This document shows, piece by piece, positions 1-64,000 of a DNA stretch of 64,000 bases. The DNA comes from Candidatus Woesearchaeota archaeon (lineage in GTDB: Archaea; Nanobdellota; Nanobdellia; Pacearchaeales; GW2011-AR1), in the NCBI GenBank assembly GCA_964612685.1, contig CAZTCF010000002.1, positions 212 to 64,211 of the forward strand, in the 5' to 3' direction. The notes below the pieces were generated by a model. The model saw only the letters and a list, made by a program, of their open reading frames with translations. It was not told where the DNA came from and made no database searches. The position numbers and the translations under genes were made by a program. Within the stretch, counting starts at the first letter, position 1, and every line of letters begins with the position of its first letter.

Positions 1-3000
1 TATTCTGGGTTATTGTAAAGTTGAAAATATTACTATCATTTGTATATCCGCTCTTATTTGCAAATATTGAATAATTATTATAATAACTTCTTGTTCCAGC
101 ATTATTAACATACTCAGTAACTTCTTGTCTTGCTATCCAACCAGATGCATTTGTTTGTGCAGTGGACTGAAGAACACCTGTTGCATTATAAGCTGAAACA
201 TTTGCGTCTGAAACTGCACTTCCAGAACTATCATTTACATACGCCTGATAATACCATTTTCTTATTAATTCGTTGTCTGTTCCTCCAACAGTTTCACTAT
301 CATAAGAACAATTTATGAAAGTGTTATTCTTGCTTAAAGGAGTTGAAAATAAGTTTACATCAAATGTGGTTCCAGATATATCTATGCAGTCTCTGAAAGT
401 TGTCCAATTTACATTAACCATAAAAATACCTAGATTTCCTGATGCTCTCTGATTGATAAAAGTGTTATTGTAGTTAGAAAAAAGGTAAATTCCTTGCCCT
501 ATACTTGAAATTCCAGTATTATTTATTAAAGTATTATTGTTTGAAGAACCTGCAACATATATTCCAATTCCATTATTTACATTCATACCAGTATTATTTA
601 TCAAGATATTATTGCTGGAAGTTCCTAATACAATTCCAAAATTATCGGCAGCATAACTAGTTCCGTTATTTGATGTTAAAGTGTTATTATCTGAAGATTC
701 TTCTATGTAAATACCACTCGAGGAAGTACTTGTTGCTTTGTTTTCAGTTAAATTCATATATGAAGAATTGTAAATATAAATTGCCTGGCCACTAACCGAA
801 TTAGTTGTAGCATTGTTTCTAAGAAGAGTATTATTATTTGAAAATGCTAAAATGTAAATTCCTGATCCGGTATTTGAAGTTGCATTGTTGCCTATCAAAG
901 TATTATTAGAAGAGTAAGAATTGATAACAATGCCGCCAGAAGAACTACTTGTTGCATTATTACTTATTAAAGTATTATTAGTACTATTTCTAAGATAAAT
1001 TCCGTGGTTTAAATTAGAACTTGCATTACACCCAGAAATAAGATTATTGGATGCAGAGTCTATATAAAATCCATAACCATCATAAGTAGACTGGCCTGTA
1101 GAGTTATAAATAGAATTATTATTTCCATATATACCTTTCCCAGCGCTCGTGTTTGAGATTCCTGTAGAATTTATAATAGTTATATTTGAAGTATCAGTCC
1201 AGATTATAATTCCATGATACTCTTTTGTTCTGCCTGTTGAATTAACAACCCTTATTCCAGAACCGCCATTAATATCAATACCATGACAATTGCTAACATT
1301 GGTAGACACATTCTGTATTAATCCATAATCTGCCCCAATAGTAAAGAAAACCCCTGCTCTCCAAGGGTCTGCATTAGTCCAATTACCATCCAAGATTCTA
1401 CAATTTTTAACAGTTGTATTAAATTGATTTGTATAAACTCCCCTGGTCCCTATGGCTCCTCCTGTTGAGAAAGTTATCCAGTATCCATTACAATCAACGG
1501 TTACATTAGCAGCAGAAACTGTAAGGCATGTTCCCTGAGAGGAAATATTTTCAGTTAAAGTATATGTTTGCCCCTCGACATCTAATGTTCCAGAATTTCC
1601 AATTGTTGTACAATCTGCAGGACCTGGAATCTCTAAAGTCATGAAATCATCAACCTTATTCTGAGTTATTGTAAAATTAAACTCATTACTATCGTTAATA
1701 TATCCTATCTTACTTGCATTAACAGTATAATTATTGTAATAGCTTACTGTCCCAGAAGTATTCACATATTCGGTAATGTTTTGAACTAAAATATGTCCAG
1801 TTAAATTTGTTAAAGCAGTGAATTGAATATCTCCGGTAGTGTTGTATGCTGTAATATTTGCCCCCTCAACTGCATTTCCAGAACTATCATTTACATACGC
1901 TTTATAATACCATCTCCTTATAATCTGATTTCCTTCCCCCGTAGTATTTTCAGAATCATAAGAACAATTCAAGAAAATATTTCCAGTAGAACTAATTGTC
2001 TCAAATTCAGCATACACGTCATTAGTGCTTCCACTTACATAAATACAATCTGTTATGTTATTATAACTGCTGTCCTCAAAATGAAAACCATATCTTCCGG
2101 AAGTATTTGTATTTATAAAAATATTATTGTTTGAACTAGACTCAAAACGTATTGAATCTGAAGTAGCAATTGCAGTATGATTTATCAAAGTATTATTGCT
2201 TGAACCACTTGTTAACGCAGTGGCATATTGGGAAGATGAGATTACATTATTATTTATAAGAATATTTCTTGAAGAAGAAGAAATCCTTATTCCCTGATTA
2301 GAAGAAGCAAATGCACTATTATTTGTAAGATTAACATAATCTGAGCTAGATAAATAAATTGCCTGAGAATTACTTGTATTTACATAATTATTAAACAATG
2401 TAGAATTATCCCCATTATCTAGATAAATACCTCTTCTAGATAGATACCCTCCAGATCTATTCCCATCAATTATATTACAATTCCTTATTGTTGTATTAAA
2501 CTGATTTGTATAAATTCCATAACGTGCATCAACTCCATTTATGGAATAGTTAATCAATCCATTAGCACAATCAAAAGTATTATTCTGCCCACGGTCTATA
2601 TAAATTCCATGAGCACTACTGTTTATGTTTATATCTGTAAATGTATTGCCATGAGAATTATTTGTAACTAAAATACCTGCAATTGTAATATTATTAAAAG
2701 ATATGTACGTAAAATTACTATTAGTTGTTCCATTAACAATTAAACCATATTCACTTCCACCCGTTATGTTGTATAAAGTTATATTATCTGCATTTTCAAC
2801 ATATACATCTATTGGAAAATTAGAAAACTTACAATCTCTAATAGTAATATTTGAACTATTTATCAAAATACCTTTAGAATTTTCAACATTATCTCCGATT
2901 ATGTAGTATCCTCCACAATCTAAAGTTATATTTTGAGCTGTTATATTAAAACCATTTTCCAAGGAAGAAATATTTCCTGTTAAGGTACATGATTTATTTT

Positions 3001-3060
3001 CAATATCTAGAGAACCACATTCAGAACTTCCAGCACCAGGATTCAATATTATTCTTCTGT
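1..3060 (-). repeat. Intragenic tandem duplication of a roughly 1.5-1.65 kb beta-helix module within the giant gene, seen as two diverged copies (about 1640..3060 and about 1..1640)
   Basis: Parallel peptide landmarks sit about 1650 nt apart. NCSYDSE...RWYY(K/Q)AYVNDSSG appears near 1950 and near 300. (N/Y)xNDSN(E/I)FNFTITQN appears near 1650 and near 10. PG(P/A)...C...TLT(E/G)NISS appears near 3050 and near 1600. Confidence 0.6.
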
Positions 3061-6000
3061 CTTCTGTATTATTATCAAGAACATTGGAATTTCCATAGCT
3101 TGAATTAAATAAAACATCCAACAAGTATTCTTGATTGGGGGTTGTTGATGTAACGTTTATTGTCCAGTTCGGATAAAAAGATTCTCCCTCATTAAGAACT
3201 GCTGAAGATGTTTGTGGATTTGAGGCTCCTCTAGAACCATTGACTTTGATTTCAATAAAATCAACTTCGATAGAAGTAGTAAGAGAATCACTATTACCTT
3301 TTACAAGAATCTGAATTATTCCATCAGAACCAATTATATCATCTATTTTTAGGGAAGTAGTTTTGTTAAAGGTTAAATTATGATATTGGAAACCCTCTAA
3401 ATTAATTGAAGATACTTGCTTCCATGGATCACCCATGATGCCTCCGCTATAATTATATACAAAAACAGTAAATTGATAATCTGAACTAGAATATGATCTT
3501 CCATATATTGAGAGATTTATCTCATTTATGGAATCTTTTGACTCTAAAATTTTAAAATCAAATTTCTCATAAGGTTTATTCGATCCAAATCCAGATGGAA
3601 GGGAAGTTTTTGTAACAAATCCATCAATAAAAACTAGATTAGAATAACCTTCATTATAAAACTCATATTGATTATTAGGTTGAAATGAGACAAATGAAGA
3701 ACATGAGCCATTAGTAGCTTTATGTGTTGAAGAAGGATTAGTTATCCCACTAAAATTATAGACATATATATCCTCTCCACCACTTCCAAGGTTATAAAAA
3801 GGAGATCCTCCTTCACTAATATTAATATTTGTATCGGGAGAAGCACTTGAAAGATTATATCTCGCTGTCGCACTTACTGTTCCGCAATATGCTCCACCCA
3901 CACAAGTCACACTTGCATTTATTGTTAAATTAGTATTTCCAGTAAAGTATCCAGAATCATTTGCAGGAAGAATTATGCTAACATTTAAGATACCATAATA
4001 AGGAGTCGTTGTCAAAGTATAAACAGGTGTTGAATTATAATTTGGTGTTGAATAAGAATCTTTGAAATACCACCTATAACCTATAATCGCCCCACTAGTT
4101 GAATTCAATGTTTTTGTAACATTTGCCCAGGAAGGAGTTGAGGTGAAATTAACTGCACTATCATTCACCCAAGCCCCAGTATTATTAGTTGAGAAAATAT
4201 ATTGCCCATTTGGATGCAATGCAATATTATCAGTCACATTTATTGCAAAATTAGTTATTTGCCCTGCAAGAGTGTTATTAACTGAAACAGAATTATACTG
4301 GGGAGAAGTTAAATCAACAGGCTCTGCATATGTTATTTTTAACATACCTTGTGCTCCTGTTCCTCCAACCCCATTAGTTCCCCCTGCTTTTTCTCCTCCA
4401 CCTCCAGCTCCACCATAATTAAGTCCAGCATCTCCACTTGCGTCTGTGTTACCTGCACCTCCATCTCCTCCCCCAATTGAAGTTCCTATTCCTCCTGTAG
4501 CACTTGTACTATTTCCACCCCAACCAGTTGTTCCAGAACCTCCTCCTCCTCCTCCTCCTGATGAACTCCCAGTGTATCCATTTCCGCCCCCATAAATTGT
4601 GGTACCCACACCTCCAGAAATAGAACCTAAGCCTCCAGCCCCTGCAGCTTTATTAATTCCTCCTTTACCTCCTTCACCACCCATTGCAACAACATAATTT
4701 CCTGTAGAATTGAAGAAACTTGTATTATATCCTTGTGAACCATCACCTGTACCCCCCGTTATTGATGAAGCAATAAAAATGTTAAAAGTAGTCGAAGGAG
4801 TTACAGTTAAATTACGTTTAGCATACTGGCCACCTGCTCCGCCTCCTCCACCATAACCACTCGATATAGAACCTCCACCTGCTCCGCCTCCTCCCCAAGC
4901 TTCAATCATTATTTCAGTAACTTCGGTAGGAACCTGCCATGTGTTTGCACCAGTTGTAATATTAAATACTGCTATACATGTTCCTGAAACGCAACTTAAG
5001 TAATCTGGAGGATCAACAATATAATCAAACTCAACACTTCCTCCAATAATTCTCAAATCAAATGTATCTTGCTCTCCAATCAGACTTGTCAAGAATCTTT
5101 TGTTATAAGAATTATTAATAATTGGATTAAATTCGGCAATCAATGTGCTTTCATTCACTTCATAAATCTCAATCCTTGGTGTTCCCGAAACTATTCTTGG
5201 ATATACTGTTATATCCCTATCACTTGTCAAATTACTCTCAAAAGTAACTCTAACATAATCTCCATCAGGAATTTCCTCACTCCAAATATCATCTAATAGA
5301 ACAACCTCTTGGTAGATATCCGAAATAAAGTCTCTAGTTGAGTTAAGATGATGTGCAAAGATTATTACAATAACTTCTGCAAAAGCAGGATCTTCTGGAT
5401 TTAAAGTGAAATTATAAGTCTCTCCAGGAGTGATATCCATAACTTTAATCCATTCCCCATAACATGTTTGTTCAGTGAAATTCCAATCCTGACATTTGTA
5501 TAATTCATTACCCGTTGCAAATACAGTTACTGTAGCATTTGTATTTAAATGAGGATTTAATGCATAAACATTAGTAAAATTTTCTACTTCGGAAGGCTGA
5601 TCAATATCAATTATTCCTTCAGTGTAGTTTTCAATTAAAGTATTTTCATATTCAATTTGGAATATGGGATTTCCAACAGGATTTATTAAAATATCTTTCT
5701 CCCCTTCTTCAACAGATATTAATTCTGATTCAGTCATAGTTGAATTCATTTCAACTTCCTGACTTTCAGTATTATAGATTATAACTTCAGCTTCCTGAAA
5801 ATTTCCTTGTGCATCATTTAAAGACACATTCATCAATACAAGCGGAGGTAGAACTGTAATATTTCCTATTATTGAACCTAGATTATCTGAGCTATCATTT
5901 GCAAAAATTGTATAAGTGTAATTTCCTGCAGATAATCCAGAAGTATTAATTGTCCCGTTCCATAAATCATTGCTTGCAGGAGTTGTATAATTTACTTCAA

Positions 6001-9000
6001 ACCAAACTTCATATATCTTTAATGTTGACTCTGAATTATTAAGATGTATTTCTGTAAGAAGATTGAAATCTGCAAAACTCCAGTCCCTTTCTGATGTAAC
6101 ATCAAATTCTGTTATCTCTGGTGTTTCACTTGTTGAATTAAATTCATGGGTTAAACCTTGCTCTTCTCCTCCATTAGAGCTTGCCCAATGTAAATACCCT
6201 ATTGTGTCATAACTTAATTTAGAATGAATAACTTTTACCTTTACTGAATTTATTATACCTGCTACGCTCACTCCAGAAGTTTTTATTGTTAAGAGAGGAT
6301 TAACTGCATTTATTCCTGAAGAAGTATCATTATTATTATCATAAGAGTTAAGATAATTAACCACCCTGTTAGTTTCAATTGTACCTTTTGCAGCAGGCCT
6401 TATTATTGCAACATTTGAGATTGTTTGAGGATTTTGTCCTAATGAATAATTTAAATTATCTATCTCAATTATTGCTCCCTCAACTTCCAAATTATCTGTA
6501 ATATTTGCTGTTAAACTTAGGTTTTCTCCTTCTCTAATTGTTGACGGAATACTCACTGAATTTATTACAGGAACTTGAGATTCATTATAAGTTATGTTTA
6601 ACTGAGGTCTGATTGTAGCGTTAATATTATCACTTGAAGGGAAATGCCATTGTCCATGTCCGTTTTCACCATAAAGTATAATCCCATAATTTTCGTAAGT
6701 TCCATTAACCCAGTTCTGTACTAACTGAGTTATATCCAATGTATAATAAGTTCCTGCTGTTGTTAAATTTCTAATTGCCCATACTCTTGAATCAAAATCC
6801 CCTCCAGGGATATCCCAACTTTCTGTTCCGCTTCTGTTAGTCCAGGTTACTCCATCATAAGTATTCTGGCTATCCCCTGTACCCTCAATCCAGCTGTTAT
6901 TTATCCTATAAACACTTATGGGATTAGTTCCTGTTCCTGCAGAAGATAAATAGAAAGTAAGATTTGCATTAACAATATTTGCTGTTTCTGTTACATCGGA
7001 TAAATCAAATTCTAGCAACATTCTTTCTGTGTTACTTATTATCATAGAAGTAGATGCGCCAAAATTTCTGTTTGGAGTTGAACTATCAATATGAGCATCT
7101 TTTCCTTCTGTCCCTAATTGGATAGTTATCAAAAATGTCTGATTGGATAAATGAGGAACAATCCATTCAACATAATCATAAAATCCGTTATTATCTTTGT
7201 CTTCAACCCTCTCTGCAGGAAGGTAAACTTCTTCTTCAATCCAATATATTTTCAGTTCAGAAGGACTTCTTATATCCAAACTTTCACTTAAATTTGTAAA
7301 TGCTAAAACATTTTCATAATGAACCTCTTCAGAACCTGCAATTATTACTTTCTTTCCTTTTTCAGTTTCTTCTTCAGAAGAGTATGGTGCAGGAGTTTCA
7401 TACTCAATTTCATATAAGTCAGAATTATCTTCAATCAATACTTCTATTGAGTTTGATCTTTCTTTAATTTTTTTATTTTCAGTAAGAAGCTTCCCTTGGG
7501 AAGGACTCGACTCTTCTTTTTGAGAAGCTTCTTTTTCTGAATATGATTCCCTATCAATAATCTTGCTAACACTAATTTTCTCAGAACCCTTTGGAAGTTC
7601 AATTTTAACATTCCCTTTTTCAGGAAGTTCAATTTGCTTTTTCCATTTTACTGGCTGTCCAAGAACTGCATCATACTGAATAGTGTTTATTGTAATATTT
7701 TCCAAGATAATAGGAACTTCTTCCAGAATAATAGAATAATCAATACTCCCTAGCCTTAGTGTAGCATTTCCTTCTATCTCCACCCTTAAAGTATAAGAAG
7801 AATTTGTTAAACTCAATTTTTCAAGATTGCATGTATCTTCACAAACCCCATTAAAGATATTTTCAGTTAGAGACTCCTCCTGGGAAGGACTCGACTCTTC
7901 TTTTGAAGGAGTCTCTGTTTCTGAATATGATATATTGGATTGTGTTTCATTGCTTTCCTGTTCATAAGTAACATTTGTTTGAACTTCTCTCTCATTAGTT
8001 TCAATATCTTCTGTTTGATTTCTCTGGGGGTATGATTGATTTGTTTCAGTTAGAGACTCCTCCTGGGAAGGACTCGACTCTTCTTTTGAAGGAGTCTCTG
8101 TTTCTGAATATGAAATCGATTCGTTTTCTGTTTGAGGCGTATCATCCAAAGTCTTATCTAAACTTTCAGAAGCTTGAGGTTCCTCCTGGGAAGGACTCGA
8201 CTCTTCTTGCAAAGGAACCTCGCTCTCTATCTTCTCTTCTGAATATGATACTTCTGATGAAATTGTTTGAGAATTTGTAGTTTCAGTTAGAGACTCCTCC
8301 TGGGAAGGACTCGAATCTTCTTTTGAAGGAGTCTCTGTTTCTGAATATGAATCTTCTGAAGTAGTTGTCTGAGAATCTGTTGTTATTGTTTCGGTTTCTT
8401 CAATAATCATTCCGGTTAAAGGAGAATTATATTTTGGAGAACTTGATTTCGATTTAATCTTTGAACTATCCAATATTAACAAATCATTGAGATAAACTTT
8501 AATCTCTCCCTCTCCTTTTATCTCACCATTAATTTTAACTGAACTTAATTGTCCAGGATTTTCTAAGTTCAATTCATAATTTGTAGATTCATTAGTTATC
8601 AGTCCAATTATCTGTGAATACTCTTGTTCCTGAAATCCTTCACCCACAAAAAATCCTGTTAACCCAATACTAGAATAATCTAAAGAAAGAGCAGCAAAAA
8701 TAAACCCTCCTAAAAATAGAACTCCAAAAAATAAAGCTAAAACTCTGTTCCTTATTACCTTTGCCTTTTGTCTCTCGATCGCCTTTTCGCAGTTCTTAGA
8801 ATAATTTTCATAATAATCAACCCACTCTTTTATGTTTCTTCCATTGGTTTTTTTCGTGAGCGTCTCTACATATTTTGCCCCAGAAATCTGTTTATTTGCA
8901 TGTGCTTGATTTAATCTTTTTAAATAATCAACAAGCTCATTTTTTCTGCTTTGAGAAGCCTCTTTATTTCTTTGTAAACTACTAACTAGTGCCTTTGCTA

Positions 9001-9016
9001 ATCGAGTCCTTCCCAT
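1..9016 (-). CDS. Giant cell-surface protein (more than 3005 aa in window; C-terminus lies beyond the window start). Has N-terminal cytoplasmic region plus one TM helix, acidic tandem repeats, a Gly-rich tract and tandem parallel beta-helix (PbH1-like) modules
   Basis: Manual translation of the minus strand from ATG at 9016..9014 (preceded by in-frame TAA at 9022..9020) runs with no stop to position 2, in the frame whose top base is 1 mod 3. The protein begins MGRTRLAKALVSSLQRNKEAS..., with a hydrophobic helix VLALFFGVLFLGGFIFAALSL. Repeats of SYSETETPSKEESSPSQEESLTE follow, then a Gly-rich block (GGGGAGGGSISSGYGGGGGAGG), then many N-x-[ST]-rich beta-helix-like repeats (NITLYNITGGSEYGLIVNGTTNSNFTYISFNNITIAG...). 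All listed ORFs in 1..9000 are short and fall in other frames. It is absent from the ORF track because it is incomplete. Confidence 0.8.
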   Translation of the reverse strand, partial: MGRTRLAKALVSSLQRNKEASQSRKNELVDYLKRLNQAHANKQISGAKYVETLTKKTNGRNIKEWVDYYENYSKNCEKAIERQKAKVIRNRVLALFFGVLFLGGFIFAALSLDYSSIGLTGFFVGEGFQEQEYSQIIGLITNESTNYELNLENPGQLSSVKINGEIKGEGEIKVYLNDLLILDSSKIKSKSSSPKYNSPLTGMIIEETETITTDSQTTTSEDSYSETETPSKEDSSPSQEESLTETTNSQTISSEVSYSEEKIESEVPLQEESSPSQEEPQASESLDKTLDDTPQTENESISYSETETPSKEESSPSQEESLTETNQSYPQRNQTEDIETNEREVQTNVTYEQESNETQSNISYSETETPSKEESSPSQEESLTENIFNGVCEDTCNLEKLSLTNSSYTLRVEIEGNATLRLGSIDYSIILEEVPIILENITINTIQYDAVLGQPVKWKKQIELPEKGNVKIELPKGSEKISVSKIIDRESYSEKEASQKEESSPSQGKLLTENKKIKERSNSIEVLIEDNSDLYEIEYETPAPYSSEEETEKGKKVIIAGSEEVHYENVLAFTNLSESLDIRSPSELKIYWIEEEVYLPAERVEDKDNNGFYDYVEWIVPHLSNQTFLITIQLGTEGKDAHIDSSTPNRNFGASTSMIISNTERMLLEFDLSDVTETANIVNANLTFYLSSAGTGTNPISVYRINNSWIEGTGDSQNTYDGVTWTNRSGTESWDIPGGDFDSRVWAIRNLTTAGTYYTLDITQLVQNWVNGTYENYGIILYGENGHGQWHFPSSDNINATIRPQLNITYNESQVPVINSVSIPSTIREGENLSLTANITDNLEVEGAIIEIDNLNYSLGQNPQTISNVAIIRPAAKGTIETNRVVNYLNSYDNNNDTSSGINAVNPLLTIKTSGVSVAGIINSVKVKVIHSKLSYDTIGYLHWASSNGGEEQGLTHEFNSTSETPEITEFDVTSERDWSFADFNLLTEIHLNNSESTLKIYEVWFEVNYTTPASNDLWNGTINTSGLSAGNYTYTIFANDSSDNLGSIIGNITVLPPLVLMNVSLNDAQGNFQEAEVIIYNTESQEVEMNSTMTESELISVEEGEKDILINPVGNPIFQIEYENTLIENYTEGIIDIDQPSEVENFTNVYALNPHLNTNATVTVFATGNELYKCQDWNFTEQTCYGEWIKVMDITPGETYNFTLNPEDPAFAEVIVIIFAHHLNSTRDFISDIYQEVVLLDDIWSEEIPDGDYVRVTFESNLTSDRDITVYPRIVSGTPRIEIYEVNESTLIAEFNPIINNSYNKRFLTSLIGEQDTFDLRIIGGSVEFDYIVDPPDYLSCVSGTCIAVFNITTGANTWQVPTEVTEIMIEAWGGGGAGGGSISSGYGGGGGAGGQYAKRNLTVTPSTTFNIFIASSITGGTGDGSQGYNTSFFNSTGNYVVAMGGEGGKGGINKAAGAGGLGSISGGVGTTIYGGGNGYTGSSSGGGGGGGSGTTGWGGNSTSATGGIGTSIGGGDGGAGNTDASGDAGLNYGGAGGGGEKAGGTNGVGGTGAQGMLKITYAEPVDLTSPQYNSVSVNNTLAGQITNFAINVTDNIALHPNGQYIFSTNNTGAWVNDSAVNFTSTPSWANVTKTLNSTSGAIIGYRWYFKDSYSTPNYNSTPVYTLTTTPYYGILNVSIILPANDSGYFTGNTNLTINASVTCVGGAYCGTVSATARYNLSSASPDTNINISEGGSPFYNLGSGGEDIYVYNFSGITNPSSTHKATNGSCSSFVSFQPNNQYEFYNEGYSNLVFIDGFVTKTSLPSGFGSNKPYEKFDFKILESKDSINEINLSIYGRSYSSSDYQFTVFVYNYSGGIMGDPWKQVSSINLEGFQYHNLTFNKTTSLKIDDIIGSDGIIQILVKGNSDSLTTSIEVDFIEIKVNGSRGASNPQTSSAVLNEGESFYPNWTINVTSTTPNQEYLLDVLFNSSYGNSNVLDNNTEDRRIILNPGAGSSECGSLDIENKSCTLTGNISSLENGFNITAQNITLDCGGYYIIGDNVENSKGILINSSNITIRDCKFSNFPIDVYVENADNITLYNITGGSEYGLIVNGTTNSNFTYISFNNITIAGILVTNNSHGNTFTDININSSAHGIYIDRGQNNTFDCANGLINYSINGVDARYGIYTNQFNTTIRNCNIIDGNRSGGYLSRRGIYLDNGDNSTLFNNYVNTSNSQAIYLSSSDYVNLTNNSAFASSNQGIRISSSSRNILINNNVISSSQYATALTSGSSNNTLINHTAIATSDSIRFESSSNNNIFINTNTSGRYGFHFEDSSYNNITDCIYVSGSTNDVYAEFETISSTGNIFLNCSYDSENTTGEGNQIIRRWYYKAYVNDSSGNAVEGANITAYNTTGDIQFTALTNLTGHILVQNITEYVNTSGTVSYYNNYTVNASKIGYINDSNEFNFTITQNKVDDFMTLEIPGPADCTTIGNSGTLDVEGQTYTLTENISSQGTCLTVSAANVTVDCNGYWITFSTGGAIGTRGVYTNQFNTTVKNCRILDGNWTNADPWRAGVFFTIGADYGLIQNVSTNVSNCHGIDINGGSGIRVVNSTGRTKEYHGIIIWTDTSNITIINSTGISNTSAGKGIYGNNNSIYNSTGQSTYDGYGFYIDSASNNLISGCNASSNLNHGIYLRNSTNNTLISNNATSSSSGGIVINSYSSNNTLIGNNATSNTGSGIYILAFSNNNTLLRNNATTNSVSGQAIYIYNSSYMNLTENKATSTSSSGIYIEESSDNNTLTSNNGTSYAADNFGIVLGTSSNNILINNTGMNVNNGIGIYVAGSSNNNTLINNTGISSIGQGIYLFSNYNNTFINQRASGNLGIFMVNVNWTTFRDCIDISGTTFDVNLFSTPLSKNNTFINCSYDSETVGGTDNELIRKWYYQAYVNDSSGSAVSDANVSAYNATGVLQSTAQTNASGWIARQEVTEYVNNAGTRSYYNNYSIFANKSGYTNDSNIFNFTITQN
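7480..8350 (-). repeat. In-frame tandem coding repeats (about 66-nt conserved core, at least 5 copies, variable spacing) inside the giant gene, encoding an acidic Ser/Glu/Thr/Pro-rich unit
   Basis: The core ...agactcctcctgggaaggactcgactcttcttttgaaggagtctctgtttctgaatatga... recurs near 7491, 7861, 8041, 8181 and 8281. Each copy translates to ISYSETETPSKEESSPSQEESLTE on the minus strand. Confidence 0.8.
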
Positions 9017-9119
9017 TACTTATTATTTATGTAATATACCTTATAAATATATCTATTATTTATTAAAAATACTTATTATATATGTATAAATAATAAACAG
9101 AAATTTGTAGTTATAATAA

Positions 9120-9132
9120 CATTTATAAAACA
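9120..9132 (+). promoter_or_regulatory. Putative archaeal TATA box for a leaderless glyS transcript; the giant gene diverges from the same AT-rich region
   Basis: tttataaaa lies about 25 nt upstream of the GlyRS ATG at 9151. Additional TATA-like ttataaat boxes at 9040-9060 face the minus-strand giant gene. Confidence 0.3.
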
Positions 9133-9150
9133 AAATGTAGTTATCAAAAC

Positions 9151-10872
9151 ATGGCTTATATTGTTAAGCAAAAAATAAATGGAAAGGATTATTTTTATCT
9201 AAGAAAAAGTGTCAGAAGCGGAAATAAAGTAACGAGCAAACACGTTGCATATTTAGGGACAAACAGAGAAGAGGCTGAGAAAAAATATGCAGAAATGATT
9301 AAAAACATTGATTTGAATAAAAAAGAAATTAAAATGGAAAATGAAGAAAAAAACTCAGAAGAAATTGTTGAAGAAAGAGAAGTAAAACCAGAAGAAAAAT
9401 TAAATGAAATAAATTCAATTGCAAGCAAAAGAGGAATCTTTTTTCAAACAGCAAATATTTATGGAGGAAAAGCGGGATTTTTCACTTATGGGCATCTTGG
9501 AAAAATTTTAAAAATGAATTGGGAGAATCTTTGGAGAAAAAATATCTTGGCACTAAACGATAATTTTTATGAAATACAAGGAAATAATATTCTTCCAGAG
9601 CCAGTATTTAAGGCATCTGGACATATAGAAAACTTTAATGATCCAATGACTGAATGTAAAAAATGCCATTTTAGATTCAGAGCAGATACTTTCTTAGAAG
9701 ATAATGGAGTTGAAAATGCAGGATCTATTTCAATCGAGAAAATGAATGAGAAAATGGATGAATTAAAGCTTAAATGCCCAAAATGCGGTGGAGAATTAAT
9801 TCCAATAAAACAGTTTAACATGATGTTTCCGGTAAATATAGGATTCAATGAAGAAAAAGCATATCTTAGCCCAGAAACTGCACAGGCAGCTTATCTTGCA
9901 TTTAAAGAAGAATTCCAGGCAACAAGGAATAAACTTCCTCTGGGGTTAGCAATTATAGATAAAGCATACAGAAATGAAATATCCCCAAGACAAATGTTCT
10001 TCAGATTAAGAGAATTCTCACAAGCAGAATTACAAATATTCTTTGATCCAGATAAAATAAATGAACATGAACAATGGGAAGAAGTTAAAAAGGGTAAATT
10101 AAGAATTAAATTTGCAGATAAAGAATCTGTTGAGGAAGTTGAATGTGAAGAATTAAACAAAAAATTTGAGATTCCTAAATTCTATTTATTCCACGCTTTA
10201 AAAGTCCAAAATTTTTATTTGAAAATTCTTAAGATTCCTAAAGAAAAATTCAGGTTAAGAGAATTAAACAAAGAAGAAAGAGCATTTTATAATAAGTTAC
10301 ATTTTGATGTAGAAGTTCTTTTAGACACTCTGGGAGGATTTAAAGAAGTTGGAGGAATACACTATAGAACAGATCATGATTTACTAGGACATAGCAAGAT
10401 TTCTGGAAAAGATTTAACTGTTTCCTACGAAGATAAAAAGATTCTTCCACATATTTTAGAATTAAGTTTTGGTGTGGATAGAAATGTCTGGACTTTACTT
10501 GATATTTTCTATTCTTTAGGAAAAGAGGGAAGCATGTTTAAATTTCCTCCAAGAATCTCTCCAGTAAAAGCAGCGGTCTTTCCCTTAGTTAAAAGAGAGG
10601 ACTTTGAAAAGATTGCAGATGAAATTGTAAAAGATTTAAGAGAAGAATTTAATATTGCATATGATAAATCTGGAAGCATTGGTAGAAGGTATGCTAGAAA
10701 TGATGAGATAGGAACCCCTTTTTGTATAACAATAGACGATGATTCTTTGAAAAACAAAGATATAACAATTCGAGATAGAAATTCAAGAGTTCAAAAAAGA
10801 GTTAAAATTGAAAAACTAAGAGAGATTTTAAGAAATTTGGTAAACGAAAAGATTTCTTTTAAAGAAATATAA
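9151..10872 (+). CDS. glyS: Glycyl-tRNA synthetase, archaeal/eukaryotic alpha2 type (class II)
   Basis: 573 aa. Class II motif 2-like FRLREFSQAELQIFF, motif 3-like GRRYARNDEIGTPFCITID, and an anticodon-binding C-terminal region. The antisense ORFs 9195-10757 are spurious. Confidence 0.85.
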   Translation: MAYIVKQKINGKDYFYLRKSVRSGNKVTSKHVAYLGTNREEAEKKYAEMIKNIDLNKKEIKMENEEKNSEEIVEEREVKPEEKLNEINSIASKRGIFFQTANIYGGKAGFFTYGHLGKILKMNWENLWRKNILALNDNFYEIQGNNILPEPVFKASGHIENFNDPMTECKKCHFRFRADTFLEDNGVENAGSISIEKMNEKMDELKLKCPKCGGELIPIKQFNMMFPVNIGFNEEKAYLSPETAQAAYLAFKEEFQATRNKLPLGLAIIDKAYRNEISPRQMFFRLREFSQAELQIFFDPDKINEHEQWEEVKKGKLRIKFADKESVEEVECEELNKKFEIPKFYLFHALKVQNFYLKILKIPKEKFRLRELNKEERAFYNKLHFDVEVLLDTLGGFKEVGGIHYRTDHDLLGHSKISGKDLTVSYEDKKILPHILELSFGVDRNVWTLLDIFYSLGKEGSMFKFPPRISPVKAAVFPLVKREDFEKIADEIVKDLREEFNIAYDKSGSIGRRYARNDEIGTPFCITIDDDSLKNKDITIRDRNSRVQKRVKIEKLREILRNLVNEKISFKEI

Positions 10873-10971
10873 TTAATTTTATCGAGGATAAATATTAATA
10901 TTTAATTAATTTGCAAAACACTTATAAAGTTTTAAGGATTTACAATACCAATTAAACATGAGGTGATAAGA

Positions 10972-11049
10972 ATGGCTAAGAAAAAAGCTGCAAAAAAAGT
11001 AGCTAAAAAACCAGCTAAGAAAAAAGCTGCGAAGAAAAAGAGAAAGTAA
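10972..11049 (+). CDS. Unlisted 25-aa lysine/alanine-rich basic peptide (MAKKKAAKKVAKKPAKKKAAKKKRK), possibly a nucleic-acid-binding small protein
   Basis: Strong SD GAGGTGA sits 8 nt upstream of ATG 10972. The TAA stop at 11047 is followed directly by an oligo-T run (tctcttttttttctatttctttattttttaattttt), a typical archaeal terminator. It is shorter than the ORF-track cutoff. Confidence 0.45.
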   Translation: MAKKKAAKKVAKKPAKKKAAKKKRK

Positions 11050-11121
11050 ATCTCTTTTTTTCTATTTCTTTATTTTTTAATTTTTGATTAGTAAGATTTA
11101 TTAAATCAATTCTTCTTTTCA

Positions 11122-12117
11122 TTGTATAAAAAGATGGTAAAAATAGCAATTAATGGTTTAGGAAGAATTGGTAGAGCTGTTTTGAAAATAGCAATTGAAA
11201 AGGGAATAAATGTTGTAGCAATAAATGATTTAGCTAGCATTGAATCAATTGTATACTTGATGAAACACGATTCTGTATATGGGAACTATGAAGGAAAAAT
11301 AGAATTTGGTGAGAATTTCATAAAAATAAACAGGAAAAAGATACTTGTCTTCTCAGAAAAAGAACCTGAAAATTTACCCTGGGGAGAATTGGGAGTAGAT
11401 GTGGTTGTTGAATCAACAGGAAAATTTACAGATAGAGAGGGGGCAAACAAGCACCTTTGGGGAGGAGCAAAGAAAGTTTTAATTTCTGCTCCAGGAAAAA
11501 ATCCGGATATCACAGTGGTTTTAGGGGTTAATGAAAACCAACTAAAAAAAGAACACAAAATAATCTCTATGGCATCCTGTACAACTAATTGCCTAGCCCC
11601 AATTGTTAAGGTTCTTAATGATAATTTCAAAATTGAAAGAGGATATATGACGACAGTACATGCATATACCAATGACCAGGTTATTTTAGATGTTCCCCAT
11701 AAAAAATTAAGAAGGGGGAGAGCAGGAGCAGTAAACCTTATACCTACAACTTCTGGAGCAGCAACTTCTGTTGTTGAAGTAATTCCAGAACTAAAAGGAA
11801 AACTAGATGGATTAGCAATAAGAGCTCCAGTTCCTTGCGGGAGTATAACCGACTTTGTAGCGGTATTAAATGCTCAAGTTACAAAAGAGCAAGTTAATAC
11901 AGCCTTAAAGAATGCTTCAGAAAAAGAATTAAAAGGAATATTAGAATACTCTGAAGAAGAACTAGTCTCATCAGACATAATAAAAAATCCAAGTTCTTCA
12001 ATTGTTGATTCTATCCTAACCCAAGCCAATGGAAACCTGGTTAAAGTTCTCTCTTGGTATGATAATGAGTACGGGTATTCAAATAGAATAGTTGAACTCA
12101 TCAAACGTTTAAGATAA
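11122..12117 (+). CDS. gap: Glyceraldehyde-3-phosphate dehydrogenase, type I (bacterial/eukaryotic GapA-like)
   Basis: N-terminal Rossmann motif VKIAINGLGRIGR and the catalytic ASCTTNCLAP (Cys active site), in a 331-aa protein. The true start is probably MVKIAING at 11134. Confidence 0.9.
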   Translation: MYKKMVKIAINGLGRIGRAVLKIAIEKGINVVAINDLASIESIVYLMKHDSVYGNYEGKIEFGENFIKINRKKILVFSEKEPENLPWGELGVDVVVESTGKFTDREGANKHLWGGAKKVLISAPGKNPDITVVLGVNENQLKKEHKIISMASCTTNCLAPIVKVLNDNFKIERGYMTTVHAYTNDQVILDVPHKKLRRGRAGAVNLIPTTSGAATSVVEVIPELKGKLDGLAIRAPVPCGSITDFVAVLNAQVTKEQVNTALKNASEKELKGILEYSEEELVSSDIIKNPSSSIVDSILTQANGNLVKVLSWYDNEYGYSNRIVELIKRLR

Positions 12118-12150
12118 GACTTAATTAAAGTCCCTAAGCATAAAACAAAA

Positions 12151-13269
12151 ATGAAAACTCTAAATGATTTTGATTTCAAAGGAAAAACGGTCTTGCTTAG
12201 ATCTGATTTAAATTCTGATGTTCAGAATAAAAAACTTCTAAAATCAGAAAGAATAAAAGAAGCCTCAATAACAATAAATGAATTAAAGAAAAAGAAAGCA
12301 AAATTAGTAATTCTTGCACACCAAGGAAGACCGGGGGATGAGGATTTTATCTCATTAAAGCAACACTGCAAACAATTAAACAAATATTCTAAAGTTACGT
12401 TTGTTGAAGACATTATTGGAGAAAAAGCAGAAAAGAAAATAAAAGAATTGAAGGAAGGGGAAGCAATACTCCTAGAAAACGTTAGAAATCTTAAAGAAGA
12501 ATTTGATACAAAACCAAACGCACTTACAAATTTCTTTTCTAAAAACTTTGAAATTTATGTTAATGATGCCTTCTCTGTATGCCATAGACCTCAAGCTTCT
12601 ATACTCCTACCAAAATACATTAAAAAAAGTTGTGCTGGAAGAATATTAGAAAGAGAAGTTAATGCTTTAAAAAAATTAAAATTAAACGGAACCCTTTATA
12701 TCTTAGGGGGAGCAAAGCCGGAAGATAACGTTAAACTTCTTGGAAAAAATAAAGTTTTAAGTTGTGGGCTGTTTGGACAAGTATGTTTAATGAATAAAGG
12801 TAAAAAATTAGGAGAACAAGAGAACTATCTTAGAAGCAGAAAAATATTCATAGATATCCCAAAAGAAAAATTAACCCAAGTTGAAACCCCCTCGGACTTT
12901 GCAGTTAATATAAAAGGTAAGAGAAAAGAAATTCCTGTTGAAAACTTCCCAAATGAAAATGAAATATTTGACATAGGAGAAATAACTCAAAAGAAGTATG
13001 TTCAAGAAATAAAAAATGCAGGTGCAATATACATGAAGGGACCTGCTGGAGATTGCAGTAAAAAACAATTTACAAAAGGAACATTTACAATTCTAAATGC
13101 AGTTGCAAATAGCAAGGCATTTTCGGTTATCGGGGGAGGACATTTAAGCGATGCAATTAAAGCCTCTAAAGTAGATGTAAAAAAATTTGGACATATAAGT
13201 TTAAGCGGGGGAGCTTTATTGAATTACATTGCAGGTGAAAAACTCCCAGGACTTGAAGTTTTAAAATAA
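12151..13269 (+). CDS. pgk: Phosphoglycerate kinase
   Basis: 372 aa. Signature region LLENVRNLKEE and GGGHLSDAIKASK (hinge/ATP region). Adjacent to gap. Confidence 0.8.
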   Translation: MKTLNDFDFKGKTVLLRSDLNSDVQNKKLLKSERIKEASITINELKKKKAKLVILAHQGRPGDEDFISLKQHCKQLNKYSKVTFVEDIIGEKAEKKIKELKEGEAILLENVRNLKEEFDTKPNALTNFFSKNFEIYVNDAFSVCHRPQASILLPKYIKKSCAGRILEREVNALKKLKLNGTLYILGGAKPEDNVKLLGKNKVLSCGLFGQVCLMNKGKKLGEQENYLRSRKIFIDIPKEKLTQVETPSDFAVNIKGKRKEIPVENFPNENEIFDIGEITQKKYVQEIKNAGAIYMKGPAGDCSKKQFTKGTFTILNAVANSKAFSVIGGGHLSDAIKASKVDVKKFGHISLSGGALLNYIAGEKLPGLEVLK

Positions 13270-13291
13270 AAAAGATGATAAAAAAACAAAT

Positions 13292-13969
13292 ATGAAAATA
13301 ATCCAAGCTAGAAATTATAAAGAGCTCTCAAAAATATCTTCAGAGATTATTCTTGAAGAGATAAAAAACAAACCTAATCTAACTCTTGGATTTGCAACTG
13401 GAAAAACCCCCTTACAAACCTACAAAAATCTGGTAAACGCTTACAAAAACAAAAAAGTGGATTTTTCTAAGATAAATACATTCAATTTAGATGAGTTTTA
13501 TCCAATAAAAAGCACAAATAAAAAAAGTTATTCATATTATATGTTCAACAACCTTTTCAACAAAACTAATTTCCAAAGAAAGAACATCAATCTATTAAAC
13601 GGAGAAACAAAATACCCCGAAAAAGAATCTAAGGATTATGAAGCTAAAATAAAAAAACACCCAATAGATTTACAGATTTTAGGAATAGGTTTAAACGGAC
13701 ATATTGGGTTCAATGAACCAAACACTCCTCCAAACTCAAAAACCCATTTAACAGAATTAACCCATATCAAAGGAAAAGCCCTAACGATGGGAATTTCTAC
13801 AATCCTTAAATCAAAAAAACTCCTTTTACTAGCTTCTGGTAAAAAGAAGGCAAAAATAATAAAAGATTTAATGAATTCCAAACCAAACAAAAAACTCCCA
13901 GCAAGCTTCCTTAAAAACCACAAAGATTTAACAATAATTATTGATAATGATGCAGGTTCATTATTATAA
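13292..13969 (+). CDS. nagB: Glucosamine-6-phosphate deaminase / 6-phosphogluconolactonase family protein (NagB-like)
   Basis: 225 aa. LGFATGKTP near the N-terminus and the LGIGLNGHIGFNEP motif typical of NagB/Pgl-fold isomerases. Confidence 0.65.
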   Translation: MKIIQARNYKELSKISSEIILEEIKNKPNLTLGFATGKTPLQTYKNLVNAYKNKKVDFSKINTFNLDEFYPIKSTNKKSYSYYMFNNLFNKTNFQRKNINLLNGETKYPEKESKDYEAKIKKHPIDLQILGIGLNGHIGFNEPNTPPNSKTHLTELTHIKGKALTMGISTILKSKKLLLLASGKKKAKIIKDLMNSKPNKKLPASFLKNHKDLTIIIDNDAGSLL

Positions 13970-14139
13970 AGAGATTAACTCTTAAATTTTTAGTATTTAT
14001 CCAAAAAAATAACTTTACTCCTAATTATTAAGTACTCATATTTACAATCCTGTTACAGATAACTTAATTTAATAAGAGATTATTCATAACTTAATATTTA
14101 AAAACTATCGAGGATATATTATTTTAGAGGTAGTAAAAT

Positions 14140-15285
14140 ATGAAAAAAGGGGCAAAATTACTAATAACACCAGAAATGATTAAACCTTCTTCAAAGGAAT
14201 TAGAGGTAATTGGAACAATCAACCCTGCAGCTGCAAGGGGGAGAGATGGAAAAGTAATTCTGTACGTGAGAGTTATAGAAAGGCTAAAGGTGTTAGAAGA
14301 TAAAAAATACTTTTATTCTCCAAGGATGGTGGGAGAAAAAGATTATGAAATTAAAATAGATAAATTTCCAAGGGAAGAAGTTGCAACAAATTCCGAGTTC
14401 GATATAATATTTCATGATTCAACAAAAAGACTCACATTTATCTCCCATTTAAGAAGAGTAGTTATGGATGAATCAGGATTAAATATACTCTCAATAGACA
14501 AAAAACCTACTTTCTATGGTATATCTAGTGATTCAGAATTGGGAGTAGAAGATCCAAGAATAGTTGAGATAGAAGGAAAATATGTTATGACTTATGTAAG
14601 CCTATCAAGAAAAGAAAACATCTCAACCTCTATTGCATTCTCAGACGATTTAATTAACTGGGAGAGAAAAGGAATAATCTTTGGGGAGCAAGATAAAGAT
14701 GTAGTTTTATTCCCTGAGAAAATAAAGGGATGGTATATTGCTTTTGATAGACCAGAGGGAAATTTTCAATTTACCCCTCCGCATATATGGATAGCACAAT
14801 CTGATGATTTGCTCTGCTGGGGAAAGTTAAAATCTATAAGCATATCTAAAAAAGAAGATAAAGATTATGGAAGAATAGGCCCAGGATGCCCTCCTGTAAA
14901 AACAAATAAAGGATGGTTATTAATCTACCACTCGGTAAGAAGTGAAGATAACACTCAAAAAGAAGAAGATAAACTCTATATTTATTCTGGCTCCGCTGCA
15001 TTATTTGATTTAAAAAATCCAATAAAATTATTAGCAAAATCAGAACCCATTATATTACCCGACCAAGAATATGAACTTGAATTATACCAAAAGAAGAGAG
15101 TAGTTTTTCCCACAGGAATTGTTGTAGATAAAAATGGAAAAGATTTGTTAATTTATTCTGGAGGAAGAGATGTTGTAACAAGTGTAAGAAAGATTTCAAT
15201 GGAAAAGATAATGGATGCCTTAAAAGAAGTGAATAAAAACAACAAGAAAGAAAAATCCAAAAGTAAACCAAAAAAGAAAAAATGA
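14140..15285 (+). CDS. GH130-family glycoside phosphorylase/hydrolase (beta-mannoside phosphorylase-like, 5-bladed beta-propeller)
   Basis: 381 aa. GVEDPRIVEIEGKYVMTYV and later DRPEG / GPGCPP segments are typical of GH130/GH43-like propellers. C-terminal Lys-rich tail. Confidence 0.5.
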   Translation: MKKGAKLLITPEMIKPSSKELEVIGTINPAAARGRDGKVILYVRVIERLKVLEDKKYFYSPRMVGEKDYEIKIDKFPREEVATNSEFDIIFHDSTKRLTFISHLRRVVMDESGLNILSIDKKPTFYGISSDSELGVEDPRIVEIEGKYVMTYVSLSRKENISTSIAFSDDLINWERKGIIFGEQDKDVVLFPEKIKGWYIAFDRPEGNFQFTPPHIWIAQSDDLLCWGKLKSISISKKEDKDYGRIGPGCPPVKTNKGWLLIYHSVRSEDNTQKEEDKLYIYSGSAALFDLKNPIKLLAKSEPIILPDQEYELELYQKKRVVFPTGIVVDKNGKDLLIYSGGRDVVTSVRKISMEKIMDALKEVNKNNKKEKSKSKPKKKK

Positions 15286-16400
15286 AAGACAATACCAAAC
15301 TAGCCTATCAAAAAGCAGTATCCTGCTTAAAAGCATGCTCAACCCCAAATGGAATGTTTGCATCCGGAGCTAAAGATGGATATGATGCAATCTGGTCAAG
15401 AGATTCCATGATAAGTTCTTTAGGAGCAAGTCTGATAAAAACAAAAAAAGAAAAACAAACATTAAAGAATACTTTCAAGGAAAGCATAAAAACCTTAAAA
15501 TACGGACAAAGTAAAAATGGACAGATACCAAATTGTGTTGATAAATTTTCAAAAAGAGACCCACATGTAGATTTCAAGACAATAGATTCTTCTTTATGGT
15601 ATATAATCGGAAATTACATTTACAAAGAAAGATATAATGCTAATTTATTCTTCCTATCAAAAAAGTGTTCAATAAAAAAGACCCTGAAATGGTTAAGATG
15701 CCAAGATACTGGAGAAAATGGACTTCCCACACAACTTCCAACCTCAGACTGGCAGGATGCTTTCCCCCATAGATATGGATATACAATAAACACTCAAGCA
15801 CTTTATTACAAAGTATTGAACCTTCTTGGAAAAACAAAAGAAGCAGAAAAACTAAAAAAGATAATCAATGAAGATAAAGAAGATGGATTATGGGAAGGGG
15901 ATTTTTATCTTCCCTACAGATGGAAGAACCATGGAGTTTATAGAGAAGTAGGAGATTGGTTTGATTCTCTTGGAAATCTTCTAGCAATAATATTTGATTT
16001 AGCTGACAAAAAAAGAGCTGAAAAAATACTAAGCTATATTGAAAAAAATAAAATAAATCAACCTTATCCTGTGAGAGTTATTTACCCTCCTATAACTGAA
16101 GATAGTCCACACTGGCAAAGTTATTTTTTAGATTGTGATGCAGGTACTCCCCATCATTATAGCAATGGAGGAATCTGGGGATATGTTGGAGGATTCTATA
16201 TTCTTGCATTAATCAAAATGAATAAAATGAAAAGAGCAGAAGAAGAATTGAAAAAGTTAGCTGAAAGAAACTTAAATGGAGATTTTCCTGAATGGACAAA
16301 CCCCTTAACTAAAGAACACCATGGAAATGTTCAAGCTTGGGAAGCAGGAATGTATATTCTTGCATACGAATCACTTAAAGCGAAAAAGGTTTTGATTTAG
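15282..16400 (+). CDS. Six-hairpin (alpha/alpha)6 glycoside hydrolase-like protein (glycogen-debranching GDE_C / GH63-like)
   Basis: 372 aa. GAKDGYDAIWSRDS near the N-terminus, with Trp/Tyr-rich helical repeats. Start overlaps the upstream stop (ATGA coupling). Confidence 0.4.
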   Translation: MKDNTKLAYQKAVSCLKACSTPNGMFASGAKDGYDAIWSRDSMISSLGASLIKTKKEKQTLKNTFKESIKTLKYGQSKNGQIPNCVDKFSKRDPHVDFKTIDSSLWYIIGNYIYKERYNANLFFLSKKCSIKKTLKWLRCQDTGENGLPTQLPTSDWQDAFPHRYGYTINTQALYYKVLNLLGKTKEAEKLKKIINEDKEDGLWEGDFYLPYRWKNHGVYREVGDWFDSLGNLLAIIFDLADKKRAEKILSYIEKNKINQPYPVRVIYPPITEDSPHWQSYFLDCDAGTPHHYSNGGIWGYVGGFYILALIKMNKMKRAEEELKKLAERNLNGDFPEWTNPLTKEHHGNVQAWEAGMYILAYESLKAKKVLI

Positions 16401-17428
16401 AATTCTTTTGGAAGTAGTTTTTTCAATTCATTTGTATTAATTTTATATGCTCTTATAAAAGAATCGTTAACATGTGCATACAATATCCCTTCATCTTTTC
16501 CACTTCTTAAAAAATCTGAACTAAATGTAATTGTTCTTGCATCGGGATCCTCAAATAAACATTCGGGTGCAATCCAAGGAACTTTTCCAGTTTCAGGATT
16601 ATAAATTATCAATCCAGGCCTAAATTTTCCATGAACTTTTTCTCCATTAACAATCTTTTTGACTTCCCTCCCATTTATTATACCCACGACTAAATCTTTA
16701 TTTTTAAGAGAAATAAAATCCCTAGGAAAAAGAATCATTGGAGAAGTTTCCCCCTTACACCAAGAATATTTCATTTTTCTAGGATCTAAAACAATCTCCT
16801 TAAATTTCCACTCCCCTCCAAGTTCTTTTCCTTCAGCCGAAATAGTTACTGACAATTCATCATTATTAATCACAAGTTGAGCTTCACTTAAATTAATCCT
16901 ATATCCTTTTTTATTTATAGGGGAGATTGTAACTTCCTTAAATCCTCTGAATTCTCCAACAGGAGATAAAACGGGTTCCGTTGCAGTTAATTTTTCTATT
17001 GAAGCCCCTTGAGCATGTCCCAAATAAACTGCATATCCCACTTTTTCTTTGTACTTAAAAGCAATCGTAAAATAAACATGCTTAATTTTTCCCTCATTTA
17101 TTATATCGGGATCTTCTAACCCAATAAAATATTTATCCTTCCCGGATAATTTTCTTATTACCTCGTTAATTCCCTTTATCTCCAAATCCCCTCTCTTTTT
17201 CCATTTTAACCCCTCCTTGCTTTCAACAACTATTAATTTACTCTCATCAATAAATCCTGGCTTATCTGGAGTTCCCTGACTCTTAGTAATCTCCCTTGCT
17301 AAACCAAGATAAGGATTCTTTGTTTCCTTATCAATTGAAATCGCCATTACTCTCTGTTCAGCTTTAACTGTCCCAAAAACAGGTTCAGAATACATAGAAA
17401 CAGCATTATTTAATTTCACCAATTTCAT
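16397..17428 (-). CDS. GH130/DUF377-like beta-propeller glycosidase-related protein
   Basis: 343 aa. GLEDPDIINEGKIKHVYFTIAF and ILYAHVNDSF motifs resemble the GH130 family. Convergent with the six-hairpin GH. Confidence 0.4.
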   Translation of the reverse strand: MKLVKLNNAVSMYSEPVFGTVKAEQRVMAISIDKETKNPYLGLAREITKSQGTPDKPGFIDESKLIVVESKEGLKWKKRGDLEIKGINEVIRKLSGKDKYFIGLEDPDIINEGKIKHVYFTIAFKYKEKVGYAVYLGHAQGASIEKLTATEPVLSPVGEFRGFKEVTISPINKKGYRINLSEAQLVINNDELSVTISAEGKELGGEWKFKEIVLDPRKMKYSWCKGETSPMILFPRDFISLKNKDLVVGIINGREVKKIVNGEKVHGKFRPGLIIYNPETGKVPWIAPECLFEDPDARTITFSSDFLRSGKDEGILYAHVNDSFIRAYKINTNELKKLLPKEF

Positions 17429-17458
17429 TATTAATTAAATATAGAGAGTTATTTAAAA

Positions 17459-18652
17459 TTACTCTTTTAATTCTAGAACTTCTTGTTCATCAGATTCTTC
17501 TTCAGATTCTTCCTCGTTCATATCAAATTCTTCTTTTATTATATCAAGCATCCTCTTAGCTATAACATTGTAATCAAAATTAGCAACGGCATGTTCTCTT
17601 CCTGCCATTCCCATCTCTTCTCTTAAATTTTTATCCATCAATAACATTTGAGTATATTTCTTCAAATCATCCACATTAGCCCTATATCCAAATGTTTTTG
17701 GGACTGTGAATTTCATCTTGCTTTGTTCATTAAATCCCATATAAGGATAAACCCATTCCTCACTCAGCTTAACTTCCTCTGCAACTCCGGCTAAAAATCC
17801 TGTCTTCCCATGAATTATTGTCTCTGCAGGCCCTCCCACATTTATTGAAATAACCGGTTTACCACAAGCCATTGCCTCAACCTGTATCATCCCAAACCCT
17901 TCTATTCTTGAAGGAGCTGCATAAATATCACACGCGTTAAGCATATTAGCTACAAATTCTGGTGAAAAGGTATCATCTAAGAATATTATTTTTTCCCTTA
18001 TATCTAATTCTTCGGCAAGAATCTCCTCAAATTCCCTCCATTTTTCTGCACACTCACTTGGCCAGGATTTACACACATAAACCCAATCTTTGAATTCTTT
18101 GTTTATTTCAGCTAAAGCTTTCATCATCTCCTGAGCACCCTTTGAGGTAACATCTCCTCCCATAGTTAAAATCATTGTTTCATTATCCTTTACTCCTAAA
18201 AGTCTTCTTAATTTAAGATTCTCTTCAGGATTATTGTTTGGTTTGAAAAGTTTTGTATCAATACCTATATGCATTGGAATAATTTTAGATACATCCACCC
18301 CATCTCTTTCATAAATACTTCTTACCCAGGCACTTGTTGTGAACATTAATCTTAATTTTTCAAATTCTTCTCTGTAATTAGCAACCCATCCATCTGCATT
18401 AAACCAAGGAATCACAATATGTCCGTAATGTTGTGTGTCTTGAACAATTTCAGGAACATTTCCCCAGAAACCTATTCCAATAACAAAATCAGGTTTTAAG
18501 TATTTTAAATAAAATTCTTTCTGAATACTTTCTTTGTAATGACATTCAAAAACTTCTACTCCAAGATTTCTTAATCCACGAGCCAAATAATGCCCTTGAA
18601 GACTTACCCCGTCAGATTCAACAGGATAAGGATAAAGTAATAAACATCTCAT
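17459..18652 (-). CDS. GT4-family glycosyltransferase (group 1)
   Basis: 397 aa. EX7E-type motif region RIEGFGMIQVEAMACGKPVIS. Acidic C-terminal tail. Confidence 0.75.
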   Translation of the reverse strand: MRCLLLYPYPVESDGVSLQGHYLARGLRNLGVEVFECHYKESIQKEFYLKYLKPDFVIGIGFWGNVPEIVQDTQHYGHIVIPWFNADGWVANYREEFEKLRLMFTTSAWVRSIYERDGVDVSKIIPMHIGIDTKLFKPNNNPEENLKLRRLLGVKDNETMILTMGGDVTSKGAQEMMKALAEINKEFKDWVYVCKSWPSECAEKWREFEEILAEELDIREKIIFLDDTFSPEFVANMLNACDIYAAPSRIEGFGMIQVEAMACGKPVISINVGGPAETIIHGKTGFLAGVAEEVKLSEEWVYPYMGFNEQSKMKFTVPKTFGYRANVDDLKKYTQMLLMDKNLREEMGMAGREHAVANFDYNVIAKRMLDIIKEEFDMNEEESEEESDEQEVLELKE

Positions 18653-18660
18653 TTTAATTT

Positions 18661-19287
18661 TTATTTTCTCAAATCAAATGCTTCGATTTCTTTGCAAGAT
18701 TCTTCTTCAAATCCTCCCTTCTTGTATCCATAAACCTCTTCAATTATCATTTTCTTCATTTTAAGATAAGGTTTTTTTAATTTTATAAGTTTATCTGCAT
18801 TAGAGTTGTATATTGCATATCCCTGATACTTATTTTTAATTTTCTTGTAAGAGAAAAAATAAATTTCCTCTGCAAGCAATAATCCTCTACGCAACATCTC
18901 CTCTACAGCTTTGTGCACATCCAAGTGTCTTACATGTCCATATTCACCTTTTTTCCCATGTGTATAAAGAGCATCATATAACTTATTCTGGGTTACTTCT
19001 AAAATTCTTTTTATTATCTCTTCTGAAGAAACTTCTTTGTATACTCCTGATTCTTCTCCATCATCTAAATCAAAAATATATCCTTTAACCCCTAAAACCT
19101 CACAGGCTTTTTTGAATTTAGGGTATCTATCCTTATCCTCCTTTCTGCATAAAGAAATGACTGTAATATTAAATCCTCCTTTCTCCTTCATCTTCAACAA
19201 AGTTCCTCCCATCCAAATTGTCTCATCGTCTGGATGAGCAACAACAACAAGAACTTCTTTATTTTTATTCACAACACTCCTCACCAT
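18661..19287 (-). CDS. PIG-L/LmbE family N-acetylglucosaminyl deacetylase
   Basis: N-terminal VVVAHPDDETIWMGG motif (zinc-binding HPDDE). Confidence 0.75.
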   Translation of the reverse strand: MVRSVVNKNKEVLVVVAHPDDETIWMGGTLLKMKEKGGFNITVISLCRKEDKDRYPKFKKACEVLGVKGYIFDLDDGEESGVYKEVSSEEIIKRILEVTQNKLYDALYTHGKKGEYGHVRHLDVHKAVEEMLRRGLLLAEEIYFFSYKKIKNKYQGYAIYNSNADKLIKLKKPYLKMKKMIIEEVYGYKKGGFEEESCKEIEAFDLRK

Positions 19288-19375
19288 TTCTCCAACAGGA
19301 AAGTTTTTAATTAAATAAATCTTTCTACAAGGATAAAAAGAGGATGAATAAAGAGGTTATAGTTAATAATAAAAA

Positions 19376-20305
19376 ATGAATTTTGATGTTGTAAGTTTTG
19401 GTTCTGCTGTTGTGGATGTGTTCATTCACACAGATGTATCTGAAAAAAGAGGATTCATGAATTATCCAATAGGAGAAAAAATACTCATAAAAGATTTAAA
19501 ATTTGATGTTGGGGGAGCAGGAACAAATACTGCTGTTGCATTTTCAAGATTAGGATTAAAAACAGGATGTATATGCGAATTTGGAGATGATGAGAATGGG
19601 AGAAGAATAAAAGATTTGCTTAAAAAAGAGAAGGTTAAGTTTTTAGGAAAGACAGTGAAAGGAGAATTAACGGGATATTCTGTTGTTTTAGATAGTAAAG
19701 GGGGAGATAGAACCATTCTTACATATAAAGGAGCAAATGATGAAGTAAGTTTAAGTGATATAAGTAAGTTCAAGGCGAGATGGTTGTATTTTAGTTCTCT
19801 TTTAGGAAAGAGTTTTGAAACTCAAAAACAAATTGCAATTAAATCAAAAGAGAAAAGAGGAACTAAAATTGCCTACAACCCAAGCAGTTATCAAATAAAA
19901 AATTTAAACATCCTCCCCTTACTAAAAATAACTGATATCTTAATATTAAACAAAGAAGAGGCAGAGATGCTCTTAAAAAAATATAAACCAAATGAAAACA
20001 ATTTACTTTTAGGGCTATATAAGATTACGAAAGGGATCATTGTTATAACAGACAAAAACAAACCAATCTCCTGTTATGATGGAAATAGAAAATACTCAAT
20101 AAAACCCCACAATGAAATTAAAGTTGTTGAAAGAACAGGTGCTGGAGATGCATTTGCTTCAGGATTCGTTGGGGGACAGATAGCAGAAAAAACAATTACT
20201 CGCTCTTTAGAATTAGGAATAAAAAATTCTGAATCAGTTATACAACACTTTGGAGCTAAAAACAATTTAATCCGAATGAAATTAAAAGAAAAAGAACAGC
20301 TATAA
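19376..20305 (+). CDS. PfkB-family carbohydrate kinase (ribokinase-like; candidate phosphofructokinase/sugar kinase)
   Basis: DVGGAGTNTAVAFSRLG N-terminal motif and C-terminal TGAGDAFASGFV PfkB signature. Sits immediately upstream of FBA and TIM. Confidence 0.8.
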   Translation: MNFDVVSFGSAVVDVFIHTDVSEKRGFMNYPIGEKILIKDLKFDVGGAGTNTAVAFSRLGLKTGCICEFGDDENGRRIKDLLKKEKVKFLGKTVKGELTGYSVVLDSKGGDRTILTYKGANDEVSLSDISKFKARWLYFSSLLGKSFETQKQIAIKSKEKRGTKIAYNPSSYQIKNLNILPLLKITDILILNKEEAEMLLKKYKPNENNLLLGLYKITKGIIVITDKNKPISCYDGNRKYSIKPHNEIKVVERTGAGDAFASGFVGGQIAEKTITRSLELGIKNSESVIQHFGAKNNLIRMKLKEKEQL

Positions 20306-20353
20306 AAATAAATAAAAAAATAAACTAAAAGAAAAGATAACCTAAAAAATAAA

Positions 20354-21109
20354 ATGAAACCAATCAACCTAAAAAAACTAACAACAAAAGGAAAAGCGCT
20401 TTATCTTGCATATGACCAGGGTTTAGAACACGGACCAAGCGATTTCAATGATAAAAATGTCGATCCTAGATATATAATTGATATTGCTAAGAAAGGAAAA
20501 TACAATGGAATTGTATTCCAGAAAGGAATAGCAGAGAAATACAACAAAGAAATCAAAGCAAGTAAAATACCCCTCATAGTAAAGCTTAATGGAAAAACTA
20601 ATTTATTCAAGGGAGAACCTATATCTAGACAACTATGTACTGTTGATGAAGCGATAAAACTGGGAGCATCCGCAGTTGGATATACTATTTACATTGGAAG
20701 CGATTCTGAAGATGAATCTTTCCAGGAATTTGAAGGGATACAAAGAGAAGCTCACAAGAAAGGACTTCCAGTAATAACCTGGATATATCCAAGAGGAAAA
20801 TCCCTCAAAGGTAAAAAACCAGAAGAGTTAATGGTATATGCAACACGAACAGCCTTAGAGATTGGAGCAGATATTGTTAAAATTCAATACGCAGGAAAAT
20901 TAAAAGACCTCCAATGGGCTGTTAAGTCTGCAGGTAAAACTAAAGTTGTTGTTGCAGGTGGAACAAAGAAAGGAGAAAAAGAACTCATCAAACAAATTCA
21001 TGAAATTATGGAAGCTGGATGTATTGGACTTGCAATTGGAAGAAATGTTTGGCAACATCCTAAGCCACTTGAAATTACAAAGAAGATAAAGGATATAGTG
21101 TTTAAATAA
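20354..21109 (+). CDS. fba: Class I fructose-bisphosphate aldolase, archaeal DhnA type
   Basis: 251 aa TIM-barrel. LIVKLNGKTN, VKIQYAG and GLAIGRNVWQ regions match the archaeal FbaB/DhnA family. Confidence 0.65.
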   Translation: MKPINLKKLTTKGKALYLAYDQGLEHGPSDFNDKNVDPRYIIDIAKKGKYNGIVFQKGIAEKYNKEIKASKIPLIVKLNGKTNLFKGEPISRQLCTVDEAIKLGASAVGYTIYIGSDSEDESFQEFEGIQREAHKKGLPVITWIYPRGKSLKGKKPEELMVYATRTALEIGADIVKIQYAGKLKDLQWAVKSAGKTKVVVAGGTKKGEKELIKQIHEIMEAGCIGLAIGRNVWQHPKPLEITKKIKDIVFK

Positions 21110-21208
21110 ATAATAAAAAATTAAATTATAATAACTAACCTAGCTCATCATCATAATCAACCTACATTAAGGAGTTGTATAGATAACTAAACCTTACTCA
21201 AACAAAAA

Positions 21209-21844
21209 ATGAAAAAACCAATCATTGTAATAAATCTTAAAACATATCAACAAGGTGAAAAATCAGTTAAAATTGCAAAGGAAATTGAGAGAGTTGATAA
21301 AAATATAATTCTGGGAGTTCAAGCAAGTGATATTTATGAGATTGCAAAGAAAACAAAACTTAAAGTTTATGCACAACATGTTGATCCCTTTGAACCCGGC
21401 AGAAATACTGGATATATCCTGCCGGAAGCTGTAAAGAAAGACAAAGCAATAGGAGCTTTCCTTAATCATTCGGAACACAAGCTAACTCTAGATGTAATAA
21501 AAAAAACCATTGCACGTTGTAAAAAAATAAAACTAAAGACAATGGTTTTTGTGAAAGATATTAAACAAGCTAAAGAAATTGAAAAACTCCACCCAGACTA
21601 TCTTATATACGAACCTCCAGAACTTGTAGCAGGAAATATTTCCATTAGCTCAGCAAAGCCTGAAATAATTAAGAATCTTTCAAAGAAGTTAAAGAAAACA
21701 ACACCCTTCCTGGTTGGTGCTGGAATAAAAACCCGAGAAGACATAACCCTATCAATGAAGTTAGGAGCATCAGGCATTGCAGTCTCTTCAGCAATAACAC
21801 AGGCTAAGATACCTGGAAAGAAATTGAAGGAACTTATAGCTTAA
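21209..21844 (+). CDS. tpiA: Triosephosphate isomerase, short archaeal type
   Basis: 211 aa. PIIVINLKTY, NHSEHK and IYEPPELVAGNISISSAKPE match the archaeal TIM signature (EPPELIGTG variant). Confidence 0.8.
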   Translation: MKKPIIVINLKTYQQGEKSVKIAKEIERVDKNIILGVQASDIYEIAKKTKLKVYAQHVDPFEPGRNTGYILPEAVKKDKAIGAFLNHSEHKLTLDVIKKTIARCKKIKLKTMVFVKDIKQAKEIEKLHPDYLIYEPPELVAGNISISSAKPEIIKNLSKKLKKTTPFLVGAGIKTREDITLSMKLGASGIAVSSAITQAKIPGKKLKELIA

Positions 21845-22176
21845 TACTTAAATCTCTTTTCGTATGTTTTATGATCCATCCATTCTAGAACAATTGAGAG
21901 AACTTCAATTCCATCTCTACCTACAGAATAAATAAGTCTCCATCCTCTTGGTAAATCATATTTCCATAAATTATCTATATTATATTTTGAAACATAAATT
22001 GGAGGTATTAATCTCTTGGGTATTTGTATGCCTGAGAAAGCATTTAATTTTAAGTTATCCAAAGCTTGTTTTACATGATTATACAATTGTTGTTCTTCTA
22101 ATTTACCTTTTTTTAGTTCTTCTAGACTTTTTCTAAGACTTTCTTCTGCAAAAAATACTTTAGATTTTATTTCCAT
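21841..22176 (-). CDS. RelE/ParE-superfamily toxin-like protein with N-terminal extension
   Basis: C-terminal half LPRGWRLIYSVGRDGIEVLSIVLEWMDHKTYEKRF resembles the RelE/YoeB core (yRiiYei...H.K.Y). Overlaps the upstream partner ORF by 10 nt. Confidence 0.5.
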   Translation of the reverse strand: MEIKSKVFFAEESLRKSLEELKKGKLEEQQLYNHVKQALDNLKLNAFSGIQIPKRLIPPIYVSKYNIDNLWKYDLPRGWRLIYSVGRDGIEVLSIVLEWMDHKTYEKRFKY

Positions 22177-22436
22177 TCTAAATTCTGTTTTTTAAGATAT
22201 TTTTTTACCAGTATTGGATTCCAAATCCAACCTATTTTTCCTTCTCTGTCTACGGCTATCCTATTGGAATAAAGCAGATAATCAATAATAACTGAAAATG
22301 TTTGGTACATCATCTTTTTTGGGAGTCTTAACCAGAGTTGTTTTTTGGTAAATTCTCCGCTAGTTTGATAAATTAATCTTTCTACCATTAATACACTATC
22401 TAAACGAGGATAGTGCAATATTTTTTGAATATCCAT
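22167..22436 (-). CDS. Hypothetical 89-aa protein, upstream partner of the RelE-like gene (candidate antitoxin of unrecognised family)
   Basis: Co-oriented, overlapping the toxin-like gene, TATA-like tttataaattt upstream. No recognisable RHH/HTH motif seen. Confidence 0.35.
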   Translation of the reverse strand: MDIQKILHYPRLDSVLMVERLIYQTSGEFTKKQLWLRLPKKMMYQTFSVIIDYLLYSNRIAVDREGKIGWIWNPILVKKYLKKQNLEWK

Positions 22437-22505
22437 GGTTATATATACTTATATACCTTTATAAATTTTATTATTCTATATTTTAAGAAGAAACTTTAAA
22501 ATCAT

Positions 22506-23171
22506 TTGATTCTTGGAAAGAGTATGCCTTACAAATTATCTCCATCATCTTTATCTTTAATGAATGAATGTCCAAGATGTTTCTGGCTAGATAAGCATAA
22601 TGTCTGGAAAAGACCCTCAGGTATTTTCCCCTCTCTTCCTTCTGGAATGGATGGAATATTGAAAACTCATTTTGATAAGTTCAGAGATAAAGGAATATTA
22701 CCTCCTGAGCTGTGCGATAATGGAGAGTGCACAAATATGAAATTATTCAATGAACCTGAATTAATGAAATCCTGGAGAAATAATCTTAAAGGAATAAGAT
22801 GGGAAGATAAAAAAGGGAATATATTATTTGGAGCAGTTGATAATATACTCCAGAAAGGAGAAAAGTTAATTGTTTTAGATTATAAAACAAGAGGATACCC
22901 TGTAAAAGATGATACAGCAGAACATTACCAGAATCAGTTAGACATTTACAATTTCTTGCTTAGAAAAAACGGATATAAAACAGAAGATTATGCTTTTTTG
23001 TTGTTTTATATTCCTAAAGAAGTCGCAGATACAGGAGAAATAATTTTTGATACAACATTAAAGAAGATGAAAATATATGTGAAGAATGCAGAGGATATAT
23101 TCAACAAAGCAATTAAGCTATTAGATGAAGATTGTCCAACTAAAACTTGTGAGTGGTGTGAGGGAAGATAA
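22506..23171 (+). CDS. Cas4-like PD-(D/E)XK nuclease with Fe-S cysteine cluster (RecB-family, DUF83-like). No cas/CRISPR context
   Basis: N-terminal CPRC, C-terminal C-x4-C-x2-C (CPTKTCEWC), D...DYK motif (LIVLDYKTRG) and QNQLDIY (QxxxY) motif, in that order as in Cas4/AddB nuclease domains. Confidence 0.6.
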   Translation: MILGKSMPYKLSPSSLSLMNECPRCFWLDKHNVWKRPSGIFPSLPSGMDGILKTHFDKFRDKGILPPELCDNGECTNMKLFNEPELMKSWRNNLKGIRWEDKKGNILFGAVDNILQKGEKLIVLDYKTRGYPVKDDTAEHYQNQLDIYNFLLRKNGYKTEDYAFLLFYIPKEVADTGEIIFDTTLKKMKIYVKNAEDIFNKAIKLLDEDCPTKTCEWCEGR

Positions 23172-23847
23172 GATGATAAAGGCCATCCTCTTTGATATTG
23201 ATAACACTCTAATTGATTTCATGAAAATGAAAGAAAAGAGCTGCGAAGCAGCTGTTGAAGCAATGATTTCTAAAGGGTTAAAAATGAAGAAGCAAGAAGC
23301 TATGAAAGAGATTTATAGCATATATGATAAAAGAGGAATGGAGTATAGAGATGTTTTTGAGAAAATAATAAAGAAAGGAAATGGAAAAATAGATTACAAA
23401 ATAATGGCTTCTGGTGTTCTTGCATATAGAAAGGCCAAGGAAAATCATCTTATCACATATCCTGGAGTTACAAGTACATTAACTAAACTGAAAAAGAAGT
23501 ATAAATTAGCAATTGTAAGTGATGCTCCAAGTATGAAAGCCTGGACAAGACTAATTTCAACGGATATTGATAAATTCTTTGATGTAATTATAACAAGAGG
23601 GGATGTTAAGAAGCAAAAGAATTCTTTTGTTCCATTTAATGCTGCATTGAAAAGATTGAACATTAAACCAGAAGAAGCTATTATGGTTGGAGATAGAATT
23701 GAAAGAGATATTCACACTGCAAAGAAGCTTGGAATAAACACATGCCTCGCAAGATATGGTATAGAAAATCCTCCCGCACGAGGGGAAAGCGGAGCGGATT
23801 TTGAAATTGATGATGTTAGGGAGTTGGTGAGAGTTGTTGAAAAGTAG
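23172..23847 (+). CDS. HAD-superfamily hydrolase (phosphatase-like)
   Basis: Motif I FDIDNTLIDF right after the proposed start MIKAIL, motif II IVSDAP, motif IV VGDRIERDIHTAKKLG. The track ORF start at 23125 overlaps the upstream gene; 23172 is the likelier start. Confidence 0.75.
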
Positions 23848-23860
23848 ATAATTAATTTAG

Positions 23861-23903
23861 AACTTATCCCTCTTCCCATACCTCGTATGCAGCAACTTCT
23901 TCA
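23861..23903 (-). repeat. Copy 1 of a conserved 3-prime-end element (consensus on + strand about aattaatt...T(A/C)TCCCTCTTCCCATAC(C/T)T(C/T)GTATGCAGCA(A/G)CTT)
   Basis: Lies directly after the TGA stop of the 23901..25100 gene, in the 53-nt gap between convergent genes. Confidence 0.8.
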
Positions 23904-25100
23904 GAACCTCTCCCTCAACACAAACGCCAATATAACAAACCCCGCAACTATCGCAATACCTATTATTAAACTAGGTAAAAGCAAATTATTTTTTAGATTA
24001 GATTCCTGTTCAGAAGTAACTTCTCCAGTAATTGTAGGTTTATTTCCAGGAGGTATTTGAATTGGAGTTGATTCAGTTGTAACTTTTGTATTTGTATATT
24101 CTGTAGTTTCTGTATATTCTTCAGTTTCAGGAGGTTCTTCTTGAATTAATATTTTCTGTTTTTGAGGCTCTGGTAATGAGGTTATATAAAATAAATCTAA
24201 CCCCTCTGTAGCAGTTGTTCCAGAAGTTCTATCCCTTGCACTTCTAGAAAACTTAACCATTACATTGATTCCTGCAGATTGCCTAATATTAGTTGCTGCT
24301 TCTATCAATTCATTTCCTATTATGACTCCAATTTCTATATTTGAAGATTTTATGTATTCTATTATCTTTGAAGGAGCATTATCTTCTTCTATAAGGATAA
24401 GTACGTTTTTTCCCTGCATTATTTCTTTTTCTATAAATTCTCCACTGCTTAAAATTACTTGAGCTATTGAACCAACTTTTTCGTATTTTTTTACAATTTC
24501 TATATTATTTTCAAATTTATCTCCAGTATCTATTCTTTCTGGATTGTATTTGGATAATTGGTTTGTAATTTCCGGATCAAGATATCCATAAATAAGCAAG
24601 TTATTTACATTTCTGCTTGAGAGTATTGTATCTATTTCATTTATATTATCTTTATTTGCTAAGAATACCCAGGAGTTTGTTTCAAAAGCATAAGCAACTA
24701 CTGCCATTGCATTATATCCATAAGAATCTTCAACAACAATGAAATTTTTTATTCCATATAATTCCTCAATAAGATCCAAGTTTGCTGAAGAAACATCTAT
24801 CTCCTCGACTGAATTAAAACCATTTGAAATTGCTAATGAAGAATAATCTTGAATAATTGGATTATATCTTGAGGTGATAATTAGTAAATCATAATCTTTA
24901 TCTATATCTTGGAGTAAAGCTAATCCATTATCCGAATTAACTAAAAAATCTGAATCTAACCCCATAAAATTTGAATATAATATTGAAGAATAAACATCCC
25001 TCCAATCTGCTGAATTTGAAATAACATAATTCTCTGCACTAACAAAGTTTAAGGTAAAAAGTATAAATAAGAAAGGGATAATCATTAACTTATTTTTCAT
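23901..25100 (-). CDS. Secreted protein with N-terminal signal peptide, Thr/Glu/Pro-rich linker and C-terminal TM anchor. Ends ...LRERF
   Basis: MKNKLMIIPFLFILFTLNFVSAENYV signal. C-terminus LLLPSLIIGIAIVAGFVILAFVLRERF. Confidence 0.55.
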   Translation of the reverse strand: MKNKLMIIPFLFILFTLNFVSAENYVISNSADWRDVYSSILYSNFMGLDSDFLVNSDNGLALLQDIDKDYDLLIITSRYNPIIQDYSSLAISNGFNSVEEIDVSSANLDLIEELYGIKNFIVVEDSYGYNAMAVVAYAFETNSWVFLANKDNINEIDTILSSRNVNNLLIYGYLDPEITNQLSKYNPERIDTGDKFENNIEIVKKYEKVGSIAQVILSSGEFIEKEIMQGKNVLILIEEDNAPSKIIEYIKSSNIEIGVIIGNELIEAATNIRQSAGINVMVKFSRSARDRTSGTTATEGLDLFYITSLPEPQKQKILIQEEPPETEEYTETTEYTNTKVTTESTPIQIPPGNKPTITGEVTSEQESNLKNNLLLPSLIIGIAIVAGFVILAFVLRERF

Positions 25101-25217
25101 ATTCTTTTTAATATAAAGAATTATTTAAGGTTTATTGCAGTTAAAAAAGTCTCTTTCTAAAACCTCTCCTCTCCCCACAACAACAATCCTTAAAAATGGT
25201 TTTGGTATGATTTTTCT

Positions 25218-25415
25218 ATGAATAAAAAAACATTAAAGAGATTTGATTTAGAAAAATATGTTGCAGGAGGCACTCTTAAAGTTAGTTTAGGAAATCATAT
25301 TGATTTAGATAATATTGTTTTACCTGCTAATCAGGAAGGATATTTAATTTATATTAAGTATAATAAAGAAGAAAAGAAATACAAATTCTCAGTTTATGAA
25401 AAGAAGAAAGAATAA
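25218..25415 (+). CDS. Hypothetical small protein (65 aa)
   Basis: An ORF only, antisense-oriented between two minus-strand genes, no recognisable motif. Confidence 0.25.
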   Translation: MNKKTLKRFDLEKYVAGGTLKVSLGNHIDLDNIVLPANQEGYLIYIKYNKEEKKYKFSVYEKKKE

Positions 25416-25485
25416 TTATTATTTTTAAGTCATCTAACTCATTTTAAAATAATGGAATTGCTGTGATAGATAATTTAATTTCTTA

Positions 25486-25530
25486 GAATTTATCCCTCTT
25501 CCCATACTTTGTATGCAGCAGCTTTTCTTA
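25486..25530 (-). repeat. Copy 2 of the conserved 3-prime-end element
   Basis: gaatttatccctcttcccatactttgtatgcagcagcttttctta lies directly after the serpin TAA stop (25535) and is preceded by gataatttaattt, as in copy 1. Confidence 0.8.
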
Positions 25531-25534
25531 AAAT

Positions 25535-27133
25535 TTATCTGGGATCAACAACTTTTCCAATGAACAGAATATTTCCAGTTTCCTTTTCCTGAATTATAAA
25601 TATAAACGGATGATCTGCCCTAAACTCTATAAATCTTGGCATTGCAGCTCCAAAACCCATACTGACTATAGTTGCTGCAGCTGCTTCTGTGCCTTCTTCA
25701 TAAACATCAATGTAAGCCTTGTGCAGGACTTCATCAATGTAAAGCATTTCTGTTCCATCTATTCCTGAAAAATCTGCACCTGGCCAGACAAAAGGAAGGC
25801 TCATCCCCATACTTTTTAGATAATCTGTTAATGAATAAGTTGTTTCAAAATGATATTTTGGAAGATAAATAAAAACTATTTCAGGTTCCATTTCGCTTCT
25901 CCACTCCTTGAGTTTTTCTTCACTTAAAATTGATTCTAAGTGTGTAATGTTGCTGAGAGAGAGGTTTTCATTTAATCCAAATTCATATTTATAGTAATTG
26001 TATTCATCATCTTCAGAAGCTTCTGTTCTTGGAAGAAGTACTAGCATGGATATTTTGTCTCCCTTATAAGGCATTTCAAGTATCTGAATTCCATCAGATT
26101 CGCAGTAGTTGAATTTCAATTCATCATCCCTAAGTTGCATCGTAGGAATTTGTACTTTTTTACCTGATTCAAGAGTAAAATCTTTTTGTTTTGTATCTTT
26201 TTTATCAAACTGATGTTCCCACTTTCCTTTGAAATAAATAGCATTAGTCAGAACAGCGCGTGTTAAAGGATCAAACATGTTAGGAGAAGCTATATTCTTT
26301 ATTTTATTGTTTGTATTCTTTGAGACCCAATTATTTATTTCAGAACTTGCTTGCCCGGGATTTTTTACAAAATCAAGAGTATTAACGTTTCCTAGATAAT
26401 ACCTGCTTATTGTATCTTTGTACTCCTGTAAAAAAGGATAATCTTCCTGTAACCAGATTGCATTTGCTGTACTTAATTGGTATTTTCCTCCTCCTTTATT
26501 TATTGTGTTTAACATATTTGCATAAGAAGATCTTCTTAAAGAATCCTCTTCAGGGAAATAGAATACATTTTGGATTTCATTAGCTGTTTCTCCTCTGGCC
26601 CCTTCATATACCATTGCCATTGCGTTCGATATACTCCATGGAGAAAAAAAGATATTTCCTTCAGAATCATCTTTTATTTTAGAATATAAATCAATAGAAA
26701 ACTGATTGTTCGCTCTTACTGCCTCTTCTACTCCTTCTGCTGTTGCTCCTCTATCATCTGCAGCTTTAACAAAAATATCACTCATTCCAAGATTAAAAAA
26801 ACTATACAACAAAATTCCTATTAATATTATTAAACTTAAAACAATCAATTTCTTTTTATTCCAGTTTATCTTGTTTTCGAGGATCCCAAAAAATGCAATT
26901 AAGCTACAAGAAATAAGATAAAACCAAAGAATATCTAATATTAATCCAAGAAGCATTCCAATTATTCCAAACATGCCAAAGAAAAATATAGGAAATATCA
27001 TTATATATAATATAATAAGGGGTATTTTTGTCAACCCCGTACTTTCAGATTTGAAAAACAAAAAAACCGCAAAAGCCAAAAGAAGAATTGTCAAAGCTAT
27101 TTTTTTCCAGTTACATTTAAAGAATTCACCCAT
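25535..27133 (-). CDS. Serpin (inhibitory-type serine protease inhibitor) fused to an N-terminal polytopic membrane domain (about 3-4 TM helices)
   Basis: Serpin core motifs NAIYFKGKWEHQFDKKDT, a hinge/RCL EEGTEAAAATIVSMGFGAAMPRF and a C-terminal FRADHPFIFIIQEKETGNILFIGKVVDP. The N-terminal 120 aa is strongly hydrophobic (IALTILLLAFAVFLFF, IPLIILYIMIFPIFFFGMFGIIGMLLGLIL, LIVLSLIILIGILLYSFF). Confidence 0.8.
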   Translation of the reverse strand: MGEFFKCNWKKIALTILLLAFAVFLFFKSESTGLTKIPLIILYIMIFPIFFFGMFGIIGMLLGLILDILWFYLISCSLIAFFGILENKINWNKKKLIVLSLIILIGILLYSFFNLGMSDIFVKAADDRGATAEGVEEAVRANNQFSIDLYSKIKDDSEGNIFFSPWSISNAMAMVYEGARGETANEIQNVFYFPEEDSLRRSSYANMLNTINKGGGKYQLSTANAIWLQEDYPFLQEYKDTISRYYLGNVNTLDFVKNPGQASSEINNWVSKNTNNKIKNIASPNMFDPLTRAVLTNAIYFKGKWEHQFDKKDTKQKDFTLESGKKVQIPTMQLRDDELKFNYCESDGIQILEMPYKGDKISMLVLLPRTEASEDDEYNYYKYEFGLNENLSLSNITHLESILSEEKLKEWRSEMEPEIVFIYLPKYHFETTYSLTDYLKSMGMSLPFVWPGADFSGIDGTEMLYIDEVLHKAYIDVYEEGTEAAAATIVSMGFGAAMPRFIEFRADHPFIFIIQEKETGNILFIGKVVDPR

Positions 27134-27214
27134 AGTTATTATAATATTTTTATCTTTAAAAAATGTTTTATTACAGATATCTTGGATAAATATACTTTAC
27201 AATTAATTATTTCC

Positions 27215-27260
27215 CTAAAACCTCTCCCTCTTCCCATACTTCGTATGCAGCAACTTTTCT
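27215..27260 (-). repeat. Copy 3 of the conserved 3-prime-end element, here inside the coding 3-prime end of hydA (encodes ...LLHTKYGKRERF*)
   Basis: cctctccctcttcccatacttcgtatgcagcaacttttctgc with aattaatt upstream. About 90% identical to copies 1 and 2 over about 35 nt. Confidence 0.8.
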
Positions 27261-28921
27261 GCTTTCTTGCTAAGTGGCTGTCCTAGATACTTCTTGTAAA
27301 TATCTTTCACAATTGGATTTTCATGAGAACGTCTGTATTCACGCATACTGTCTTGCTTGTAAAGTGCTTGAGCTCTAAGTGTTAGCACTTTATCATCAGA
27401 GTATATTGGTTGTCCTCCTCCACCCACACATCCTCCAGGACAAGCCATCATTTCAATGAAATCATATTTGTCTTTATTTCTTAGAAGCTTTCTTATATTT
27501 GCTCCTCCAGACGCTGTAGCATAACGTATTTTTCTTCCATTAAGCATTATTGTCCCCTCTCTTATACTGCTATCTTTTGTTCTTAGATTTTGAAATTCAA
27601 CTTTTTCGAGACGTTTTTTTGTTGAGAGTTCATATGCTGTTCTTAATGCAGCTTCCATAACCCCTCCAGCTGCCCCAAAAATATCTCCTGCCCCACTTGC
27701 TAATCCCAGTGTTGGATCAAAATTGGAATCTTCTAGATTTGCAAAATCAATATTTTTTTGTTTTATTAATCTTCCAAGCTCTCTTGTTGTTAAAACATAA
27801 TCAACTCCTGTTTCTAATTCTGGTCTTGTTGACTCAAACTTCTTTGCTGTACATGGCATTATGCTCACCACGATTATATCCTTAGGATTAATCTTTGCAA
27901 GTTCTGCATAATAACTTTTTATTAACATCCCAGACATTTCATGAGGAGATTTACATGTTGACATATTAGGTATTAATTCTGGATAAAAGAATTCCATCAT
28001 TAATATCCAAGATGGACAGCAAGTTGTAATTAAAGGAAGCACTGCTTTTTTCCCCTGTTTCAATCTTTTAAGAAGTTCAGCTGATTCTTCCATTATTGTC
28101 ATATCTGCTCCTAAGTCAACATCAAAAACTTTATTGAAACCACATTTCTTTAAAGCAGAAACCATTTTTCCTGTAACTAAAGTTCCTGCAGGCATATCAA
28201 ATAATTCTCCTAGGCTTGCCCTTACTGCAGGAGCTGTCTGAGCTACAACATGCTTTTTAGGATTGTTTAATGCTTTGATAACTTCAGGAAGATGTGTACG
28301 TTCACTTATAGCCCCAACAGGACAATTAATTAAACACTGTCCACATTCAATACATGCAACATCTTCTAATTTCTTTTCATCGTATGGGGTTACATGTTCA
28401 TTATGAGCTCTACTTGAAAAGTCAATAGCATATATTTCTTGAATTTTACCACACACCTGAACACATTTACCACAATTAATACATTTATTGTTGTCTCTTA
28501 TTATTGCAGCACCTAAATCTGGATGATAATCTTTAATTGATTTGAATCTTTCATATTCAATTCCAATCTGGTCATACACTTCCTTTGCTTCAAAATCCCC
28601 TCCTAATTCTTTATATTCGATATCTGGACTCATTAATTCAAGATTGATTTTTCTTGATTTGATTATTTTTTCAGAATTAGTTACAATTACTGCATTCTCA
28701 ATAGGCTTTGTTGAACAAGACGTAACTAATTTTCCATTCATCTCAACTAAACACACCCTACATCTTGCTTCAGGAAAAAGATTTTTGTGGAAGCAGAGGG
28801 TTGGAATTTTGATATCGTTTTCTTTACAAATTGTTAAAATTGTTTTATTTGGGTCCACATCAAGTTGTTTGTTGTCTAGGGTTATTTTCATTTTAATGTT
28901 TGTAAAACTCTCCTTGCCCAT
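27215..28921 (-). CDS. hydA: [FeFe]-hydrogenase catalytic subunit HydA, multi-cluster form (N-terminal 2Fe-2S + His-ligated 4Fe-4S + 2x4Fe-4S + H-cluster domain)
   Basis: H-cluster motifs L1 ITTCCPSW, L2 IMPCTAKKFE and L3 IEMMACPGGCVGGGGQP. N-terminal plant-ferredoxin-like C-x11-C-x2-C...C, NuoG-like H-x3-C-x2-C-x5-C (HPDLG...CINCGKCVQVC), and CIECGQCLINCP ferredoxin motif. Confidence 0.85.
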   Translation of the reverse strand: MGKESFTNIKMKITLDNKQLDVDPNKTILTICKENDIKIPTLCFHKNLFPEARCRVCLVEMNGKLVTSCSTKPIENAVIVTNSEKIIKSRKINLELMSPDIEYKELGGDFEAKEVYDQIGIEYERFKSIKDYHPDLGAAIIRDNNKCINCGKCVQVCGKIQEIYAIDFSSRAHNEHVTPYDEKKLEDVACIECGQCLINCPVGAISERTHLPEVIKALNNPKKHVVAQTAPAVRASLGELFDMPAGTLVTGKMVSALKKCGFNKVFDVDLGADMTIMEESAELLKRLKQGKKAVLPLITTCCPSWILMMEFFYPELIPNMSTCKSPHEMSGMLIKSYYAELAKINPKDIIVVSIMPCTAKKFESTRPELETGVDYVLTTRELGRLIKQKNIDFANLEDSNFDPTLGLASGAGDIFGAAGGVMEAALRTAYELSTKKRLEKVEFQNLRTKDSSIREGTIMLNGRKIRYATASGGANIRKLLRNKDKYDFIEMMACPGGCVGGGGQPIYSDDKVLTLRAQALYKQDSMREYRRSHENPIVKDIYKKYLGQPLSKKAEKLLHTKYGKRERF

Positions 28922-29106
28922 TTTCTATCAGACTCTTTTTCTTTTTCAGATAATTTTGAATAAGGTTGTTTTATTTGTTTTTTCCATCTTTCTATATTTT
29001 CTTTTGTAAGATTCTTAAGCATATAATTAGTCCAGTGGGCCCATTGCTTATGTTCTAGATTAGCTAACTTTTCTATTAACGTTTTATCTTCTTGATTTAT
29101 TTTCAT
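28888..29106 (-). CDS. Small Trp/Lys/Glu-rich protein (72 aa from MKINQEDKTL...) encoded between hydB and hydA, translationally coupled
   Basis: ATG at 29106..29104 overlaps the hydB TGA stop (29105..29103) as ATGA. Its 3-prime end overlaps the hydA start by 34 nt. The track's longer 28888..29190 ORF extends into the hydB coding region. Confidence 0.4.
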   Translation of the reverse strand: MKINQEDKTLIEKLANLEHKQWAHWTNYMLKNLTKENIERWKKQIKQPYSKLSEKEKESDRKWARRVLQTLK

Positions 29107-30239
29107 TTTTTGATATACTCCATGTAATCCCCTTTGAAGTGTTCTAATGAAGTGAGTATATGAGCTGTTGAAGATTGTCCTAACCCGCACAAGCTAGTTT
29201 CTTTTATATGATATGAAAGCTCTTTCAACATCTCTAAATCTTTTTCATTTGCTTTTCTATCTCTAATCTTTTTTAGAATATTCAATACTCTGATTGTCCC
29301 CTCTCTACATGGAGTGCATTTTCCACATGATTCGTAAGTGTAAAATTTAGCTATACTTAAACAAATATCCACAATATTCCTATTTTTTCCTATAAAGATA
29401 ATTGTAAATGCTCCGTGCTGACAATCTTCTTTACATATCGTTTCAGTTGTTACCAACGAATTCTTATCTATAGGCATTATCCCACCAAAACATCCAAAGG
29501 AGAGAGCTTTTATTTCCTGAGTTGGTTTAACCGTATCAAGAATTGTTGACATCTTAACTCCTAACTCCCATTCATATATACCTGGATTTTCAACATCCCC
29601 TGAAATTGAAAAAAGCCTCAGATTTGGATTCCAATCTTTGTAAAGTAAAGCTTGTGCAACACAAGTAAGTGTTTCAACATTATTCAAAACAGTTGGACTC
29701 TCCCATAATCCCTCTTCAGTAGGGTAAGGGGGTTTGTACATTGATTGTCCTCTATATCCCATAATTGATTGCATTATTGCAGTCTCCTCCCCACAAATAT
29801 ATGCTCCTGCCCCTCTTACTATTTCAATCTCAACCTTATTTTGCATTTTAGATTTTTTAATTACTTCTTGAATTGTGTTTTCTAAATCTTCTCTTAAAAA
29901 TTCATACTCATTTCTTAAGTAAATAAATGCTCTTTTTACGCCTAGGACATAAGAAGCAATTAAGATGCCCTCAATTAAAGTTTCTGGATTATTTTTTAAA
30001 ATAAATCTATCCTTGAATGTTCCAGGTTCTCCCTCATCAGCATTACATATAAGATAAATTTCTTTAGATTTATTCTTTTTTTTACTATTAAGAGCAAGCT
30101 TCCACTTTTTTGCGAGTGGAAAGCTTGCACCACCTCTTCCTACCAAAGATTTTTTTTCAAGAATTTGTAGTACTTTTTCTGGCCCTAATTCTTTTGCAAG
30201 TTTCAATGCTTCAAGGTTTGTTTCTCTTAATATTTGCAT
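29103..30239 (-). CDS. hydB: NuoF-like NAD(P)H-binding flavoprotein subunit of the hydrogenase (HydB, minimal 378-aa form)
   Basis: GRGGASFPLAKKW (FMN/NADH region, like the NuoF GRGGAGFPTG.KW) and the 4Fe-4S motif ESCGKCTPCREGT. Confidence 0.8.
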   Translation of the reverse strand: MQILRETNLEALKLAKELGPEKVLQILEKKSLVGRGGASFPLAKKWKLALNSKKKNKSKEIYLICNADEGEPGTFKDRFILKNNPETLIEGILIASYVLGVKRAFIYLRNEYEFLREDLENTIQEVIKKSKMQNKVEIEIVRGAGAYICGEETAIMQSIMGYRGQSMYKPPYPTEEGLWESPTVLNNVETLTCVAQALLYKDWNPNLRLFSISGDVENPGIYEWELGVKMSTILDTVKPTQEIKALSFGCFGGIMPIDKNSLVTTETICKEDCQHGAFTIIFIGKNRNIVDICLSIAKFYTYESCGKCTPCREGTIRVLNILKKIRDRKANEKDLEMLKELSYHIKETSLCGLGQSSTAHILTSLEHFKGDYMEYIKK

Positions 30240-30275
30240 TTTTTGTATTATTTTATTTGTTAATTTTTAATTTGA

Positions 30276-30722
30276 CTATTTCTTCTTCAATTCATTTAAT
30301 AGCTTCTTTACTCTTTCGATAGTTAATTTGGTAAGGGGTTTTCCATTAAGAAGCATTGCAGGAGGTTCATCACAACATCCTATGCATGAAGTTTTATACA
30401 CTGAGAATTTCTTGTCTTTTGTTGTTTCACCAATTTTAATTTTGAGTTCTTTCTCAATGAACCTCTCTATATCCCTGCTTTCATTTAACACGCAAGTAGG
30501 TGAACCGCACAACTCAATTATGTATTTTCCTTGAGGTTCTGTTCTGAACATAGTGTAGAATTTAACAACCCCATATATTCTAGATATAGGAATTTGATAT
30601 TTGGTGCTAATTTGTTTCATTGCATCCACAGAAATATATCCTTTTTTATCCTGCTCCTCATGAAGAATGTTAAGCAAGATATCCTCTTTTTTCTCCCCTT
30701 TTTTTTCTTGTTTTTTCATCAT
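30276..30722 (-). CDS. hydC: NuoE-like thioredoxin-fold 2Fe-2S subunit (HydC)
   Basis: 148 aa, CGSPTCVLNESRD ... SCIGCCDEPP cysteine pattern of NuoE/HoxE. First gene of the hydC-hydB-x-hydA string. Confidence 0.75.
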   Translation of the reverse strand: MMKKQEKKGEKKEDILLNILHEEQDKKGYISVDAMKQISTKYQIPISRIYGVVKFYTMFRTEPQGKYIIELCGSPTCVLNESRDIERFIEKELKIKIGETTKDKKFSVYKTSCIGCCDEPPAMLLNGKPLTKLTIERVKKLLNELKKK

Positions 30723-30807
30723 CTTCTTTATTATAGTATGATTAGGTTGTTTTTAAAATTTTAGAAGCCATCATAAACTATTTAAAACGCTTTTAACTTT
30801 TTAAAGT

Positions 30808-31140
30808 ATGAAAGTGGTGAAAAGACCCTGGGGAATATTTAAACAATTTGCGCTTAATGAAAAATGTACTGTCAAAATTCTTGAAGTTAAACCAATGCAG
30901 GAATTAAGTTTACAGAAGCATAAAAACAGAGAAGAAAAATGGTATTTCATTACCCCAGGAATTGTTCAGATTGGGAAAAACATAAAGAAAATAAAAGAAG
31001 GAGAGATGGTAAAGATAAAAAAGAACACCCCACATAGACTTTTGGCAGGAGTAAATAAAGTTAAGGTTCTTGAGATATCATTTGGAAAATTCGATGAACA
31101 TGATGAAGTAAGGTTGGAGGATAAATATAATCGTAAATAG
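30808..31140 (+). CDS. Cupin-domain protein (mannose-6-phosphate isomerase type II C-terminal-like)
   Basis: 110 aa. LSLQKHKNREEKWYFITPGIVQIGK cupin motif 1-like and a PHRL region. Confidence 0.55.
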   Translation: MKVVKRPWGIFKQFALNEKCTVKILEVKPMQELSLQKHKNREEKWYFITPGIVQIGKNIKKIKEGEMVKIKKNTPHRLLAGVNKVKVLEISFGKFDEHDEVRLEDKYNRK

Positions 31141-31145
31141 ATAAA

Positions 31146-31961
31146 ATGACAAAAGTTATAGCAATTGATTTGGGGGGAACAAACCTTAGAGTTTCTCTAG
31201 TTAAAAACAACAAGATAATAAAATATGTAAAAAACAAAACCCCAAAAACCTCCAAAGAACTTATTGATTTAATGTTCAAAAACATTGAATTCCTAATGGA
31301 AAAGGATGTTGAGGGTATAGGAGTTGCAAGTGCTGGACCATTAGAAAAGGGGATAATAAAAAACCCTCCTAATCTTCCTTTAAGAAATTATAATCTTAAG
31401 GGAGCTCTTGAAAAAAGATTCAAAAAGAAAGTTGAAATATGTAATGATGCTCACTCAGTTGCTATTGCCGAATTAAAATTAGGTGTAAAGAAAAAGAACT
31501 TCATTGTCTTAACTCTTGGAACAGGGGTTGGAGGAGGAATAATTATCAATGGGCAATTATATGAAGGACAAGGATACGGGGGAGAGATGGGACATATTAT
31601 TCTTGACAATGGAAAAACATTTGAGAAATTAGTTGGATGGAAATACACAAAAGAATTATCCAGAAAAGCTTTTGGAAAAGAATTACTGATTAATGATTTA
31701 ATAAAGATGGATAATAAAAAAGCAAAAGAGATATTACACACAATAACAACTCATCTTGCACAAGGAATTGGAAGTTTAATCAATGTATTTGATCCAGAAG
31801 TTGTTGTTTTAGCAGGAGGGGTAAGAGAAACAGGTTCTGCCTATCTTAACCTTATTAAAAAAGAAGCTAAAAAATATTCAATCCTTCCAAGAAACACCCC
31901 TATTCAATGGAGTAAACTTGAACACCCTGGAACCTTGGGAGCAAGTTTGTTGATAAAATAA
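31146..31961 (+). CDS. ROK-family sugar kinase (glucokinase-like)
   Basis: IAIDLGGTNLRVSLV N-terminal ATPase motif, with GVGGGIIINGQLYEGQGYGGEMGHI (ROK Gly-rich/His region). Confidence 0.75.
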   Translation: MTKVIAIDLGGTNLRVSLVKNNKIIKYVKNKTPKTSKELIDLMFKNIEFLMEKDVEGIGVASAGPLEKGIIKNPPNLPLRNYNLKGALEKRFKKKVEICNDAHSVAIAELKLGVKKKNFIVLTLGTGVGGGIIINGQLYEGQGYGGEMGHIILDNGKTFEKLVGWKYTKELSRKAFGKELLINDLIKMDNKKAKEILHTITTHLAQGIGSLINVFDPEVVVLAGGVRETGSAYLNLIKKEAKKYSILPRNTPIQWSKLEHPGTLGASLLIK

Positions 31962-31962
31962 A

Positions 31963-32832
31963 ATGCCAAAACATCATATAAAAGCAAAAAGAATAATCTC
32001 TCCAGTAAGAATTGACTTTGCCGGAGGAACTACTGATATCTCTCCATTCAAAGATAAATACGGGGGGTGCGTATTAAATGCAACAATAAACAGATATGTG
32101 GAAGGAGAACTTATTGTTAACGACAAAAAAACTCATCTCGAATACACTGGAAATATCCCTACTTCCTCAGGATTAGGAACTTCTGGAGTTATGAACCTGG
32201 TCTGGTTAAGTTTAATCTCACAGAAAATTAACAAATTAGATGATAATGCAAGAAAAAAATTATCTGAAACTGTTTACAAAATGGAACAAGCAATGGGATT
32301 GGTAGGCGGGAAACAAGATCAGTATGCAAGTGCTTTTGGAGGAATAAACCTAATGAGATTCAATAAAGACAATGTTGAGGTAGAAAAATTAAAACTAAGA
32401 AAAGAATTCATTAAAAAATTAGAAAGTAAACTGGTTTTAGTTTATACGGGAAAACCACATTTTTCAGGAAACACTAATGGGGCAATGATGGATAATCTAA
32501 GAAAAGGAAAAAACAACTCTAATCTACTTAGAATAAAAAAAATTGCACTTGAAATGAAAGATGCTCTACTTAAAGAAGACCTGGAAAAATTTGCAGAATT
32601 AATGAATCAAGAAACTGGTGAAAGAAAGAAGCTTCACAAAAGCATTGTTCCAGAAAGCACACAAAAAATAATTTCCCAGGCAATGGAAAACGGAGCAATT
32701 GCAGCAAAAGTCTGCGGTTCAGGAGGAGGAGGAAGCATACTTTTTTTCGGAGACAAACAAAAGCTAAAACAAAAATTTAAGGATAAAGTAATTGATTTCA
32801 AATTTGACTTTCAGGGTTTAAGAATTTTGTAG
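31963..32832 (+). CDS. GHMP-family sugar/sugar-phosphate kinase
   Basis: GHMP motif IPTSSGLGTSGV and C-terminal KVCGSGGGGSILFF. Confidence 0.65.
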   Translation: MPKHHIKAKRIISPVRIDFAGGTTDISPFKDKYGGCVLNATINRYVEGELIVNDKKTHLEYTGNIPTSSGLGTSGVMNLVWLSLISQKINKLDDNARKKLSETVYKMEQAMGLVGGKQDQYASAFGGINLMRFNKDNVEVEKLKLRKEFIKKLESKLVLVYTGKPHFSGNTNGAMMDNLRKGKNNSNLLRIKKIALEMKDALLKEDLEKFAELMNQETGERKKLHKSIVPESTQKIISQAMENGAIAAKVCGSGGGGSILFFGDKQKLKQKFKDKVIDFKFDFQGLRIL

Positions 32833-32995
32833 AGTTTAATTAGCATATAACTAGATAAAACCTTGTTCAAATTATAATTTTTAATTATCTTAAGATCATT
32901 AATTATTGAATAAGTTACAGTTATAGAGTAAAATCATAAAATTGTTCAAATTACAATATATTGATAGATTATTAAGGATAACTAAATTATCATAA

Positions 32996-35221
32996 TCAAA
33001 CAATCGCCTTTCCTTTCTTTATCTCTTCAAGCATTAATCTTGAAATTAAGTATTCAATAGTTGACTCTGCACCCTGATTAAGATTTATTGAGCTCTTAGA
33101 TAGCCCATCATGACATCCGCCCGTAACATCATTATAAATCATTTGTTTTAAATGATTCTTTCCTAAAAACCAATTAAATGCAAGCACAGCGTTATTGTAA
33201 TAATCCTCCTTACCCGTAATCGCATATGCTGTTAAGTATGTTTGAACCATTGAAGATGCGTCTATAGGCTGTTGGTCAAAGAAACTCCTTACCCCATGTC
33301 TATTATACCACCCGTTCTGTCCAATAGGAGACAACTCATCCTTAACAAAAACCAAATTTGTTAAAAACTTCAAACTTTTCTCAGCAATCTCAAGATATTC
33401 TGGATTCTTTGTTAAATTATAAGCCAAAAAAAGAACCTCTGGAAGTTTTGAATTTGAATAAGTTAAATACCCTTCAAACCAATTCCACTCTTCTGTTGCC
33501 TCATTTTTGTAAGACTCTACCAAAGCATCTACTAGTTTAACTATCTTAGCTAATATCTGCTCATTCTTATATTTTTGATAATAATGATACATTCCAATCA
33601 AAGAAAATGCTTTAGCTCTTGGAGAACTATCCTCTTCAATATGAACATGAGATTTATCAAACATCTCTCTTGCCCTATTAATATGCTCTTCATTCCCCCC
33701 ATAATTTATTAAATGCCCTAATGCCCACAAAGTTCTTCCTATAGCATCCTCACTTGTAGATATAAGATTTTTACTCTCATACTCCATATCATTAAATCTA
33801 CCCTCTCCATCATGAACCTTTTCCAAGAAATCCAAATAAATCTTTGAAAGCTCTTTTGAAATCTCTGAGTTATATAATCTATCATGAATTGTAGCAACGA
33901 TTAATGCCCTGGCATTATCATCAACAGTATATCCTGATGAACTATCCGGAACAGCAAGCTTTGAAAATTGTATACATCCAACATGATCTGTAAGTGTCTT
34001 TAAATGATTCAATTTTATCTTAGGATATTTCTCTGTTGTTTCCTCTCTTAATTTAACAACTTTATTGAAAAGATGCAAATAACTAGAAGCAACATTTGGC
34101 CATATCATTGACCTTGCAAAAGCATAAGCATTTTGTTCTATTCTTTTTCTTAAATCAGGATTAGATAAAAGTTTATCTATACACTCTGCATAGGATTTTG
34201 GATTTTGTAATCCTGCCACAAGCCCCCTCTCTCCACTCAAAACTTCCTCTGCATATAAATTTGGAGTTGAAACAACTGCCTTCCCACACCCCATAGCATA
34301 AGACAATGTCCCAGAAACAATCTGATTTCTCTCTAAATTAGTCATAATATAGATGTCAGATGCAAGAAGATATTCTATTATCTCTTCTATATCAAGATAT
34401 TTATTGTAAAACTTAACGTTATCCTGCAACTTAAGTTTCTTAACCAAGTCCATTAAATAATTTCTATATTCTTCTCCCTCCCTCTTTCTTATAACAGGAT
34501 GCGTCTCACCTATAACCACATATAATATATTTGGATATTTCTTTACAAGATAAGGAAGAGCCTTAATCATATACTCAATACCTTTACCTCTGCTCAACAA
34601 TCCAAAAGTTGAAAGAACAATCTTATTGTCTAATCTCAATTTCTTCTTAAATGGCTCTGCATCCTTCAAGGGAGTATCTGGGATACCATGTCTTATCACA
34701 TGTATCTTGCTCTTAGGAACCCCATAATCATTATGGAGGATATCTATTGCACTCTCAGCCATTACTATCGTGGCAGCACACTTATCACATATAAACTTCA
34801 CCACATTCTTTCTCAAATTATTTGGCTGAGGAAGAACGCTATGAAAAGTTACTACAACCGGTTTAGTTACCGCCTCTAAAAAAGGAATAATATAACTCCC
34901 ATACTCTCCCCCAAATATCCCAAACTCGTGCTGTATACAAACTAATTTTATCTTATCCGAACGATTTATTTTCTTAGCCATATTTATGTAATCCTCAAGA
35001 TAATCTTTGTTCATCTGAAGAATAACTCTGCTATCATAATTGTAAATACTAGACTCCTCGTTCAATGCAATAACTCTTGATTTGACTTTAGGATTAAATT
35101 TCTTGTTTAAAGAAGTGATTAAATCTTGTGTAAAAGTTGCAATCCCACATTCCTTCGGGGGAAAATTACTAAGAAAACATATTTTTGAATCTTTAAATCC
35201 TTCCAGCTCTTTTTCATCCAT
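32996..35221 (-). CDS. Fusion protein: N-terminal GT4 glycosyltransferase plus C-terminal six-hairpin (alpha/alpha)6 glycosidase-like domain
   Basis: 741 aa. N-terminal half has a GT-B/GT4-like layout (GIPDTP, FGLLSRGKGIEYMIKAL, E..E-like region). C-terminal half is rich in aromatic helical repeats (VDDNARALIVATIHD...WNWFEGYLTYSN...) like GDE_C/GH63-type barrels. Confidence 0.5.
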   Translation of the reverse strand: MDEKELEGFKDSKICFLSNFPPKECGIATFTQDLITSLNKKFNPKVKSRVIALNEESSIYNYDSRVILQMNKDYLEDYINMAKKINRSDKIKLVCIQHEFGIFGGEYGSYIIPFLEAVTKPVVVTFHSVLPQPNNLRKNVVKFICDKCAATIVMAESAIDILHNDYGVPKSKIHVIRHGIPDTPLKDAEPFKKKLRLDNKIVLSTFGLLSRGKGIEYMIKALPYLVKKYPNILYVVIGETHPVIRKREGEEYRNYLMDLVKKLKLQDNVKFYNKYLDIEEIIEYLLASDIYIMTNLERNQIVSGTLSYAMGCGKAVVSTPNLYAEEVLSGERGLVAGLQNPKSYAECIDKLLSNPDLRKRIEQNAYAFARSMIWPNVASSYLHLFNKVVKLREETTEKYPKIKLNHLKTLTDHVGCIQFSKLAVPDSSSGYTVDDNARALIVATIHDRLYNSEISKELSKIYLDFLEKVHDGEGRFNDMEYESKNLISTSEDAIGRTLWALGHLINYGGNEEHINRAREMFDKSHVHIEEDSSPRAKAFSLIGMYHYYQKYKNEQILAKIVKLVDALVESYKNEATEEWNWFEGYLTYSNSKLPEVLFLAYNLTKNPEYLEIAEKSLKFLTNLVFVKDELSPIGQNGWYNRHGVRSFFDQQPIDASSMVQTYLTAYAITGKEDYYNNAVLAFNWFLGKNHLKQMIYNDVTGGCHDGLSKSSINLNQGAESTIEYLISRLMLEEIKKGKAIV

Positions 35222-35360
35222 CTCAACTACCTTAGGTAATAGTTAAATTAAAAAATTAAAGTTTATAAAAGCAACGCTTTTTCTTGGACCAACACACTTG
35301 TGCGCAAAATAAACCAAAGCTACAAATAAACTAAAGAAAACTTAATCCCCGACGATAAAA

Positions 35361-35738
35361 TCATATTTTTTTATAAAAACTTACAATCTTAAGTGTTAAG
35401 ATTGCGCTCAAGCTCCCGATTAAATCAACCCCCACATCTTTCACGCTCGCAAATCTCCCAACAACAAAGAGTTGATGAATCTCATCCGAGATTGCATAAG
35501 CCAATGAAATGAAAACAACAAATAAAACAGCATTTCTATCTAATCTCCCCCCTTTAAAAGAAAGCGAAAGGAAAAAAGTGAACATAAAAAAAACTCCAAA
35601 ATGATATATCGTTGATAGAATAGAACCCCCCACCCCCCCTTCTGGATTTGGAACACTAGAAAATAAGAATATAATCGCCCCCACAAGTACAGTCATAAAC
35701 AAATAAAATATTTTTATACCTTGATTTTTTTTCCTCAT
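35361..35738 (-). CDS. VanZ-like small membrane protein
   Basis: Four hydrophobic segments and a YAISDEIHQLFVVGRFASVKDVGVDLIG motif resembling the VanZ family. Confidence 0.45.
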   Translation of the reverse strand: MRKKNQGIKIFYLFMTVLVGAIIFLFSSVPNPEGGVGGSILSTIYHFGVFFMFTFFLSLSFKGGRLDRNAVLFVVFISLAYAISDEIHQLFVVGRFASVKDVGVDLIGSLSAILTLKIVSFYKKI

Positions 35739-35799
35739 TTAACTTCTTGAATAAACGGGTTTTTAAAATTAGAGATTCTCAACAAGACAAATTAAAAAA

Positions 35800-35873
35800 T
35801 GGCTTTGGGGAGATTCTAACTCCCGACCTCGGCCTCATGAGAGCCGCGCTCTAAACAACTGAGCTACAAAGCC
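35800..35873 (-). tRNA. tRNA-Met (anticodon CAT; elongator-type G1-C72; could be Ile2/CAU)
   Basis: Minus-strand 74-nt cloverleaf GGCTTTG-TA-GCTC-AGTTGTTTA-GAGC-G-CGGCT-CTCATGA-GGCCG-AGGTC-GGGAG-TTAGAAT-CTCCC-CAAAGCC-A. No encoded CCA. All stems pair. Confidence 0.85.
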
Positions 35874-35955
35874 ATAACAATCGATGTTGTTTTACCTTCA
35901 GATTTTAAACAACTAAACCATTTAAAAGTTTAACTTTTAGAAAAATATAACTTAA

Positions 35956-36159
35956 TTAAGCACTCATCTCGAGCTTAGCTTTCTCTTCCTGTCTTTTTAG
36001 CCTTGAAATTAACCCTGCAAGTCTATTTCTTATTCTCTTACTTGGCATCTCTCTTCCAAGTATTGCCTTATTCTTTTCAAAGTCTTTACTAAAACCCAAA
36101 TCCTCTTTTACAAGAGCATTTGCTGTCTTTCTTACTACCTTGGACTTTATTTTTCCCAT
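35956..36159 (-). CDS. rps17e: Ribosomal protein eS17 (S17e)
   Basis: 67 aa, MGKIKSKVVRKTA...SKRIRNRLAGLISRL matches the S17e N-terminal consensus. TATA-like tttaaaaa about 25 nt upstream, so leaderless. Confidence 0.75.
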   Translation of the reverse strand: MGKIKSKVVRKTANALVKEDLGFSKDFEKNKAILGREMPSKRIRNRLAGLISRLKRQEEKAKLEMSA

Positions 36160-36266
36160 CCTAATCCTTGTAAAAATTTGTTTTTAAAGGTTTTGATTAC
36201 CCTCTCCTCCTTCTTACTCCCTCCCCTCCCAAAACCCTTAAATATCCCTCCTGCCCAAATTATCCA

Positions 36267-36674
36267 ATGAAAAACACCCCTAAATACTCCCTAATACTTG
36301 TAATCTTCCTACTGTCAATACTGGCTTCAGGTATACTAACTTTTGTATCTGTTGAGGAAGCGTGCGGAGGAGTTCAAACAACCTGTTACGCAGTTCAAAC
36401 TTCCCAATATGAGACAACTTTAGGAATAAAAAATGCACATATAGGATTATTTGCATTCTCAATTATGGCAATATTAATATTCTTACACATAAAAAAACCC
36501 TCAAAAAACAAGAAACAACTTATTACAATTGGAATAATAGGGGCAACAATCTTTGCACTTTATTTCCTTTATCTTCAGTTTTTCGTTCTAGATGCATTAT
36601 GTAAATATTGTATGGTTATAGATATAGGAATGATTATAAATTTAGGAATGATGATATTCTGGAAAGATAAATAA
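36267..36674 (+). CDS. VKOR-family (vitamin K epoxide reductase-like) membrane thiol oxidoreductase
   Basis: Loop cysteines CGGVQTTCYAVQTSQY (C-x6-C...S.Y) and a membrane-embedded CKYC (CxxC) motif. Four TM segments. Confidence 0.6.
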   Translation: MKNTPKYSLILVIFLLSILASGILTFVSVEEACGGVQTTCYAVQTSQYETTLGIKNAHIGLFAFSIMAILIFLHIKKPSKNKKQLITIGIIGATIFALYFLYLQFFVLDALCKYCMVIDIGMIINLGMMIFWKDK

Positions 36675-36691
36675 ACCTTCCCTAGATTTTA

Positions 36692-37372
36692 TTACTCCTC
36701 TTTTAATCTACCCTCTAAAGAACCCTCTTTTCCTTTTTTAACATTAAGGAACTTAGTTGAAAATCCAAGTATAACAAATCTACTATCCTTCTCGATAACC
36801 GTCATCTCAATCGGATAAGGAAAATGAAAATCATCCCCTAGTTCAAATTTAATTGCGCCCTTTAAACTAGAAGAATAAAATGCAGTATCTCCTCTCTTTT
36901 CCTTTTCAATTTCCAAAGAATAAGGTAAACCCATAAGAAAGAAATGCAAACTATCCTTATCCTCAAACCCAGTTTCTCTAAAATCTCTCAGGATTTCAGG
37001 AAAAGTCTTATATTTCTCATCAAGTCTTTTATTAACTAGCTTCTCTTTAGCCTCTCTAAGCTTCCCCCTATCGACATAATAATCTAAAAGAGTATATCCA
37101 GACCCCTTAGAATAATCAAAAAATTCTTTTTTAAATATAAAATTCTTAGTTTCATTATAAATAGAATCATTAACCTGATCAAATTTCATAGAATAAATTC
37201 CCAACAAAAAAGAAAAATCTATTTCCTTCTCACCCAGATTAATAAAACTCATTGTAGAAGGAAATCCTCCTCCTTTAGTACGTACCTCATAATTCAGTTT
37301 ATCCTGAGAAAAAGAAGGCGACACACTTGAAAAAAGAAGCGCTCCTGCAAGGAAAATATCCTTAAATTTCAT
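36692..37372 (-). CDS. Secreted hypothetical protein (signal peptide)
   Basis: MKFKDIFLAGALLFSSVSPSFSQ signal-like N-terminus. No recognisable domain. Confidence 0.4.
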   Translation of the reverse strand: MKFKDIFLAGALLFSSVSPSFSQDKLNYEVRTKGGGFPSTMSFINLGEKEIDFSFLLGIYSMKFDQVNDSIYNETKNFIFKKEFFDYSKGSGYTLLDYYVDRGKLREAKEKLVNKRLDEKYKTFPEILRDFRETGFEDKDSLHFFLMGLPYSLEIEKEKRGDTAFYSSSLKGAIKFELGDDFHFPYPIEMTVIEKDSRFVILGFSTKFLNVKKGKEGSLEGRLKEE

Positions 37373-37461
37373 AAAAAAGGAATTTAAAATAGGTATAAAA
37401 GCATTTATATTAAATGATATAACAGGATAAAACTTAAAACTTCGAATAATTTAAGATACTA

Positions 37462-38076
37462 ATGAAAACAAAACAAATACAACAGGGAGCAGAAGCAAAA
37501 ATATTCCTTGATGAAAAAAATAAATTGATAATAAAAGATAGAATATCAAAATCTTACAGAATCTCTGAATTAGATAAAAAAATAATAAAACAAAGAACAA
37601 AAGCAGAAACAAAATTATTAACAAAGGCAAACCAAATAATAAGCGCCCCCTTACCTGAAAATTCTAAAGAATTTAACAAGATAATAATGCCATTTATTGA
37701 TGGAGAAAAGCTTTCGGCTTCTCTCAATGATTTTCCTTTGGAAAAACAAATAAAAATAATGAATAAAGCAGGGGAATCAGTTGCCCTGCTTCACAAATCA
37801 GACATAATTCATGGAGATTTAACCACCTCCAATATTATTTTAAAAGATGAAAAGGTATTCTTCATAGACTTTGGTTTAGGATATATCTCAAAGAAGGTTG
37901 AGGATAAAGCAGTGGATTTACATCTCCTAAAACAAGCTCTTGAAGCCAAGCATTTCCAAAATTGCAAGAAATTATTTGAAGAATTTCAAAAAAACTATTC
38001 TAAAGACTACAAAGAATCTAAGCAAATCTTTGATAGGATGGTATCAATTGAAAGACGTGGAAGATACAGACACTAG
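37462..38076 (+). CDS. bud32: KEOPS complex kinase Bud32/PRPK (Kae1-associated kinase)
   Basis: 204 aa RIO-like minimal kinase. GAEAKIF, catalytic IIHGDLTTSNIIL and IDFGLG (DFG) motifs. Confidence 0.75.
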   Translation: MKTKQIQQGAEAKIFLDEKNKLIIKDRISKSYRISELDKKIIKQRTKAETKLLTKANQIISAPLPENSKEFNKIIMPFIDGEKLSASLNDFPLEKQIKIMNKAGESVALLHKSDIIHGDLTTSNIILKDEKVFFIDFGLGYISKKVEDKAVDLHLLKQALEAKHFQNCKKLFEEFQKNYSKDYKESKQIFDRMVSIERRGRYRH

Positions 38077-38129
38077 AATATCTTAAACTAGTACACATAA
38101 ACTTATAATATATTCTGATTAAAAGAGGT

Positions 38130-38987
38130 GTGATGAAAAAAAATCTAATTTCCATTCTTCTTGCAGGAACAATGTTAACAACCCCTTCATACAATAAAAA
38201 AACAAATAACCTGCCAATAAACAATATTAAAATTAAACAAGACACTCAAAACGTATCTTTAAAGAAAAAAGAATCTATAAATTCAGAAGAATTGAAATAT
38301 ATGAAAATAATATTCGATGAAGTTGGTAAAAGAGATGAAGAATACCTTAATGAAAACCTCTCCAACACAAATATAACGGAGGATGAAGAATCCTTAAAAA
38401 AATATCTAATAAATAGGTTAAAAGAAAAACAGCACACCCCCAGAACAAATAATTCTCCGGCAAGTGAAGAGTATTCCCAAATAAATGAACTTTCAATAAC
38501 TCAAAACAAAATTGTTTATTTGATGCTAAACTCACTTAAAGATTCCTCTTTCTGTAATGAAATTGGAAAGATTATAGAAGAAGATATAAAAAACAAATAC
38601 TCTGAAATTGGAGGGATAGTAACCTTCAAAGAAAAAAATAAAATAAATTTAAAATGTATTGAAAGCGAACTCTCCAAATTTAAAGAAGAGGAAAACGATG
38701 GGCAATACCTTCTCCCTTCTGATGAACACTTTTCAAAAAAAATAGCCTATTTTCATTTACACTCGAGCAAACATAATGAAAAAGAATTTGCTGGACCAAG
38801 CACAACAGATTTGTTTATACTGGAAGCCCATTCTACATTTTCAATTTTAACAAGTGAATTTATAATAACATCTCTAGAAAAAGGAATGTTTAATGTAGAC
38901 TATACCGGAGTTGACAAAAGAAAAGACAAGAAGGCAAAAGTAATAGATCTTGGAAATTATTTTTATGATACCTTGAGTATAAAATAA
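38130..38987 (+). CDS. Secreted hypothetical protein
   Basis: N-terminal hydrophobic signal (ISILLAGTMLTT). No recognisable domain. Confidence 0.35.
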   Translation: MMKKNLISILLAGTMLTTPSYNKKTNNLPINNIKIKQDTQNVSLKKKESINSEELKYMKIIFDEVGKRDEEYLNENLSNTNITEDEESLKKYLINRLKEKQHTPRTNNSPASEEYSQINELSITQNKIVYLMLNSLKDSSFCNEIGKIIEEDIKNKYSEIGGIVTFKEKNKINLKCIESELSKFKEEENDGQYLLPSDEHFSKKIAYFHLHSSKHNEKEFAGPSTTDLFILEAHSTFSILTSEFIITSLEKGMFNVDYTGVDKRKDKKAKVIDLGNYFYDTLSIK

Positions 38988-39029
38988 ATATTTAAGAATA
39001 TTTAAATAATCAAAATAAATAATTTATCT

Positions 39030-39977
39030 ATGATTAAAATTTTTTCTATGTCAAGGGGGAAATTAACCGAAATAAATCCAAAAGAAATAAAGAATGATAA
39101 AAGAACCCAATACTGGATAGACTTAGCATATTCAAATATAGAAGAAATAAAAATAATAAAAGAGATATTTGAAATACACCCTGCTACAGAAGAAGATATT
39201 CTTTCGAACCAAACAAGAACAAAATATGAGGAATTTGAAGAAAATACTGCAGTTATTATACATAGCATAAAGGGACTTGAAGCAACAAACATAAAGACAT
39301 ACAACCTTTCCTTTATACTTGGAGAGAATTATCTTATAACCTCTCACCTAGAAATAAACGAGAACATAGATTCTCTTATAAATTCCCAAAAAAAACTTGA
39401 AAACCTAATGAAAAGGGGAGCAGACTATATTTTTCATTATCTTTTAGACAAAGAGATAGACAAATGTATTCAAATAAAAAGTATATTATTTGAGCAGTTC
39501 AAACAATTAGAAAGAGATTTCATAAACAATCCAGAAAAAGAAGTACTTGAAGACCTATTTGAAAAAGAACTTACCATCTTGGAAATGAGACAGGTAATGG
39601 AATCCCTTACAGACTTATGTCTTAGTCTTACAAAACCAACAGATAACTATCTGGATAACGAACTTCTCCCATATTTCAGAGATATTTATGATCATTCCTT
39701 TAGAACGACTGAATCTCTCAAAAGTATGCTTGGAAGAATAAATGGTATGAGAAATGCATACCAAACAATAACCTCAAACAGACTTAACGAAACAATGAAA
39801 ATTCTTACTATGATAATGGCAATAATGATGCCAATTACAATAATAACTGGATTTTATGGGATGAATGTAAAACTCCCTTTTGAAGACAACCCTAATGCTT
39901 GGATTGTTATCCTTGTATCAATGTTATTTGTGTCTGCAATAATGTATTTTGTTTTCAGAAGAATAAAAATAAATTAA
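39030..39977 (+). CDS. corA: CorA-family magnesium transporter
   Basis: C-terminal two TM helices with the signature GFYGMNVKLPF (GMN motif). Confidence 0.85.
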   Translation: MIKIFSMSRGKLTEINPKEIKNDKRTQYWIDLAYSNIEEIKIIKEIFEIHPATEEDILSNQTRTKYEEFEENTAVIIHSIKGLEATNIKTYNLSFILGENYLITSHLEINENIDSLINSQKKLENLMKRGADYIFHYLLDKEIDKCIQIKSILFEQFKQLERDFINNPEKEVLEDLFEKELTILEMRQVMESLTDLCLSLTKPTDNYLDNELLPYFRDIYDHSFRTTESLKSMLGRINGMRNAYQTITSNRLNETMKILTMIMAIMMPITIITGFYGMNVKLPFEDNPNAWIVILVSMLFVSAIMYFVFRRIKIN

Positions 39978-39980
39978 AAT

Positions 39981-40080
39981 AGCCCCACCAGGATTCGAAC
40001 CTGGGTCCCGGCCTCTCTTCATCTTATCTATTTTCAAGATACCAAAGGGCCGTATACTTGACCACTGTACTATGGGGCTA
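39981..40080 (-). tRNA. tRNA-Gln (anticodon TTG) containing a 27-nt intron at the canonical 37/38 position
   Basis: Minus strand AGCCCCA-TA-GTAC-AGTGGTCAA-GTAT-A-CGGCC-CTTTGG[TATCTTGAAAATAGATAAGATGAAGAG]A-GGCCG-GGAC-CCAGG-TTCGAAT-CCTGG-TGGGGCT-A. The exons give a 73-nt cloverleaf with archaeal A1-U72. Confidence 0.7.
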
Positions 40081-40138
40081 AAGCATTATAGAAAAACAAA
40101 CTTCAAGTAATTTAAAAGGTTTTTGAATGAATATCAAG

Positions 40139-40933
40139 TTATCCAAAAACCCTTTCATAAAATATTTCTCTGTTAATATCCTGCCTCTTAGGAGAAACCC
40201 ATCTTATAACATTCCTAAACCTTACTGGCTTATATTTCTCACCTATTAACGACGCAGCCAACTTTTTATACTCCTCACTAGCTTCAGAACGTGGTTTATA
40301 TTCCACAGATGGCTTAAAATTAGAAAGTGCCCTCAAAAAATCAACATCATGAGGGATAACTGCCATAACCGGGATCTCAAGGGTTGCTTCAACATGTGCT
40401 AAAGGTATTTCAAAGTTCTTATGATGAACCTTATTCAATATTAAACCTGAAATGGGGGTTCCTCTCTGCTTAGCTAGCTTAAGAGCCTTAAGAGTTGTGC
40501 TCAATGTTGGATGATCCGGAGTAGTAACGACTAAAATCTCATCAGAAGCAATCATTGCACTAAGAGTCTCGTTGTCCAAAGAAGGGGAAGAATCAATAAG
40601 AATATAATCATAACTCCTCTTTAGATACCTAAGTTTCTCCTTCATAGAAAATAAATTAGCTTTATAATCTTGGAATATAGAAGCTGGCATTATATCAAAA
40701 TTAGCTAGTTTGTATATAGCCTCAGAAGGATTTGCCTTTTTCTCAAGAACATCTTGTAAAGATATTTCGGGCTCAACAACTTCTAGATGGAGTCCAAGAT
40801 TAGGAGAGGAAATATTTCCATCCACCAATAAAACCTTTTTTCCAAAACTTGCAATTGCAGAACCAAGAGAAACAACCGCAGTTGTCTTCCCAACACCCCC
40901 TTTTAAGGAAACAATCCCTATTGATACACCCAT
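40139..40933 (-). CDS. MinD/ParA-family P-loop ATPase
   Basis: Deviant Walker A GIVSLKGGVGKTT at the N-terminus, with a Walker B-like LIDSSP. Confidence 0.75.
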   Translation of the reverse strand: MGVSIGIVSLKGGVGKTTAVVSLGSAIASFGKKVLLVDGNISSPNLGLHLEVVEPEISLQDVLEKKANPSEAIYKLANFDIMPASIFQDYKANLFSMKEKLRYLKRSYDYILIDSSPSLDNETLSAMIASDEILVVTTPDHPTLSTTLKALKLAKQRGTPISGLILNKVHHKNFEIPLAHVEATLEIPVMAVIPHDVDFLRALSNFKPSVEYKPRSEASEEYKKLAASLIGEKYKPVRFRNVIRWVSPKRQDINREIFYERVFG

Positions 40934-41025
40934 ATCCTATAAAATAAATATTGGTTTAAATAACTTTCACTAATCCTCCAAAAGAGAACAACAAGCTTTA
41001 AAAAACCTTTTTACGAAATACTAAG

Positions 41026-41373
41026 ATGCCAAAAAAGTCAGAAAAAAAGCAAGAAGAAGGAAAAGAAGAAAAGAAGTTAAGTCTAGAAGAGTATGAAAAG
41101 AAGGTTATAGAGCTTGCAAACAAAGGTCTAACTTCCGAAAAAATAGGGGAAGAGTTAAGAAAAAAAGGAATACATCCTAAGGAATATGAAAAAAAGATAT
41201 CAAAAATACTCAAAGATAAATATGTCAGCCCAGATTTGAAAAACACAGAAAAAAAGCTTGAAAATATAGAAGAGCATTTAAAGAATAATAAACAAGATAA
41301 AAAAGCAAAAAGAGAGAGAAGTAGAATATTCTCGCAAGTTAGAAAGATCAAGAAGTACCTGAAAAAATTATAA
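41026..41373 (+). CDS. rps15: Ribosomal protein uS15 (S15P/S13e)
   Basis: GLTSEKIGEELRKKGIHP ... LKNNKQDKKAKRERSRIFSQVRKIKKYLK parallels the S13e/S15P consensus (GLTPSQIG..LRD.HG...NRKDKD..F.L.L.ESRIHRL.RYY). The antisense 40998..41657 ORF is spurious. Confidence 0.65.
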   Translation: MPKKSEKKQEEGKEEKKLSLEEYEKKVIELANKGLTSEKIGEELRKKGIHPKEYEKKISKILKDKYVSPDLKNTEKKLENIEEHLKNNKQDKKAKRERSRIFSQVRKIKKYLKKL

Positions 41374-41391
41374 AACCTTCTTAAATTAAAA

Positions 41392-42738
41392 ATGAGAAAA
41401 GAGGACGAAATTTTAGAAAAAGAAATAAAATTATTTGCTGAAGAATTTATCAAAAAATTGGACAATAAAGAGGCATATATTATAAGCCATTTCGATACAG
41501 ATGGGATAACTTCTGCAAGCATAATGGTAGCAACCCTAAAAAAGTTAGATAAAAAATTCTCTCTAAGAATAGTAAAAAGCCTTGATGAGAAATTTATAAA
41601 CAATCTTCCTAAGGACAAAATGATTGTTTTCTTGGATTTAGCATCAGGAAGTCTCAATCATATAAAAAATGCAAAACTCAAAGATGTTTTCATAATAGAC
41701 CATCATGAAATAACCCAAGAAATACCAGAAAATGTAAAAATAATAAATACTCAATTGTTAAACAAACAAAAAATAAGTGCCTCGGGGTTAACTTATCTTT
41801 TCTCTAAACAAATAAATCCAGAAACAAAAGAACTTTCAAAGCTTGCAATACTTGGGATGATTGGAGATTGTCTTGAAAAAGAAATTGATTCTCTAAACAA
41901 TGGGATTCTTGAAGAAAGCGGAATCCAAAGAAAAAGAGGACTTCTTATTTATCCCTCAACAAGACCTGTAAATAGAGTTTTAGAATATTCTTCTCACCCA
42001 TATATTCCGGAAGTAACCGGGAATATGAAAGGGGTTCTAGAGTTGCTAAGAGAAACAGGACTAACCCCTGAGAAAGGAAAATACAAGAGTTTAATAGAAT
42101 TAGACGAAGGAGAGATGAAAAGCTTAACAACAGCAATTTTATTAAGAAATCCAAAAATAAAGACCAAGGAGCTAGTTGGAGATATATTTCTCATAAAAAT
42201 GTTCAACAAAATAGAAGATGCAAGAGATTTAAGTGCAGTAATAAATGCCTGTTCACGTTCTGGAAAGCCTGAATTGGCCATACAATATTGTCTTGAAATA
42301 TCCTCCTCAAAAAAAGATGTTGAATTAACGCACATTAAATATAAGCAAAACATAGTAACTGGATTAAATTTTGCATATGAAACAGAAAAAATAGAAGGAA
42401 AAGGATTTGTAATAATAAATGCTCAAGAAAACATAAAAGATACAATGATAGGAACCATAGCAAGCATAATATCTAACTCTTCTATTTATGAAGAGGGAAC
42501 AATAATAATAACAATGGCATATTATGATGATAAAATAAAAGTTTCTGCAAGAACTGTAGGAAAAAAAGGAAGGAACTTAAGAGAACTTCTTGAAAGAATA
42601 GTCAACCAAACAGATGGGGAAGTTGGAGGACATGAACATGCTGCAGGATGTTTGATTCACAAAACAAAAGAAAAAGAATTTCTTGATTTGCTTAAAAAAA
42701 ACCTAGAGATAGAAGTAATAAAAATAAGAGATAACTAA
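41392..42738 (+). CDS. DHH/DHHA1 phosphoesterase, archaeal RecJ-like (GAN/Cdc45 homolog)
   Basis: HFDTDGITSASIM (DHH motif I/II), IIDHH (motif III) and C-terminal DHHA1 GGHEHAAG. Confidence 0.7.
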   Translation: MRKEDEILEKEIKLFAEEFIKKLDNKEAYIISHFDTDGITSASIMVATLKKLDKKFSLRIVKSLDEKFINNLPKDKMIVFLDLASGSLNHIKNAKLKDVFIIDHHEITQEIPENVKIINTQLLNKQKISASGLTYLFSKQINPETKELSKLAILGMIGDCLEKEIDSLNNGILEESGIQRKRGLLIYPSTRPVNRVLEYSSHPYIPEVTGNMKGVLELLRETGLTPEKGKYKSLIELDEGEMKSLTTAILLRNPKIKTKELVGDIFLIKMFNKIEDARDLSAVINACSRSGKPELAIQYCLEISSSKKDVELTHIKYKQNIVTGLNFAYETEKIEGKGFVIINAQENIKDTMIGTIASIISNSSIYEEGTIIITMAYYDDKIKVSARTVGKKGRNLRELLERIVNQTDGEVGGHEHAAGCLIHKTKEKEFLDLLKKNLEIEVIKIRDN

Positions 42739-42815
42739 TTCTCGGTAATTATAATAAAAACCAAATCTCAGTAAATCATAACCTTTAAAACCGCATTATT
42801 TCTTGTTAAAATAAG

Positions 42816-43517
42816 ATGGAAGAAGGAGATATGGTTCTTTGCACAGTAGATAGAATATCTGGGACAGTTGTATTTGTAAAAATAGAGGGGGAAGAAAGAG
42901 AAGGTAGCATTATACTAAGCGAAATTGCCCCTGGAAGAATAAGGAACCTAAGAGAATATGTTATCCCTAAGAAAAAGATAGTTTGTAAAGTCCTCAAAAG
43001 CTCAGGAGGAACAATCAGCCTATCTCTTAGAAGAGTTACTCCAAAAGAAAGAAAAGAAGTAATGGATGAATATAATCAGGAAAGAAGTTATATGAGCATT
43101 TTAAGAAGTGTTCTAGGAGAAAAAGCCAATAAAGTCATATCTGAAATAACTCAAGAAGACAGATTATACAAATTCTTTGAAGAATCAAGAACCGATTCAA
43201 AAAAACTTGAAAACCTAATAGGAAAAGAAGACACAAAAAAAGTATTGGATATCATCCTTGAGCAAAAGAAAAAAAAGATAATAATCAAGAGAACAATATA
43301 CTTAAAAACTCAGGAACCTAATGGAATATATACGTTAAAGGACATTTTACACTCTCCAAAAGACATAGAGATAAAATATATCTCTGCGGGAAAATATTCC
43401 CTTAAAATAGAAACAGAAGATGGAAAAAAAGGAGAACAGAAGCTAAAAGTGTTCTTAGACGAAATAGAAAAAAAAGCCAAAGAAGCAGGAGTGCAATTTG
43501 AGGTAAAGGAAAAGTAA
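42816..43517 (+). CDS. eif2a: Translation initiation factor aIF-2 alpha subunit
   Basis: S1 domain with ...FVKIEGEEREGSIILSEIAPGRIRNLREYV...ISLSLRRVT, followed by a helical domain. The true start is probably MVLCTV at 42831. Confidence 0.7.
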   Translation: MEEGDMVLCTVDRISGTVVFVKIEGEEREGSIILSEIAPGRIRNLREYVIPKKKIVCKVLKSSGGTISLSLRRVTPKERKEVMDEYNQERSYMSILRSVLGEKANKVISEITQEDRLYKFFEESRTDSKKLENLIGKEDTKKVLDIILEQKKKKIIIKRTIYLKTQEPNGIYTLKDILHSPKDIEIKYISAGKYSLKIETEDGKKGEQKLKVFLDEIEKKAKEAGVQFEVKEK

Positions 43518-43518
43518 A

Positions 43519-43908
43519 ATGACAGAAAAATTCAAGGTTAAAATTATAGGAATTATGTTTAATCCTAGTGCAAGAAAAATTCTAGTAGGAAGAAATAATG
43601 GAGATAAGCATATGAGTTTTCTTGAAGGGGAGCTAAAATATAACGAAGAGCTTGATGTTGGATTAAAAAGAGTTGCTAAGGAAAAAACAGGATATAAAGT
43701 GCATAATCTGGGGGCAGTTTATGCAGAAAATAAACTAAAGGCAAAAGATGAATTAAGATTATATTTCCTATGTGAAGCGACTGAAGGAAAAGAAAAACCG
43801 GGAAAGAATGTAAAAGAATTGAAATGGATTTCTCCAAAAGAAATAGAAAAACACATAAAACAAAAACTCCCAACCAGATTAAGGGGATATGTCTTTAATT
43901 TAGGATGA
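43519..43908 (+). CDS. NUDIX hydrolase
   Basis: Nudix box-like EGELKYNEELDVGLKRVAKEKTGY (GX5EX7REUXEEXGU pattern). Confidence 0.6.
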   Translation: MTEKFKVKIIGIMFNPSARKILVGRNNGDKHMSFLEGELKYNEELDVGLKRVAKEKTGYKVHNLGAVYAENKLKAKDELRLYFLCEATEGKEKPGKNVKELKWISPKEIEKHIKQKLPTRLRGYVFNLG

Positions 43909-44113
43909 AACTTAAGTTTTACATTAGTTCTGAAGAGAAAAAAATTTATACATTAAAAGATAATTTTGAAAAAAAGAATACTCTTGATGCCCATTATAAA
44001 TTTATAAAAATACGAGACGCCCCAACAAACAATAATAATATCTCTCCAAGAAGATAGAAATATACATTTAGACACAACAATTTTTATAAACAATTTTTAC
44101 AAACCTATAATGT

Positions 44114-44410
44114 ATGGGAAAAATAGAGGTGTATAAAAGAGATTATGAAAAATCAAATGAAGAAGATTATTATAATTTGATTGGAAAAATAAAAAAGAAT
44201 TCATTCATAGGTATGCCCTCAGAAAGAGAATTTCTGACATTTGACGGAGATTTCCTATTAAAAATATCAATGGAGATGTCAAAAAATTACTCGTCAGATA
44301 ATAGACAAGCAAGAATAATGGTTGAAAAAGTAGGTCCAAATACTGAAAAAAATTCAGAAATAGAAAACCTCCTTATAGAAAAAGGATTCAAAAAAGAATC
44401 AAAAAATTAA
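44114..44410 (+). CDS. Hypothetical protein
   Basis: 98-aa ORF, no recognisable motif. Confidence 0.3.
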   Translation: MGKIEVYKRDYEKSNEEDYYNLIGKIKKNSFIGMPSEREFLTFDGDFLLKISMEMSKNYSSDNRQARIMVEKVGPNTEKNSEIENLLIEKGFKKESKN

Positions 44411-44413
44411 TTA

Positions 44414-45019
44414 TCAAAACAATTTAGCTTGATTTTCTTTAACTTCTTTCTTAACAATCTCCATGTCTTTTTCCCACAAGGGGATTAAATCTCGCTTATA
44501 TATTATGGCAGCGGGATGAAAAAGAGGTATGAGTTTTATTTTAATTCCCCCAATATCAACAAATCTAATATTCCCATGTAATGAAGTGATCCCTGGCTGC
44601 TTATCCATATTATCAACATCCCCTCCAGATAAAAAGAATTTAGTTGCATAATTTCCAAGAGAACATATAACCTTAGGTTTTATCTGTTTTATTTGTTCCA
44701 TCAACCAGGGAGTATGTGCTCTTATTTCCTCTGGAAGAGGATCTCTATTTTCAGGAGGACGGCATTTGAGAATATTTGCAATGTAAATATCCTCCAAACT
44801 TAAACCAACTTTAAACAAAAGTTCGTCAAGATTCTTTCCTGCTCTACCAACAAAAGGCAATCCTTGCTCATCTTCATTTTTACCTGGAGCTTCTCCCACA
44901 AATAAAATATCTGCATTAAGATTCCCTTTTCCAACAACAATATTCTTGCAATTCTTACATATCTCTGTCTCTTTTACAAGAGCTATATACTCTGGTTCCA
45001 TACTATAAAAAACAAACAA
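44414..45019 (-). CDS. udg: Uracil-DNA glycosylase, family 4
   Basis: VGEAPGKNEDEQGLPFVGRAGKNLDELL motif A region, N-terminal Cys pair (CKNCKN) for the Fe-S cluster, and later HPAAIIY. Confidence 0.8.
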   Translation of the reverse strand: MFVFYSMEPEYIALVKETEICKNCKNIVVGKGNLNADILFVGEAPGKNEDEQGLPFVGRAGKNLDELLFKVGLSLEDIYIANILKCRPPENRDPLPEEIRAHTPWLMEQIKQIKPKVICSLGNYATKFFLSGGDVDNMDKQPGITSLHGNIRFVDIGGIKIKLIPLFHPAAIIYKRDLIPLWEKDMEIVKKEVKENQAKLF

Positions 45020-45054
45020 AACTTTTTAAACTATATTGTGAAAATATAATTACG

Positions 45055-45507
45055 ATGACAGATGAAAAAGTTTTAGTTTTAATAAAGCCAGATGCAATGG
45101 CAAGAAAATTGTTCGGAATAATTATTTACGATTTAGCACATTTAGATTTAAAGATGATAGGATTAAAGCTTGTAAATGTACAAAAACACCTTGCAGAAAA
45201 GCATTATGAAGTACACAGAGAAAAACCATTCTATCCTGATTTATTAAAGTATATAATGGGAGAATTCCATAATATCCACTCAATTATTGCAATAGCATAC
45301 CAAGGAGAAGATGCAATAAAAAAACTAAGAGAATATGCTGGAAAAACAAACCCAGACGATGCAGATCCCTCAACCCTAAGAGGAAAGTATGGAAAAGTAA
45401 ACTCCAAAACAAATAATTTTGATAATGTTATGCATATTTCAGATTCTCCTGAAAACGGAGAAAAAGAAATTTCAATATGGTTTTCTAAGGAAGAAATAAT
45501 TGAATAA
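45055..45507 (+). CDS. ndk: Nucleoside diphosphate kinase
   Basis: 150 aa. LIKPDAMARKLFG and NVMHISDSPENGEKEISIWF (catalytic His region N.(I/H)HxSDS...E...WF). Confidence 0.8.
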   Translation: MTDEKVLVLIKPDAMARKLFGIIIYDLAHLDLKMIGLKLVNVQKHLAEKHYEVHREKPFYPDLLKYIMGEFHNIHSIIAIAYQGEDAIKKLREYAGKTNPDDADPSTLRGKYGKVNSKTNNFDNVMHISDSPENGEKEISIWFSKEEIIE

Positions 45508-45508
45508 A

Positions 45509-45694
45509 TTACTCTTCAACCTTCTTTTCTAAATCATTTCCTTTATCTTTTTCCAAATCTTTAAAACAATACTTTTTCCCAAGATAAAAAATTGCACTAA
45601 CAGATAAAGCAGCCGTAGCTATAACTGCTAATCCTGCATAAACTGAATTATCTACAGAAGATAAATTTGAATAAATTTCATTAAAGTCTATCAT
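45509..45694 (-). CDS. Small single-TM protein (61 aa)
   Basis: Hydrophobic stretch VYAGLAVIATAALSVSAIFYLG. Confidence 0.3.
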   Translation of the reverse strand: MIDFNEIYSNLSSVDNSVYAGLAVIATAALSVSAIFYLGKKYCFKDLEKDKGNDLEKKVEE

Positions 45695-45757
45695 TTTTTA
45701 TCTTCAATGTAATTTCAGTAATTTTTAAATATATGCCTCTAATTTAATTAATTAGAA

Positions 45758-46045
45758 TTATTTTTTAAATGAGATAAATTTACCTTGATATCTTTCTTCA
45801 AACAAATGCATTTCTTCTCTTTTAATAATAGGATTCCAACCCTTTATCACACCCGTATCTCCTTTTTTTATTAAAGGATTTTCAGAAATAAATAAACCTT
45901 CTAATGAAGAGATAATCCTATTTGATAATGTATCAACATAAACAACTACATCGTAATTATCTTCATCTTTAGGAAAATTAGTTCTTTCATCCTCATAAAA
46001 TTTACCATAAATATAAATATTTTTTTCCAAACTTATTTTTACCAT
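45758..46045 (-). CDS. Hypothetical protein downstream of radA
   Basis: 95-aa ORF, co-oriented and tightly spaced after radA and the Cys-containing ORF. Confidence 0.35.
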   Translation of the reverse strand: MVKISLEKNIYIYGKFYEDERTNFPKDEDNYDVVVYVDTLSNRIISSLEGLFISENPLIKKGDTGVIKGWNPIIKREEMHLFEERYQGKFISFKK

Positions 46046-46050
46046 TTTAT

Positions 46051-46308
46051 TTACAATTCTCTCTTTCCACTTAAATTAAGTAATGCGTCTGTATTATTTA
46101 ACACTTGAATTAATGCGCAATCTTTTCTATCCGTGTCTCTCTTAGCACTACTAAGAATATTTATTGCTCTACAAGAATAACCATCCACAGAACCTCTTAT
46201 AATCAAACTATATTCTGCAGAAGTATTCTTTAAATAATCGTTATAAATCTTACATTCTTTTTCTAATGGACAAAATAAATCTTTAGGCATTTTACTCCTC
46301 CTTATCAC
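46051..46308 (-). CDS. Hypothetical four-cysteine protein overlapping the radA 3-prime end
   Basis: 85 aa, Cys at 13, 19, 46 and 64. Start overlaps the radA stop by 17 nt. Confidence 0.35.
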   Translation of the reverse strand: MIRRSKMPKDLFCPLEKECKIYNDYLKNTSAEYSLIIRGSVDGYSCRAINILSSAKRDTDRKDCALIQVLNNTDALLNLSGKREL

Positions 46309-47320
46309 TTACACCACCAGCAGTTACATAATAAATAGTTTCATTGTCAGGCAAATTTGGACTATCTATTAATTTCGCAACTCTCGAACCTTGTTTTCCT
46401 CTTCTTAAATATAATCTGTAAGTTGAAGCATGCCCAACTATATTCCCTCCAATAGCAGTTGTTGGATCCCCAAACATCTGCGCAGGATTTGCCATAACCT
46501 GATTAGTTACATAAACTGCAAGATTGTACGTTTCAGCCAACTTCATTAAATCATGCATATACCTATTCAATTTCTGCTGTCTATCCGCTAACTGCCCTCT
46601 TCCTGCAAATTCTGCTCTAAAATGGGCTGTAAGTGAATCAACAATAAGAAGTTTTATTGGCTCTCCCCCTTTAACCATTTCTGTAACTTTCTCTAAAAGC
46701 AACATCTGATGATCAGAATTAAATGCTCTTGCAACAAAAATATTTTTAAGGGCTTTTTCAGGATTTGCTCCCAAAGCTTCTACAATCTGCTTTATTCTTG
46801 CTGGCCTGAAAGTCCCTTCTGTATCAATAAAAACTGCTTTACCATTTGCACCACCCTGCTCAACTGGCAACTGAACTCTAACAGCTAAAGTCAACCCCAG
46901 CTGAGTCTTACCAGAACCATAAGCCCCAAAAGCTTCTGTAATGGATCTGCTTTCAATTCCTCTTCCTCCCAAAAGTTCATCAAAATTTTTGCTTCCTGTT
47001 GTTATATATGAAACATTAGACCTTCTCTGAGCATATTCAACCCCATCCTGGAACCCTAAATCGAGCATCTCACGTGCAGCCTGTATAGCTTTCCTAGCAA
47101 CAGCAGGACTTACACCAGAGATATCTGAAATTGTTGCAGGACTTGATACTGCTAAGGACATTAAATCAAAAATCCCTGCCCCCTCTAATTTTGCAGCAAC
47201 AGCCGGCCCTATTCCAGGCAAGTCCATTAATCCTAACTCTTTATCTCCCTTCTTTTTAGATTTCTTTTCTTCTTTCTCCTCTTTTTCCTCTTCTTCCATC
47301 TCGTCTTTCTTTAATGCCAT
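46292..47320 (-). CDS. radA: DNA repair and recombination protein RadA
   Basis: N-terminal HhH GIGPAVAAKLEGAGI, Walker A EAFGAYGSGKTQL, Walker B LLIVDSL. N-terminal Lys/Glu-rich extension. Confidence 0.9.
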   Translation of the reverse strand: MALKKDEMEEEEKEEKEEKKSKKKGDKELGLMDLPGIGPAVAAKLEGAGIFDLMSLAVSSPATISDISGVSPAVARKAIQAAREMLDLGFQDGVEYAQRRSNVSYITTGSKNFDELLGGRGIESRSITEAFGAYGSGKTQLGLTLAVRVQLPVEQGGANGKAVFIDTEGTFRPARIKQIVEALGANPEKALKNIFVARAFNSDHQMLLLEKVTEMVKGGEPIKLLIVDSLTAHFRAEFAGRGQLADRQQKLNRYMHDLMKLAETYNLAVYVTNQVMANPAQMFGDPTTAIGGNIVGHASTYRLYLRRGKQGSRVAKLIDSPNLPDNETIYYVTAGGVSDKEE

Positions 47321-47385
47321 ATTAACTCAAAACTCACCCTCTTTATAAAGATTATTTGAGTAACAAATATATATTAGAAAACTGC

Positions 47386-48318
47386 TCAATTCTTCTCTAG
47401 CTTAGCAATAAGTTCATCTAAATCAACTTCCTTTACAGAATCAACTATAAACTCTTCATTATTAAAAAAATTATTTTTTCTAACGTTACCTGAAAAAATC
47501 ATCTCTTTACCCAAGATACCCTCAATTTGTAAAGATAATCTCTCTGGATTGTCCAAATCTCTTAAACCTAACGAAGAAAGATTCTCGTTAAATAAAACGC
47601 TTCTAATTGATTCGGTTCCATCATCTATAACCAAGTTTATAAGTGCTCTTTTGTCTGTAGGTGCCCCCCTTGCCTTTTCATCTTCGGTTAGTTTTCTTCC
47701 AGTCTCTTTGCTAACCTCAAAAAACCTTGGTTGAAATGCCTGAACAATAAATGCTCTCACAGATAATTGATCTCCTATTTTAAAACTAGATATGCTCTTT
47801 TCTCTTGAAACTCTCTCTGTTCTAACATCCTCAAATTCTTCTGAGCCCTTCTTGAATTCAGAAAAACTTCCAAGATGCATCTCATTCTCCCTCATAGAAC
47901 CATTAACTATATCCGCCGAATCTCCTTCCTTTATCTCTCCTTTTTCTATTAAAGAAATATGATTCGTATCCCATAACACCACTTTGATATTAGAGGTCTC
48001 ATCCGCAAGAACAAGATTCAAAACTTTCCCCTCTTCTCCCTTCTGGGTTTTAAAAGTTCTTACCGGAGAAAGAGATATAATTTTACCAGAGATATTTATC
48101 TTCCTCATCCCGGGCAAAAGCTCTTCAATCTTTAGTTTTTCATTCTCGAAATTTATACCCAATTCTGCTGCCACTATTTGAGCGGCTCCTTCCTTACTTA
48201 TTAATCCAGAAAGTTTAGCTCTCTTAGCCTCAATCTTTCTATCTACCTCCTCCAATTTAAGCCCAGAATGCTTTGATATCTTCTCAATTATCCTCTCATA
48301 ATTACCCATCGCCATCAA
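47386..48318 (-). CDS. rpa: Replication protein A-like ssDNA-binding protein (OB-fold)
   Basis: INISGKIISLSPVRTFKTQKGEEGKVLNLVLADETSNIKVVLWD OB-fold pattern typical of archaeal RPA/SSB. Confidence 0.6.
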   Translation of the reverse strand: MMAMGNYERIIEKISKHSGLKLEEVDRKIEAKRAKLSGLISKEGAAQIVAAELGINFENEKLKIEELLPGMRKINISGKIISLSPVRTFKTQKGEEGKVLNLVLADETSNIKVVLWDTNHISLIEKGEIKEGDSADIVNGSMRENEMHLGSFSEFKKGSEEFEDVRTERVSREKSISSFKIGDQLSVRAFIVQAFQPRFFEVSKETGRKLTEDEKARGAPTDKRALINLVIDDGTESIRSVLFNENLSSLGLRDLDNPERLSLQIEGILGKEMIFSGNVRKNNFFNNEEFIVDSVKEVDLDELIAKLEKN

Positions 48319-48413
48319 ACAAAAAAATTATCATATTTTATAAGTATTGTGATACTTAATTTTATAACAACACTTCTCAAAATATTTATAAACCTGTTTT
48401 TTTACACTAACCT

Positions 48414-48686
48414 ATGGTAGGAATAAACGGAGTAAAATACAAAATTATGCCTGAATCTCCAAGTGTAGATTTAAAAGAAATAGAGAATGCTGCAAGAAAG
48501 ATAGTTGAAGAATTTGGGGGAAATAACAAAGAATATGCTATTGAAGACATTGCATTTGGATTAAAGGCGCTAATAGTATTCTTCTTTTATCCTGATAATA
48601 AAAATATAGACATTATGGAAGAAAAACTTTCAAAAATACCTTATGTTGCATCAGCTCAATTAATAGACATGCGTAAAATTGCATAA
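48414..48686 (+). CDS. ef1b: Elongation factor 1-beta (aEF-1beta)
   Basis: MPESPSVDL...IEDIAFGLKAL...LIDMRKIA matches the aEF-1beta consensus. Confidence 0.8.
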   Translation: MVGINGVKYKIMPESPSVDLKEIENAARKIVEEFGGNNKEYAIEDIAFGLKALIVFFFYPDNKNIDIMEEKLSKIPYVASAQLIDMRKIA

Positions 48687-48717
48687 AACTTATTAACAGG
48701 CTTTTTCTTAAAATATT

Positions 48718-49344
48718 ATGGACATGTCTAAAGAAAAAATTGAAGAACTCAAGAAGCAAATAATCCTTCAGATACAATCAAATTATCCAGAAGATCAGAA
48801 AGAGTATGCAATAAAGAGAATAACCTCGATGAGCGATGATGAGTTTATAGAATTTCTTGAAAAAAATAAACGAACATCTTCAGAAAAAGAAATAGAATCT
48901 GAAAGCCCTTTTAGATTAATCGTATCTGGAAAAATCCCTTCATACAAAATACAAGAAAATAAACTTTGCATTGCAGTACTTGAAATAAACCCCATATCAA
49001 AAGGACACATAATAATAATCCCAAAAAAACCCCTACTCGAATCAGAAAAAATACCAAAAAGTATTTTATCTTTAGCAAACAACATCTCAAAAAGAATACA
49101 ATCAAATCTCAAACCAAAAGAAGTGTTAATTTCTTCAAACAATTCACTTGGAGAAATAATTATGAATATACTTCCAATATATTCCAATGAAAAAATTTCC
49201 TCCCCCAGAAAACAAGCCTCTAAAGAAGAATTAGAAAATTTAAAGAATATTCTTGAAAAGAAAATTGCTCCAAAAAGAGAAAAGAAACCTAAGATAAATA
49301 AAATTGAAGAATCCAAAATGTGGTTTCCAAAAAGAATACCCTAA
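48718..49344 (+). CDS. HIT-like domain protein apparently lacking the histidine triad
   Basis: NKLCIAVLEINPISKGHIIIIPK matches the HIT N-terminal motif. The expected HxHxHxx segment reads NSLGEIIMNILPIY (no His). Lys-rich C-terminal tail. Confidence 0.45.
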   Translation: MDMSKEKIEELKKQIILQIQSNYPEDQKEYAIKRITSMSDDEFIEFLEKNKRTSSEKEIESESPFRLIVSGKIPSYKIQENKLCIAVLEINPISKGHIIIIPKKPLLESEKIPKSILSLANNISKRIQSNLKPKEVLISSNNSLGEIIMNILPIYSNEKISSPRKQASKEELENLKNILEKKIAPKREKKPKINKIEESKMWFPKRIP

Positions 49345-50180
49345 AATAAATAAAAATTATGAAAGACAATAATATAAATTAGTGCAAGATAACTAATAAG
49401 GAAAACTGGGCTGAAAGGAATTCCTTGTCTTATTAATATATACTTTTTTTTCTTTCTTAAGAAGATTATCTCTTCCTTACTAACTCCGCTCCACCTAGCT
49501 TCTATAAATCTTTTTCCAATTCTCAAATTATTGTATAACCAATCTCCCTCAGTTAAATCCCTTGTATTTATTTTTTTAACCATGCATGCCTCATCAATAG
49601 ACTTTGCAGAAAAATAAACATATGGAGAAATAAATGCCAAAACCCCAAGATACAAAAAAATATTTTCAATAAATGCAAATATAATCAAAACTACTGCAAG
49701 CAAAGTTGAAATATAAAATACACTTTTTCTTTTCTTAAACTGACTTGAAAATTCCCTTATGAATCTCTTTCTATTTTTAATTCCTAAATAGATTCCTATG
49801 ACTACCCCATAAAAAGCCCCTGCAACAAGGAAAAACAAAAGAAAAACAAGTGCAGAATTAATATTTACAAGAAACGTCTCCGAAAAAGGTATAACTGCTC
49901 CCAAAGAAATCATTAACTTTGCATCTCCTCCAGCAAACACTTTCCCATAATATAACATATTGCCAACTAAAAAGAATATTCCAAATCCTACAACCCCTTG
50001 CAAAAAGAAAGAAAACCCTTCCTGTCCAAATAAAGAATAAAAAAATCTGAATCCCAATGCAAAGATTGCAAGAGAAAAATTAAGCCAATTTGCAATTTCT
50101 CTTTTCCTTAAATCTTGTACAACAGCAAATATTATCCATATCAAACCCAAGATAATTAAAAACAAATTTCCAACCCCCAT
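49341..50180 (-). CDS. Prepilin peptidase (A24 family; archaeal PibD/FlaK-like)
   Basis: Polytopic membrane protein with the first catalytic Asp context AVVQDLRKREIANWLN and the second GGDAKL. Confidence 0.65.
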   Translation of the reverse strand: MGVGNLFLIILGLIWIIFAVVQDLRKREIANWLNFSLAIFALGFRFFYSLFGQEGFSFFLQGVVGFGIFFLVGNMLYYGKVFAGGDAKLMISLGAVIPFSETFLVNINSALVFLLFFLVAGAFYGVVIGIYLGIKNRKRFIREFSSQFKKRKSVFYISTLLAVVLIIFAFIENIFLYLGVLAFISPYVYFSAKSIDEACMVKKINTRDLTEGDWLYNNLRIGKRFIEARWSGVSKEEIIFLRKKKKYILIRQGIPFSPVFLISYLALIYIIVFHNFYLF

Positions 50181-50344
50181 TAACAGAATTAGTAAATTTA
50201 ATTTATAAACTTAGCCAATTTTGACAACCCGATATTTTCCACCTTTTTTATAAGGATGTTTTTTCTTTTCTTTTCTCTTTTCCTTACTTTTATTTCTTTT
50301 CTCAGAACAAGCATAATTTGACATATTACCTATTTTAAAAAAAT

Positions 50345-50677
50345 TTAATTAGCACACAAGCCTGGACAGGGTTCTACCCCATATTGTCTTGAGATATAAT
50401 TCTGCTTGGTAGCCAAATCATTACAAGTAGCCTCAAACTTAGGATTGGTTCCATCCTTAACTTCTCTAGGGACAGCACAGAAATCATATTGTGCGCCTGT
50501 AGAACAAGCAACCCCACAAGAATTCTTCACTGTATCTAAATTGGTAGAACTTACCCATGGAAGAAGTTTGCTCCACCCCATAGTAAATCCTAAAATTAAC
50601 ACAACAAGTATAACTAATCCTAAAATAAGCAAAATCACCGTACTAATACTCATCCCTTGAGCCTTTTTGTTTATCAT
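50345..50677 (-). CDS. Type IV pilin-like protein (class III signal peptide), Cys-rich C-terminal domain
   Basis: MINKKAQG|MSISTVILLILGLVILVVLILG N-terminus. Eight Cys in the mature part. Confidence 0.5.
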   Translation of the reverse strand: MINKKAQGMSISTVILLILGLVILVVLILGFTMGWSKLLPWVSSTNLDTVKNSCGVACSTGAQYDFCAVPREVKDGTNPKFEATCNDLATKQNYISRQYGVEPCPGLCAN

Positions 50678-50733
50678 CTTCTCTTTTTGTTATTTAGTAA
50701 TTAAATAAATTAACACCTATTTAAAAATCTTTC

Positions 50734-51006
50734 TTATGAAGGATTATACTCCACAGAAAACACAATCACTTCCTTAAACCAATTAAAACCCCACTCTGGA
50801 GAGAATTTTGTAGCTTTCTCATTTAAATAAATATGATCAAGATTATGTGACTCAATCTGAATATTTGCTTTTTCTATTATTTCCACTCCTATAAAAGATG
50901 TATTAAGTTGATGAGAAGAATAAATAAAACTAAAAATAGCCAAAGTACAAACTGCAAAGACTCCTATCACCAAAATAGTCAAAGGCAAATCTCCTCTTTT
51001 ATCCAT
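50734..51006 (-). CDS. Type IV pilin-like protein
   Basis: MDKRG|DLPLTILVIGVFAVCTLAIFSF. Confidence 0.45.
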   Translation of the reverse strand: MDKRGDLPLTILVIGVFAVCTLAIFSFIYSSHQLNTSFIGVEIIEKANIQIESHNLDHIYLNEKATKFSPEWGFNWFKEVIVFSVEYNPS

Positions 51007-51268
51007 TTTCTCCAGCCTGAGATATCCATCCCTGAATTCTGTTTTTATTCATTGAACTTATAGTATATGCAAACTGTGTCTTTGAAGTTACCCAATCCAC
51101 TGATTCTCCGGAATCGTCAGATAAATTTACTTTAAGATATTTTGTTGCAGAAAGTATAGATGAAGCGTAAATAAAAATTATTAAAACTACTATCAAAACA
51201 ATAGTAGCTATAACCCATGTCAAAAATTCCCCTACCTGAGCTTTTTTATTATTTTTATTGTTTAGCAT
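50999..51268 (-). CDS. Type IV pilin-like protein
   Basis: MLNNKNNKKAQVG|EFLTWVIATIVLIVVLIIF. Confidence 0.45.
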   Translation of the reverse strand: MLNNKNNKKAQVGEFLTWVIATIVLIVVLIIFIYASSILSATKYLKVNLSDDSGESVDWVTSKTQFAYTISSMNKNRIQGWISQAGENG

Positions 51269-51791
51269 TTTTTTCAGACTTGCCTATTACAGACAAAATT
51301 TTAATTAAGTGTTGATTTTTATCTTCATCCAAAGCATAAAATCTTTTTTCAGTACATTTTGCAAGTTTCCTATACTCTTTACTATTTTCTTTTTTTATAT
51401 AACAATCCATCTCCCAATTATTATTCCCACCATAAAAACTAAAAACTGGATACTCTAAATCCGTAACTTCATAAAACTCCACCTTATAGAAATATTGTAT
51501 TTCATCTCCATATCCTTCCTCAACATTAAAATTAAAATTACAATCTTCGCTGAAAGTATTCCCTATCTCTTGATTAAATCCTTCTTCTACAAACAAATTT
51601 GGATTTAACGTACCTTGCCTTGATAGGCAATCGGCAATTCTCCCTGCAAATATCTCTGATTCTATCTCTCTAACATCATAAGGGGGACCATAAAAAACAT
51701 AAACCATAGCAAAAACCCCTCCTCCAATAAGTGTTAAAACAACAAACCAGTATATTGAAAGAATTTTATCTGTGCCGCGTTTATCTCTCAT
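51255..51791 (-). CDS. Type IV pilin-like protein
   Basis: MRDKRG|TDKILSIYWFVVLTLIGGGVFAMV. Confidence 0.45.
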   Translation of the reverse strand: MRDKRGTDKILSIYWFVVLTLIGGGVFAMVYVFYGPPYDVREIESEIFAGRIADCLSRQGTLNPNLFVEEGFNQEIGNTFSEDCNFNFNVEEGYGDEIQYFYKVEFYEVTDLEYPVFSFYGGNNNWEMDCYIKKENSKEYRKLAKCTEKRFYALDEDKNQHLIKILSVIGKSEKNAKQ

Positions 51792-52198
51792 GTTCCTCTC
51801 CTATCTTCTTTAATTCTAAATACATACATCCCCGTGTACTCTCCCATATTATCTTTTTCAGCATTTGCTGAGACAACAACATCATTAAAAAAAGCATAAG
51901 TGTAACCCTTCCCTTCACCAAACTTAACTGTAACAAAATTTCCAGTTATTATTACAGCATTTCCAAAATCAACCCCGCTTTTCTCTGTAAGCTTTTTTCC
52001 TTTTTCCATATCTAATTTTACCTCCATCCCAGAAATTGAAGAATCAACAAACATAGCAATCTCTTTTGAATAAACTTGCTCCAAAACAAGTGTTCCACTT
52101 CCTTGCTTCAACAGAAAAAGAATAAGAATTGATAAAAAAAGAACATTCAAAATTATAAAAACAATGTTCTCAACAAGAATCGTCCCCTTTTTTTTCAT
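51788..52198 (-). CDS. Type IV pilin-like protein (G|TILVE: Glu at +5)
   Basis: MKKKG|TILVENIVFIILNVLFLSILILF. Confidence 0.5.
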   Translation of the reverse strand: MKKKGTILVENIVFIILNVLFLSILILFLLKQGSGTLVLEQVYSKEIAMFVDSSISGMEVKLDMEKGKKLTEKSGVDFGNAVIITGNFVTVKFGEGKGYTYAFFNDVVVSANAEKDNMGEYTGMYVFRIKEDRRGT

Positions 52199-52232
52199 AT
52201 ATAGTTTATGGAAATATGATTAATAAAATTAT

Positions 52233-53186
52233 CTAAGTGGAAGTTAAAATATCTGCACAATTAAGCAATTCAAATTCCTCTGAGCTTGCTTCTGTTATTG
52301 TTGGAGCCATAAATTTATTGCCTACCCCATCTCCCTCAACAACTATTGCTCCTATTTTAGGAGAAATTAAATCGGATAAGACTAATTCTCCAGCAATACC
52401 TGCTCCCGCACCAGCAACCTCTCCCACAAGAACAGTAGAAACAAGTGCTGGAGCTATTCCTCCTGTTGCAACTGAAACAGCCCCGATTCCTGCAATTAAT
52501 GCTCCTCCCAACGCCCAAGTAAGGGTGTTTGACTCACTTGTAATTCCCATAACTACAAAATACTGTTTTCCGAATTCTATTGAACCAAAATTAACATCCT
52601 CTCCCACTCTTCTTGATAAATCTCTTTTCAATCTATCCACATCATTAGTTCTTAAAAGATATGATGCATAAGTTCCCTCTCCCTCGGGTAAAGAAGTCTT
52701 AGAAAGATACTCATAAAGTTTATCCTGACTTATCTCTTCCCCAACCCCCTCAATATCTTTTACACTATCATCTAAAACAAACTGGGTACATATAGAACAA
52801 TAATTACGCGGGACTCCCGTAGGATTGACATAGCTTATTCTCCCCTCCCCAAACATCCACCAACAATCTGCCATTTCTTTAGCCAGGGCAGCATAAATTT
52901 CTTCTTCAGATTTTACTTTAACTATCTCTGGACTAGTCATCCTCTCACAACTACCATCCTTGCTTAAACAAATATAAGTCCTTGAACATTTTAATGGGGT
53001 TGCAGCATCTGGAAGAACCGTCCCCTTCAATACAACAGAATTATGGCATATCTCTTTATCTGTTTCTTCTGCAGGATTTAATCTAAAAATAAAAAATAAT
53101 ATAACGGCAAAGCTAATCAAAAGTATAATCAACAAAACTATCTGTTGTGTAGTTATCTCCCCTTTATTATCAATATTTTTTTTCAT
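52233..53186 (-). CDS. Pilin-like protein with C-terminal Gly/Ala-rich hydrophobic region
   Basis: MKKNIDNKG|EITTQQIVLLIILLISFAVILFF. C-terminal ALGGALIAGIGAVSVATGGIAPALVSTVLVGEVAGAGAGIAGELV. Confidence 0.4.
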   Translation of the reverse strand: MKKNIDNKGEITTQQIVLLIILLISFAVILFFIFRLNPAEETDKEICHNSVVLKGTVLPDAATPLKCSRTYICLSKDGSCERMTSPEIVKVKSEEEIYAALAKEMADCWWMFGEGRISYVNPTGVPRNYCSICTQFVLDDSVKDIEGVGEEISQDKLYEYLSKTSLPEGEGTYASYLLRTNDVDRLKRDLSRRVGEDVNFGSIEFGKQYFVVMGITSESNTLTWALGGALIAGIGAVSVATGGIAPALVSTVLVGEVAGAGAGIAGELVLSDLISPKIGAIVVEGDGVGNKFMAPTITEASSEEFELLNCADILTST

Positions 53187-53290
53187 TTAAAGTCAAAGCA
53201 CTCCTGTTCTTTTAAGCATAAAAAATAATCCTGTTAAAGCCACCCCAAAAAAGATTATCCAAATTAAATACTTTATCATCTCATCAATAT

Positions 53291-53782
53291 TCATCTTGAC
53301 TCCTCCAAAAAGATTTTCCCGTTTTGATTTTTAATTCCAACAAATAAAAGATTGTCCGCACCATTTATTTTAAAATCAAATTCATCTATAGCAAGATTTT
53401 CAACGATTAAACATTCCCCTGTTTTATCACACTTAGCTGCCTGAGACCTCAAAAGCTCTATCTGCGATTTCGCGCAAATACAAACGCATTTTTCGTTTAA
53501 ACAAGAATTAGGTTTTTCCTCTCCTACAAAACTATACACATGCCATCCTACAGGCTGAGGAACATCCTGTCTTTCACTCCCTCCCTCAATTAAAGAAGAG
53601 ATTATTACTTCTAATCTAGATAGAGAATCTCTAGCTTGTTCTAATTTCTTTTCAGAAGTGCTAGAATTATAAACTGCTATTAAAAGATAAATTAAAAAAA
53701 CTATACAAATAACCGCAATAATTATCTTCAAGGTTTCCTCAGCTAAAAGAAACCCCTTTTTATTTTTATTAAAAATATTCAT
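53291..53782 (-). CDS. Type IV pilin/pseudopilin-like protein with bacterial-style G|FxxxE signal
   Basis: Proposed start MNIFNKNKKG|FLLAEETLKIIIAVICIVFL, i.e. the internal Met of the track ORF 53291..53845. ATG 53782 sits 2 nt after the stop of the upstream sORF. Confidence 0.5.
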   Translation of the reverse strand: MNIFNKNKKGFLLAEETLKIIIAVICIVFLIYLLIAVYNSSTSEKKLEQARDSLSRLEVIISSLIEGGSERQDVPQPVGWHVYSFVGEEKPNSCLNEKCVCICAKSQIELLRSQAAKCDKTGECLIVENLAIDEFDFKINGADNLLFVGIKNQNGKIFLEESR

Positions 53783-53783
53783 C

Positions 53784-53945
53784 TTAATATAATCCCATAA
53801 AAAATTTAACTGTCTCTCCTCCCCCAAAATTCCTAAAAAAGTCAATTACATTATTCTTAAAAAAATAATAAACTGCAAAAACAACCACCCCCACGACCAC
53901 CAACCCTATAATTATTTTTATTATATTTTCTATTGTAAGTTCCAT
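53784..53945 (-). CDS. Unlisted small membrane sORF (53 aa) in the pilin string
   Basis: MELTIENIIKIIIGLVVVGVVVFAVYYFFKNNVIDFFRNFGGGETVKFFMGLY. GGAGGT SD 5 nt upstream. Confidence 0.4.
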   Translation of the reverse strand: MELTIENIIKIIIGLVVVGVVVFAVYYFFKNNVIDFFRNFGGGETVKFFMGLY

Positions 53946-53947
53946 TA

Positions 53948-54103
53948 CTACCTCCTAAAAAGGTTAGAAATTTTATCTATTAAGGATGTCCCTTCTTGTT
54001 TAAGAAAAAATATAGATATTACAATAATTACTAAAAGTGCGAGAGCGATTAAAAGCCAGGGAAGATATTCCATAGCCACCCCTTTCTTATTCCTCTTTGC
54101 CAT
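53948..54103 (-). CDS. Unlisted pilin-like sORF (51 aa) with class III signal
   Basis: MAKRNKKG|VAMEYLPWLLIALALLVIIVISIFFLKQEGTSLIDKISNLFRR. Stop TAG 53950-53948 precedes the next ATG by 2 nt. Confidence 0.45.
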   Translation of the reverse strand: MAKRNKKGVAMEYLPWLLIALALLVIIVISIFFLKQEGTSLIDKISNLFRR

Positions 54104-54152
54104 TTATAATACAAAAAAAGAGAGTTAATAAAATTTACTTAAATCCTTCATT

Positions 54153-56351
54153 CTAAGAAAGAACCCCTCCAAGAACAACTGTAGAAAGTACAAATAATGC
54201 TATTGAACAAAGCAAGGCAGTGAAAAAGTAAAACAACATTCCAGTTTTTAGATTTTCTCCAATCTTTCTTGTTCTCTCAAGCTTATCCTCTCCTGAATCT
54301 ATTGTGACTAGAGTTCCTGTAAGTATAAAGATAACTTCTATTAGATATATCCCTATCGCAATCTGAAGGAAATAGGGAGGGATCATCTCATTCATCTTAA
54401 ATACCCCCTCTGGACCAAGTAAATTGGCCAAATTACCATAACTAGAAAGATCCGCCCCCTCTTCAGAGAAAGCATTAGATAAATTGTTAAGAATAGATGC
54501 AATCATCATTGCCAGCCCAATAACTATACCAGATAATAATGGTGCAAGGAAAGTCATATTACTCTTCATTTCCGAAACAATCTCCGCAAGAATATCTTTC
54601 AAACGTTCTGTTATCTTTTGAATATTTTTAACGTACTCTGAAATACTCATTAAACTGACAGCAGCAATCTTAAGCCCTTTCTTAGAAGACTCTACAAGAA
54701 CTTTCATACTTGTAGCGATTAAATCTGAAGGGTAAAAAAGAATAACCCCCCGACGAGAATCAAAAATAGCCTTTTCAACACTCATACCCATTTGCTGGAT
54801 GTTATAATTTACTCTCTTAAAAAATTCTCCAGTCACAAGTCCTTTAGAAGATTCAGCAACTTTACCAAAAACAAGCTCAGGAGGTGTCCCATCTCCTAAC
54901 CGATTACCAATCTGAAACAAAGAGTTGTTGAATTCTGATTCAAGTTGTTTAGTTCTATTTCTTTCTTCAATAATATTACTTGTACGGTCTTTGAAAGCAA
55001 TAGAAAAAAACAATGCAACCCCAAGGGGGATACACAAACTCATAATCAAGGCTACAAAGCCAAATGGGCCCACAATACCCTTCTCTGTTTCCTTAAACTC
55101 AAAAAGGCTTGTATCAAAAATTCCGCCCTCCCCTTCAAATGGGAGTAAATCGCCAATCATAGGATTGCTTGATATCCCCAAAGCATCGGGTAAAGGGGTG
55201 TATTGGAAAATTAAAGGAAGCAAACCAATAATAAACAAAGGAAGACAAATTAAAAATGCTGCAAAATATGGTTGCTTAGATTTATATTGGGGATAAAGCG
55301 GGTTTTTTTCCAAATAAGATGTTTCTCCATACCCTCCTGGCCTTAACAACATAATTTTATCCATCATAAAAAAAGCTAAAAAAGGGATTATCAGAGTATA
55401 AAGTACGAAAATATGTGTCCATTTTATCATTCCTCCCATCATTGCAGAAGCAAGAGGGATAAGAGCTATCCCTAAAACAGGCAACATTATTGCAAGCATA
55501 TAAACATTAGTCATAGGAGCTTTAACATCATGAGTAAACTTAAGCATCTTTTCATAAACCCCATCAAGAACAACTTGTATTGCTTTCTCAAGGGTGGCAA
55601 TTCTTCTAACTTTATTCGGTTCATACAAACTACTCTCAATCAAATGAAAAGATTCTATAAACTCAACAGAATAATCTCTCCATCCCTCAAGATAATTATC
55701 TAGACTTTCTTTTATCGTCGGAAACTTACCTATTGCAACATTATAAAATATCTTTTTAAAATCCAACGCTAAAGGATATTGCAAATGTTCCGAAGCAAAG
55801 GCTATTGCCTTTTCTAAATTAGGAGTATGCCTCATATAAACAACAACATAGAGTATAGCAGGAACCATCTGAGAAGAAGCCTTTAATCTCCATTTGCTAG
55901 CATATCTCGAAGGATAATTATTGAAATAATAAAACAAAAATATAGAAAGAGTTGTTATAAGAAAAAAGAATAAAGTTGGGAAAGCGCTAAATCCATACTT
56001 GTTAAAAACAGAGTAAATTACAGAAGAAATTATCCCAAAAAAGAAAACCGAAATAAAAACAACAACGCTAAAAGTAATTGCTTGCCAGGGTTCTATATTC
56101 ATATGGGAAATTTCTATATCTTTTTGCATCTTTTCTGAATCTTTCTTTGAAGGGGTTAACCTCACAACATTTCCCACTCTCCTACACCAAGTTTCATAGC
56201 CAGTCAATTCTCTTTCAGTTTCACCAATAAATTTAGAATAAGATTTACTATCTTTAACCACCCCAAGATCTGAAGTTTTTATCTCTCCCTCAATTTTACT
56301 TCCATATTTATTAAGAATTTCATCTACAGTGGGTTTTCTATAAGGTTGCAT
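54153..56351 (-). CDS. Polytopic membrane platform protein of the pilus system (GspF/TadC/FlaJ-like)
   Basis: 732 aa with more than 8 hydrophobic helices in two blocks. Sits immediately downstream of the secretion ATPase and upstream of the pilin genes. Family call is from topology and synteny only. Confidence 0.5.
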   Translation of the reverse strand: MQPYRKPTVDEILNKYGSKIEGEIKTSDLGVVKDSKSYSKFIGETERELTGYETWCRRVGNVVRLTPSKKDSEKMQKDIEISHMNIEPWQAITFSVVVFISVFFFGIISSVIYSVFNKYGFSAFPTLFFFLITTLSIFLFYYFNNYPSRYASKWRLKASSQMVPAILYVVVYMRHTPNLEKAIAFASEHLQYPLALDFKKIFYNVAIGKFPTIKESLDNYLEGWRDYSVEFIESFHLIESSLYEPNKVRRIATLEKAIQVVLDGVYEKMLKFTHDVKAPMTNVYMLAIMLPVLGIALIPLASAMMGGMIKWTHIFVLYTLIIPFLAFFMMDKIMLLRPGGYGETSYLEKNPLYPQYKSKQPYFAAFLICLPLFIIGLLPLIFQYTPLPDALGISSNPMIGDLLPFEGEGGIFDTSLFEFKETEKGIVGPFGFVALIMSLCIPLGVALFFSIAFKDRTSNIIEERNRTKQLESEFNNSLFQIGNRLGDGTPPELVFGKVAESSKGLVTGEFFKRVNYNIQQMGMSVEKAIFDSRRGVILFYPSDLIATSMKVLVESSKKGLKIAAVSLMSISEYVKNIQKITERLKDILAEIVSEMKSNMTFLAPLLSGIVIGLAMMIASILNNLSNAFSEEGADLSSYGNLANLLGPEGVFKMNEMIPPYFLQIAIGIYLIEVIFILTGTLVTIDSGEDKLERTRKIGENLKTGMLFYFFTALLCSIALFVLSTVVLGGVLS

Positions 56352-56479
56352 TTTTTCCTCTTTTTTAAAATCTTAAAAATATTACAAATTTACATTTGCT
56401 ATTTTATAATTATTCCAATAAAATAAAAAGAATTAATAAATGTTTAGAATAAACCCTAAAAACTAAATTAACTTACAAC

Positions 56480-58768
56480 TTAGATGGATTTTTTCTTAAC
56501 CTCATTATTTAACCAGCTTTGCCATACAGGAAAAACCCTCTCTCCCAATGGCAACCCCACCTCTTGAATTACCTCTTCAGATATTCTATGGAAAACATGA
56601 TTTGATAGTGTATTAAACTTTGACTCCAAAAGGGCAGGATTTCCTGATTTTTTTGATACATCCACAAGTTCTTTTTTTATTTTTGATCTTAAAAGAATAT
56701 TATCATAAACAGCATCCCAATTTCCAGCCCACCCCTTAACATTAGAAGCAACATCTTTTATTATTTCGCTATCTCCATTTATTAAATCTTCAGTAGGTTC
56801 TACTTCATCTTTACTGATATTATATTTCATTAAATCAACAAAACCCTTCTCAACCATTGGGTCTTTAGTCCAATGTTTTCTAACCTCAGAAAGTTGAATT
56901 AATCTTTTCCAGGCGTGTAATCCATCTGGAGATTTTATTGGATTACATACTACAATAGAATCTGTTGCTTTAAAACTGGTAACAGGCACACCCAAGTCAT
57001 TAACAACCCTATCAAAAACTCCATAAGGAGAAGCTCCATGAATAGTACCTGCAACAACATTCGCTAATGCGCCTACCCTCATAGCCTCATAAAGTGCTTT
57101 AGCCTCGACACTCCTTACCTCCCCAATAATAAGACAACTATCTCCCAACCTCAAACTAGTCCTTATTCCGTCGTCAGCTGAAACCTCGCTAGTTGTTTTT
57201 AAAAGTGCTGAACGAACTTTCATTCTTAAAATATCATAATTTAATTTTCTTAAAGATTCAACAGGCAATTCTAAAGAATCCTCAATAACAATTATCCTAT
57301 GCTTAGGAACAATTTCTAACATCAGACTTCCTAAAAGAGAAGTCTTACCTGAACTTCTTGTTCCAGCAACCAAAAGCGTTCTTGCTCCATCTATCAAAAA
57401 ACTAAGTAATCCTGCAGCAAAAGGATTAAGCATTTTATTATCTACAAAAAGAGGAAGAGTCCAGGGGCTTTCTCTATGTCGTCTTATTGAATATGCCAAC
57501 CCGTCACAAGAAAGAGGGGGCTGTACAATTGAAATTCTAGCTCTTAAATTTCCTATTTCCAATTGTGTATCTAAAATGGGATTAGCTTCATCAAGAGGCC
57601 TTCCAGATATCATTCTAAACTTTGCAGCCCAAGAGTCAGCATCTTCCTGGCTTGGAAGAATATTTGTAATACATTCATCATAATCTTGGTGTCTAACAAA
57701 AATTGGAGTTTGTGGGATTGGAGCATTTAAAGAAATATCCTGAAGATTCTTATCCTGAAGTAGAACTTCAACAATCCCAAAACCAATTGTATGTCTAACC
57801 AATATTGCTGCAAGCTTGTTAAGAGAAGAGTAATCTAATCTAATCCCTTTACTCTCAGACAGATCACGAATCAAATCTCTTGAAATGTTCATGAAAACTT
57901 GCCTTATCCTCTCAGTATCGGTAAACTCTTCCGCTTTTGGTTGATGTTCAATTAAAACCCCTCTTGCAAGATTTAGAAGTGAACTCTGGTCTTCACTTAA
58001 GGTGTTTTCTGGAGGAACAATATGATATATCAATTTAGATTCATCCTTCTTTTTCAAAATTGTAACAAAAGATTCGTCATGCTCTCCATTAGATATCATG
58101 TATTGTGAGATTATCTCTGCGTCATCGGGAAGATCTGAAACTAGACGAGTAAATGTAAAATTAGAGATAATATCTGCCCTAAAAAATTTGTTATAAATTT
58201 CTCTATCTCCTCTTCTATATTCTGGGGCATATTGTTGGAAATGTTGAATGAAACTTGTTTTGGAGAAAATAACCCAAATCTTATCAAGAAGAGAAAGATA
58301 ATTTTTTTGATCCGATTTAATTATCCCCTCCATCTTATCCAGAAGTATTTTTCCCTCTAAGATAATCTTCCTAAGTTGGAAATACGCTGCAAGGGGATCC
58401 TTCTTCAGCAAATACAAAAAAGAAAAAACTTCGTTATATCTTTTTGGAAAAAAATCCGGATTTGTTGTTACCAATCTTTCCTGACTTAAAACTTTTTCTT
58501 GTTTAAGAAGAGACATATAAAGTTGTGCTATCTCCAGAAGATAACCGGTTTCTCTTAAATCATAATTATAATTTTTTTGTTGAACAAAGACAATTCTTGA
58601 AACATTTGGATTTTCAATAAGAGAGTCTATTGTTCTCTCCATCACTTCAGGATAATCCACCAAATTTGGAACATATGGTGCCCCCATATAATTAACATAC
58701 AAAACATCTTCTCCTCCTTCTCTTTTTACTTCATAAGAATAAAGTGCTTCCTCTTTCTCAAATTGCAT
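56480..58768 (-). CDS. Type II/IV secretion-system ATPase (GspE/VirB11/FlaI family) with large N-terminal domain
   Basis: Walker A LLVAGTRSSGKTSLLGSL, Walker B/Asp box RIIVIEDSLELP, and His box-like IHGASPYGVFDR. Confidence 0.75.
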   Translation of the reverse strand: MQFEKEEALYSYEVKREGGEDVLYVNYMGAPYVPNLVDYPEVMERTIDSLIENPNVSRIVFVQQKNYNYDLRETGYLLEIAQLYMSLLKQEKVLSQERLVTTNPDFFPKRYNEVFSFLYLLKKDPLAAYFQLRKIILEGKILLDKMEGIIKSDQKNYLSLLDKIWVIFSKTSFIQHFQQYAPEYRRGDREIYNKFFRADIISNFTFTRLVSDLPDDAEIISQYMISNGEHDESFVTILKKKDESKLIYHIVPPENTLSEDQSSLLNLARGVLIEHQPKAEEFTDTERIRQVFMNISRDLIRDLSESKGIRLDYSSLNKLAAILVRHTIGFGIVEVLLQDKNLQDISLNAPIPQTPIFVRHQDYDECITNILPSQEDADSWAAKFRMISGRPLDEANPILDTQLEIGNLRARISIVQPPLSCDGLAYSIRRHRESPWTLPLFVDNKMLNPFAAGLLSFLIDGARTLLVAGTRSSGKTSLLGSLMLEIVPKHRIIVIEDSLELPVESLRKLNYDILRMKVRSALLKTTSEVSADDGIRTSLRLGDSCLIIGEVRSVEAKALYEAMRVGALANVVAGTIHGASPYGVFDRVVNDLGVPVTSFKATDSIVVCNPIKSPDGLHAWKRLIQLSEVRKHWTKDPMVEKGFVDLMKYNISKDEVEPTEDLINGDSEIIKDVASNVKGWAGNWDAVYDNILLRSKIKKELVDVSKKSGNPALLESKFNTLSNHVFHRISEEVIQEVGLPLGERVFPVWQSWLNNEVKKKSI

Positions 58769-58800
58769 AAAAGAAAAAATTGTTTATACTTTAAAATATT

Positions 58801-59190
58801 TTGTATAATCCAAACAAATTTAAACTAGCTTTGCATTTACCAAATATGGCTGAAGAGGAATATGAAAATCAATATTTTACAGAAACCAGCACAAAAGTAA
58901 GAGATTTGGAAGAAAAACAAAGAATAATCAAAGACAGAATTCTTTTAATTGGACAAAACTTAATAGAAATGAAAGGAGATATACAAAATACATTTTTGAC
59001 CATAAAAAAGGATCTTGAAATAATGAAAAGAGATATTGAAAGATTAAAATCTTTTTTTGAAACTGCTTCTGGAGAATTTTCAAAGTTTGCTAAAAAAGAA
59101 GAGTTAGAAATTCTTTCCAAACAAGCAAAGATGTTTCAGCCTTTAGAATTTGTAACAAGAAAGGATTTAGAAAAATTAAAAAACAACTAA
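58801..59190 (+). CDS. Coiled-coil hypothetical protein
   Basis: 129 aa, heptad-rich (DLEEKQRIIKDRILLIGQNLIEMKGDIQ...). Confidence 0.35.
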   Translation: MYNPNKFKLALHLPNMAEEEYENQYFTETSTKVRDLEEKQRIIKDRILLIGQNLIEMKGDIQNTFLTIKKDLEIMKRDIERLKSFFETASGEFSKFAKKEELEILSKQAKMFQPLEFVTRKDLEKLKNN

Positions 59191-59205
59191 AAACAACAAG
59201 ATAAA

Positions 59206-59946
59206 ATGGGAATACTAGAAGATATAAACAACATGAAAAATCAGGGAATTGAAGACAAAGATATTACTAAAAGGCTACAAGACAAAGGAGCTTCCCCGAA
59301 GGCAATTGAAGATGCGTTTAACCAATTAAGAATAAAACAGGCTGTATCTGCTGAATCCTCTTCTGGAGAAGAAGGAATGGAACCCTCAATAATGAAAGAT
59401 GTATCTAAAGAACCAATTGCCCCCACCCCTCAATTATACATTCCAAAAACACAAGAGATAGAACATGAAACCGAAGAATTTTACTCCCCCTCTCCATCCC
59501 CCCAAGTTCCCCAATTCAATGAAAATACTCAAGCCTCACAATATCAGGGATATCAAGAAGCTTATCCTCCTCAAGAGGGATATGAGGTTCAAGAAGGATA
59601 TTATGATCAGGGAGTAGGAGGAGCATATGATACAGATACAGTTATTGAAATTGCAGAACAAGTTTTCTCTGAGAAAATAAAAAGAGAACAAAAACAAATA
59701 GAGTCTCTTAATGAATTTGCAACCCTTGTTGAAGCAAGGATAACGAACGACCATGAAAGAATAAAAAGGATAGAAGAAATAATAGATAAACTCCAAGCAG
59801 CAATATTAGAAAAAATTGGTTCCTATGGAAGAAACATAGAAACAATAAAAGGAGAAATGGAAATGATGCAAGAATCCTTTGAAAAAATGGTACCTATCCT
59901 ACATGAAAAATCCGAACAAAAAAAGAGTTCAAGACAAAGAAAATAA
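59206..59946 (+). CDS. Hypothetical protein: N-terminal small domain, Pro/Gln/Tyr/Glu-rich low-complexity linker, C-terminal coiled coil
   Basis: 246 aa. Middle segment PTPQLYIPKTQEIEHETEEFYSPSPSPQVPQFNENTQASQYQGYQEAYPPQEGYEVQEGYYDQG. Confidence 0.35.
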   Translation: MGILEDINNMKNQGIEDKDITKRLQDKGASPKAIEDAFNQLRIKQAVSAESSSGEEGMEPSIMKDVSKEPIAPTPQLYIPKTQEIEHETEEFYSPSPSPQVPQFNENTQASQYQGYQEAYPPQEGYEVQEGYYDQGVGGAYDTDTVIEIAEQVFSEKIKREQKQIESLNEFATLVEARITNDHERIKRIEEIIDKLQAAILEKIGSYGRNIETIKGEMEMMQESFEKMVPILHEKSEQKKSSRQRK

Positions 59947-59987
59947 AGGATAAAATTCCTTCTATCCAATACCTAATACAATAAAAA

Positions 59988-60584
59988 TTAATTTCCAGAT
60001 AAATTTCTTAACAAGGCATTCTCAAAAGGAGGTCTATTATTCTTCTTTGTAGAAGTCATGGCCACTATTGCGATAATTATAACCGCAAAGATGATTATTG
60101 CGCTGTATCTATCCCAGAAATAAGAAAATCCTGGTCCTCCAATCCCCCATCCAAATACACTCAAGGAATTAACTATAACAGTTCCGATTATCACAAATAC
60201 AATAACTGCTAAAGCAATCATAAACCAATTTCCTTCCTTATTTGTAGGCATAAACAATCCTCCTAAAATAAGTATCACTAGTATTATTGAAAGAGCAACC
60301 CCAAATCTAGGAAATATTTCAGAAAAAAATGCGGAAACAATATTAAACTGCAAGGCCATAAAAGAAACAGCCAAAGCAATCATCACATTAATTCCTTTAT
60401 TAGGACTATCTTTCGTTGCAAAGATATTCATCTTCATAAGCAAACCAAAAACTAAAGCGAATATCAAAAGGAAAGGTAAAGCATACTGAAAAATTCCTGC
60501 AGCTTCCCATTGAGCAAATAACTCTCCGAGAGCACCTCCTCCATAAGAACTGTATGAAGCTAAAAATATCACCCCGTTCATCAT
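59988..60584 (-). CDS. Four-TM membrane protein, paralog A
   Basis: YALPFLLIFALVFGLLMKMNIFATKD aligns with FVYPFLLIFFIIFAILEKSKIFGEDK in the neighbouring ORF. Confidence 0.45.
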   Translation of the reverse strand: MMNGVIFLASYSSYGGGALGELFAQWEAAGIFQYALPFLLIFALVFGLLMKMNIFATKDSPNKGINVMIALAVSFMALQFNIVSAFFSEIFPRFGVALSIILVILILGGLFMPTNKEGNWFMIALAVIVFVIIGTVIVNSLSVFGWGIGGPGFSYFWDRYSAIIIFAVIIIAIVAMTSTKKNNRPPFENALLRNLSGN

Positions 60585-60623
60585 TTTATAAATTGTTTAA
60601 CATTATTTAAATATGTTTCGTAA

Positions 60624-61127
60624 TTATTTTTTACCCGATTTCAATGCAACAGCCAAAGCAATAGCAACCACCACAATGAATACAAAATTTGTCCAAAAGG
60701 TACTACTCCAAGAGATGTTGAAAAGATTATCCAAAAAGTTACCGACATCAATTCCTGCAGCCCAAAGAACTGCAATAGTAACAGCAACAACTATGAAAAT
60801 ACCTATAGTCCATCTTAATCCCTTAGGCATATTAGCGAATTTCAAACCCTCCTCGCCAGCTACAAATCCCCAAAGAACAAGTATTACAAACATAACAACA
60901 ACCCCGATTGTTAAAAAAAGAATAAGATTTGTGGCCATCTCCTTTGGAAAAACTGCAGTCACAAAAATAAAACCAATGACAAATGCAATCAATGCATTAA
61001 TTTGTTTTTTATCTTCCCCAAAAATCTTAGATTTCTCAAGTATTGCAAAGATTATAAAAAATATTAAAAGAAAAGGATATACAAACTTAGTTAAAACTGG
61101 ACTTTCTAAGAATGTTATTTCTGCCAT
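60624..61127 (-). CDS. Four-TM membrane protein, paralog B
   Basis: Same architecture and shared N-terminal motif as 59988..60584. The antisense 60613..61209 ORF is spurious. Confidence 0.45.
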   Translation of the reverse strand: MAEITFLESPVLTKFVYPFLLIFFIIFAILEKSKIFGEDKKQINALIAFVIGFIFVTAVFPKEMATNLILFLTIGVVVMFVILVLWGFVAGEEGLKFANMPKGLRWTIGIFIVVAVTIAVLWAAGIDVGNFLDNLFNISWSSTFWTNFVFIVVVAIALAVALKSGKK

Positions 61128-61147
61128 TACCTCTTTTACTCCTTTAT

Positions 61148-61417
61148 TTAGTCAGCAACTTCCTCAAACCCAGTGTCCTGGCTTGGTAAAGCTGATTTAC
61201 TTATTATGAAAACATCACTAATGGACTTAACAAACTGGTGAGGGATTATTACTCCTCTCGCACCACCCATCAAAGACAGGACATTCCCACCAACCCTTAT
61301 TCTCCAACCATCAATTTTATTTTCAAACAGGTTAGCTTCCTCAACTTCTCCGAAGAACTCTCCTGAATCAGTAAATACTCTTTTGCCCAAAACCTCTGAG
61401 ATTTTTTTGATTTTCAT
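61148..61417 (-). CDS. PRC-barrel domain protein
   Basis: 89 aa. LGKRVFTDSGEFFGEVEEANLFENKIDGWRI pattern typical of PRC barrels. Confidence 0.5.
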   Translation of the reverse strand: MKIKKISEVLGKRVFTDSGEFFGEVEEANLFENKIDGWRIRVGGNVLSLMGGARGVIIPHQFVKSISDVFIISKSALPSQDTGFEEVAD

Positions 61418-61536
61418 AATAGCAATTACAATACTTTATTTAAATACTTTTCCATAATAGATAGAATATTTTAAAGAAGAGGGTATTAAACTGGGGGATA
61501 CATAAGATTTATAAAAAAAAATATCCTTTAGAAAAG

Positions 61537-62190
61537 ATGGTAAATGGAAAAGAAATTGCTCATATAATTATTGTAACTATAATAACTGCTTTCGCCATCG
61601 CACTCACTAAAACTCTTGCTCTTGATTTAACATTCTTTCTATACGCTCTTTTAGGAGTTTTTATATTGCTATTAGTGAATATGTTTGTAAAAAAAGCTAC
61701 AGCATATCTTCTTGAAGCAGAAATTGAAATAAAAATCTGGGAAATAAAAAGATTTGGATTTAAAACCGGAGATTATTTCAAAAAGGCATTTCCACTTGGT
61801 GCAATAATCCCCTTGATATCAAAAATATTTTTCATAGGATTAAATGGATTTGTATGGATGGCTTCTTTAGTATTTGATGTAAAGGCGAAATCTTATCGTG
61901 CTGCAAAAAGGCATGGAATGTATTCTTTCTCTGAGATGACCGAGGAACATATTGGAAGAATAGCAGCTTCAGGAATATTCGTACACTTGATGCTTGCATT
62001 TATATTTTACTTTGTGGGAGGAGATTTCGGAACCCTGTTTGCCAAGCTCAATATCTGGTTTGCATTCTTTAATATGATTCCAATATCCGACTTAGATGGA
62101 AATAAAATATTCTTTGGTAATCTGGTATTATGGAGTTTCCTAGCAATTGTAACCCTAATTGGATTGGGATATACTTTCTTTTTGATTTGA
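61537..62190 (+). CDS. Polytopic membrane protein with M50/S2P-like NxxPxxxLDG motif (possible intramembrane metalloprotease-like)
   Basis: FFNMIPISDLDG in a late hydrophobic segment, and EEHIGR upstream (also E-E-x-x-x-R as in CPBP motif 1). No canonical HExxH. Confidence 0.3.
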   Translation: MVNGKEIAHIIIVTIITAFAIALTKTLALDLTFFLYALLGVFILLLVNMFVKKATAYLLEAEIEIKIWEIKRFGFKTGDYFKKAFPLGAIIPLISKIFFIGLNGFVWMASLVFDVKAKSYRAAKRHGMYSFSEMTEEHIGRIAASGIFVHLMLAFIFYFVGGDFGTLFAKLNIWFAFFNMIPISDLDGNKIFFGNLVLWSFLAIVTLIGLGYTFFLI

Positions 62191-63042
62191 TTGTCCGTTA
62201 AGATATCCTTTTTGCCTTTTTTTTAAAACAATCTTTTTGATCCCTTCAAAGAGAATTATTAAAATTATCAATCCTCCTAAAATACAAATCATATATAAGA
62301 TTATTTTATTCAAAGAATCTCCATTCAAAGATGATTTAATAAATCCTGAATTGTCTTTTACAACAAACCCTTCCGTTGCCAAATTCGCATAGTCAATATC
62401 AACATTTTTATTTATTACTCGAAATTGTTTTCCTGAATATACTTCTTTATAACCCTCCTTAGAAGCACTAACATTTAAAGAATAAGTCCCAATTTTTTCG
62501 GCTTTGAATGAATAAGGTAAATTAATTTCATCTTTAGTGCCATCGGGATAAATCAAAAAGGTTTTCAAAATAGGATTCTCTACTTCAGAATAATAATCTA
62601 AAATAATTTCTTCTCCCTTAACAAAAACCTTTTTATCTAAAATCACATCAAAATCAAATGAAGAAGTAGTAACGATTGTAAATGGTTTGGATACCACCTT
62701 CTTTACTGGCTCAAAAACAACAACTGAGGCTATGCATTCCTGTGGCCAAATATCCTCCGTTACTTTAAGGTAATTATATCTTCCCTTGACATTTACTCCC
62801 AAATTAACAAATGCGGATTTTGGATTTAACATTGCATGTGGGGCGGTTGGACAATCAACAACCTCCATATAATCAATTGTCTGCCCAAAATCAGAATCTA
62901 TTGTATAATTGAACTGAATTGTATCTCCTGTAAAGAATTCTGGTTCTATATAAATATCAATATCTATTATAGCATATACTTGTGAAAGACAAGCTAAAAA
63001 AATCAAAACAAAAAACAAAACAAAAAATTTATTTGATTTCAT
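62155..63042 (-). CDS. Secreted protein with signal peptide and C-terminal TM anchor
   Basis: MKSNKFFVLFFVLIFLACLSQVYA signal. C-terminal LNKIILYMICILGGLIILIILFEG. Confidence 0.45.
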   Translation of the reverse strand: MKSNKFFVLFFVLIFLACLSQVYAIIDIDIYIEPEFFTGDTIQFNYTIDSDFGQTIDYMEVVDCPTAPHAMLNPKSAFVNLGVNVKGRYNYLKVTEDIWPQECIASVVVFEPVKKVVSKPFTIVTTSSFDFDVILDKKVFVKGEEIILDYYSEVENPILKTFLIYPDGTKDEINLPYSFKAEKIGTYSLNVSASKEGYKEVYSGKQFRVINKNVDIDYANLATEGFVVKDNSGFIKSSLNGDSLNKIILYMICILGGLIILIILFEGIKKIVLKKRQKGYLNGQSNQKESISQSN

Positions 63043-63043
63043 T

Positions 63044-64000
63044 TTAAGTAATATATCCTACCCTATAAGGAGGATTAATATTCAACGTAGGGTCTCCAAT
63101 TAATGTTACCATATATCTCCATCTTTCTTGAATATCTCCAAACACTTTGTTCTTGTATGCGGTTCCCATTGCCTGCCCAAGACTCATACTTGAAGTATAA
63201 GCATCCCCATGATAAACTCCATTTATAAAATCAGAATAAACTGGACCAGTCATAGTCATACTAACCCCAACAGATCCTGCATACCCTATTGCCCCATTCC
63301 TTATGACCCATGCCCAAAAAGAATAATCAGTATATACTGACGCGGTTAAACAAGCATCAGCAACAACTAAAGAGTTTTTTAAGTTGGGAATCTGCCAATA
63401 ATTAATTCCAGCCCAACCCTTGTCCCCGTGATCTGCATAAAAGATTAGATTATAATCATACTTGCTCCACAACGCCGGATCAAAACTAAATGAATCGTAA
63501 ATGTATTTCTCATCTATAGTATATCCCGCATCTTGAAATGAATCCGACATTCTTTTTACACTTTCCATTCCATCCCAAACATCACCCATCTCATAACTGC
63601 TCCCCATAAAAAGAGCATTATCCTCTGGTAATAAAGAGTTATAAAATAAACTCCTTGAAATATAGCTTGAAACATCTGAGATAGTTAAACCCATAATCCT
63701 CCCCACATAAAAATAACTCCCATAATCTGCATATAAATTTTGATCAAGAGCTATGTATATGTCTTCTTTTTGACTTCCTATGCTTATTGGATCGTCAATT
63801 GTCGTATAAGTATACATCCTATGTTCTATGGCATTAGGAGCTGCAACAATAGTAAGATATCTTGGGTTAAGACTTAAATCCTTAGGATATTCATGAACAT
63901 AACTTGCTAAAATAGAATCCCCTCCCACCAAATTTGAAGGCCTTTCTCTTCCGTCCAAAGAAGACCCGTAAGACAAAGCACGACTAGAAGTGAGAATTAA
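63044..64000 (-). CDS. Cysteine peptidase-like protein (C25 gingipain / clostripain-fold His...Cys dyad), partial; N-terminus beyond the window end
   Basis: IFYADHGDKGWAG (His) ... LVVADACLTAS (Cys) spacing as in C25/C11 peptidases. The reading frame stays open past 63976 to the window edge (the track start there is a TTG). Confidence 0.45.
   Translation of the reverse strand, partial: LILTSSRALSYGSSLDGRERPSNLVGGDSILASYVHEYPKDLSLNPRYLTIVAAPNAIEHRMYTYTTIDDPISIGSQKEDIYIALDQNLYADYGSYFYVGRIMGLTISDVSSYISRSLFYNSLLPEDNALFMGSSYEMGDVWDGMESVKRMSDSFQDAGYTIDEKYIYDSFSFDPALWSKYDYNLIFYADHGDKGWAGINYWQIPNLKNSLVVADACLTASVYTDYSFWAWVIRNGAIGYAGSVGVSMTMTGPVYSDFINGVYHGDAYTSSMSLGQAMGTAYKNKVFGDIQERWRYMVTLIGDPTLNINPPYRVGYIT

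Follow-up and report, generated by a model that had tools for sequence, protein, structure and literature searches.

The hydA-tpiA interval and its repeat family

The stretch analysed here (the window, 64 kb, from a woesearchaeal genome) carries a hyd operon that begins with the hydC-like gene and, on the far side of the interval, the convergent tpiA gene (Table 1). The hydA gene is intact. Its small-subunit-like C-terminal domain is complete (Fe_hyd_SSU residues 510-565, profile positions 1-56 of 56), and its homologues carry the NCBI name "[FeFe] hydrogenase, group A". About 5.4 kb (21845-27214) separates hydA from tpiA, and a 45-60 nt element occurs in the window as three direct copies, along with two partial remnants. 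The tpiA gene forms the far border of the putative insertion hot spot described below and is the conserved gene that directly adjoins hydA in relatives.

Table 1. Genes and repeat copies between the hyd operon and tpiA; coordinates are window positions and asterisks denote stop codons
Feature	Position	Strand	Evidence
hydC-like gene, NuoE-type 2Fe-2S thioredoxin-like ferredoxin	30276..30722	-	Pfam PF01257, E=1e-43; syntenic in all relatives
hydB-like gene, NuoF-type FMN/NADH subunit	29103..30239	-	Pfam PF01512 + PF10589; syntenic in all relatives
hydA, group A [FeFe] hydrogenase catalytic subunit	27215..28921	-	Pfam Fe_hyd_lg_C (E=1e-90), Fe_hyd_SSU
Repeat copy 3, native hydA 3' end EKLLHTKYGKRERF*, stop 27215-27217, plus ~15 nt AT-rich tail	27200..27259	-	
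Cassette 1 cargo: serpin with N-terminal membrane-spanning extension	25535..27133	-	Pfam Serpin, E=1.6e-115
Repeat copy 2, putative displaced hydA end, (stop)EKLLHTKYGKRDKF* in hydA frame	25469..25527	-	
Cassette 2 cargo: 65-aa ORF, opposite strand	25218..25415	+	Gene call in independent contigs
Partial repeat r, right half of hydA end (TGGGGAGA-GGAGAGGTTTTAG plus AAAGAGA tail)	25150..25177	-	Local alignment
Cassette 3 cargo: 399-aa secreted protein with a signal-like segment at the N-terminus and a membrane anchor at the C-terminus	23901..25100	-	ORF translation
Partial repeat r2, last five codons and stop of 399-aa ORF (RERF*, AGGGAGAGGTTCTGA)	23901..23915	-	13-nt exact identity with copy 3 end
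Repeat copy 1, putative displaced hydA end KKLLHTRYGKRDKF*, mosaic	23847..23902	-	
HAD-type hydrolase, TIGR02253 family	23173..23847	+	Pfam HAD_2; NCBIfam TIGR02253 179.9 bits vs cut-off 169.75
Cas4-like PD-(D/E)XK nuclease gene	22506..23171	+	Pfam PDDEXK_1, weak Cas4 match
Two small ORFs (89 and 111 aa), toxin-antitoxin-like pair, last genes of the inserted interval	21841..22436	-	
tpiA, triosephosphate isomerase	21209..21844	+	tblastn synteny; Pfam TIM matches in relatives

The initial annotation reported three conserved elements at the ends of three consecutive genes, and these copies proved to be real. A degenerate 32-nt consensus gave three exact matches (23867-23898, 25493-25524 and 27225-27256, all on the plus strand) and none in 100 dinucleotide-preserving shuffles; no copy is expected by chance. 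A repeat search extended the family to 59 nt (23844-23902, 25470-25528 and 27202-27260) at 75-81% identity, with copy-to-copy spacings of 1626 and 1732 nt and a 15-nt core unchanged among the three copies. The placement relative to genes was also borne out. Copy 3 lies within hydA, as the last 13 codons and stop of the 568-aa ORF; copy 2 starts 7-8 nt past the serpin stop (25535), and copy 1 starts directly at the stop of the 399-aa ORF (23901). Over the 42 nt of these 13 codons and stop, copy 3 matched copy 2 at 35 positions and copy 1 at 37. Since the identical layout was found on more than 10 independent contigs (ENA, JGI, Logan, NCBI), the array is not an assembly artefact. The repeat is not an IS or MITE.

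All copies found lie directly downstream of hydA, with none away from it in the 64-kb window or in about 50 related archaeal loci. The 3' ends of tpiA and of every other island gene were single-copy, leaving the hydA end as the only one duplicated. Partial repeat r, located 50-77 nt upstream of the 399-aa gene, matched copy 3 at 20 of 22 positions in an alignment that ran on into the tail of pseudo-end C of another species (L098). Among 1094 window chunks, only repeat copies or chunks overlapping them shared the top 4 scores with it. The 399-aa ORF ends in LRERF*, as annotated, and has an exact 13-nt run (GAGGGAGAGGTT plus one) in common with the end of copy 3. This remnant, r2, derives from the right-hand part of such an end.

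The cargo is varied. Serpin homologues 82-85% identical occur in other DPANN in other genomic contexts, without the repeat, and DNA homology to them is confined to the stretch from about 40-50 nt upstream of the ATG through the stop codon. The 399-aa gene was met solely in a hydA-array context, and its product had no Pfam or NCBIfam match. The 65-aa ORF had no Pfam family and a single NCBIfam match, which fell below threshold (17.9 bits; cut-off 115). The HAD-type hydrolase gene is convergent with copy 1 (stop-to-stop distance 11 nt), is missing at the loci of other species and belongs to the DNA inserted relative to relatives with adjacent hydA and tpiA. The Cas4-like nuclease gene varies in presence between strains (L005 has 74 nt in place of window 22475-23172), and in L109 the serpin faces a 76% homologue in convergent orientation. 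Homologues of the 89- and 111-aa pair (42-48% identity) were found elsewhere in L098 and L102 (weak Pfam YoeB_toxin match) and downstream of hydA in L022.

Coding origin of the copies

A shared C-terminus in the same frame had been dismissed at first because the neighbouring ORFs use other frames. All three copies do keep the hydA frame and stop, reading KLLHTKYGKRERF, KLLHTKYGKRDKF and KLLHTRYGKRDKF, and copies 1 and 2 share KLLHT[K/R]YGKRDKF with the stop codon at the identical place. Differences between copies were mainly synonymous or conservative. Pooling the three comparisons gave 10 synonymous changes over about 24 sites against 5 non-synonymous changes over about 93 sites (pooled pN/pS about 0.13, Fisher p = 3.5e-5), and the bias held even between two pseudo-copies. 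This synonymous-biased divergence implies that each copy evolved as a working hydA end. The residues of the copies all fall inside the range of variation of native HydA C-termini in relatives, copy 1 agreeing with the native end of L095 at 13 of 14 residues. The similarity of the copies is explained by common descent from the coding 3' end of hydA, and copies 1 and 2 appear to be displaced hydA ends, not pieces of the serpin or 399-aa gene.

The initial annotation had also offered a conserved 3' UTR or terminator module. That a functional 3' UTR, terminator or RNA-stability module was selected at three gene ends is extremely unlikely. Such a module would suit the location on the 3' side of three co-oriented genes, where a 5-bp hairpin and an AT-rich tail are present. 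However, no significant fold, attC-like or terminator-like, was detected, no consensus pairs emerged over 8 copies, no copy had a terminator-like site or an Rfam family, and no other gene end in the window carried a copy. The annotated CATAC-NNN-GTATG hairpin with its variable loop resolves into the codons CAT-ACN-NNG-TAT-G and is absent from the copies in L012 (CATACAAAATACA). Conservation instead tracks the hydA codon frame, stop included.

Insertions and repeat arrays at the junction in relatives

In L011 (HydA identity 91%), L013, L015, L016 and the contexts of P0012 and P0016, hydA lies 0-5 nt from the convergent tpiA; in L034 the two genes are likewise adjacent, about 30 nt apart. Comparison with these loci indicates that the ~5.4 kb in the window is an insertion relative to an ancestral hydA-tpiA adjacency. 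The aattaatt-like sequence, initially counted as part of the element, is a generic stop/stop junction that is also present between hydA and tpiA in L011 and L015 and between the serpin and PDDEXK genes in L109. Differing DNA was found at the hydA-tpiA junction in 6 of about 12 close species. It consists of hydA-end arrays in the window species, L012 and L098, of a type I R-M system in L102, of ThiF and others in L095 and of an SDR in L103, the last three insertions lacking any repeat. Within this Woesearchaeota (DPANN) clade, the junction thus appears to be a hot spot for insertions. Under the initial annotation, three copies only, with intervening genes syntenic in relatives, would have spoken against cassettes. 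All copies found were in the array, but the genes between them lack synteny in relatives.

In L012 and L104 the native hydA end and two copies flank a 99-aa ORF and a histidine phosphatase. One copy spans 155 nt and carries an 8-nt deletion, and the L012 phosphatase ORF terminates inside the hydA fragment. In L098-L101 the native end (...SYKKKDRF*) is followed by a 155-aa gene with ELLHTKYGKRERF and then by a 220-aa gene with KKLLHTEYGKRERF. The window, L012 and L098 arrays had no cassette in common; arrays have thus arisen independently in these three species, each with its own cargo. The seven inter-repeat units in these species span 0.4-1.7 kb with one gene each, and none contained integrase or replication gene fragments. 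Within species, neither a circular intermediate nor an empty site was observed, nor any gain or loss of a cassette, so mobility is inferred solely from comparison between species.

The L098 pseudo-ends are 92% identical to the native end of the window and about 69% identical to the native end of L098 itself. In the window, the left informative sites of copy 1 resemble copy 3 and the right ones copy 2, the reciprocal-hybrid pattern that would be expected of a crossover within the repeat. The hydA ends thus bear a signature of exchange or recombination, and exchange has taken place between lineages. Duplication in place, followed by divergence in situ, is very unlikely. A transposase-like enzyme would have made a staggered cut that was then filled in, or template switching during replication would have produced two copies of the hydA end around foreign DNA. 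Copy C of L012 matches the resident native end at 42 of 42 positions (39 of 42 in L104), as a recent local duplication would. Synonymous-biased divergence is nevertheless unexpected for non-coding copies drifting in place, as is the far closer match of the L098 pseudo-ends to another species' native end. In addition, 45-155 nt far exceeds known target-site duplications, and the repeat search found no terminal inverted repeats.

Proposed origin of the arrays and comparison with known systems

It is very probable that the extra copies are displaced hydA ends located at insertion junctions. We favour, with appreciable reservation, the fuller reading that the repeats are junction scars of successive single-gene insertions recombining within the last ~45 nt of hydA, with host homologous recombination as the agent. 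Copies 1 and 2, like the remnants at 25150-25177 and 23901-23915, would have been left behind as single foreign genes were inserted one after another between hydA and tpiA. Incoming DNA would recombine with the chromosome inside the last ~45 nt of hydA, with the crossover in the invariant core GTATGGGAAGAGGGA. The hydA reading frame would stay complete and a second copy of its end would remain beyond the new gene, so that the repeats would act like attachment-site direct repeats. Repeated rounds would yield the order hydA end, serpin, end, 65-aa ORF, partial end, 399-aa gene, end. The repeats themselves would have no function as RNA or protein, and as direct repeats they would permit clean loss or circularisation of cassettes.

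Host homologous recombination on short homology is the most likely agent, ahead of a dedicated site-specific recombinase with its gene elsewhere. A circle with one repeat could integrate by the Campbell route, a fragment flanked by repeats could do so ends-in, or homology-facilitated illegitimate recombination (HFIR) could act from an anchor in the conserved hydA. Host recombination is favoured because junction positions vary (155, ~45, ~25 and 15 nt ahead of the stop), cargo ORFs continue into hydA-derived sequence (the 399-aa gene with RERF*, the L012 phosphatase), the repeat has no palindromic core or fold, RadA is encoded in the window, and a 4.2-kb tract that begins within hydA, over 140 nt upstream of the repeat, is 100% identical between two strains otherwise 3-12% divergent. 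The same preference rests on the search for a nearby tyrosine or serine recombinase, raised by the initial annotation, which found none among the ~48 window ORFs (64 kb), in 10 kb of the L098 island or in the L012 island. The mosaic identity with L005 was seen in a co-assembled MAG and may reflect an assembly chimera.

The initial idea of gene cassettes bounded by a recombination site stood in part. The alternation of genes and repeats, the position of the repeats at recombination junctions and the recurrence in two other species agree with it; an independent site spread over the genome does not exist among the loci searched, where copies occur only downstream of hydA. In an integron-like system, a site-specific recombinase, its gene located elsewhere in the genome or on a helper element, would use the hydA end as attachment site to insert and excise single-gene circles with one site each, the native hydA end would serve as attI and the hyd operon promoter would drive some cassettes. 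We regard this as unlikely. Its units would be the tightly packed single genes, with cargo stop codons 0-8 nt ahead of five of the short pseudo-ends. In three species the left boundaries of these five fall within ~5 nt of one point, between GA[A/G]AAG and CTGCT, which looks more like site-specific recombination or descent from one ancestral pseudo-end than random illegitimate joins. The 15-nt core, where the hybrid pattern of copy 1 puts the crossover, the species-specific cargo at a site type common to several species, and the first L098 cassette ORF, operonic since it begins 2 nt past the hydA stop, point the same way. CALINs without a nearby integrase are common, archaeal MAGs included (PMC9668308). 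Against this stand the missing recombinase in the window and the L098 island, a repeat without inverted-repeat core, attC-like fold (z-scores -1.9 to +0.65) or consensus structure, junction points ranging from 15 to 155 nt, cargo ORFs fused to hydA-derived sequence, repeat-free insertions in L095, L102 and L103, and the absence of the site from the viral and plasmid-like contigs searched.

Alternatively, integrative elements of viral, plasmid or tycheposon-like type could have entered in tandem at the hydA 3' end, each bringing a replacement end, and then decayed, so that integrase and backbone were lost while the cargo remained, with the repeats as att remnants. This is quite improbable: all seven units hold one gene without integrase or replication fragments, it is unlikely that decay would leave precisely one intact gene in every unit, and no related element was found in IMG/VR. 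Direct repeats of a target 3' end beside an intact target ORF are nonetheless the classic signature of such elements, successive integrations yield arrays of partial target copies in tycheposons (10.1101/2020.12.28.424599), and defence genes occur at the hot spot in several species (type I R-M, TA pair, Cas4-like nuclease).

Each known system resembles the hydA arrays in part. The integrative elements e14 and phage 21 enter the 3' end of the coding gene icd in E. coli and bring a replacement end. As in the window, the insert is flanked by direct repeats of the target 3' end, the target ORF is intact, and the displaced copy is an in-frame pseudo-end with mainly silent or conservative differences. 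Unlike these elements, the window inserts are single genes of 0.4-1.7 kb without integrase, excisionase or phage genes, set in arrays of several tandem inserts in a DPANN archaeal host, with repeats of 15 to 155 nt. In Prochlorococcus tycheposon and tRNA-island arrays, successive integrations at one site leave partial target copies (10.1101/2020.12.28.424599). They share with the hydA arrays older inserts pushed further in, partial target-gene copies between them, and a hypervariable island with niche and defence cargo beside a conserved gene. They target a tRNA, whereas in the window a protein gene is targeted at its coding end, and the single-gene hydA units have no tyrosine recombinase or replication module in or near them.

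Integrons and CALINs, also reported in Archaea (PMC9668308), are likewise arrays of mostly single-gene, mostly co-oriented cassettes with a repeat after each. The newest cassette may adjoin the fixed site, read-through from an upstream operon is possible, and a nearby integrase can be missing. However, the window repeat comes from coding sequence, lacks an attC-type imperfect palindrome, R''/L''/L'/R' boxes and a single-strand fold, and occurs at hydA only, with no IntI found. Naturally transformable bacteria and E. coli conjugation are the settings in which HFIR has been described, and it usually deletes rather than duplicates recipient DNA (PMC3240628). The clustering of five left boundaries within ~5 nt is not its typical outcome. 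The hydA arrays do resemble HFIR and Campbell-type or ends-in integration in their one-sided conserved anchor (hydA) with variable junctions on the other side. As in HFIR and host-mediated integration, cargo ORFs are fused to recipient sequence, some insertions occur without duplication and a dedicated recombinase is unnecessary.

The repeat and the hydA coding end

Exactly three matches to the consensus of the repeat were found in the window (23867-23898, 25493-25524 and 27225-27256), and 0 of 100 shuffled sequences contained one. A repeat search extended the family to about 59 nt; its members are 75-81% identical and spaced 1626 and 1732 nt apart, and no further copies occurred elsewhere in the window. 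The initial annotation had described three minus-strand genes, each with a copy at its 3′ side, and the ORFs bear out this layout (see table). It had also remarked that the 399-aa gene ends in LRERF; the ORF does end so, and a short hydA-end fragment explains it. The array was recovered in more than 10 independent assemblies and is therefore not an artefact.

Coordinates of the hyd genes, array genes and partial repeats in the window
Feature	Position	Strand	Remarks
hydC-like gene	30276-30722	-	
hydB-like gene	29103-30239	-	
hydA	27215-28921	-	Fe_hyd_lg_C and Fe_hyd_SSU
Serpin	25535-27133	-	
Small ORF (65 aa)	25218-25415	+	between serpin and 399-aa gene, on the opposite strand
Partial repeat, right half of hydA end	25150-25177		upstream of 399-aa gene
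399-aa secreted, membrane-anchored protein	23901-25100	-	no known family
Partial repeat	23901-23915		last five codons and stop of the 399-aa ORF (RERF, stop)

The searches for further copies covered 64 kb of the window genome and flanks of up to 10 kb in its relatives. Six repeat variants, queried with blastn-short against the window and 41 archaeal loci, matched just hydA ends and arrays. When 68 hydA loci (about 45 of them bacterial) were scanned with their own native ends, extra copies were detected solely in the window species and the species of locus L012. Within the island, the inserted DNA between hydA and tpiA, no duplicated ends were found of tpiA, HAD, PDDEXK, serpin, hydB, hydC or the 89-aa and 111-aa ORFs. 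An IS element or MITE was ruled out, as the copies are direct only, have no inverted partner and all lie downstream of hydA in the window and about 50 related loci.

In gene orientation, all three copies share one reading frame and the place of its stop codon. The true hydA end, copy 3, reads ...AEKLLHTKYGKRERF and stop, copy 2 translates as a stop followed by EKLLHTKYGKRDKF and a stop, and copy 1 as KKLLHTRYGKRDKF and a stop. The motif LLHT.Y is part of the conserved small-subunit-like domain closing group A [FeFe] hydrogenases; the Pfam domain Fe_hyd_SSU spans residues 510-565 and is complete in the intact hydA. All residues of the pseudo-copies fall inside the variation of the relatives' native HydA C-termini. 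With the copies pooled, there were 10 synonymous differences at about 24 synonymous sites versus 5 non-synonymous differences at about 93 sites (pN/pS about 0.13; Fisher p = 3.5e-5), a pattern kept even between two pseudo-copies. Stop-to-stop changes were present and indels absent. Such differences are typical of a gene under purifying selection. The shared frame and stop, taken with this type of difference, show copies 1 and 2 to be displaced 3′ ends of hydA, shaped by evolution as functional ends. Frame, stop and coding-type divergence rule out that either belongs to the serpin or to the 399-aa gene, and the divergence in the hydA frame likewise rules out a non-coding motif.

At the other end of hydA (28888-28921), the ORF is 568 aa long here versus 555-563 aa in relatives, which begin MKI(T/I), and translation most likely begins at the second Met (MKITLDNK). 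In addition, a 72-aa ORF with a weak RyR match was placed by gene callers across the hydB-hydA junction.

The initial annotation had offered a 3′ UTR or terminator module as one reading of the repeat and had noted a hairpin with a varying loop and an aattaatt-like sequence. The hairpin, CATAC-NNN-GTATG, proved to be the codon string CAT-ACN-NNG-TAT-G, and the L012 copies lack this palindrome entirely. Single-strand DNA folds of both strands of the three copies had a 5-bp stem only (-1.9 to -3.9 kcal/mol, z -2.4 to +0.65) and were not significant; RNAalifold predicted no pairs on eight copies. The “aattaatt” tail is the usual stop/stop junction of convergent genes in these genomes. At the copies there was no consensus structure and no terminator-like site, and a gathering-threshold Rfam scan of the window returned two tRNAs only and no family at the repeat. 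An RNA or terminator role thus has a negligible chance of being correct.

Three further observations concern the window outside the array. A 100-nt Rfam tRNA match directly after a CorA gene (39980-40079), not called by ARAGORN, is probably an intron-containing archaeal tRNA. This match and a near-identical MAG contig labelled Candidatus Woesearchaeota assign the window to a DPANN archaeon. For the first 9 kb (1-9150), no complete ORF of at least 110 aa is listed, probably because a giant gene there extends beyond the window. Among other internal repeats in this region, a 73-nt unit is repeated five times at 7477-8353 (66-99% identity).

Inserted DNA between hydA and tpiA

A HydA scan of species-representative genomes yielded about 30 DPANN loci. 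In the closest other species (L011, HydA 91%), a convergent tpiA follows hydA after 0-5 nt. The same adjacency was found at L013, L015 and L016 and in the P0012 and P0016 contexts, and at L034, too, hydA and tpiA are neighbours, with about 30 nt between them. Flanking synteny is kept on both sides of the junction. The adjacency is therefore ancestral, and positions 21845-27214 of the window are inserted DNA. The junction is an insertion hot spot at which close species bear differing DNA: a type I restriction-modification system (L102), ThiF with small ORFs (L095) or a short-chain dehydrogenase (L103).

Arrays of hydA ends were found in two other species. In L012/L104 (HydA 84%), the native end is followed by a 99-aa ORF, a truncated copy, a histidine phosphatase gene and a hydA fragment of 155 nt that has lost 8 nt by deletion. 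In L098-L101 (HydA 87%), the native end (...SYKKKDRF and stop) is followed after 2 nt by a 155-aa ORF, then by the pseudo-end ELLHTKYGKRERF with its stop, a reverse-oriented 220-aa ORF and the pseudo-end KKLLHTEYGKRERF with its stop. The L098 pseudo-ends are 92% identical to the native end of the window versus about 69% to that of L098 itself, and window copy 1 equals the native end of L095 in 13 of 14 residues. The ends have therefore moved between lineages.

Within species, no cassette gain or loss was seen, all contigs of the window, L012 and L098 species having the same array. The strains L012 (11686) and L104 (11683), 99.8% identical, differ in their native hydA end (KKKDKF versus KKKDRF). 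The L012 native end is identical to its downstream 155-nt pseudo-copy (copy C, L012 12974-13030), pointing to gene conversion among the copies of the array. In L012, the ORF for the histidine phosphatase terminates within the hydA-derived fragment. Four contigs of the window array (L002, L006, L007 and L112), from three samples and two assemblers, end or start near 25258-25263 inside the 65-aa ORF. Others break exactly in the repeats, L010 spanning 27243-25493 and L009 ending at 23863. These recurrent breaks hint either at structural variation within the population or at a local problem of coverage.

The units between repeats hold the serpin, the 65-aa ORF and the 399-aa protein in the window, the 99-aa ORF and the histidine phosphatase in L012, and the 155-aa and 220-aa ORFs in L098. 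No recombinase was found among this cargo in the three arrays, and no cargo protein of one array had a homologue in another. The closest serpin homologues (82-85% identity) occur in other DPANN genomes, in unrelated contexts and without the repeat. Their DNA homology to the serpin is limited by the stop codon and by a point about 40-50 nt upstream of the ATG; the inserted unit therefore approximates a promoter and gene between two hydA ends. The cargo is foreign to the hydA-tpiA site; the base composition of the island does not differ from that of its flanks.

Serpins attributed to several DPANN lineages were returned by the homologue search, with differing contig contexts; one, 66% identical, precedes hydC in a further Woesearchaeota MAG (L037, 103-1527). 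A Cas4-like PD-(D/E)XK gene in the window (22475-23172) is a strain-level indel, with 74 nt in its place in strain L005. At L109, a 76% identical homologue of this nuclease is convergent to an 85% identical serpin homologue, so that the two genes adjoin each other in two genomes. The nuclease was rejected as a mobility factor for want of consistent linkage: it adjoins the serpin in two species, but neither the L012 and L098 arrays nor strain L005 contain it. The 89-aa and 111-aa ORF pair (window 21841-22436; L098 3145-3743; L102 3161-3759; L022 4210-4799), placed variably around the hyd operon in different species and with a weak YoeB-toxin match in its homologues, looks like a toxin-antitoxin module.

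Candidate mechanisms of insertion

Copy 1 has a mosaic structure: on the left its informative sites are those of copy 3 (TTG, ACG) and on the right those of copy 2 (GAT AAR TTC TAA), so that a crossover falls within the invariant core GTATGGGAAGAGGGA. Such a hybrid would be expected when a one-repeat molecule integrates reciprocally. The locus is built as recombination within the last 45 nt or so of hydA would leave it: the gene is intact, and each new gene has one extra hydA end on its far side. The agent would be the host's homologous recombination machinery, by Campbell-type or ends-in integration of repeat-bearing DNA or by homology-facilitated illegitimate recombination (described in PMC3240628) anchored in conserved hydA.

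We consider host recombination the probable agent, with some reservation. Only the end of hydA is duplicated, and copy 1 is hybrid around a 15-nt identical core. Pfam searches of about 48 ORFs in the 64-kb window and of the island ORFs of L012, L095 and L098 detected no recombinase or Phage_integrase domain; the initial annotation had proposed looking for a recombinase nearby, and its absence counts for the host. Host recombination is further favoured because the repeat has no palindromic core or attC-like fold, because the junctions vary (155, about 45, about 25 and 15 nt before the stop), because cargo ORFs are fused into hydA-derived sequence, because some insertions at the same junction have no repeat, and because a RadA gene is present in the window.

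A 4.2-kb tract comprising the array and HAD (27399-23173) is 100% identical between the window and L005 (CAYPLY010000011.1, HydA 95%). The L005 flanks, at the hyd operon and on the tpiA side, are 3-12% divergent; beyond this, identical stretches alternate with divergent ones. On its left the tract breaks off within hydA, at a point upstream of the repeat, and it too favours host recombination. Either the island was recently transferred between lineages by recombination, or the tract is a chimera of co-assembly, L005 being a co-assembled MAG.

A dedicated site-specific recombinase acting in trans is favoured by the five short pseudo-ends in three species whose left boundaries agree within about 5 nt, and by cargo stops lying 0-8 nt from pseudo-ends. 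The coinciding left boundaries count against host recombination. Common descent of the pseudo-ends from one ancestral unit, spread by recombination, would also explain these boundaries, and with no recombinase in the window or the other islands we find such a system rather unlikely. Decayed integrative elements are still less probable, since the inserts of the window, L012 and L098 units have no integrase, and duplication of the target in place is very improbable. A single metagenome DNA scan with CATACNNNGTATGGGAAGAGGGA gave four matches, all by chance in unrelated coding frames, the collection evidently not containing the window species. Viral scans, three with DNA patterns and one protein-based with the HydA C-terminus, returned nothing.

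Significance and comparison with known systems

The genomes of DPANN archaea are tiny, these organisms rely on other cells, and their gene acquisition is poorly understood. At this locus, single genes are added reproducibly beside a conserved operon, which stays undamaged. They encode secreted proteins, a protease inhibitor and phosphatases, with defence systems at the same hot spot, and the displaced hydA ends form a readable record of insertion order and donor lineages. We tentatively raise the possibility of a woesearchaeotal gene-capture platform anchored at the 3′ coding end of a gene of core metabolism, in which single-gene cassettes, each with a spare hydA end, would be inserted, stacked and exchanged between species with no cassette-borne integrase; the agent would be host recombination, using some 45 nt of homology, or an unrecognised trans recombinase. 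If true, it would be a functional integron analogue built from protein-coding sequence; if the process is active, with circles, empty sites and cassette turnover in populations, it would amount to integrase-less cassette exchange in archaea. For annotation, the locus warns against taking every short conserved “element” at a gene end for a regulatory RNA, as it may be a displaced coding end.

Among known systems, three stand nearest to the array in function or layout, and it fails the defining tests for membership of each. Integron attC sites are imperfect inverted repeats (R''-L''...L'-R') forming single-stranded hairpins of 57-141 nt, and the IntI tyrosine recombinase adjoins the array, although CALINs may be without IntI. 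Integron and CALIN arrays have been reported in archaeal MAGs (PMC9668308). The cassette-like layout of the initial annotation was upheld and resembles them in that single ORFs are each followed by a repeat: the serpin by copy 2, the 65-aa ORF by a partial copy and the 399-aa gene by copy 1, with analogous arrangements in L012 and L098. Unlike integrons, the hydA repeat has no attC structure, and no IntI is encoded in the 64-kb window. Integrative elements such as e14 and phage 21 at icd target a gene's 3′ end and supply a replacement end. The hydA array is similar to these in that direct repeats from the target 3′ end keep the hydA frame and stop, the hydA ORF being intact, but its inserts contain no integrase. 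Successive integrations of tycheposons leave arrays of partial tRNA copies in genomic islands (10.1101/2020.12.28.424599), and the hydA array also resembles such partial-target arrays. It has neither inverted repeats nor dispersed copies, and it lies in a DPANN archaeon, where the target is a protein gene's coding end.

What the first reader, a model, noticed from the sequence alone, without database searches (positions are those of the whole stretch)
25535..27133. Inhibitory-type serpin fused to an N-terminal polytopic membrane domain
The C-terminal 410 aa has canonical serpin features, including the hinge EEGTEAAAAT and the C-terminal FRADHPFIF...G.V..P block, so it should be a functional suicide inhibitor. 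The first 120 aa form 3-4 TM helices. Serpins are normally soluble or secreted, so a membrane-tethered serpin would sit at the cell surface. In a putative host-dependent DPANN archaeon it could protect the cell or its surface appendages from host or environmental proteases. It is flanked by the conserved 3-prime elements and by other surface protein genes
Basis: partly seen in the sequence, partly recalled or inferred. Interest (0 to 1): 0.65.

Follow-up and report, generated by a model that had tools for sequence, protein, structure and literature searches.

The report
Surface-tethered serpin on DPANN membrane module
A small DPANN-type archaeon encodes an otherwise ordinary protease-trapping serpin joined to an undescribed small membrane module, which these archaea also encode on its own and in front of other surface proteins; the serpin is a known kind, the anchor is the new part.

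Summary
The ORF at 25535..27133 (minus strand, 532 aa) is real. Residues 141-531 are a full-length serpin (Pfam E 1.6e-115; AF2 model matches solved serpins at TM about 0.9) with an invariant inhibitory-type hinge, EEGTEAAAAT. By canonical counting the scissile bond is Gly495-Ala496.

The N-terminal 120 aa are neither a long signal peptide nor a mis-called start. About 50 protein clusters, mostly DPANN archaea, share the architecture, and 46 of them form one clade.

New here: residues 1-92 belong to an unannotated small-membrane-protein family (356 representatives, no Pfam, NCBIfam or PDB match). It occurs mostly standalone at about 95 aa, sometimes in tandem, and sometimes in front of one more TM helix plus a non-serpin ectodomain. 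Helix 4 aligns with the signal anchor of the nearest single-anchor DPANN serpins. Charge distribution and fusion patterns put both ends of the module in the cytoplasm and the serpin outside; this is inferred, not shown.

No protease partner is genomically linked, so the target is unknown.

The gene, with its own upstream region, sits in an insertion hotspot at the 3' end of an [FeFe]-hydrogenase gene, flanked by duplicated copies of that gene's last 45 nt.

Verdict: new variant of a known kind, moderate interest.

The parts
25535..27133 (-). Complete ORF of 532 aa: module, signal-anchor helix and serpin. The stop codon is at 25535-25537.
   Evidence: an identical protein is in the public collection as P0001
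27134..27171 (-). AT-rich upstream region that travels with the gene. It is probably an archaeal promoter for a leaderless or short-leader mRNA (inference).
   Evidence: DNA homology with the 82%-identical gene in L001 starts 38 nt upstream of the ATG; sequence read
26858..27133 (-). Residues 1-92: conserved small-membrane-protein module. It consists of an N-terminal basic motif (MGEFFKCNWKK), helix 1, a Pro-kinked helix 2, helix 3 with W..Y..SC, and a basic tail.
   Evidence: The A3 profile finds 356 representatives, mostly standalone proteins of 90-110 aa matching profile positions 2-90. An HMM built only from standalone proteins hits this ORF at E = 4e-15. No Pfam, NCBIfam or PDB match.
27041..27109 (-). 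Helix 1 (residues 9-31), predicted transmembrane, running in to out
   Evidence: the N-tail carries a mean of 3.4 K/R in the family
26969..27028 (-). Helix 2 (residues 36-55), broken at the nearly invariant Pro48. It is probably a re-entrant or outer-leaflet element rather than a full span (inference).
   Evidence: DSSP break at residue 46. Pro is at least 90% conserved. This region is a full hydrophobic segment in only 66 of 117 standalone members and is net acidic.
26870..26965 (-). Helix 3 (residues 57-88) with invariant Tyr72 and nearly invariant Cys76. Predicted transmembrane, running out to in.
26849..26878 (-). Basic loop ENKINWNKKK (residues 86-95). It is the predicted cytoplasmic n-region of the signal anchor.
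   Evidence: mean 4.6 K/R in the family
26789..26857 (-). Helix 4 (residues 93-115). It is a signal-anchor helix equivalent to the single N-terminal anchor of the nearest DPANN serpins.
   Evidence: single anchors align with it; the flank after it is acidic, 4.2 D/E against 1.3 K/R
26714..26788 (-). Linker (residues 116-140) containing the conserved ADD(R/S)GAT motif shared with single-anchor relatives
25541..26713 (-). Serpin domain (residues 141-531)
   Evidence: Pfam E = 1.6e-115; PDB sequence hits; Foldseek target-normalised TM 0.85-0.92 to solved serpins
25952..26029 (-). Lineage-variable insertion after strand s3A (residues 369-394), modelled with low confidence. It contains the protein's only two N-x-S/T sequons.
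25670..25699 (-). RCL hinge P17-P8, EEGTEAAAAT (residues 479-488)
   Evidence: invariant or nearly so in 66 aligned sequences
25631..25669 (-). Hypervariable RCL P7-P6', IVSMGFG|AAMPRF (residues 489-501). The scissile bond inferred by canonical counting is Gly495-Ala496 (window 25646-25651).
   Evidence: pLDDT below 50 for residues 483-499
27215..27259 (-). Copy A: the functional 3' end of the [FeFe]-hydrogenase gene (..EKLLHTKYGKRERF*). It forms the upstream boundary of the serpin insert.
25483..25527 (-). Copy B: a duplicate of the hydrogenase 3' end (EKLLHTKYGKRDKF*) starting 7 nt after the serpin stop codon. It forms the downstream boundary of the serpin insert.
23857..23901 (-). Copy C: a duplicate of the hydrogenase 3' end (KKLLHTRYGKRDKF*) abutting the stop codon of the 399-aa surface-protein gene

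Best explanation
The gene encodes an inhibitory-type serpin displayed on the outside of the cell membrane of a DPANN (Nanobdellota-like) archaeon.

The protein has three parts:
1. Residues 1-92 are a widespread, unannotated DPANN small-membrane-protein module. I read it as a hairpin with both ends in the cytoplasm: TM1, an outer re-entrant or kinked helix 2, then TM3.
2. Residues 93-115 are a signal-anchor helix preceded by a Lys-rich cytoplasmic loop. It carries the chain from inside to outside.
3. Residues 116-532 are a linker and a serpin domain, located outside the cell.

The fusion arose essentially once, when the module was placed in front of an already signal-anchored DPANN serpin.

Outside the cell, the exposed reactive-centre loop (P4-P1' = M-G-F-G|A) acts as bait. 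A protease that cleaves it would be trapped as a covalent acyl-enzyme while the loop inserts into beta-sheet A, the standard serpin mechanism. The dead protease would stay held at the cell surface.

The module most likely anchors, positions or clusters its cargo, because the same module-TM-cargo layout carries other ectodomains.

What is shown and what is inferred:
- Shown by computation: serpin identity and fold, hinge conservation, conservation and distribution of the module, and the composite architecture.
- Inferred: the topology, inhibitory activity, the target protease and the role of the module.
For: Serpin identity:
- Pfam E = 1.6e-115 over the full model.
- 201 PDB serpin sequences match.
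- The AF2 model has mean pLDDT 86 and target-normalised TM 0.85-0.92 to solved serpins.

Inhibitory type:
- P17-P8 (EEGTEAAAAT) is invariant or nearly so in 66 sequences, while P7-P6' is hypervariable.
- The RCL is modelled as disordered, consistent with an exposed loop.
- The NIFFSPWSIS, FKGKWEHQF, HKAYIDVYEEGTEA and GKVVDP blocks match the shutter, breach and hinge regions of alpha-1-antitrypsin (my own knowledge of that sequence).

Real fusion:
- About 50 clusters from independent assemblies share the architecture.
- 46 of them are monophyletic on the serpin domain alone.

Independent module:
- 356 representatives; 120 of the best 149 are standalone, 13 are tandem and 11 have C-terminal extensions.
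- An independent HMM hits this ORF at E = 4e-15.
- 58 loci in species-representative genomes, mainly Aenigmatarchaeota, Woesearchaeota, Nanoarchaeota and Altiarchaeota.

Topology:
- The loop before helix 4 has 4.6 K/R and the flank after it has 4.2 D/E against 1.3 K/R.
- Helix 4 aligns with the N-terminal anchors of single-anchor relatives, many of which have a lipobox-like L(S/T/V)GC.
- Standalone modules have basic tails at both ends (3.8 and 3.4 K/R) and an acidic middle.
- Tandem arrays keep the same charge pattern in every repeat, which requires an even number of membrane crossings per module.
- Every non-serpin ectodomain-type fusion inserts one extra TM after the module.
- L042 fuses a charged, CxxC-containing tail, of the kind typical of cytoplasmic domains, directly to the module with no extra TM.
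Against: - Sidedness rests on charge bias, secondary-structure lengths and comparative architecture.
- In this particular protein helix 2 is very hydrophobic (Kyte-Doolittle about 2.5) and could be a full span. The serpin would then be outside only if the basic N-terminus were also outside.
- P1 = Gly by canonical counting is unusual for an efficient inhibitor. The true scissile bond may be shifted by a residue.
- No protease gene is adjacent in any of five contexts, and a crude motif scan found none in the window.
- Signal-peptidase cleavage after helix 4 (..FVKA|ADD) cannot be excluded.
Confidence: 0.62

Rival explanations
1. The serpin is exported but then released. Helix 4 acts as an internal cleavable signal sequence, for example cut after ..FVKA|ADD. 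The serpin becomes a soluble secreted inhibitor and the module is left behind in the membrane.
For: V-K-A at positions -3 to -1 before Ala125 fits the small-residue rule for signal peptidase I (sequence; the rule is my own knowledge). Many single-anchor relatives carry lipobox-like motifs at the aligned position, which shows that processing occurs near this site in the wider clade. Standalone modules exist as stable gene products.
Against: The hydrophobic core of helix 4 is about 21 residues, which is anchor-like rather than the 7-15 typical of cleaved signals. The family consensus ..DIFIPTADD lacks a good -3/-1 pair. A conserved 92-aa module would be an expensive leader to discard.
Confidence: 0.15
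2. The serpin faces the cytoplasm. Four true TM helices with the N-terminus inside would place the serpin on the inner face of the membrane, where it would regulate an intracellular or membrane-associated protease.
For: AF2 shows four helices joined by loops of only 3-4 residues, as in an up-down-up-down bundle, which puts the N-terminus and the serpin on the same side. The N-terminus is basic, suggesting it is inside. Spence et al. propose intracellular housekeeping roles for ancestral-like prokaryotic serpins.
Against: This topology would put the most basic loop (4.6 K/R) outside and the acidic flank inside, against the positive-inside rule. It contradicts the homology of helix 4 and the linker with the export signals of the nearest relatives. 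It also contradicts the tandem-repeat and fusion logic of the module.
Confidence: 0.1
3. The serpin is non-inhibitory. The domain has been recruited for another role such as binding, chaperoning or adhesion, and the RCL is not a suicide bait.
For: P1 = Gly is atypical. No protease is linked. A variable insertion near the gate region could be a binding surface.
Against: The hinge is perfectly canonical and under strong purifying selection, while the specificity residues are hypervariable. That is the pattern of inhibitory serpins. Non-inhibitory serpins typically have degenerate hinges (my own knowledge).
Confidence: 0.08
4. Artefact: the N-terminal region belongs to a separate upstream small gene, joined to the serpin by a mis-called start, a frameshift or a mis-assembly.
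For: The module does exist as a separate gene of about 95 aa in many genomes. A few database entries start at helix 4 (P0025, P0036).
Against: The reading frame is continuous with no stop. The same fusion is found in about 50 clusters from NCBI, JGI, ENA and Logan assemblies, and in four further contigs of the same strain, L064-L067 (three carry the full or C-terminally cut serpin gene; in L067 only its first 88 codons are present). The module-to-anchor junction (W-[DN]-x-K-K) is itself conserved.
Confidence: 0.02

Closest known systems
Single-anchor or lipobox-type DPANN serpins (for example P0064 and P0112, annotated 'serpin family protein', Candidatus Woesearchaeota/Pacearchaeota; P0074, Nanohalarchaeota)
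   Same: They are 48-53% identical in the serpin domain, with an identical hinge and the same ADD(S/T)G(A/S)T..ANNQF linker. Their N-terminal hydrophobic anchor aligns with helix 4.
   Different: They lack the 92-aa module and have about 410-430 aa. Many have a lipobox-like Cys that the fusion proteins lack.
Membrane-anchored prokaryotic serpins as classified by Spence et al. 2021 (PMC8233489), for example miropin of Tannerella forsythia (PDB 5ncs)
   Same: Both are prokaryotic serpins held at the cell envelope by an N-terminal targeting sequence. Miropin is a structural match (rank 37).
   Different: Anchoring there is through a signal or lipoprotein peptide. No polytopic or modular membrane domain is described, and the organisms are bacteria of animal microbiota rather than DPANN archaea.
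Chloropin, serpin of Chlorobium limicola (PDB 8gxv)
   Same: It is the best sequence match among solved structures (E = 1.2e-72), with the same hinge (EKGTEAAAAT) and C-terminal block.
   Different: It is a soluble 375-aa protein with P1 = Arg by the same counting. It has no membrane region and no insertion after s3A.
Clade B serpins (SERPINB3/SCCA1 2zv6, PAI-2, MENT, SERPINB1)
   Same: They are among the top sequence and structure hits at 31-36% identity. The G-F-G motif in the RCL recalls SERPINB3's G-F-G-S, which is used against papain-like cysteine proteases (my own knowledge; a lead only).
   Different: They are intracellular or nucleocytoplasmic eukaryotic proteins without signal or TM segments. 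The G-F-G motif is offset by one position.
Characterised archaeal serpins (Tk-serpin of Thermococcus kodakarensis, Pnserpin, aeropin)
   Same: They are archaeal inhibitory serpins that act on subtilisin- and chymotrypsin-like proteases (Spence et al. 2021).
   Different: They come from hyperthermophilic Thermococci or Thermoprotei and have no polytopic N-terminal module. I did not compare the sequences directly here.
Standalone 'KEFLKPDWRKI...WYLLSC...KKK' small membrane proteins of DPANN archaea (for example P0134, P0129, P0136)
   Same: They are homologous to residues 1-92 (HMM E = 4e-15). They share the N-terminal basic motif, the central conserved Pro, the invariant Tyr and Cys in the last helix, and the basic tail.
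   Different: They are 90-110 aa with no cargo. No function or family name exists for them.

Membership tests
Serpin superfamily (Pfam PF00079) | Full-length match to the serpin profile above the curated threshold | tested here: met
   386.7 bits against a cut-off of 27, model positions 2-370 of 370
Serpin superfamily (Pfam PF00079) | Serpin fold | tested here: met
   AF2 mean pLDDT 86; Foldseek E about 1e-36 and target-normalised TM 0.85-0.92 to native serpin structures
Inhibitory serpins | Hinge consensus: P17 Glu, P15 Gly, P14 Thr/Ser, small residues at P12-P9, no Pro or charged residues | tested here: met
   E479-E-G-T-E-A-A-A-A-T488, invariant or nearly so in 66 homologues
Inhibitory serpins | RCL long enough to carry the protease to the far pole of the serpin (17 residues from P17 to P1), and exposed in the native state | tested here: inconclusive
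   Counting gives P1 = Gly495, and the loop is modelled as disordered. The real cleavage site is unknown.
Inhibitory serpins | Conserved shutter and breach residues (alpha-1-antitrypsin Ser53, Ser56, Trp194, His334, Glu342) | tested here: met
   The NIFFSPWSIS, KGKWEHQF and HKAYIDVYEEG blocks are present, and the corresponding columns are invariant in alignment A1: S164, W305, H471, E479. The mapping to alpha-1-antitrypsin numbering is from my own knowledge.
Inhibitory serpins | Forms an SDS-stable covalent complex with a target protease and undergoes the stressed-to-relaxed transition | not testable with these tools
   Needs biochemistry
Membrane-anchored prokaryotic serpins (sensu Spence et al. 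2021) | An N-terminal targeting or anchor sequence that places the serpin at the membrane, outside the cytoplasm | tested here: inconclusive
   Helix 4 has signal-anchor charge asymmetry and aligns with the anchors of relatives. However, it is internal rather than N-terminal, and sidedness is inferred only.
Unnamed DPANN small-membrane-protein module (defined here) | N-terminal K-[EQ]-F-[LF]-K-P-x-x-[KR]-K motif, central conserved Pro, last helix with Y-x-x-S-C, and a basic tail | tested here: met
   This protein has MGEFFKCNWKK, Pro48, Tyr72/Ser75/Cys76 and ENKINWNKKK. The standalone-family HMM gives E = 4e-15.
Integron-like gene cassette (considered for the genomic setting) | Single-gene cassettes each bounded by a recombination site, arrayed next to an integrase gene and an attachment site | tested here: inconclusive
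   Single co-directional genes, each followed by a copy of the hydA 3' end, are seen here and independently in L068. No integrase was seen in the immediate neighbourhood, and no circular or empty-site evidence was obtained. I do not file it as an integron.

The most novel reading that the evidence does not exclude
The 92-aa N-terminal module is a dedicated DPANN surface-display or sorting device. Its invariant cytoplasmic N-terminal motif and the W..Y..SC helix face would be recognised by, or would self-assemble into, a membrane platform, possibly at the host-contact site. Cargo ectodomains such as the serpin, DUF6438 and Cys-rich domains would be plugged in through one extra TM helix, and the abundant standalone copies would be the platform's structural subunits. 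On this reading the serpin is a protease shield built into that platform, and it is itself a mobile cargo gene captured at an insertion hotspot in the 3' end of hydA.
Probability: 0.15. Interest if true: 0.75.

Novelty: new variant of a known kind. Interest (0 to 1): 0.5.

Why it matters
Prokaryotic serpins are rare and their roles are largely unknown (Spence et al. 2021). The held literature does not discuss DPANN serpins at all.

This work shows that a sizeable DPANN clade has fixed a serpin to the membrane through a conserved module. The same module is multi-copy and widespread in DPANN genomes, yet has no family annotation.

That provides three things:
1. A concrete, testable candidate for how ultra-small, host-attached archaea protect or regulate their surface proteome.
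2. A handle, in the form of a sequence profile, on an unstudied family of small membrane proteins that appears to serve as a general anchor for surface cargo.
3. A natural example of a membrane-integrated serpin, which could be useful for surface-display engineering.

The finding does not change our understanding of how serpins work.

Tried and rejected
- The word-indexed homologue search with the N-domain profile returned only one fragment and missed even the known family members, so it was swamped by hydrophobic words. The exhaustive HMMER search replaced it.
- Pfam and NCBIfam scans of the module and of standalone members gave only noise-level hits.
- The cluster look-up gave no names or organisms for the standalone proteins. 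The genome-collection scan supplied the taxonomy instead.
- I looked for a linked protease. There is no conserved neighbour in L001, L061, L062, L063 or the window, and a motif scan for subtilisin, trypsin, papain and HExxH signatures in window ORFs of at least 150 aa found nothing.
- I looked for an empty insertion site. All contigs carrying the identical HydA also carry the serpin, and the exact-pattern scan of metagenome contigs for the repeat core found nothing.
- I looked for flanking duplications around the 82%-identical serpin in L001 and found none.
- A long signal peptide or misplaced start is rejected, because the N-terminal motif and all four helices are conserved in about 50 clusters.
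- A palindrome in the repeat (CATAC-GAA-GTATG) was considered as an attC-like hairpin. It was dropped because it is not conserved in the L068 copies.
Full report
**Observation**

The window is AT-rich, at about 31% GC throughout. An uninterrupted ATG-initiated ORF of 532 codons lies at 25535..27133 on the minus strand. Pfam matches the Serpin model end to end (residues 141-531, E = 1.6e-115). Two hundred and one distinct PDB serpin sequences match; the best is chloropin 8gxv at E = 1.2e-72.

Residues 1-120 contain four strongly hydrophobic stretches.

**Serpin domain**

An AlphaFold2 model built on a 66-sequence alignment is confident (mean pLDDT 86). It superposes on native serpin structures with target-normalised TM-scores of 0.85-0.92. 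The reactive-centre loop (residues 483-499) is the only long stretch with pLDDT below 50, as expected for an exposed, flexible bait loop.

Across 47 full-length and 19 shorter homologues the hinge P17-P8 is invariant or nearly so. P7-P6' is hypervariable. Purifying selection on the insertion hinge combined with diversification of specificity residues is the pattern of working inhibitors.

Canonical counting of 17 residues from Glu479 puts the scissile bond at Gly495-Ala496, with Phe at P2 and Met at P4. Gly is the commonest P1 in the family (28 of 47). This rules out a trypsin-like target. It is compatible with subtilisin- or elastase-like enzymes. It is also compatible with papain-like cysteine proteases, which read P2; the G-F-G motif recalls SERPINB3, but this comes from memory and is a lead only.

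A variable insertion of 17-31 residues after strand s3A is present in about two-thirds of the family. It is absent from the single-anchor relatives.

**The N-terminal region is real and composite**

About 50 clusters of 510-556 aa, at 50-85% identity, cover 99-100% of the query. Where they are named they come from DPANN lineages: Nanobdellota, Woesearchaeota, Diapherotrites and Micrarchaeota, plus one 'Lokiarchaeota' bin. All start with the same motif (M-x-K-E-F-F-K-P-N-W-K-K) and share a G-(F/L)-P kink, an I-L-W-L-Y-x-x-S-C helix, a W-(D/N)-x-K-K loop and a Y-G-F-F-N-x-G-W-G-D...A-D-D-S-G-A-T junction. This excludes a mis-called start or a long signal peptide.

The next-best homologues are about 410-430 aa and 48-53% identical. 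They have a single N-terminal hydrophobic segment followed by the same ADD..GAT..ANNQF linker. In the joint alignment that segment aligns with helix 4 of the fusion proteins, and many of these relatives carry a lipobox-like L(S/T/V)GC.

A profile of residues 1-122 was searched exhaustively against 1.84 billion representatives and found 356 proteins at E <= 1e-3. Most are proteins of 90-110 aa that match only profile positions 2-90. An HMM built solely from those small proteins hits the serpin ORF at E = 4e-15 and hits no other ORF in the window.

Residues 1-92 are therefore a pre-existing small-membrane-protein module. Helix 4 (residues 93-115) is the serpin's own signal anchor.

**The module**

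Pfam and NCBIfam do not recognise it, and a Foldseek search of a module-only AF2 model against the PDB finds nothing.

Architectures among the 149 best representatives:
- 120 single standalone modules
- 13 tandem arrays of up to four repeats
- 11 with C-terminal extensions
- 4 with N-terminal extensions
- 1 without a full module

In species-representative genomes it was found at 58 loci. These are mainly in Aenigmatarchaeota, Woesearchaeota, Nanoarchaeota and Altiarchaeota, with a few in bins labelled Patescibacteria. It is often multi-copy, with up to five loci in one MAG.

In every non-serpin C-terminal extension, the module's Lys-rich tail is followed at once by a hydrophobic helix and then a polar, often Cys-rich domain; one of these is DUF6438. 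In L042 a highly charged tail containing CxxC motifs follows the module directly, with no extra helix.

**Topology (inferred)**

AF2 gives helices 9-31, 36-45/47-55, 57-88 and 93-115, joined by loops of 1-4 residues.

Mean K/R counts across the serpin fusion family:
- N-terminal tail: 3.4
- Loop between helices 1 and 2: 0.6
- Loop between helices 2 and 3: 0.1
- Loop before helix 4: 4.6
- Flank after helix 4: 1.3, with 4.2 D/E

Standalone modules have basic tails at both ends (3.8 and 3.4 K/R) and a net-acidic middle. That middle region is a full hydrophobic segment in only 66 of 117 members. It is centred on a nearly invariant Pro.

Tandem arrays repeat the same charge pattern, which requires an even number of membrane crossings per module.

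The simplest model consistent with all of this is as follows:
1. The N-terminus is inside.
2. TM1 crosses to the outside.
3. Helix 2 is an outer re-entrant or kinked element.
4. TM3 crosses back in, followed by a basic cytoplasmic loop.
5. TM4 crosses out, and the serpin lies outside.

A four-span model with the N-terminus outside also puts the serpin outside. Only a four-span model with the N-terminus inside puts the serpin in the cytoplasm, and that places the most basic loop outside. I estimate roughly 85% that the serpin is extracytoplasmic. Whether it remains tethered or is cleaved after helix 4 is open; the 21-residue hydrophobic core argues for an anchor.

**Evolution and genomic setting**

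A neighbour-joining tree on serpin-domain columns alone places 46 module-bearing serpins in a single clade. P0063 has a genuine module but a serpin domain and linker of the single-anchor type, so it is a probable recombinant. P0097 merely has a long cytoplasmic extension before a single TM. The fusion therefore arose essentially once.

The gene has no conserved neighbours. Five contexts differ completely and none contains a protease.

In this window the serpin follows a NuoF-like gene and an [FeFe]-hydrogenase HydA-like gene. The last 45 nt of hydA (..EKLLHTKYGKRERF*) are repeated, still translatable, 7 nt after the serpin stop (EKLLHTKYGKRDKF*). They are repeated again abutting the stop of the next gene, a 399-aa surface protein (KKLLHTRYGKRDKF*). 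These are the only three copies in the window, and none is expected by chance.

DNA homology with the 82%-identical serpin gene of a Nanobdellota MAG runs from 38 nt upstream of the ATG to 3 nt past the stop. It ends exactly where the repeat begins.

HydA relatives at 75-84% identity keep NuoF-HydA but have unrelated downstream DNA. One of them, L068, has its own triple copy of its HydA tail, bracketing two different single genes. The relatives' hydA genes end in ..DKF*, like copies B and C. The present ..ERF* end therefore looks imported.

The serpin is thus a self-contained gene, with its own upstream region, sitting in a recurrent insertion hotspot. The mechanism is unresolved.

**Comparison with what is known**

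Mechanistically the domain is a standard inhibitory serpin. Membrane-anchored prokaryotic serpins are an acknowledged class, defined by signal peptides (Spence et al. 2021). The held literature describes no transmembrane or polytopic serpin and does not discuss DPANN serpins. NCBI already annotates several family members as 'serpin family protein'.

The gene is therefore a member of a known superfamily. The new element is the fusion to an undescribed, widespread DPANN membrane module and the general module-TM-cargo architecture this reveals.

**Verdict**

- Novelty: new variant of a known kind.
- Interest is about 0.5. The serpin alone would rate lower; the module family and the hydA insertion hotspot raise it.

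Noticed in passing
window 27215-27259, 25483-25527, 23857-23901 (minus strand); partial copy at 25157-25170: The last 45 nt of the [FeFe]-hydrogenase gene are present three times, each still translatable. They bracket two single-gene inserts, the serpin and a 399-aa surface protein. The 'ERF*'-type end (GAGAGGTTYTRR) occurs only at 27215, 25157 and 23901, and the 'DKF*'-type end only at 25483 and 23857. This looks like attL/attR-type duplication from repeated insertion into the gene's 3' end. No integrase is nearby, and the order of events is unresolved.
   Followed up: partly
L068:6642-8010 (contig Ga0255342_1000307): A relative with 84%-identical HydA has its own three copies of its HydA tail. 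They bracket a 99-aa ORF and a 203-aa histidine-phosphatase-like ORF, and the last copy spans about 125 nt of hydA coding sequence. The hydA 3' end is therefore a recurrent cassette-like insertion hotspot in this lineage, with different cargo in each genome.
   Followed up: partly
window 23901-25100 (minus strand): A 399-aa ORF with a signal-peptide-like N-terminus, a Thr/Glu/Pro-rich stalk and a C-terminal hydrophobic anchor, and no Pfam match. It is a probable surface protein. Its own last codons (..LRERF*) resemble the imported hydA end.
   Followed up: partly
window 39980-40079 (minus strand): Rfam finds a tRNA of 100 nt (53.8 bits) that ARAGORN does not report. It probably contains an intron, as is common in archaea.
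   Followed up: no
P0063 (522 aa): This protein has a genuine N-terminal module, but its serpin domain and ADDTGST linker group with the single-anchor clade. It is a probable recombinant between the two serpin lineages, with the crossover near the linker.
   Followed up: partly
P0131 (476 aa), P0127 (182 aa), P0125 (389 aa), P0141 (273 aa, DUF6438), L042:2057-2728: The module occurs as arrays of two to four tandem repeats. It is also fused through an extra TM helix to Cys-rich or DUF6438 ectodomains, and once directly to a charged coiled-coil/CxxC tail. It behaves like a portable membrane building block.
   Followed up: partly
L012, L014, L023, L052, L060: A few module loci lie in bins labelled Patescibacteria/CPR (Kazan, Minisyncoccales, Nealsonbacteria). 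Others lie in Dehalococcoidales and Gammaproteobacteria bins. This is either real sharing between DPANN and CPR or mis-binning.
   Followed up: no
window 25952-26029 (serpin residues 369-394): A low-confidence insertion after strand s3A carries the protein's only two N-x-S/T sequons (NLS, NIT). It is highly variable in length (0-31 residues) within the family and could be an exosite or a glycosylated loop.
   Followed up: partly
L064:387-605, L065:2414-2632 (equivalent to window about 28888-29106, minus strand): A 72-aa gene called between the NuoF-like and HydA-like genes, overlapping the start of hydA, has a weak RyR-domain (PF02026) hit in the precomputed annotations.
   Followed up: no

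Follow-up and report, generated by a model that had tools for sequence, protein, structure and literature searches.

The locus described here raises the question of whether an [FeFe]-hydrogenase operon lying among archaeal genes belongs to its host, and whether the enzyme it encodes bifurcates electrons or passes them from NADH to protons along a single path.

Gene limits and genomic context

The operon consists of four co-directional ORFs on the minus strand at positions 27215-30722 of the 64-kb stretch of DNA analysed (the window). In the order of that strand these are hydC (30276..30722, 148 aa), for a NuoE-like thioredoxin-fold [2Fe-2S] subunit; hydB (29103..30239, 378 aa), for a minimal NuoF-like flavoprotein with FMN and NADH sites and one [4Fe-4S] cluster; a small ORF (sORF, 28888..29106, 72 aa) for a RyR-like three-helix protein; and hydA (27215..28891, 558 aa), for the catalytic [FeFe]-hydrogenase. 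The hydB TGA overlaps the sORF ATG and the sORF TGA overlaps the hydA ATG, both junctions reading ATGA. The limits first given for the sORF and HydA differed from these and were corrected; public gene calls match the corrected limits (72 aa, 29106-28888; 558 aa, 28891-27215).

The archaeal context proposed in the initial annotation is borne out by genes for RadA, aIF2-alpha, an RPA-like/DUF2240 protein and a GAN-like DHH nuclease, and by a 100-nt intron-type tRNA that we count among the archaeal markers. Around the operon lie glycolytic genes (GAPDH, PGK, TIM, aldolase, PfkB and ROK kinase), which recur near the operon in its relatives, and its closest relatives carry the label Pacearchaeota or Woesearchaeota. 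The approximately 50 window ORFs scanned include no radical-SAM or HydF-like protein, so that the reported absence of hydE, hydF and hydG stands, but not over the 35 kb claimed for each side, as the window reaches only 27 kb and 33 kb from the operon. Domain, motif and marker evidence together uphold the original description: a group A [FeFe]-hydrogenase coupled to NuoE/NuoF subunits, a DPANN host, and no maturases within sight. The three-subunit [FeFe]-hydrogenase operon is genuine, and its host is a DPANN archaeon.

Distribution, ancestry and selection

The same hydC-hydB-hydA operon occurs in about 57 DPANN genomes, with gene order kept in 55-57 loci and hydC directly upstream of hydB in 55. 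All named matches among the top 120 HydA homologues are DPANN; about 60 DPANN loci show 55-95% HydA identity, after which identity falls to 41-46% in bacteria. HydA and HydB each form a monophyletic, archaeal-only clade in neighbour-joining trees, the bacterial comparison set having been retrieved by two HydA peptide patterns and so not being an unbiased sample. The GC content and codon usage of the operon, for which a check against neighbouring genes had been suggested, are typical of the window. Purifying selection is evident throughout, with dN/dS values of 0.03-0.11 overall (HydA 0.09-0.11, HydB 0.04-0.09, HydC 0.03 against locus L020), and a homologue, locus L029 (MAG.78), was transcribed in situ (PMC11606122). 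Because it forms a separate clade in some 57 genomes, has native codon usage and shows these low dN/dS values, we conclude that the operon is an inherited, functional enzyme and not the recent lateral acquisition that had been considered. The region is best read as a native, expressed-type DPANN operon for a predicted cytoplasmic heterotrimeric [FeFe]-hydrogenase, HydABC.

It might still be argued that a bacterial operon had been joined to archaeal DNA during assembly or binning, or had been transferred very recently, given that [FeFe]-hydrogenases are mainly bacterial and that one related locus (L074) is labelled Pseudomonadota. This explanation is effectively refuted already: the hydC-hydB-sORF-hydA-serpin arrangement is identical in at least five independent assemblies or samples, the operon is also found on DPANN contigs as long as 648 kb and on a closed Woesearchaeota chromosome of 919 kb, its composition is native with the nearest bacterial HydA only 41-46% identical, and the archaeal information-processing genes that share the contig contradict mis-binning of a bacterial one.

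Neither is the enzyme type rare. The second of the two origins first offered, one of the rarely reported archaeal [FeFe]-hydrogenases, is correct as to the archaeal type but not as to rarity: Greening et al. (Cell 2024) describe 'group A3' HydABC from six or more DPANN phyla, most of it lacking HydEFG maturases, and in their account no other archaeal [FeFe]-hydrogenase type is as widespread (PMC11216029). The DPANN three-subunit [FeFe]-hydrogenase is therefore already known and the window operon is a further member of a published group.

The catalytic subunit

HydA matches the profiles Fe_hyd_lg_C (1e-90), Fe_hyd_SSU, Fer2_4 and 4Fe-4S dicluster models, and clears TIGR02512 ('[FeFe] hydrogenase, group A') with 489 bits against a cutoff of 406. 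Its modules are an N-terminal [2Fe-2S] domain, two ferredoxin-type [4Fe-4S] clusters, the H-cluster domain and a small-subunit-like tail. All three H-cluster motifs noted initially are confirmed, as TTCCPSW, MPCTAKKFE and MMACPGGCVGGGGQP align to C299/C300, C355/K358 and C499/C503 of CpI; the proton path is likewise kept in this alignment (E279, E282, R286 and S319), and HydA has invariant Cys columns across 17 DPANN homologues. A NuoG-type His-ligated cluster had been assigned to HydA as well, but this [4Fe-4S] cluster (FS4C/A4) is missing, all four His/Cys ligands having been replaced (SPDIEYKELGGDFEA in the window HydA, corresponding in the alignment to SHNADCFECDKNLHC of T. kivui HydA1). 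Across the DPANN HydA clade the H-x3-C-x2-C-x5-C motif is lost by degrees. Among solved hydrogenases HydA comes closest to HydA1 of T. kivui (526 bits) and of A. woodii (491 bits), both catalytic subunits of bifurcating enzymes, with CpI further off at 462 bits, an observation that weighs against a non-bifurcating enzyme.

Without HydE, HydF and HydG the [2Fe] subcluster might never be made, leaving an Fe-S/NADH oxidoreductase or an inactive protein. The lack of a maturase in the 64 kb fits this idea, as does the finding of a full HydEFG set in only 5 of 130 hydrogenase-encoding archaeal genomes (PMC11216029). We nevertheless regard it as highly improbable, since the H-cluster ligands and proton-path residues are all invariant across the clade and HydA dN/dS is about 0.1, and since, according to the same text, archaeal [FeFe]-hydrogenases whose genomes encode no maturases bind the H-cluster and evolve H2 once matured artificially, and H2 is also given off by Ca. 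P. syntrophicum, itself a maturase-less archaeon. HydABC would be matured independently of HydEFG.

The small ORF between hydB and hydA

The sORF scores 26.8 bits against PF02026 (RyR), slightly below the cutoff of 27.4; its AlphaFold2 model has a pLDDT of 95 and fold searches gave unspecific matches. Its homologues fall into 129 clusters, one a 100% identical 72-aa gene call, and are also found in a Pacearchaeota glycolysis operon and in phage-like regions. Among 80 hydA loci fetched from reference genomes it is present in L020 only, the hydB-hydA junction of other relatives being occupied by a cytidine-deaminase-like or HD-domain gene. A role as an enzyme subunit was rejected on these grounds, and the operon membership implied for it at the outset gives way to that of a lineage-specific, mobile RyR-like gene in a variable junction slot, hitch-hiking by translational coupling.

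The diaphorase subunits and the question of bifurcation

HydC matches 2Fe-2S_thioredx (PF01257) over its full length (1.1e-43) and scores 124.5 bits against TIGR01958 (nuoE_fam), under the cutoff of 142; its four Cys are read from the sequence as CGSPTC ... CIGCC. HydB matches Complex1_51K (PF01512, 9e-40) and NADH_4Fe-4S (PF10589, 1e-27) and nothing else, in agreement with the first description of a short protein without extra ferredoxin domains. Its alignment with Aquifex NuoF (262 bits) runs the full length of the two proteins, that with T. maritima, T. kivui and A. woodii HydB only over their residues 174-556, 176-560 and 146-529, respectively, so that both the N-terminal [2Fe-2S] domain and the C-terminal 2x[4Fe-4S] domain are lacking. 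Its NADH loop reads DEGEPGTFKDR, GGPSG is missing and there is no Cys outside the core.

This holds for the whole clade. All 57 of the 57 DPANN HydBs are bare NuoF proteins of 355-430 aa without any extra Fe-S domain, whose Cys all lie within the core and which have the loop DEGEPG[T/S]FKD and no GGPSG; missing from every one are the C-terminal 2x[4Fe-4S] bridge domain, the N-terminal [2Fe-2S], the Zn-hinge Cys and A232/M234. DEGDPGA[F/Y]M and GGPSG occur in the solved bifurcating HydBs and in every bacterial neighbour of the pattern-retrieved comparison set described above, and 10-14 extra C-terminal Cys in all of these but neighbour L076. The residue criteria are the discriminators of Losey et al. 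(2020; PMC7311640), of which F/Y at T. maritima position 367 is not alignable owing to a deletion in HydB; the same authors warn against treating the number of Fe-S domains as a full diagnostic by itself. According to Schut et al. (2022; PMC9304861) clusters B2-B5 are missing from non-bifurcating homologues and BfuB is defined by a 4Fe-4S ferredoxin domain, which the window HydB lacks, placing it outside the Bfu family as defined. The HydB C-terminal Cys are kept in all characterised bifurcating enzymes (Furlan et al., 2022; PMC9499530), and a fungal NuoE+NuoF+Hyd complex with the same cofactor logic is non-bifurcating by biochemistry (PMC13556243). The DPANN HydBs bear, in their sequences, the signatures of non-bifurcating NADH-dependent hydrogenases of the Syntrophomonas wolfei type, and the earlier suggestion of a 'possibly bifurcating' enzyme loses its footing in HydB.

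The competing interpretation is an electron-bifurcating/confurcating HydABC that oxidises NADH and reduced ferredoxin together to yield H2, either without the HydB accessory clusters or with a partner encoded elsewhere. In its favour, HydA is nearest to the HydA1 subunits of the bifurcating T. kivui and A. woodii enzymes and the three-gene layout is the same; bifurcation would let NADH-driven H2 production run at higher H2 pressure; and both Greening et al. and the Lake Dziani Dzaha Woesearchaeota study assign the type to bifurcating A3. Such HydDB-type placement in 'A3', read as bifurcating by two papers, speaks against a non-bifurcating enzyme. The NuoF-like and NuoE-like cofactor templates of Greening et al. 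were, however, from a formate dehydrogenase (7E5Z) and not from a solved bifurcating HydABC. With every bifurcation-tied structural element gone from HydB and the Y-junction cluster of HydA also lost, we consider this interpretation rather unlikely. Rescue of bifurcation in trans is disfavoured because, of all ORFs in the 64 kb, HydA alone has a CxxCxxCxxxC motif, a search that revealed no ferredoxin-like ORF near the operon; only two DPANN loci have another such ORF nearby. A ferredoxin or extra Fe-S partner may be encoded outside the 64 kb, a point on the side of bifurcation.

Our preferred reading, to which we give a probability of about 0.6, is that DPANN HydABC does not bifurcate but forms a linear wire from NADH to H2, able to work only while H2 is low. 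It goes beyond the searchable literature, which labels these enzymes 'bifurcating'. The main text of Greening et al. (PMC11216029) does not discuss loss of the bifurcation-specific HydB parts or of the HydA His-ligated cluster; its Table S2 and Figure S1D may tabulate cluster motifs.

Proposed electron path and direction

In the proposed linear scheme NADH made by the neighbouring glycolytic enzymes would pass hydride to the FMN of HydB, from which single electrons would run through the HydB [4Fe-4S] (N3-like), the HydA N-terminal [2Fe-2S] and the two HydA [4Fe-4S] clusters to the H-cluster, where protons would be reduced to H2. The wire would be unbranched, with the HydC [2Fe-2S] off-path as in complex I. 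Because HydB lacks the ferredoxin-side clusters and HydA the His-ligated branch cluster, the three subunits would together form a non-bifurcating, ferredoxin-independent NADH:H+ oxidoreductase like S. wolfei Hyd1ABC, thermodynamically workable only when a partner holds H2 very low. NADH-to-H2 is endergonic under standard conditions, and for this reason the physiological direction and the need for an H2-consuming partner enter the scheme as assumptions.

The same non-bifurcating enzyme could run in reverse, oxidising H2 from neighbouring fermenters to supply NADH for reductive reactions, an idea that pictures a cell with little other redox machinery. H2-to-NAD+ is exergonic by established thermodynamics, S. 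aciditrophicus HydAB and S. wolfei Hyd1ABC work in both directions (PMC7311640), and the partners with which DPANN cells live, whether attached or intermixed, include both producers and consumers of H2. Fermenters, however, need an oxidant for NADH and not extra NADH, NADH-producing glycolytic genes surround the operon here and in many relatives, and no obvious NADH-consuming respiratory or biosynthetic sink lies near it, so that uptake appears improbable.

Comparison with known systems

The bifurcating HydABC enzymes (T. maritima 7P5H, A. woodii 7Q4V/8A5E, T. kivui 8A6T) provide the best solved HydA matches, and relatives of that type are 41-46% identical in HydA; redox-module order, the HydC [2Fe-2S] and the HydB FMN and N3-type [4Fe-4S] are shared. 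Their HydB is 599-630 aa as against 378 aa, with an N-terminal [2Fe-2S], a C-terminal two-[4Fe-4S] bridge domain, a Zn hinge, GGPSG and the NADH loop GAFMDR, whereas the window HydB has GTFKDR and none of the others, and the His-ligated A4 cluster that links protomers at the Y-junction is missing from the window HydA. Monomeric (M3) CpI of C. pasteurianum resembles the window HydA in H-domain, proton pathway, N-terminal [2Fe-2S], two ferredoxin-type clusters and size (574 against 558 aa), but it has the His-ligated FS4C, acts alone and is ferredoxin-dependent; the window HydA is without that cluster and is in every case accompanied by genes for HydB and HydC.

Group A3 HydABC (PMC11216029) shares the gene set, in which hydA is accompanied by genes for a NuoF-like HydB (the 'diaphorase') and a NuoE-like HydC, as well as the tie to sugar-degrading DPANN and the general lack of HydEFG. 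The host group is also the same, L029 being MAG.78 of a Woesearchaeota study that cites the class. It differs in that the paper treats the group as electron-bifurcating/confurcating, whereas the members examined here lack the HydB bifurcation parts, and in that the window HydA subclade has no His-ligated cluster. The hydrogenosomal Hyd + NuoE + NuoF of Caecomyces churrovis (PMC13556243, 2026) likewise combines an [FeFe]-hydrogenase with plain complex-I NuoE/NuoF and makes H2 from NADH without ferredoxin or a bifurcation centre, the same cofactor logic as in the window operon. It is, however, eukaryotic and organellar, its genes are not in an operon and its NuoF comes from mitochondrial complex I, an independent origin.

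S. wolfei Hyd1ABC (PMC7311640), to which DPANN HydB is likened through the published discriminators, differs in its bacterial host, the DPANN HydA/HydB lineage standing apart from the sampled bacteria, and in that the window HydA additionally lacks the His-ligated [4Fe-4S]. In common are the three-part HydA, NuoF-like and NuoE-like design, a beta subunit that is a plain NuoF with no extra Fe-S domains, T/S and K in the NADH loop and no GGPSG, and the predicted reaction NADH + H+ <-> NAD+ + H2 without ferredoxin, which would be feasible only at a few to tens of Pa H2.

Operon organization and gene limits

The hydrogenase operon consists of four closely spaced ORFs on the minus strand (window positions 27215-30722): hydC, which encodes a NuoE-like [2Fe-2S] protein of 148 aa (Pfam PF01257 at 1e-43); hydB, which encodes a NuoF-like flavoprotein of 378 aa; a small ORF of 72 aa (28888-29106, minus strand) lying between hydB and hydA; and hydA, which encodes an [FeFe]-hydrogenase catalytic subunit of 558 aa (Fe_hyd_lg_C at 1e-90, Fe_hyd_SSU and TIGR02512). 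The initial annotation was right that a four-gene hydrogenase operon is present, but its gene limits had to be corrected from the junction sequences. The hydB stop codon and the ATG of the small ORF share an ATGA overlap at 29106 and the small-ORF stop and the hydA ATG share another at 28891, and it is because of these overlaps that the two proteins are assigned 72 and 558 aa, lengths that agree with homologs and with public gene calls.

The operon is native and under selection and has been resident for a long time

The surrounding genes include archaeal ones (RadA, aIF2-alpha, an RPA-like/DUF2240 protein and a GINS-associated-nuclease-like DHH protein), together with a 100-nt tRNA on the minus strand at 39980-40079 (Rfam 53.8 bits, missed by ARAGORN) as is typical of archaeal tRNAs that carry an intron. 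Among the best 120 HydA homologs (60-95% identity) all those with names belong to Pacearchaeota, Woesearchaeota, Nanoarchaeota or Micrarchaeota. A survey of one genome per species, in which relatives were read as loci with flanks of up to 10 kb, gave about 60 DPANN HydA loci at 55-95% identity, among them loci on a closed 919-kb Woesearchaeota chromosome (CP070803.1) and a 648-kb Pacearchaeota contig (JBAZJQ010000001.1). Identity falls to 41-46% in Omnitrophota, Bacillales, Elusimicrobia and Spirochaetaceae. Gene order hydC-hydB-hydA is conserved in 55-57 DPANN loci, and neighbour-joining trees place HydA and HydB each in an archaeal-only clade. GC content is flat over the operon, in codon usage hydA and hydB are the 5th and 10th nearest of 45 genes to the mean of the window, and dN/dS is low for all three genes (hydA 0.09-0.11, hydB 0.04-0.09, hydC 0.03). 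The arrangement hydC-hydB-sORF-hydA-serpin is identical in at least five independently assembled samples. Because of this DPANN-wide occurrence, the archaeal-only clades, the composition, the dN/dS values and the independent assemblies, the operon is native, selected and long resident, not chimeric and not recently imported. The choice had originally been put as one between lateral acquisition and a rarely reported archaeal [FeFe]-hydrogenase. Composition and phylogenetic distribution rule out recent transfer, and what remains is an archaeal NADH-linked group A enzyme of the published kind, probably a non-bifurcating one.

Several DPANN-type hydCBA loci (short HydB, HydA identity 55-67%) are deposited under the labels ‘Pseudomonadota bacterium’ or ‘uncultured Methanosarcinales archaeon’ (fetched loci L074, on JBDRGF010000014.1, L021, L031, L032, L035, L051, L052 and L059); these labels are probably binning or labelling errors.

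Genes surrounding the operon

The hydrogenase lies within a sugar-catabolism island (11122-21844 and 30808-32832) carrying genes for GAPDH, PGK, a glucosamine-6-P isomerase-like protein, GH130, a GH100/GDE-like protein, a PfkB kinase, a DeoC-family aldolase, TIM, a mannose-6-P isomerase-type cupin, a ROK glucokinase and a GHMP kinase. Many of these recur beside hydCBA in relatives, including GAPDH, PGK, TIM, aldolase, PfkB and ROK kinase. The gene directly downstream of hydA (25535-27133, minus strand) encodes a complete serpin domain (PF00079 at 1.6e-115) preceded in the same protein by some 130 aa of multi-pass membrane sequence, and the hydA-serpin adjacency is common to five independent assemblies; to our knowledge membrane-anchored serpins are unusual in archaea. 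The left end of the window is occupied by a giant ORF (2-9016, minus strand; more than 3005 aa, continuing past the end). Its product, which looks like a DPANN-type giant surface protein, carries a TM segment at the N-terminus, an acidic Ser/Thr-rich repeat present four times (SYSETETPSKEESSPSQEESLTE), a block rich in Gly at about residues 1380-1560 and long N-x-T/S-rich, parallel-beta-helix-like repeats.

The small ORF is a passenger in a variable slot

The initial annotation listed the small ORF as a member of the operon, but it is absent from 55 of the 57 DPANN operons and, among 80 fetched hydA loci, was found only in the closest relative, L020 (dN/dS 0.25 between the two). Its family comprises 129 clusters, with proteins of 62-124 aa and the invariant pattern H-Q-W...W...Y...W...E-K..D-R.W. 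The small protein scores just below the gathering threshold of Pfam RyR (PF02026), and is modelled by AlphaFold2 as a three-helix unit (pLDDT 95) for which no specific match was found among the solved structures searched. Elsewhere the slot between hydB and hydA is filled by other genes: a cytidine-deaminase-like gene of about 133 aa (PF00383) in three loci (L001, L003 and L004, at ~7600-8004) and an HD-domain gene of 201 aa (PF01966) in a fourth (L051, 7405-8010). Over their first ~36 nt the RyR-type and deaminase-type inserts share about 86% identity; beyond that point they are unrelated. Both finish in a 4-nt ATGA overlap with the start of hydA. This shared beginning followed by complete divergence suggests that the body of the insert has been exchanged in place within a junction cassette. 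RyR-like homologs occur in a Pacearchaeota glycolysis operon of the order GAPDH-PGK-PfkB-[x]-2-hydroxyacid-dehydrogenase-aldolase-TIM, where they lie between the PfkB and 2-hydroxyacid dehydrogenase genes with a 4-nt overlap with pfkB, and also in phage-like regions beside DNA methyltransferase, terminase and portal genes (homologs in these two settings are at 4001-4237 in loci L086 and L087, 4001-4201 in L088 and 2122-2322 in L089). As a mobile passenger, the small ORF occupies a variable slot and is no hydrogenase subunit: a role as fourth subunit was rejected on its absence from nearly all DPANN operons, the occupation of the slot by other genes, and the phage-like and glycolysis-operon settings of its homologs.

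HydA retains the H-cluster ligands but has lost the His-ligated cluster

HydA scores 489 bits against the ‘group A’ model TIGR02512 (FeFe_hydrog_A, cutoff 406) and 705 bits, under the cutoff of 765, against NF040763 (‘NADH-dependent [FeFe] hydrogenase, group A6’). As had been read from the sequence at the outset, all three H-cluster motifs are present: TTCCPSW, MPCTAKKFE and MMACPGGCVGGGGQP match the Clostridium pasteurianum enzyme CpI column for column, the H-cluster ligands C300, C355, C499 and C503 (CpI numbering) are kept together with C299 and K358, and the motif columns are invariant in 17 DPANN homologs. Alignment with solved hydrogenases indicates that the proton-path residues E279, E282, R286 and S319 are also retained. 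From its sequence HydA is the catalytic subunit of a group A [FeFe]-hydrogenase with predicted activity, and related archaeal [FeFe]-hydrogenases are active after artificial maturation (Greening 2024, PMC11216029). With M3-type (CpI-like) enzymes it shares an N-terminal plant-type [2Fe-2S] domain (PF13510 at 4.5e-12) and a 2x[4Fe-4S] ferredoxin domain, which is matched by Fer4 dicluster models and has both CxxCxxCxxxC motifs; the cysteines concerned (C33, C44, C47, C59; C137, C140, C143, C147; C180, C183, C186, C190) are invariant in the 17 DPANN homologs. Unlike those enzymes, HydA lacks the (Cys)3His-ligated [4Fe-4S] motif H-x3-C-x2-C-x5-C. A ‘NuoG-type His-ligated cluster’ had been claimed for it, but all four ligands are substituted, SHNADCFECDKNLHC of Thermoanaerobacter kivui HydA1 reading SPDIEYKELGGDFEA here. 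In the fetched loci the motif is lost by degrees: it is intact in bacteria, reduced to H..C....C in the deepest DPANN branches and to two Cys lacking the His in the Micrarchaeota-type group, and gone altogether in the group to which the window belongs. In bifurcating enzymes this cluster is the Y-junction that connects protomers (Furlan 2022, PMC9499530).

Maturases and candidate partner genes

No HydE, HydF or HydG was found among the approximately 50 ORFs scanned in the 64-kb window, which bears out the initial annotation although the observation is not new: a 2024 survey had already described HydABC from archaea that lack maturases. In that survey the full HydEFG set was present in only 5 of 130 hydrogenase-encoding archaeal genomes and an alternative maturation route was proposed, and ‘group A3’ with HydB and HydC was the most widespread archaeal [FeFe]-hydrogenase, occurring in at least six DPANN phyla (PMC11216029). 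Only one non-metabolic neighbour of hydCBA recurs, a gene for a ~187-aa membrane protein that is probably Greening's ‘hyd6TM’. It is found in 27 of 64 hydA-bearing DPANN loci, placed either upstream of hydC in divergent orientation or immediately after hydA (for example at 5806-6369, minus strand, in locus L025). It is confined to Micrarchaeota-type and deep Woesearchaeota-type loci and is absent from Pacearchaeota-type loci, and as it is missing from the window and its subclade it was rejected as a conserved maturation or partner gene for this operon.

HydB is NuoF-like and lacks the features of bifurcating beta subunits

HydB matches PF01512 and PF10589 only and, as originally described, is unusually short and free of extra ferredoxin domains. 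Aquifex NuoF aligns with it end to end (262 bits); bifurcating HydBs align with it only centrally (Thermotoga maritima 174-556, T. kivui 176-560, Acetobacterium woodii 146-529). For comparison with such enzymes the 623-aa bacterial HydB of locus L068 was used as a bridge with which the A. woodii, A. mobile and T. kivui sequences were recovered, and a joint alignment was then made. In all 57 DPANN loci HydB is 355-430 aa long and has no Cys outside the NuoF core. The window protein stops just short of the CPAGVC...CxxCxxCxxxCP region of A. woodii and T. kivui HydB, and the C-terminal ferredoxin-type 2x[4Fe-4S] domain (IPR017896; clusters B3/B4) is absent, with no Cys after the core in any of the 57. 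Ten to 14 additional C-terminal Cys are present in all bacterial neighbours but L076 and in the solved bifurcating HydBs, and the C-terminal Cys are conserved in all characterised bifurcating hydrogenases (Furlan 2022, PMC9499530). The N-terminal thioredoxin-like [2Fe-2S] domain is missing too: 33 residues without Cys precede the GRGG FMN motif, as against 147-208 residues with 1-8 Cys in bifurcating HydBs. Apart from hydA, no ORF of the 64-kb window carries a ferredoxin-type Cys motif, and no nearby candidate to replace the missing HydB clusters was found; in only two DPANN loci does such a motif lie near the operon. The nearest HydB representatives outside DPANN are likewise short (361-392 aa) or fused to NuoE (~528 aa) and have no ferredoxin tail; the informative labels among them are Thermoplasmata, Micrarchaeota, Elusimicrobiales, Halanaerobium and Hydrogenobaculum NuoF.

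Residues 232 and 234 of the NADH loop (T. maritima numbering) and a GGPSG motif in the SLBB region have been proposed as discriminators, the non-bifurcating pattern being Thr/Ser at 232, Lys/Ser/Ala at 234 and no GGPSG (Losey 2020, PMC7311640). The loop reads GTFKDR in the window HydB and DEGEPG[T/S]FKD in all DPANN HydBs, compared with GA[F/Y]M[D/N]R, within DEGDPGA[F/Y]M, in the bifurcating references and bacterial neighbours, so that the bifurcating-type Ala/Glu232 and Met234 are missing. GGPSG is present in every bacterial neighbour and solved bifurcating HydB and absent from all 57 DPANN HydBs, the window protein having FGC-FGGIMP. HydB thus fits the non-bifurcating pattern in all three respects. 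By a further criterion of the same study, Phe at position 367 marks bifurcating and Tyr non-bifurcating enzymes (PMC7311640); this region is deleted in DPANN HydB, which makes the column unalignable, and the nearest aromatic is Y or F depending on the locus.

Proposed mechanism and its implications

We consider the enzyme to be a non-bifurcating NADH:H+ oxidoreductase, with a probability of roughly 60% from these sequence features. That it is bifurcating, as published, is unlikely. In favour of that reading, the best solved matches of HydA are bifurcating HydA1 subunits, but the initial suggestion of possible bifurcation sits poorly with a HydB that has neither the accessory Fe-S domains nor GGPSG and carries the non-bifurcating residue pattern. 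The hyd genes of MAG.78 (locus L029), which are transcribed in situ, were likewise called bifurcating A3 in a study of Woesearchaeota (PMC11606122). Our literature search found no paper joining ‘non-bifurcating’, ‘DPANN’ and ‘hydrogenase’, and the term ‘non-bifurcating’ is unused in the main text of Greening (PMC11216029).

In a non-bifurcating enzyme electrons would pass from NADH to FMN, the HydB [4Fe-4S], the HydA [2Fe-2S], the two HydA [4Fe-4S] and the H-cluster, with the HydC [2Fe-2S] placed off this path; the inventory of two [2Fe-2S], three [4Fe-4S] and the H-cluster would amount to about 22 Fe per trimer. Complex formation, electron path, direction and substrate specificity we infer from this cofactor inventory and its conservation, which are read directly from the genes. 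The NADH would probably come from the products of the adjoining glycolytic genes. Transfer of electrons from NADH to H2 is uphill under standard conditions. [quoted passage not shown] Somewhat more cautiously, we favour the wider view that the trimeric [FeFe]-hydrogenase, the most widespread hydrogenase of DPANN, is not electron-bifurcating and may be the most stripped-down NADH:H+ oxidoreductase known, a single unbranched wire with neither a ferredoxin site nor a Y-junction cluster that is matured without HydEFG.

DPANN metabolic and H2-flux models for anoxic sediments, groundwater and digesters take hydrogenase function from the database class label, and if the enzyme is NADH-only and non-bifurcating then reconstructions in which they are entered as ‘bifurcating A3’ genes are wrong. 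The cells would produce H2 without reduced ferredoxin and would require an H2 scavenger, which would link their energy metabolism to syntrophy or to association with a host. Pacearchaeota, Woesearchaeota and Micrarchaeota that ferment sugars could then shed glycolytic NADH as H2 only with a partner that keeps H2 at pascal levels, which would be a thermodynamic reason why they depend on hosts or neighbours that consume H2. As a compact NADH-driven H2 catalyst of three subunits, the enzyme would also be of biotechnological interest, and the operon adds one case to the question of how archaea assemble the H-cluster without HydEFG.

Comparison with characterised systems

Schut (2022, PMC9304861) defines BfuB, the beta subunit, by a ferredoxin-type domain, and it is this defining domain that the window HydB lacks. 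The same study describes non-bifurcating homologs, including the Syntrophomonas wolfei hydrogenase, as without clusters B2-B5. The operon resembles the S. wolfei Hyd1ABC type in combining HydA with NuoF-like and NuoE-like subunits and, in both, the beta subunit has FMN and one [4Fe-4S] only, the N3-type ligands of the latter being read in the window HydB as ESCGKCTPCRE and LCGLG. The cofactor logic is also identical to that of the hydrogenosomal Hyd+NuoE+NuoF complex of the fungus Caecomyces churrovis, which has been shown to be non-bifurcating (PMC13556243).
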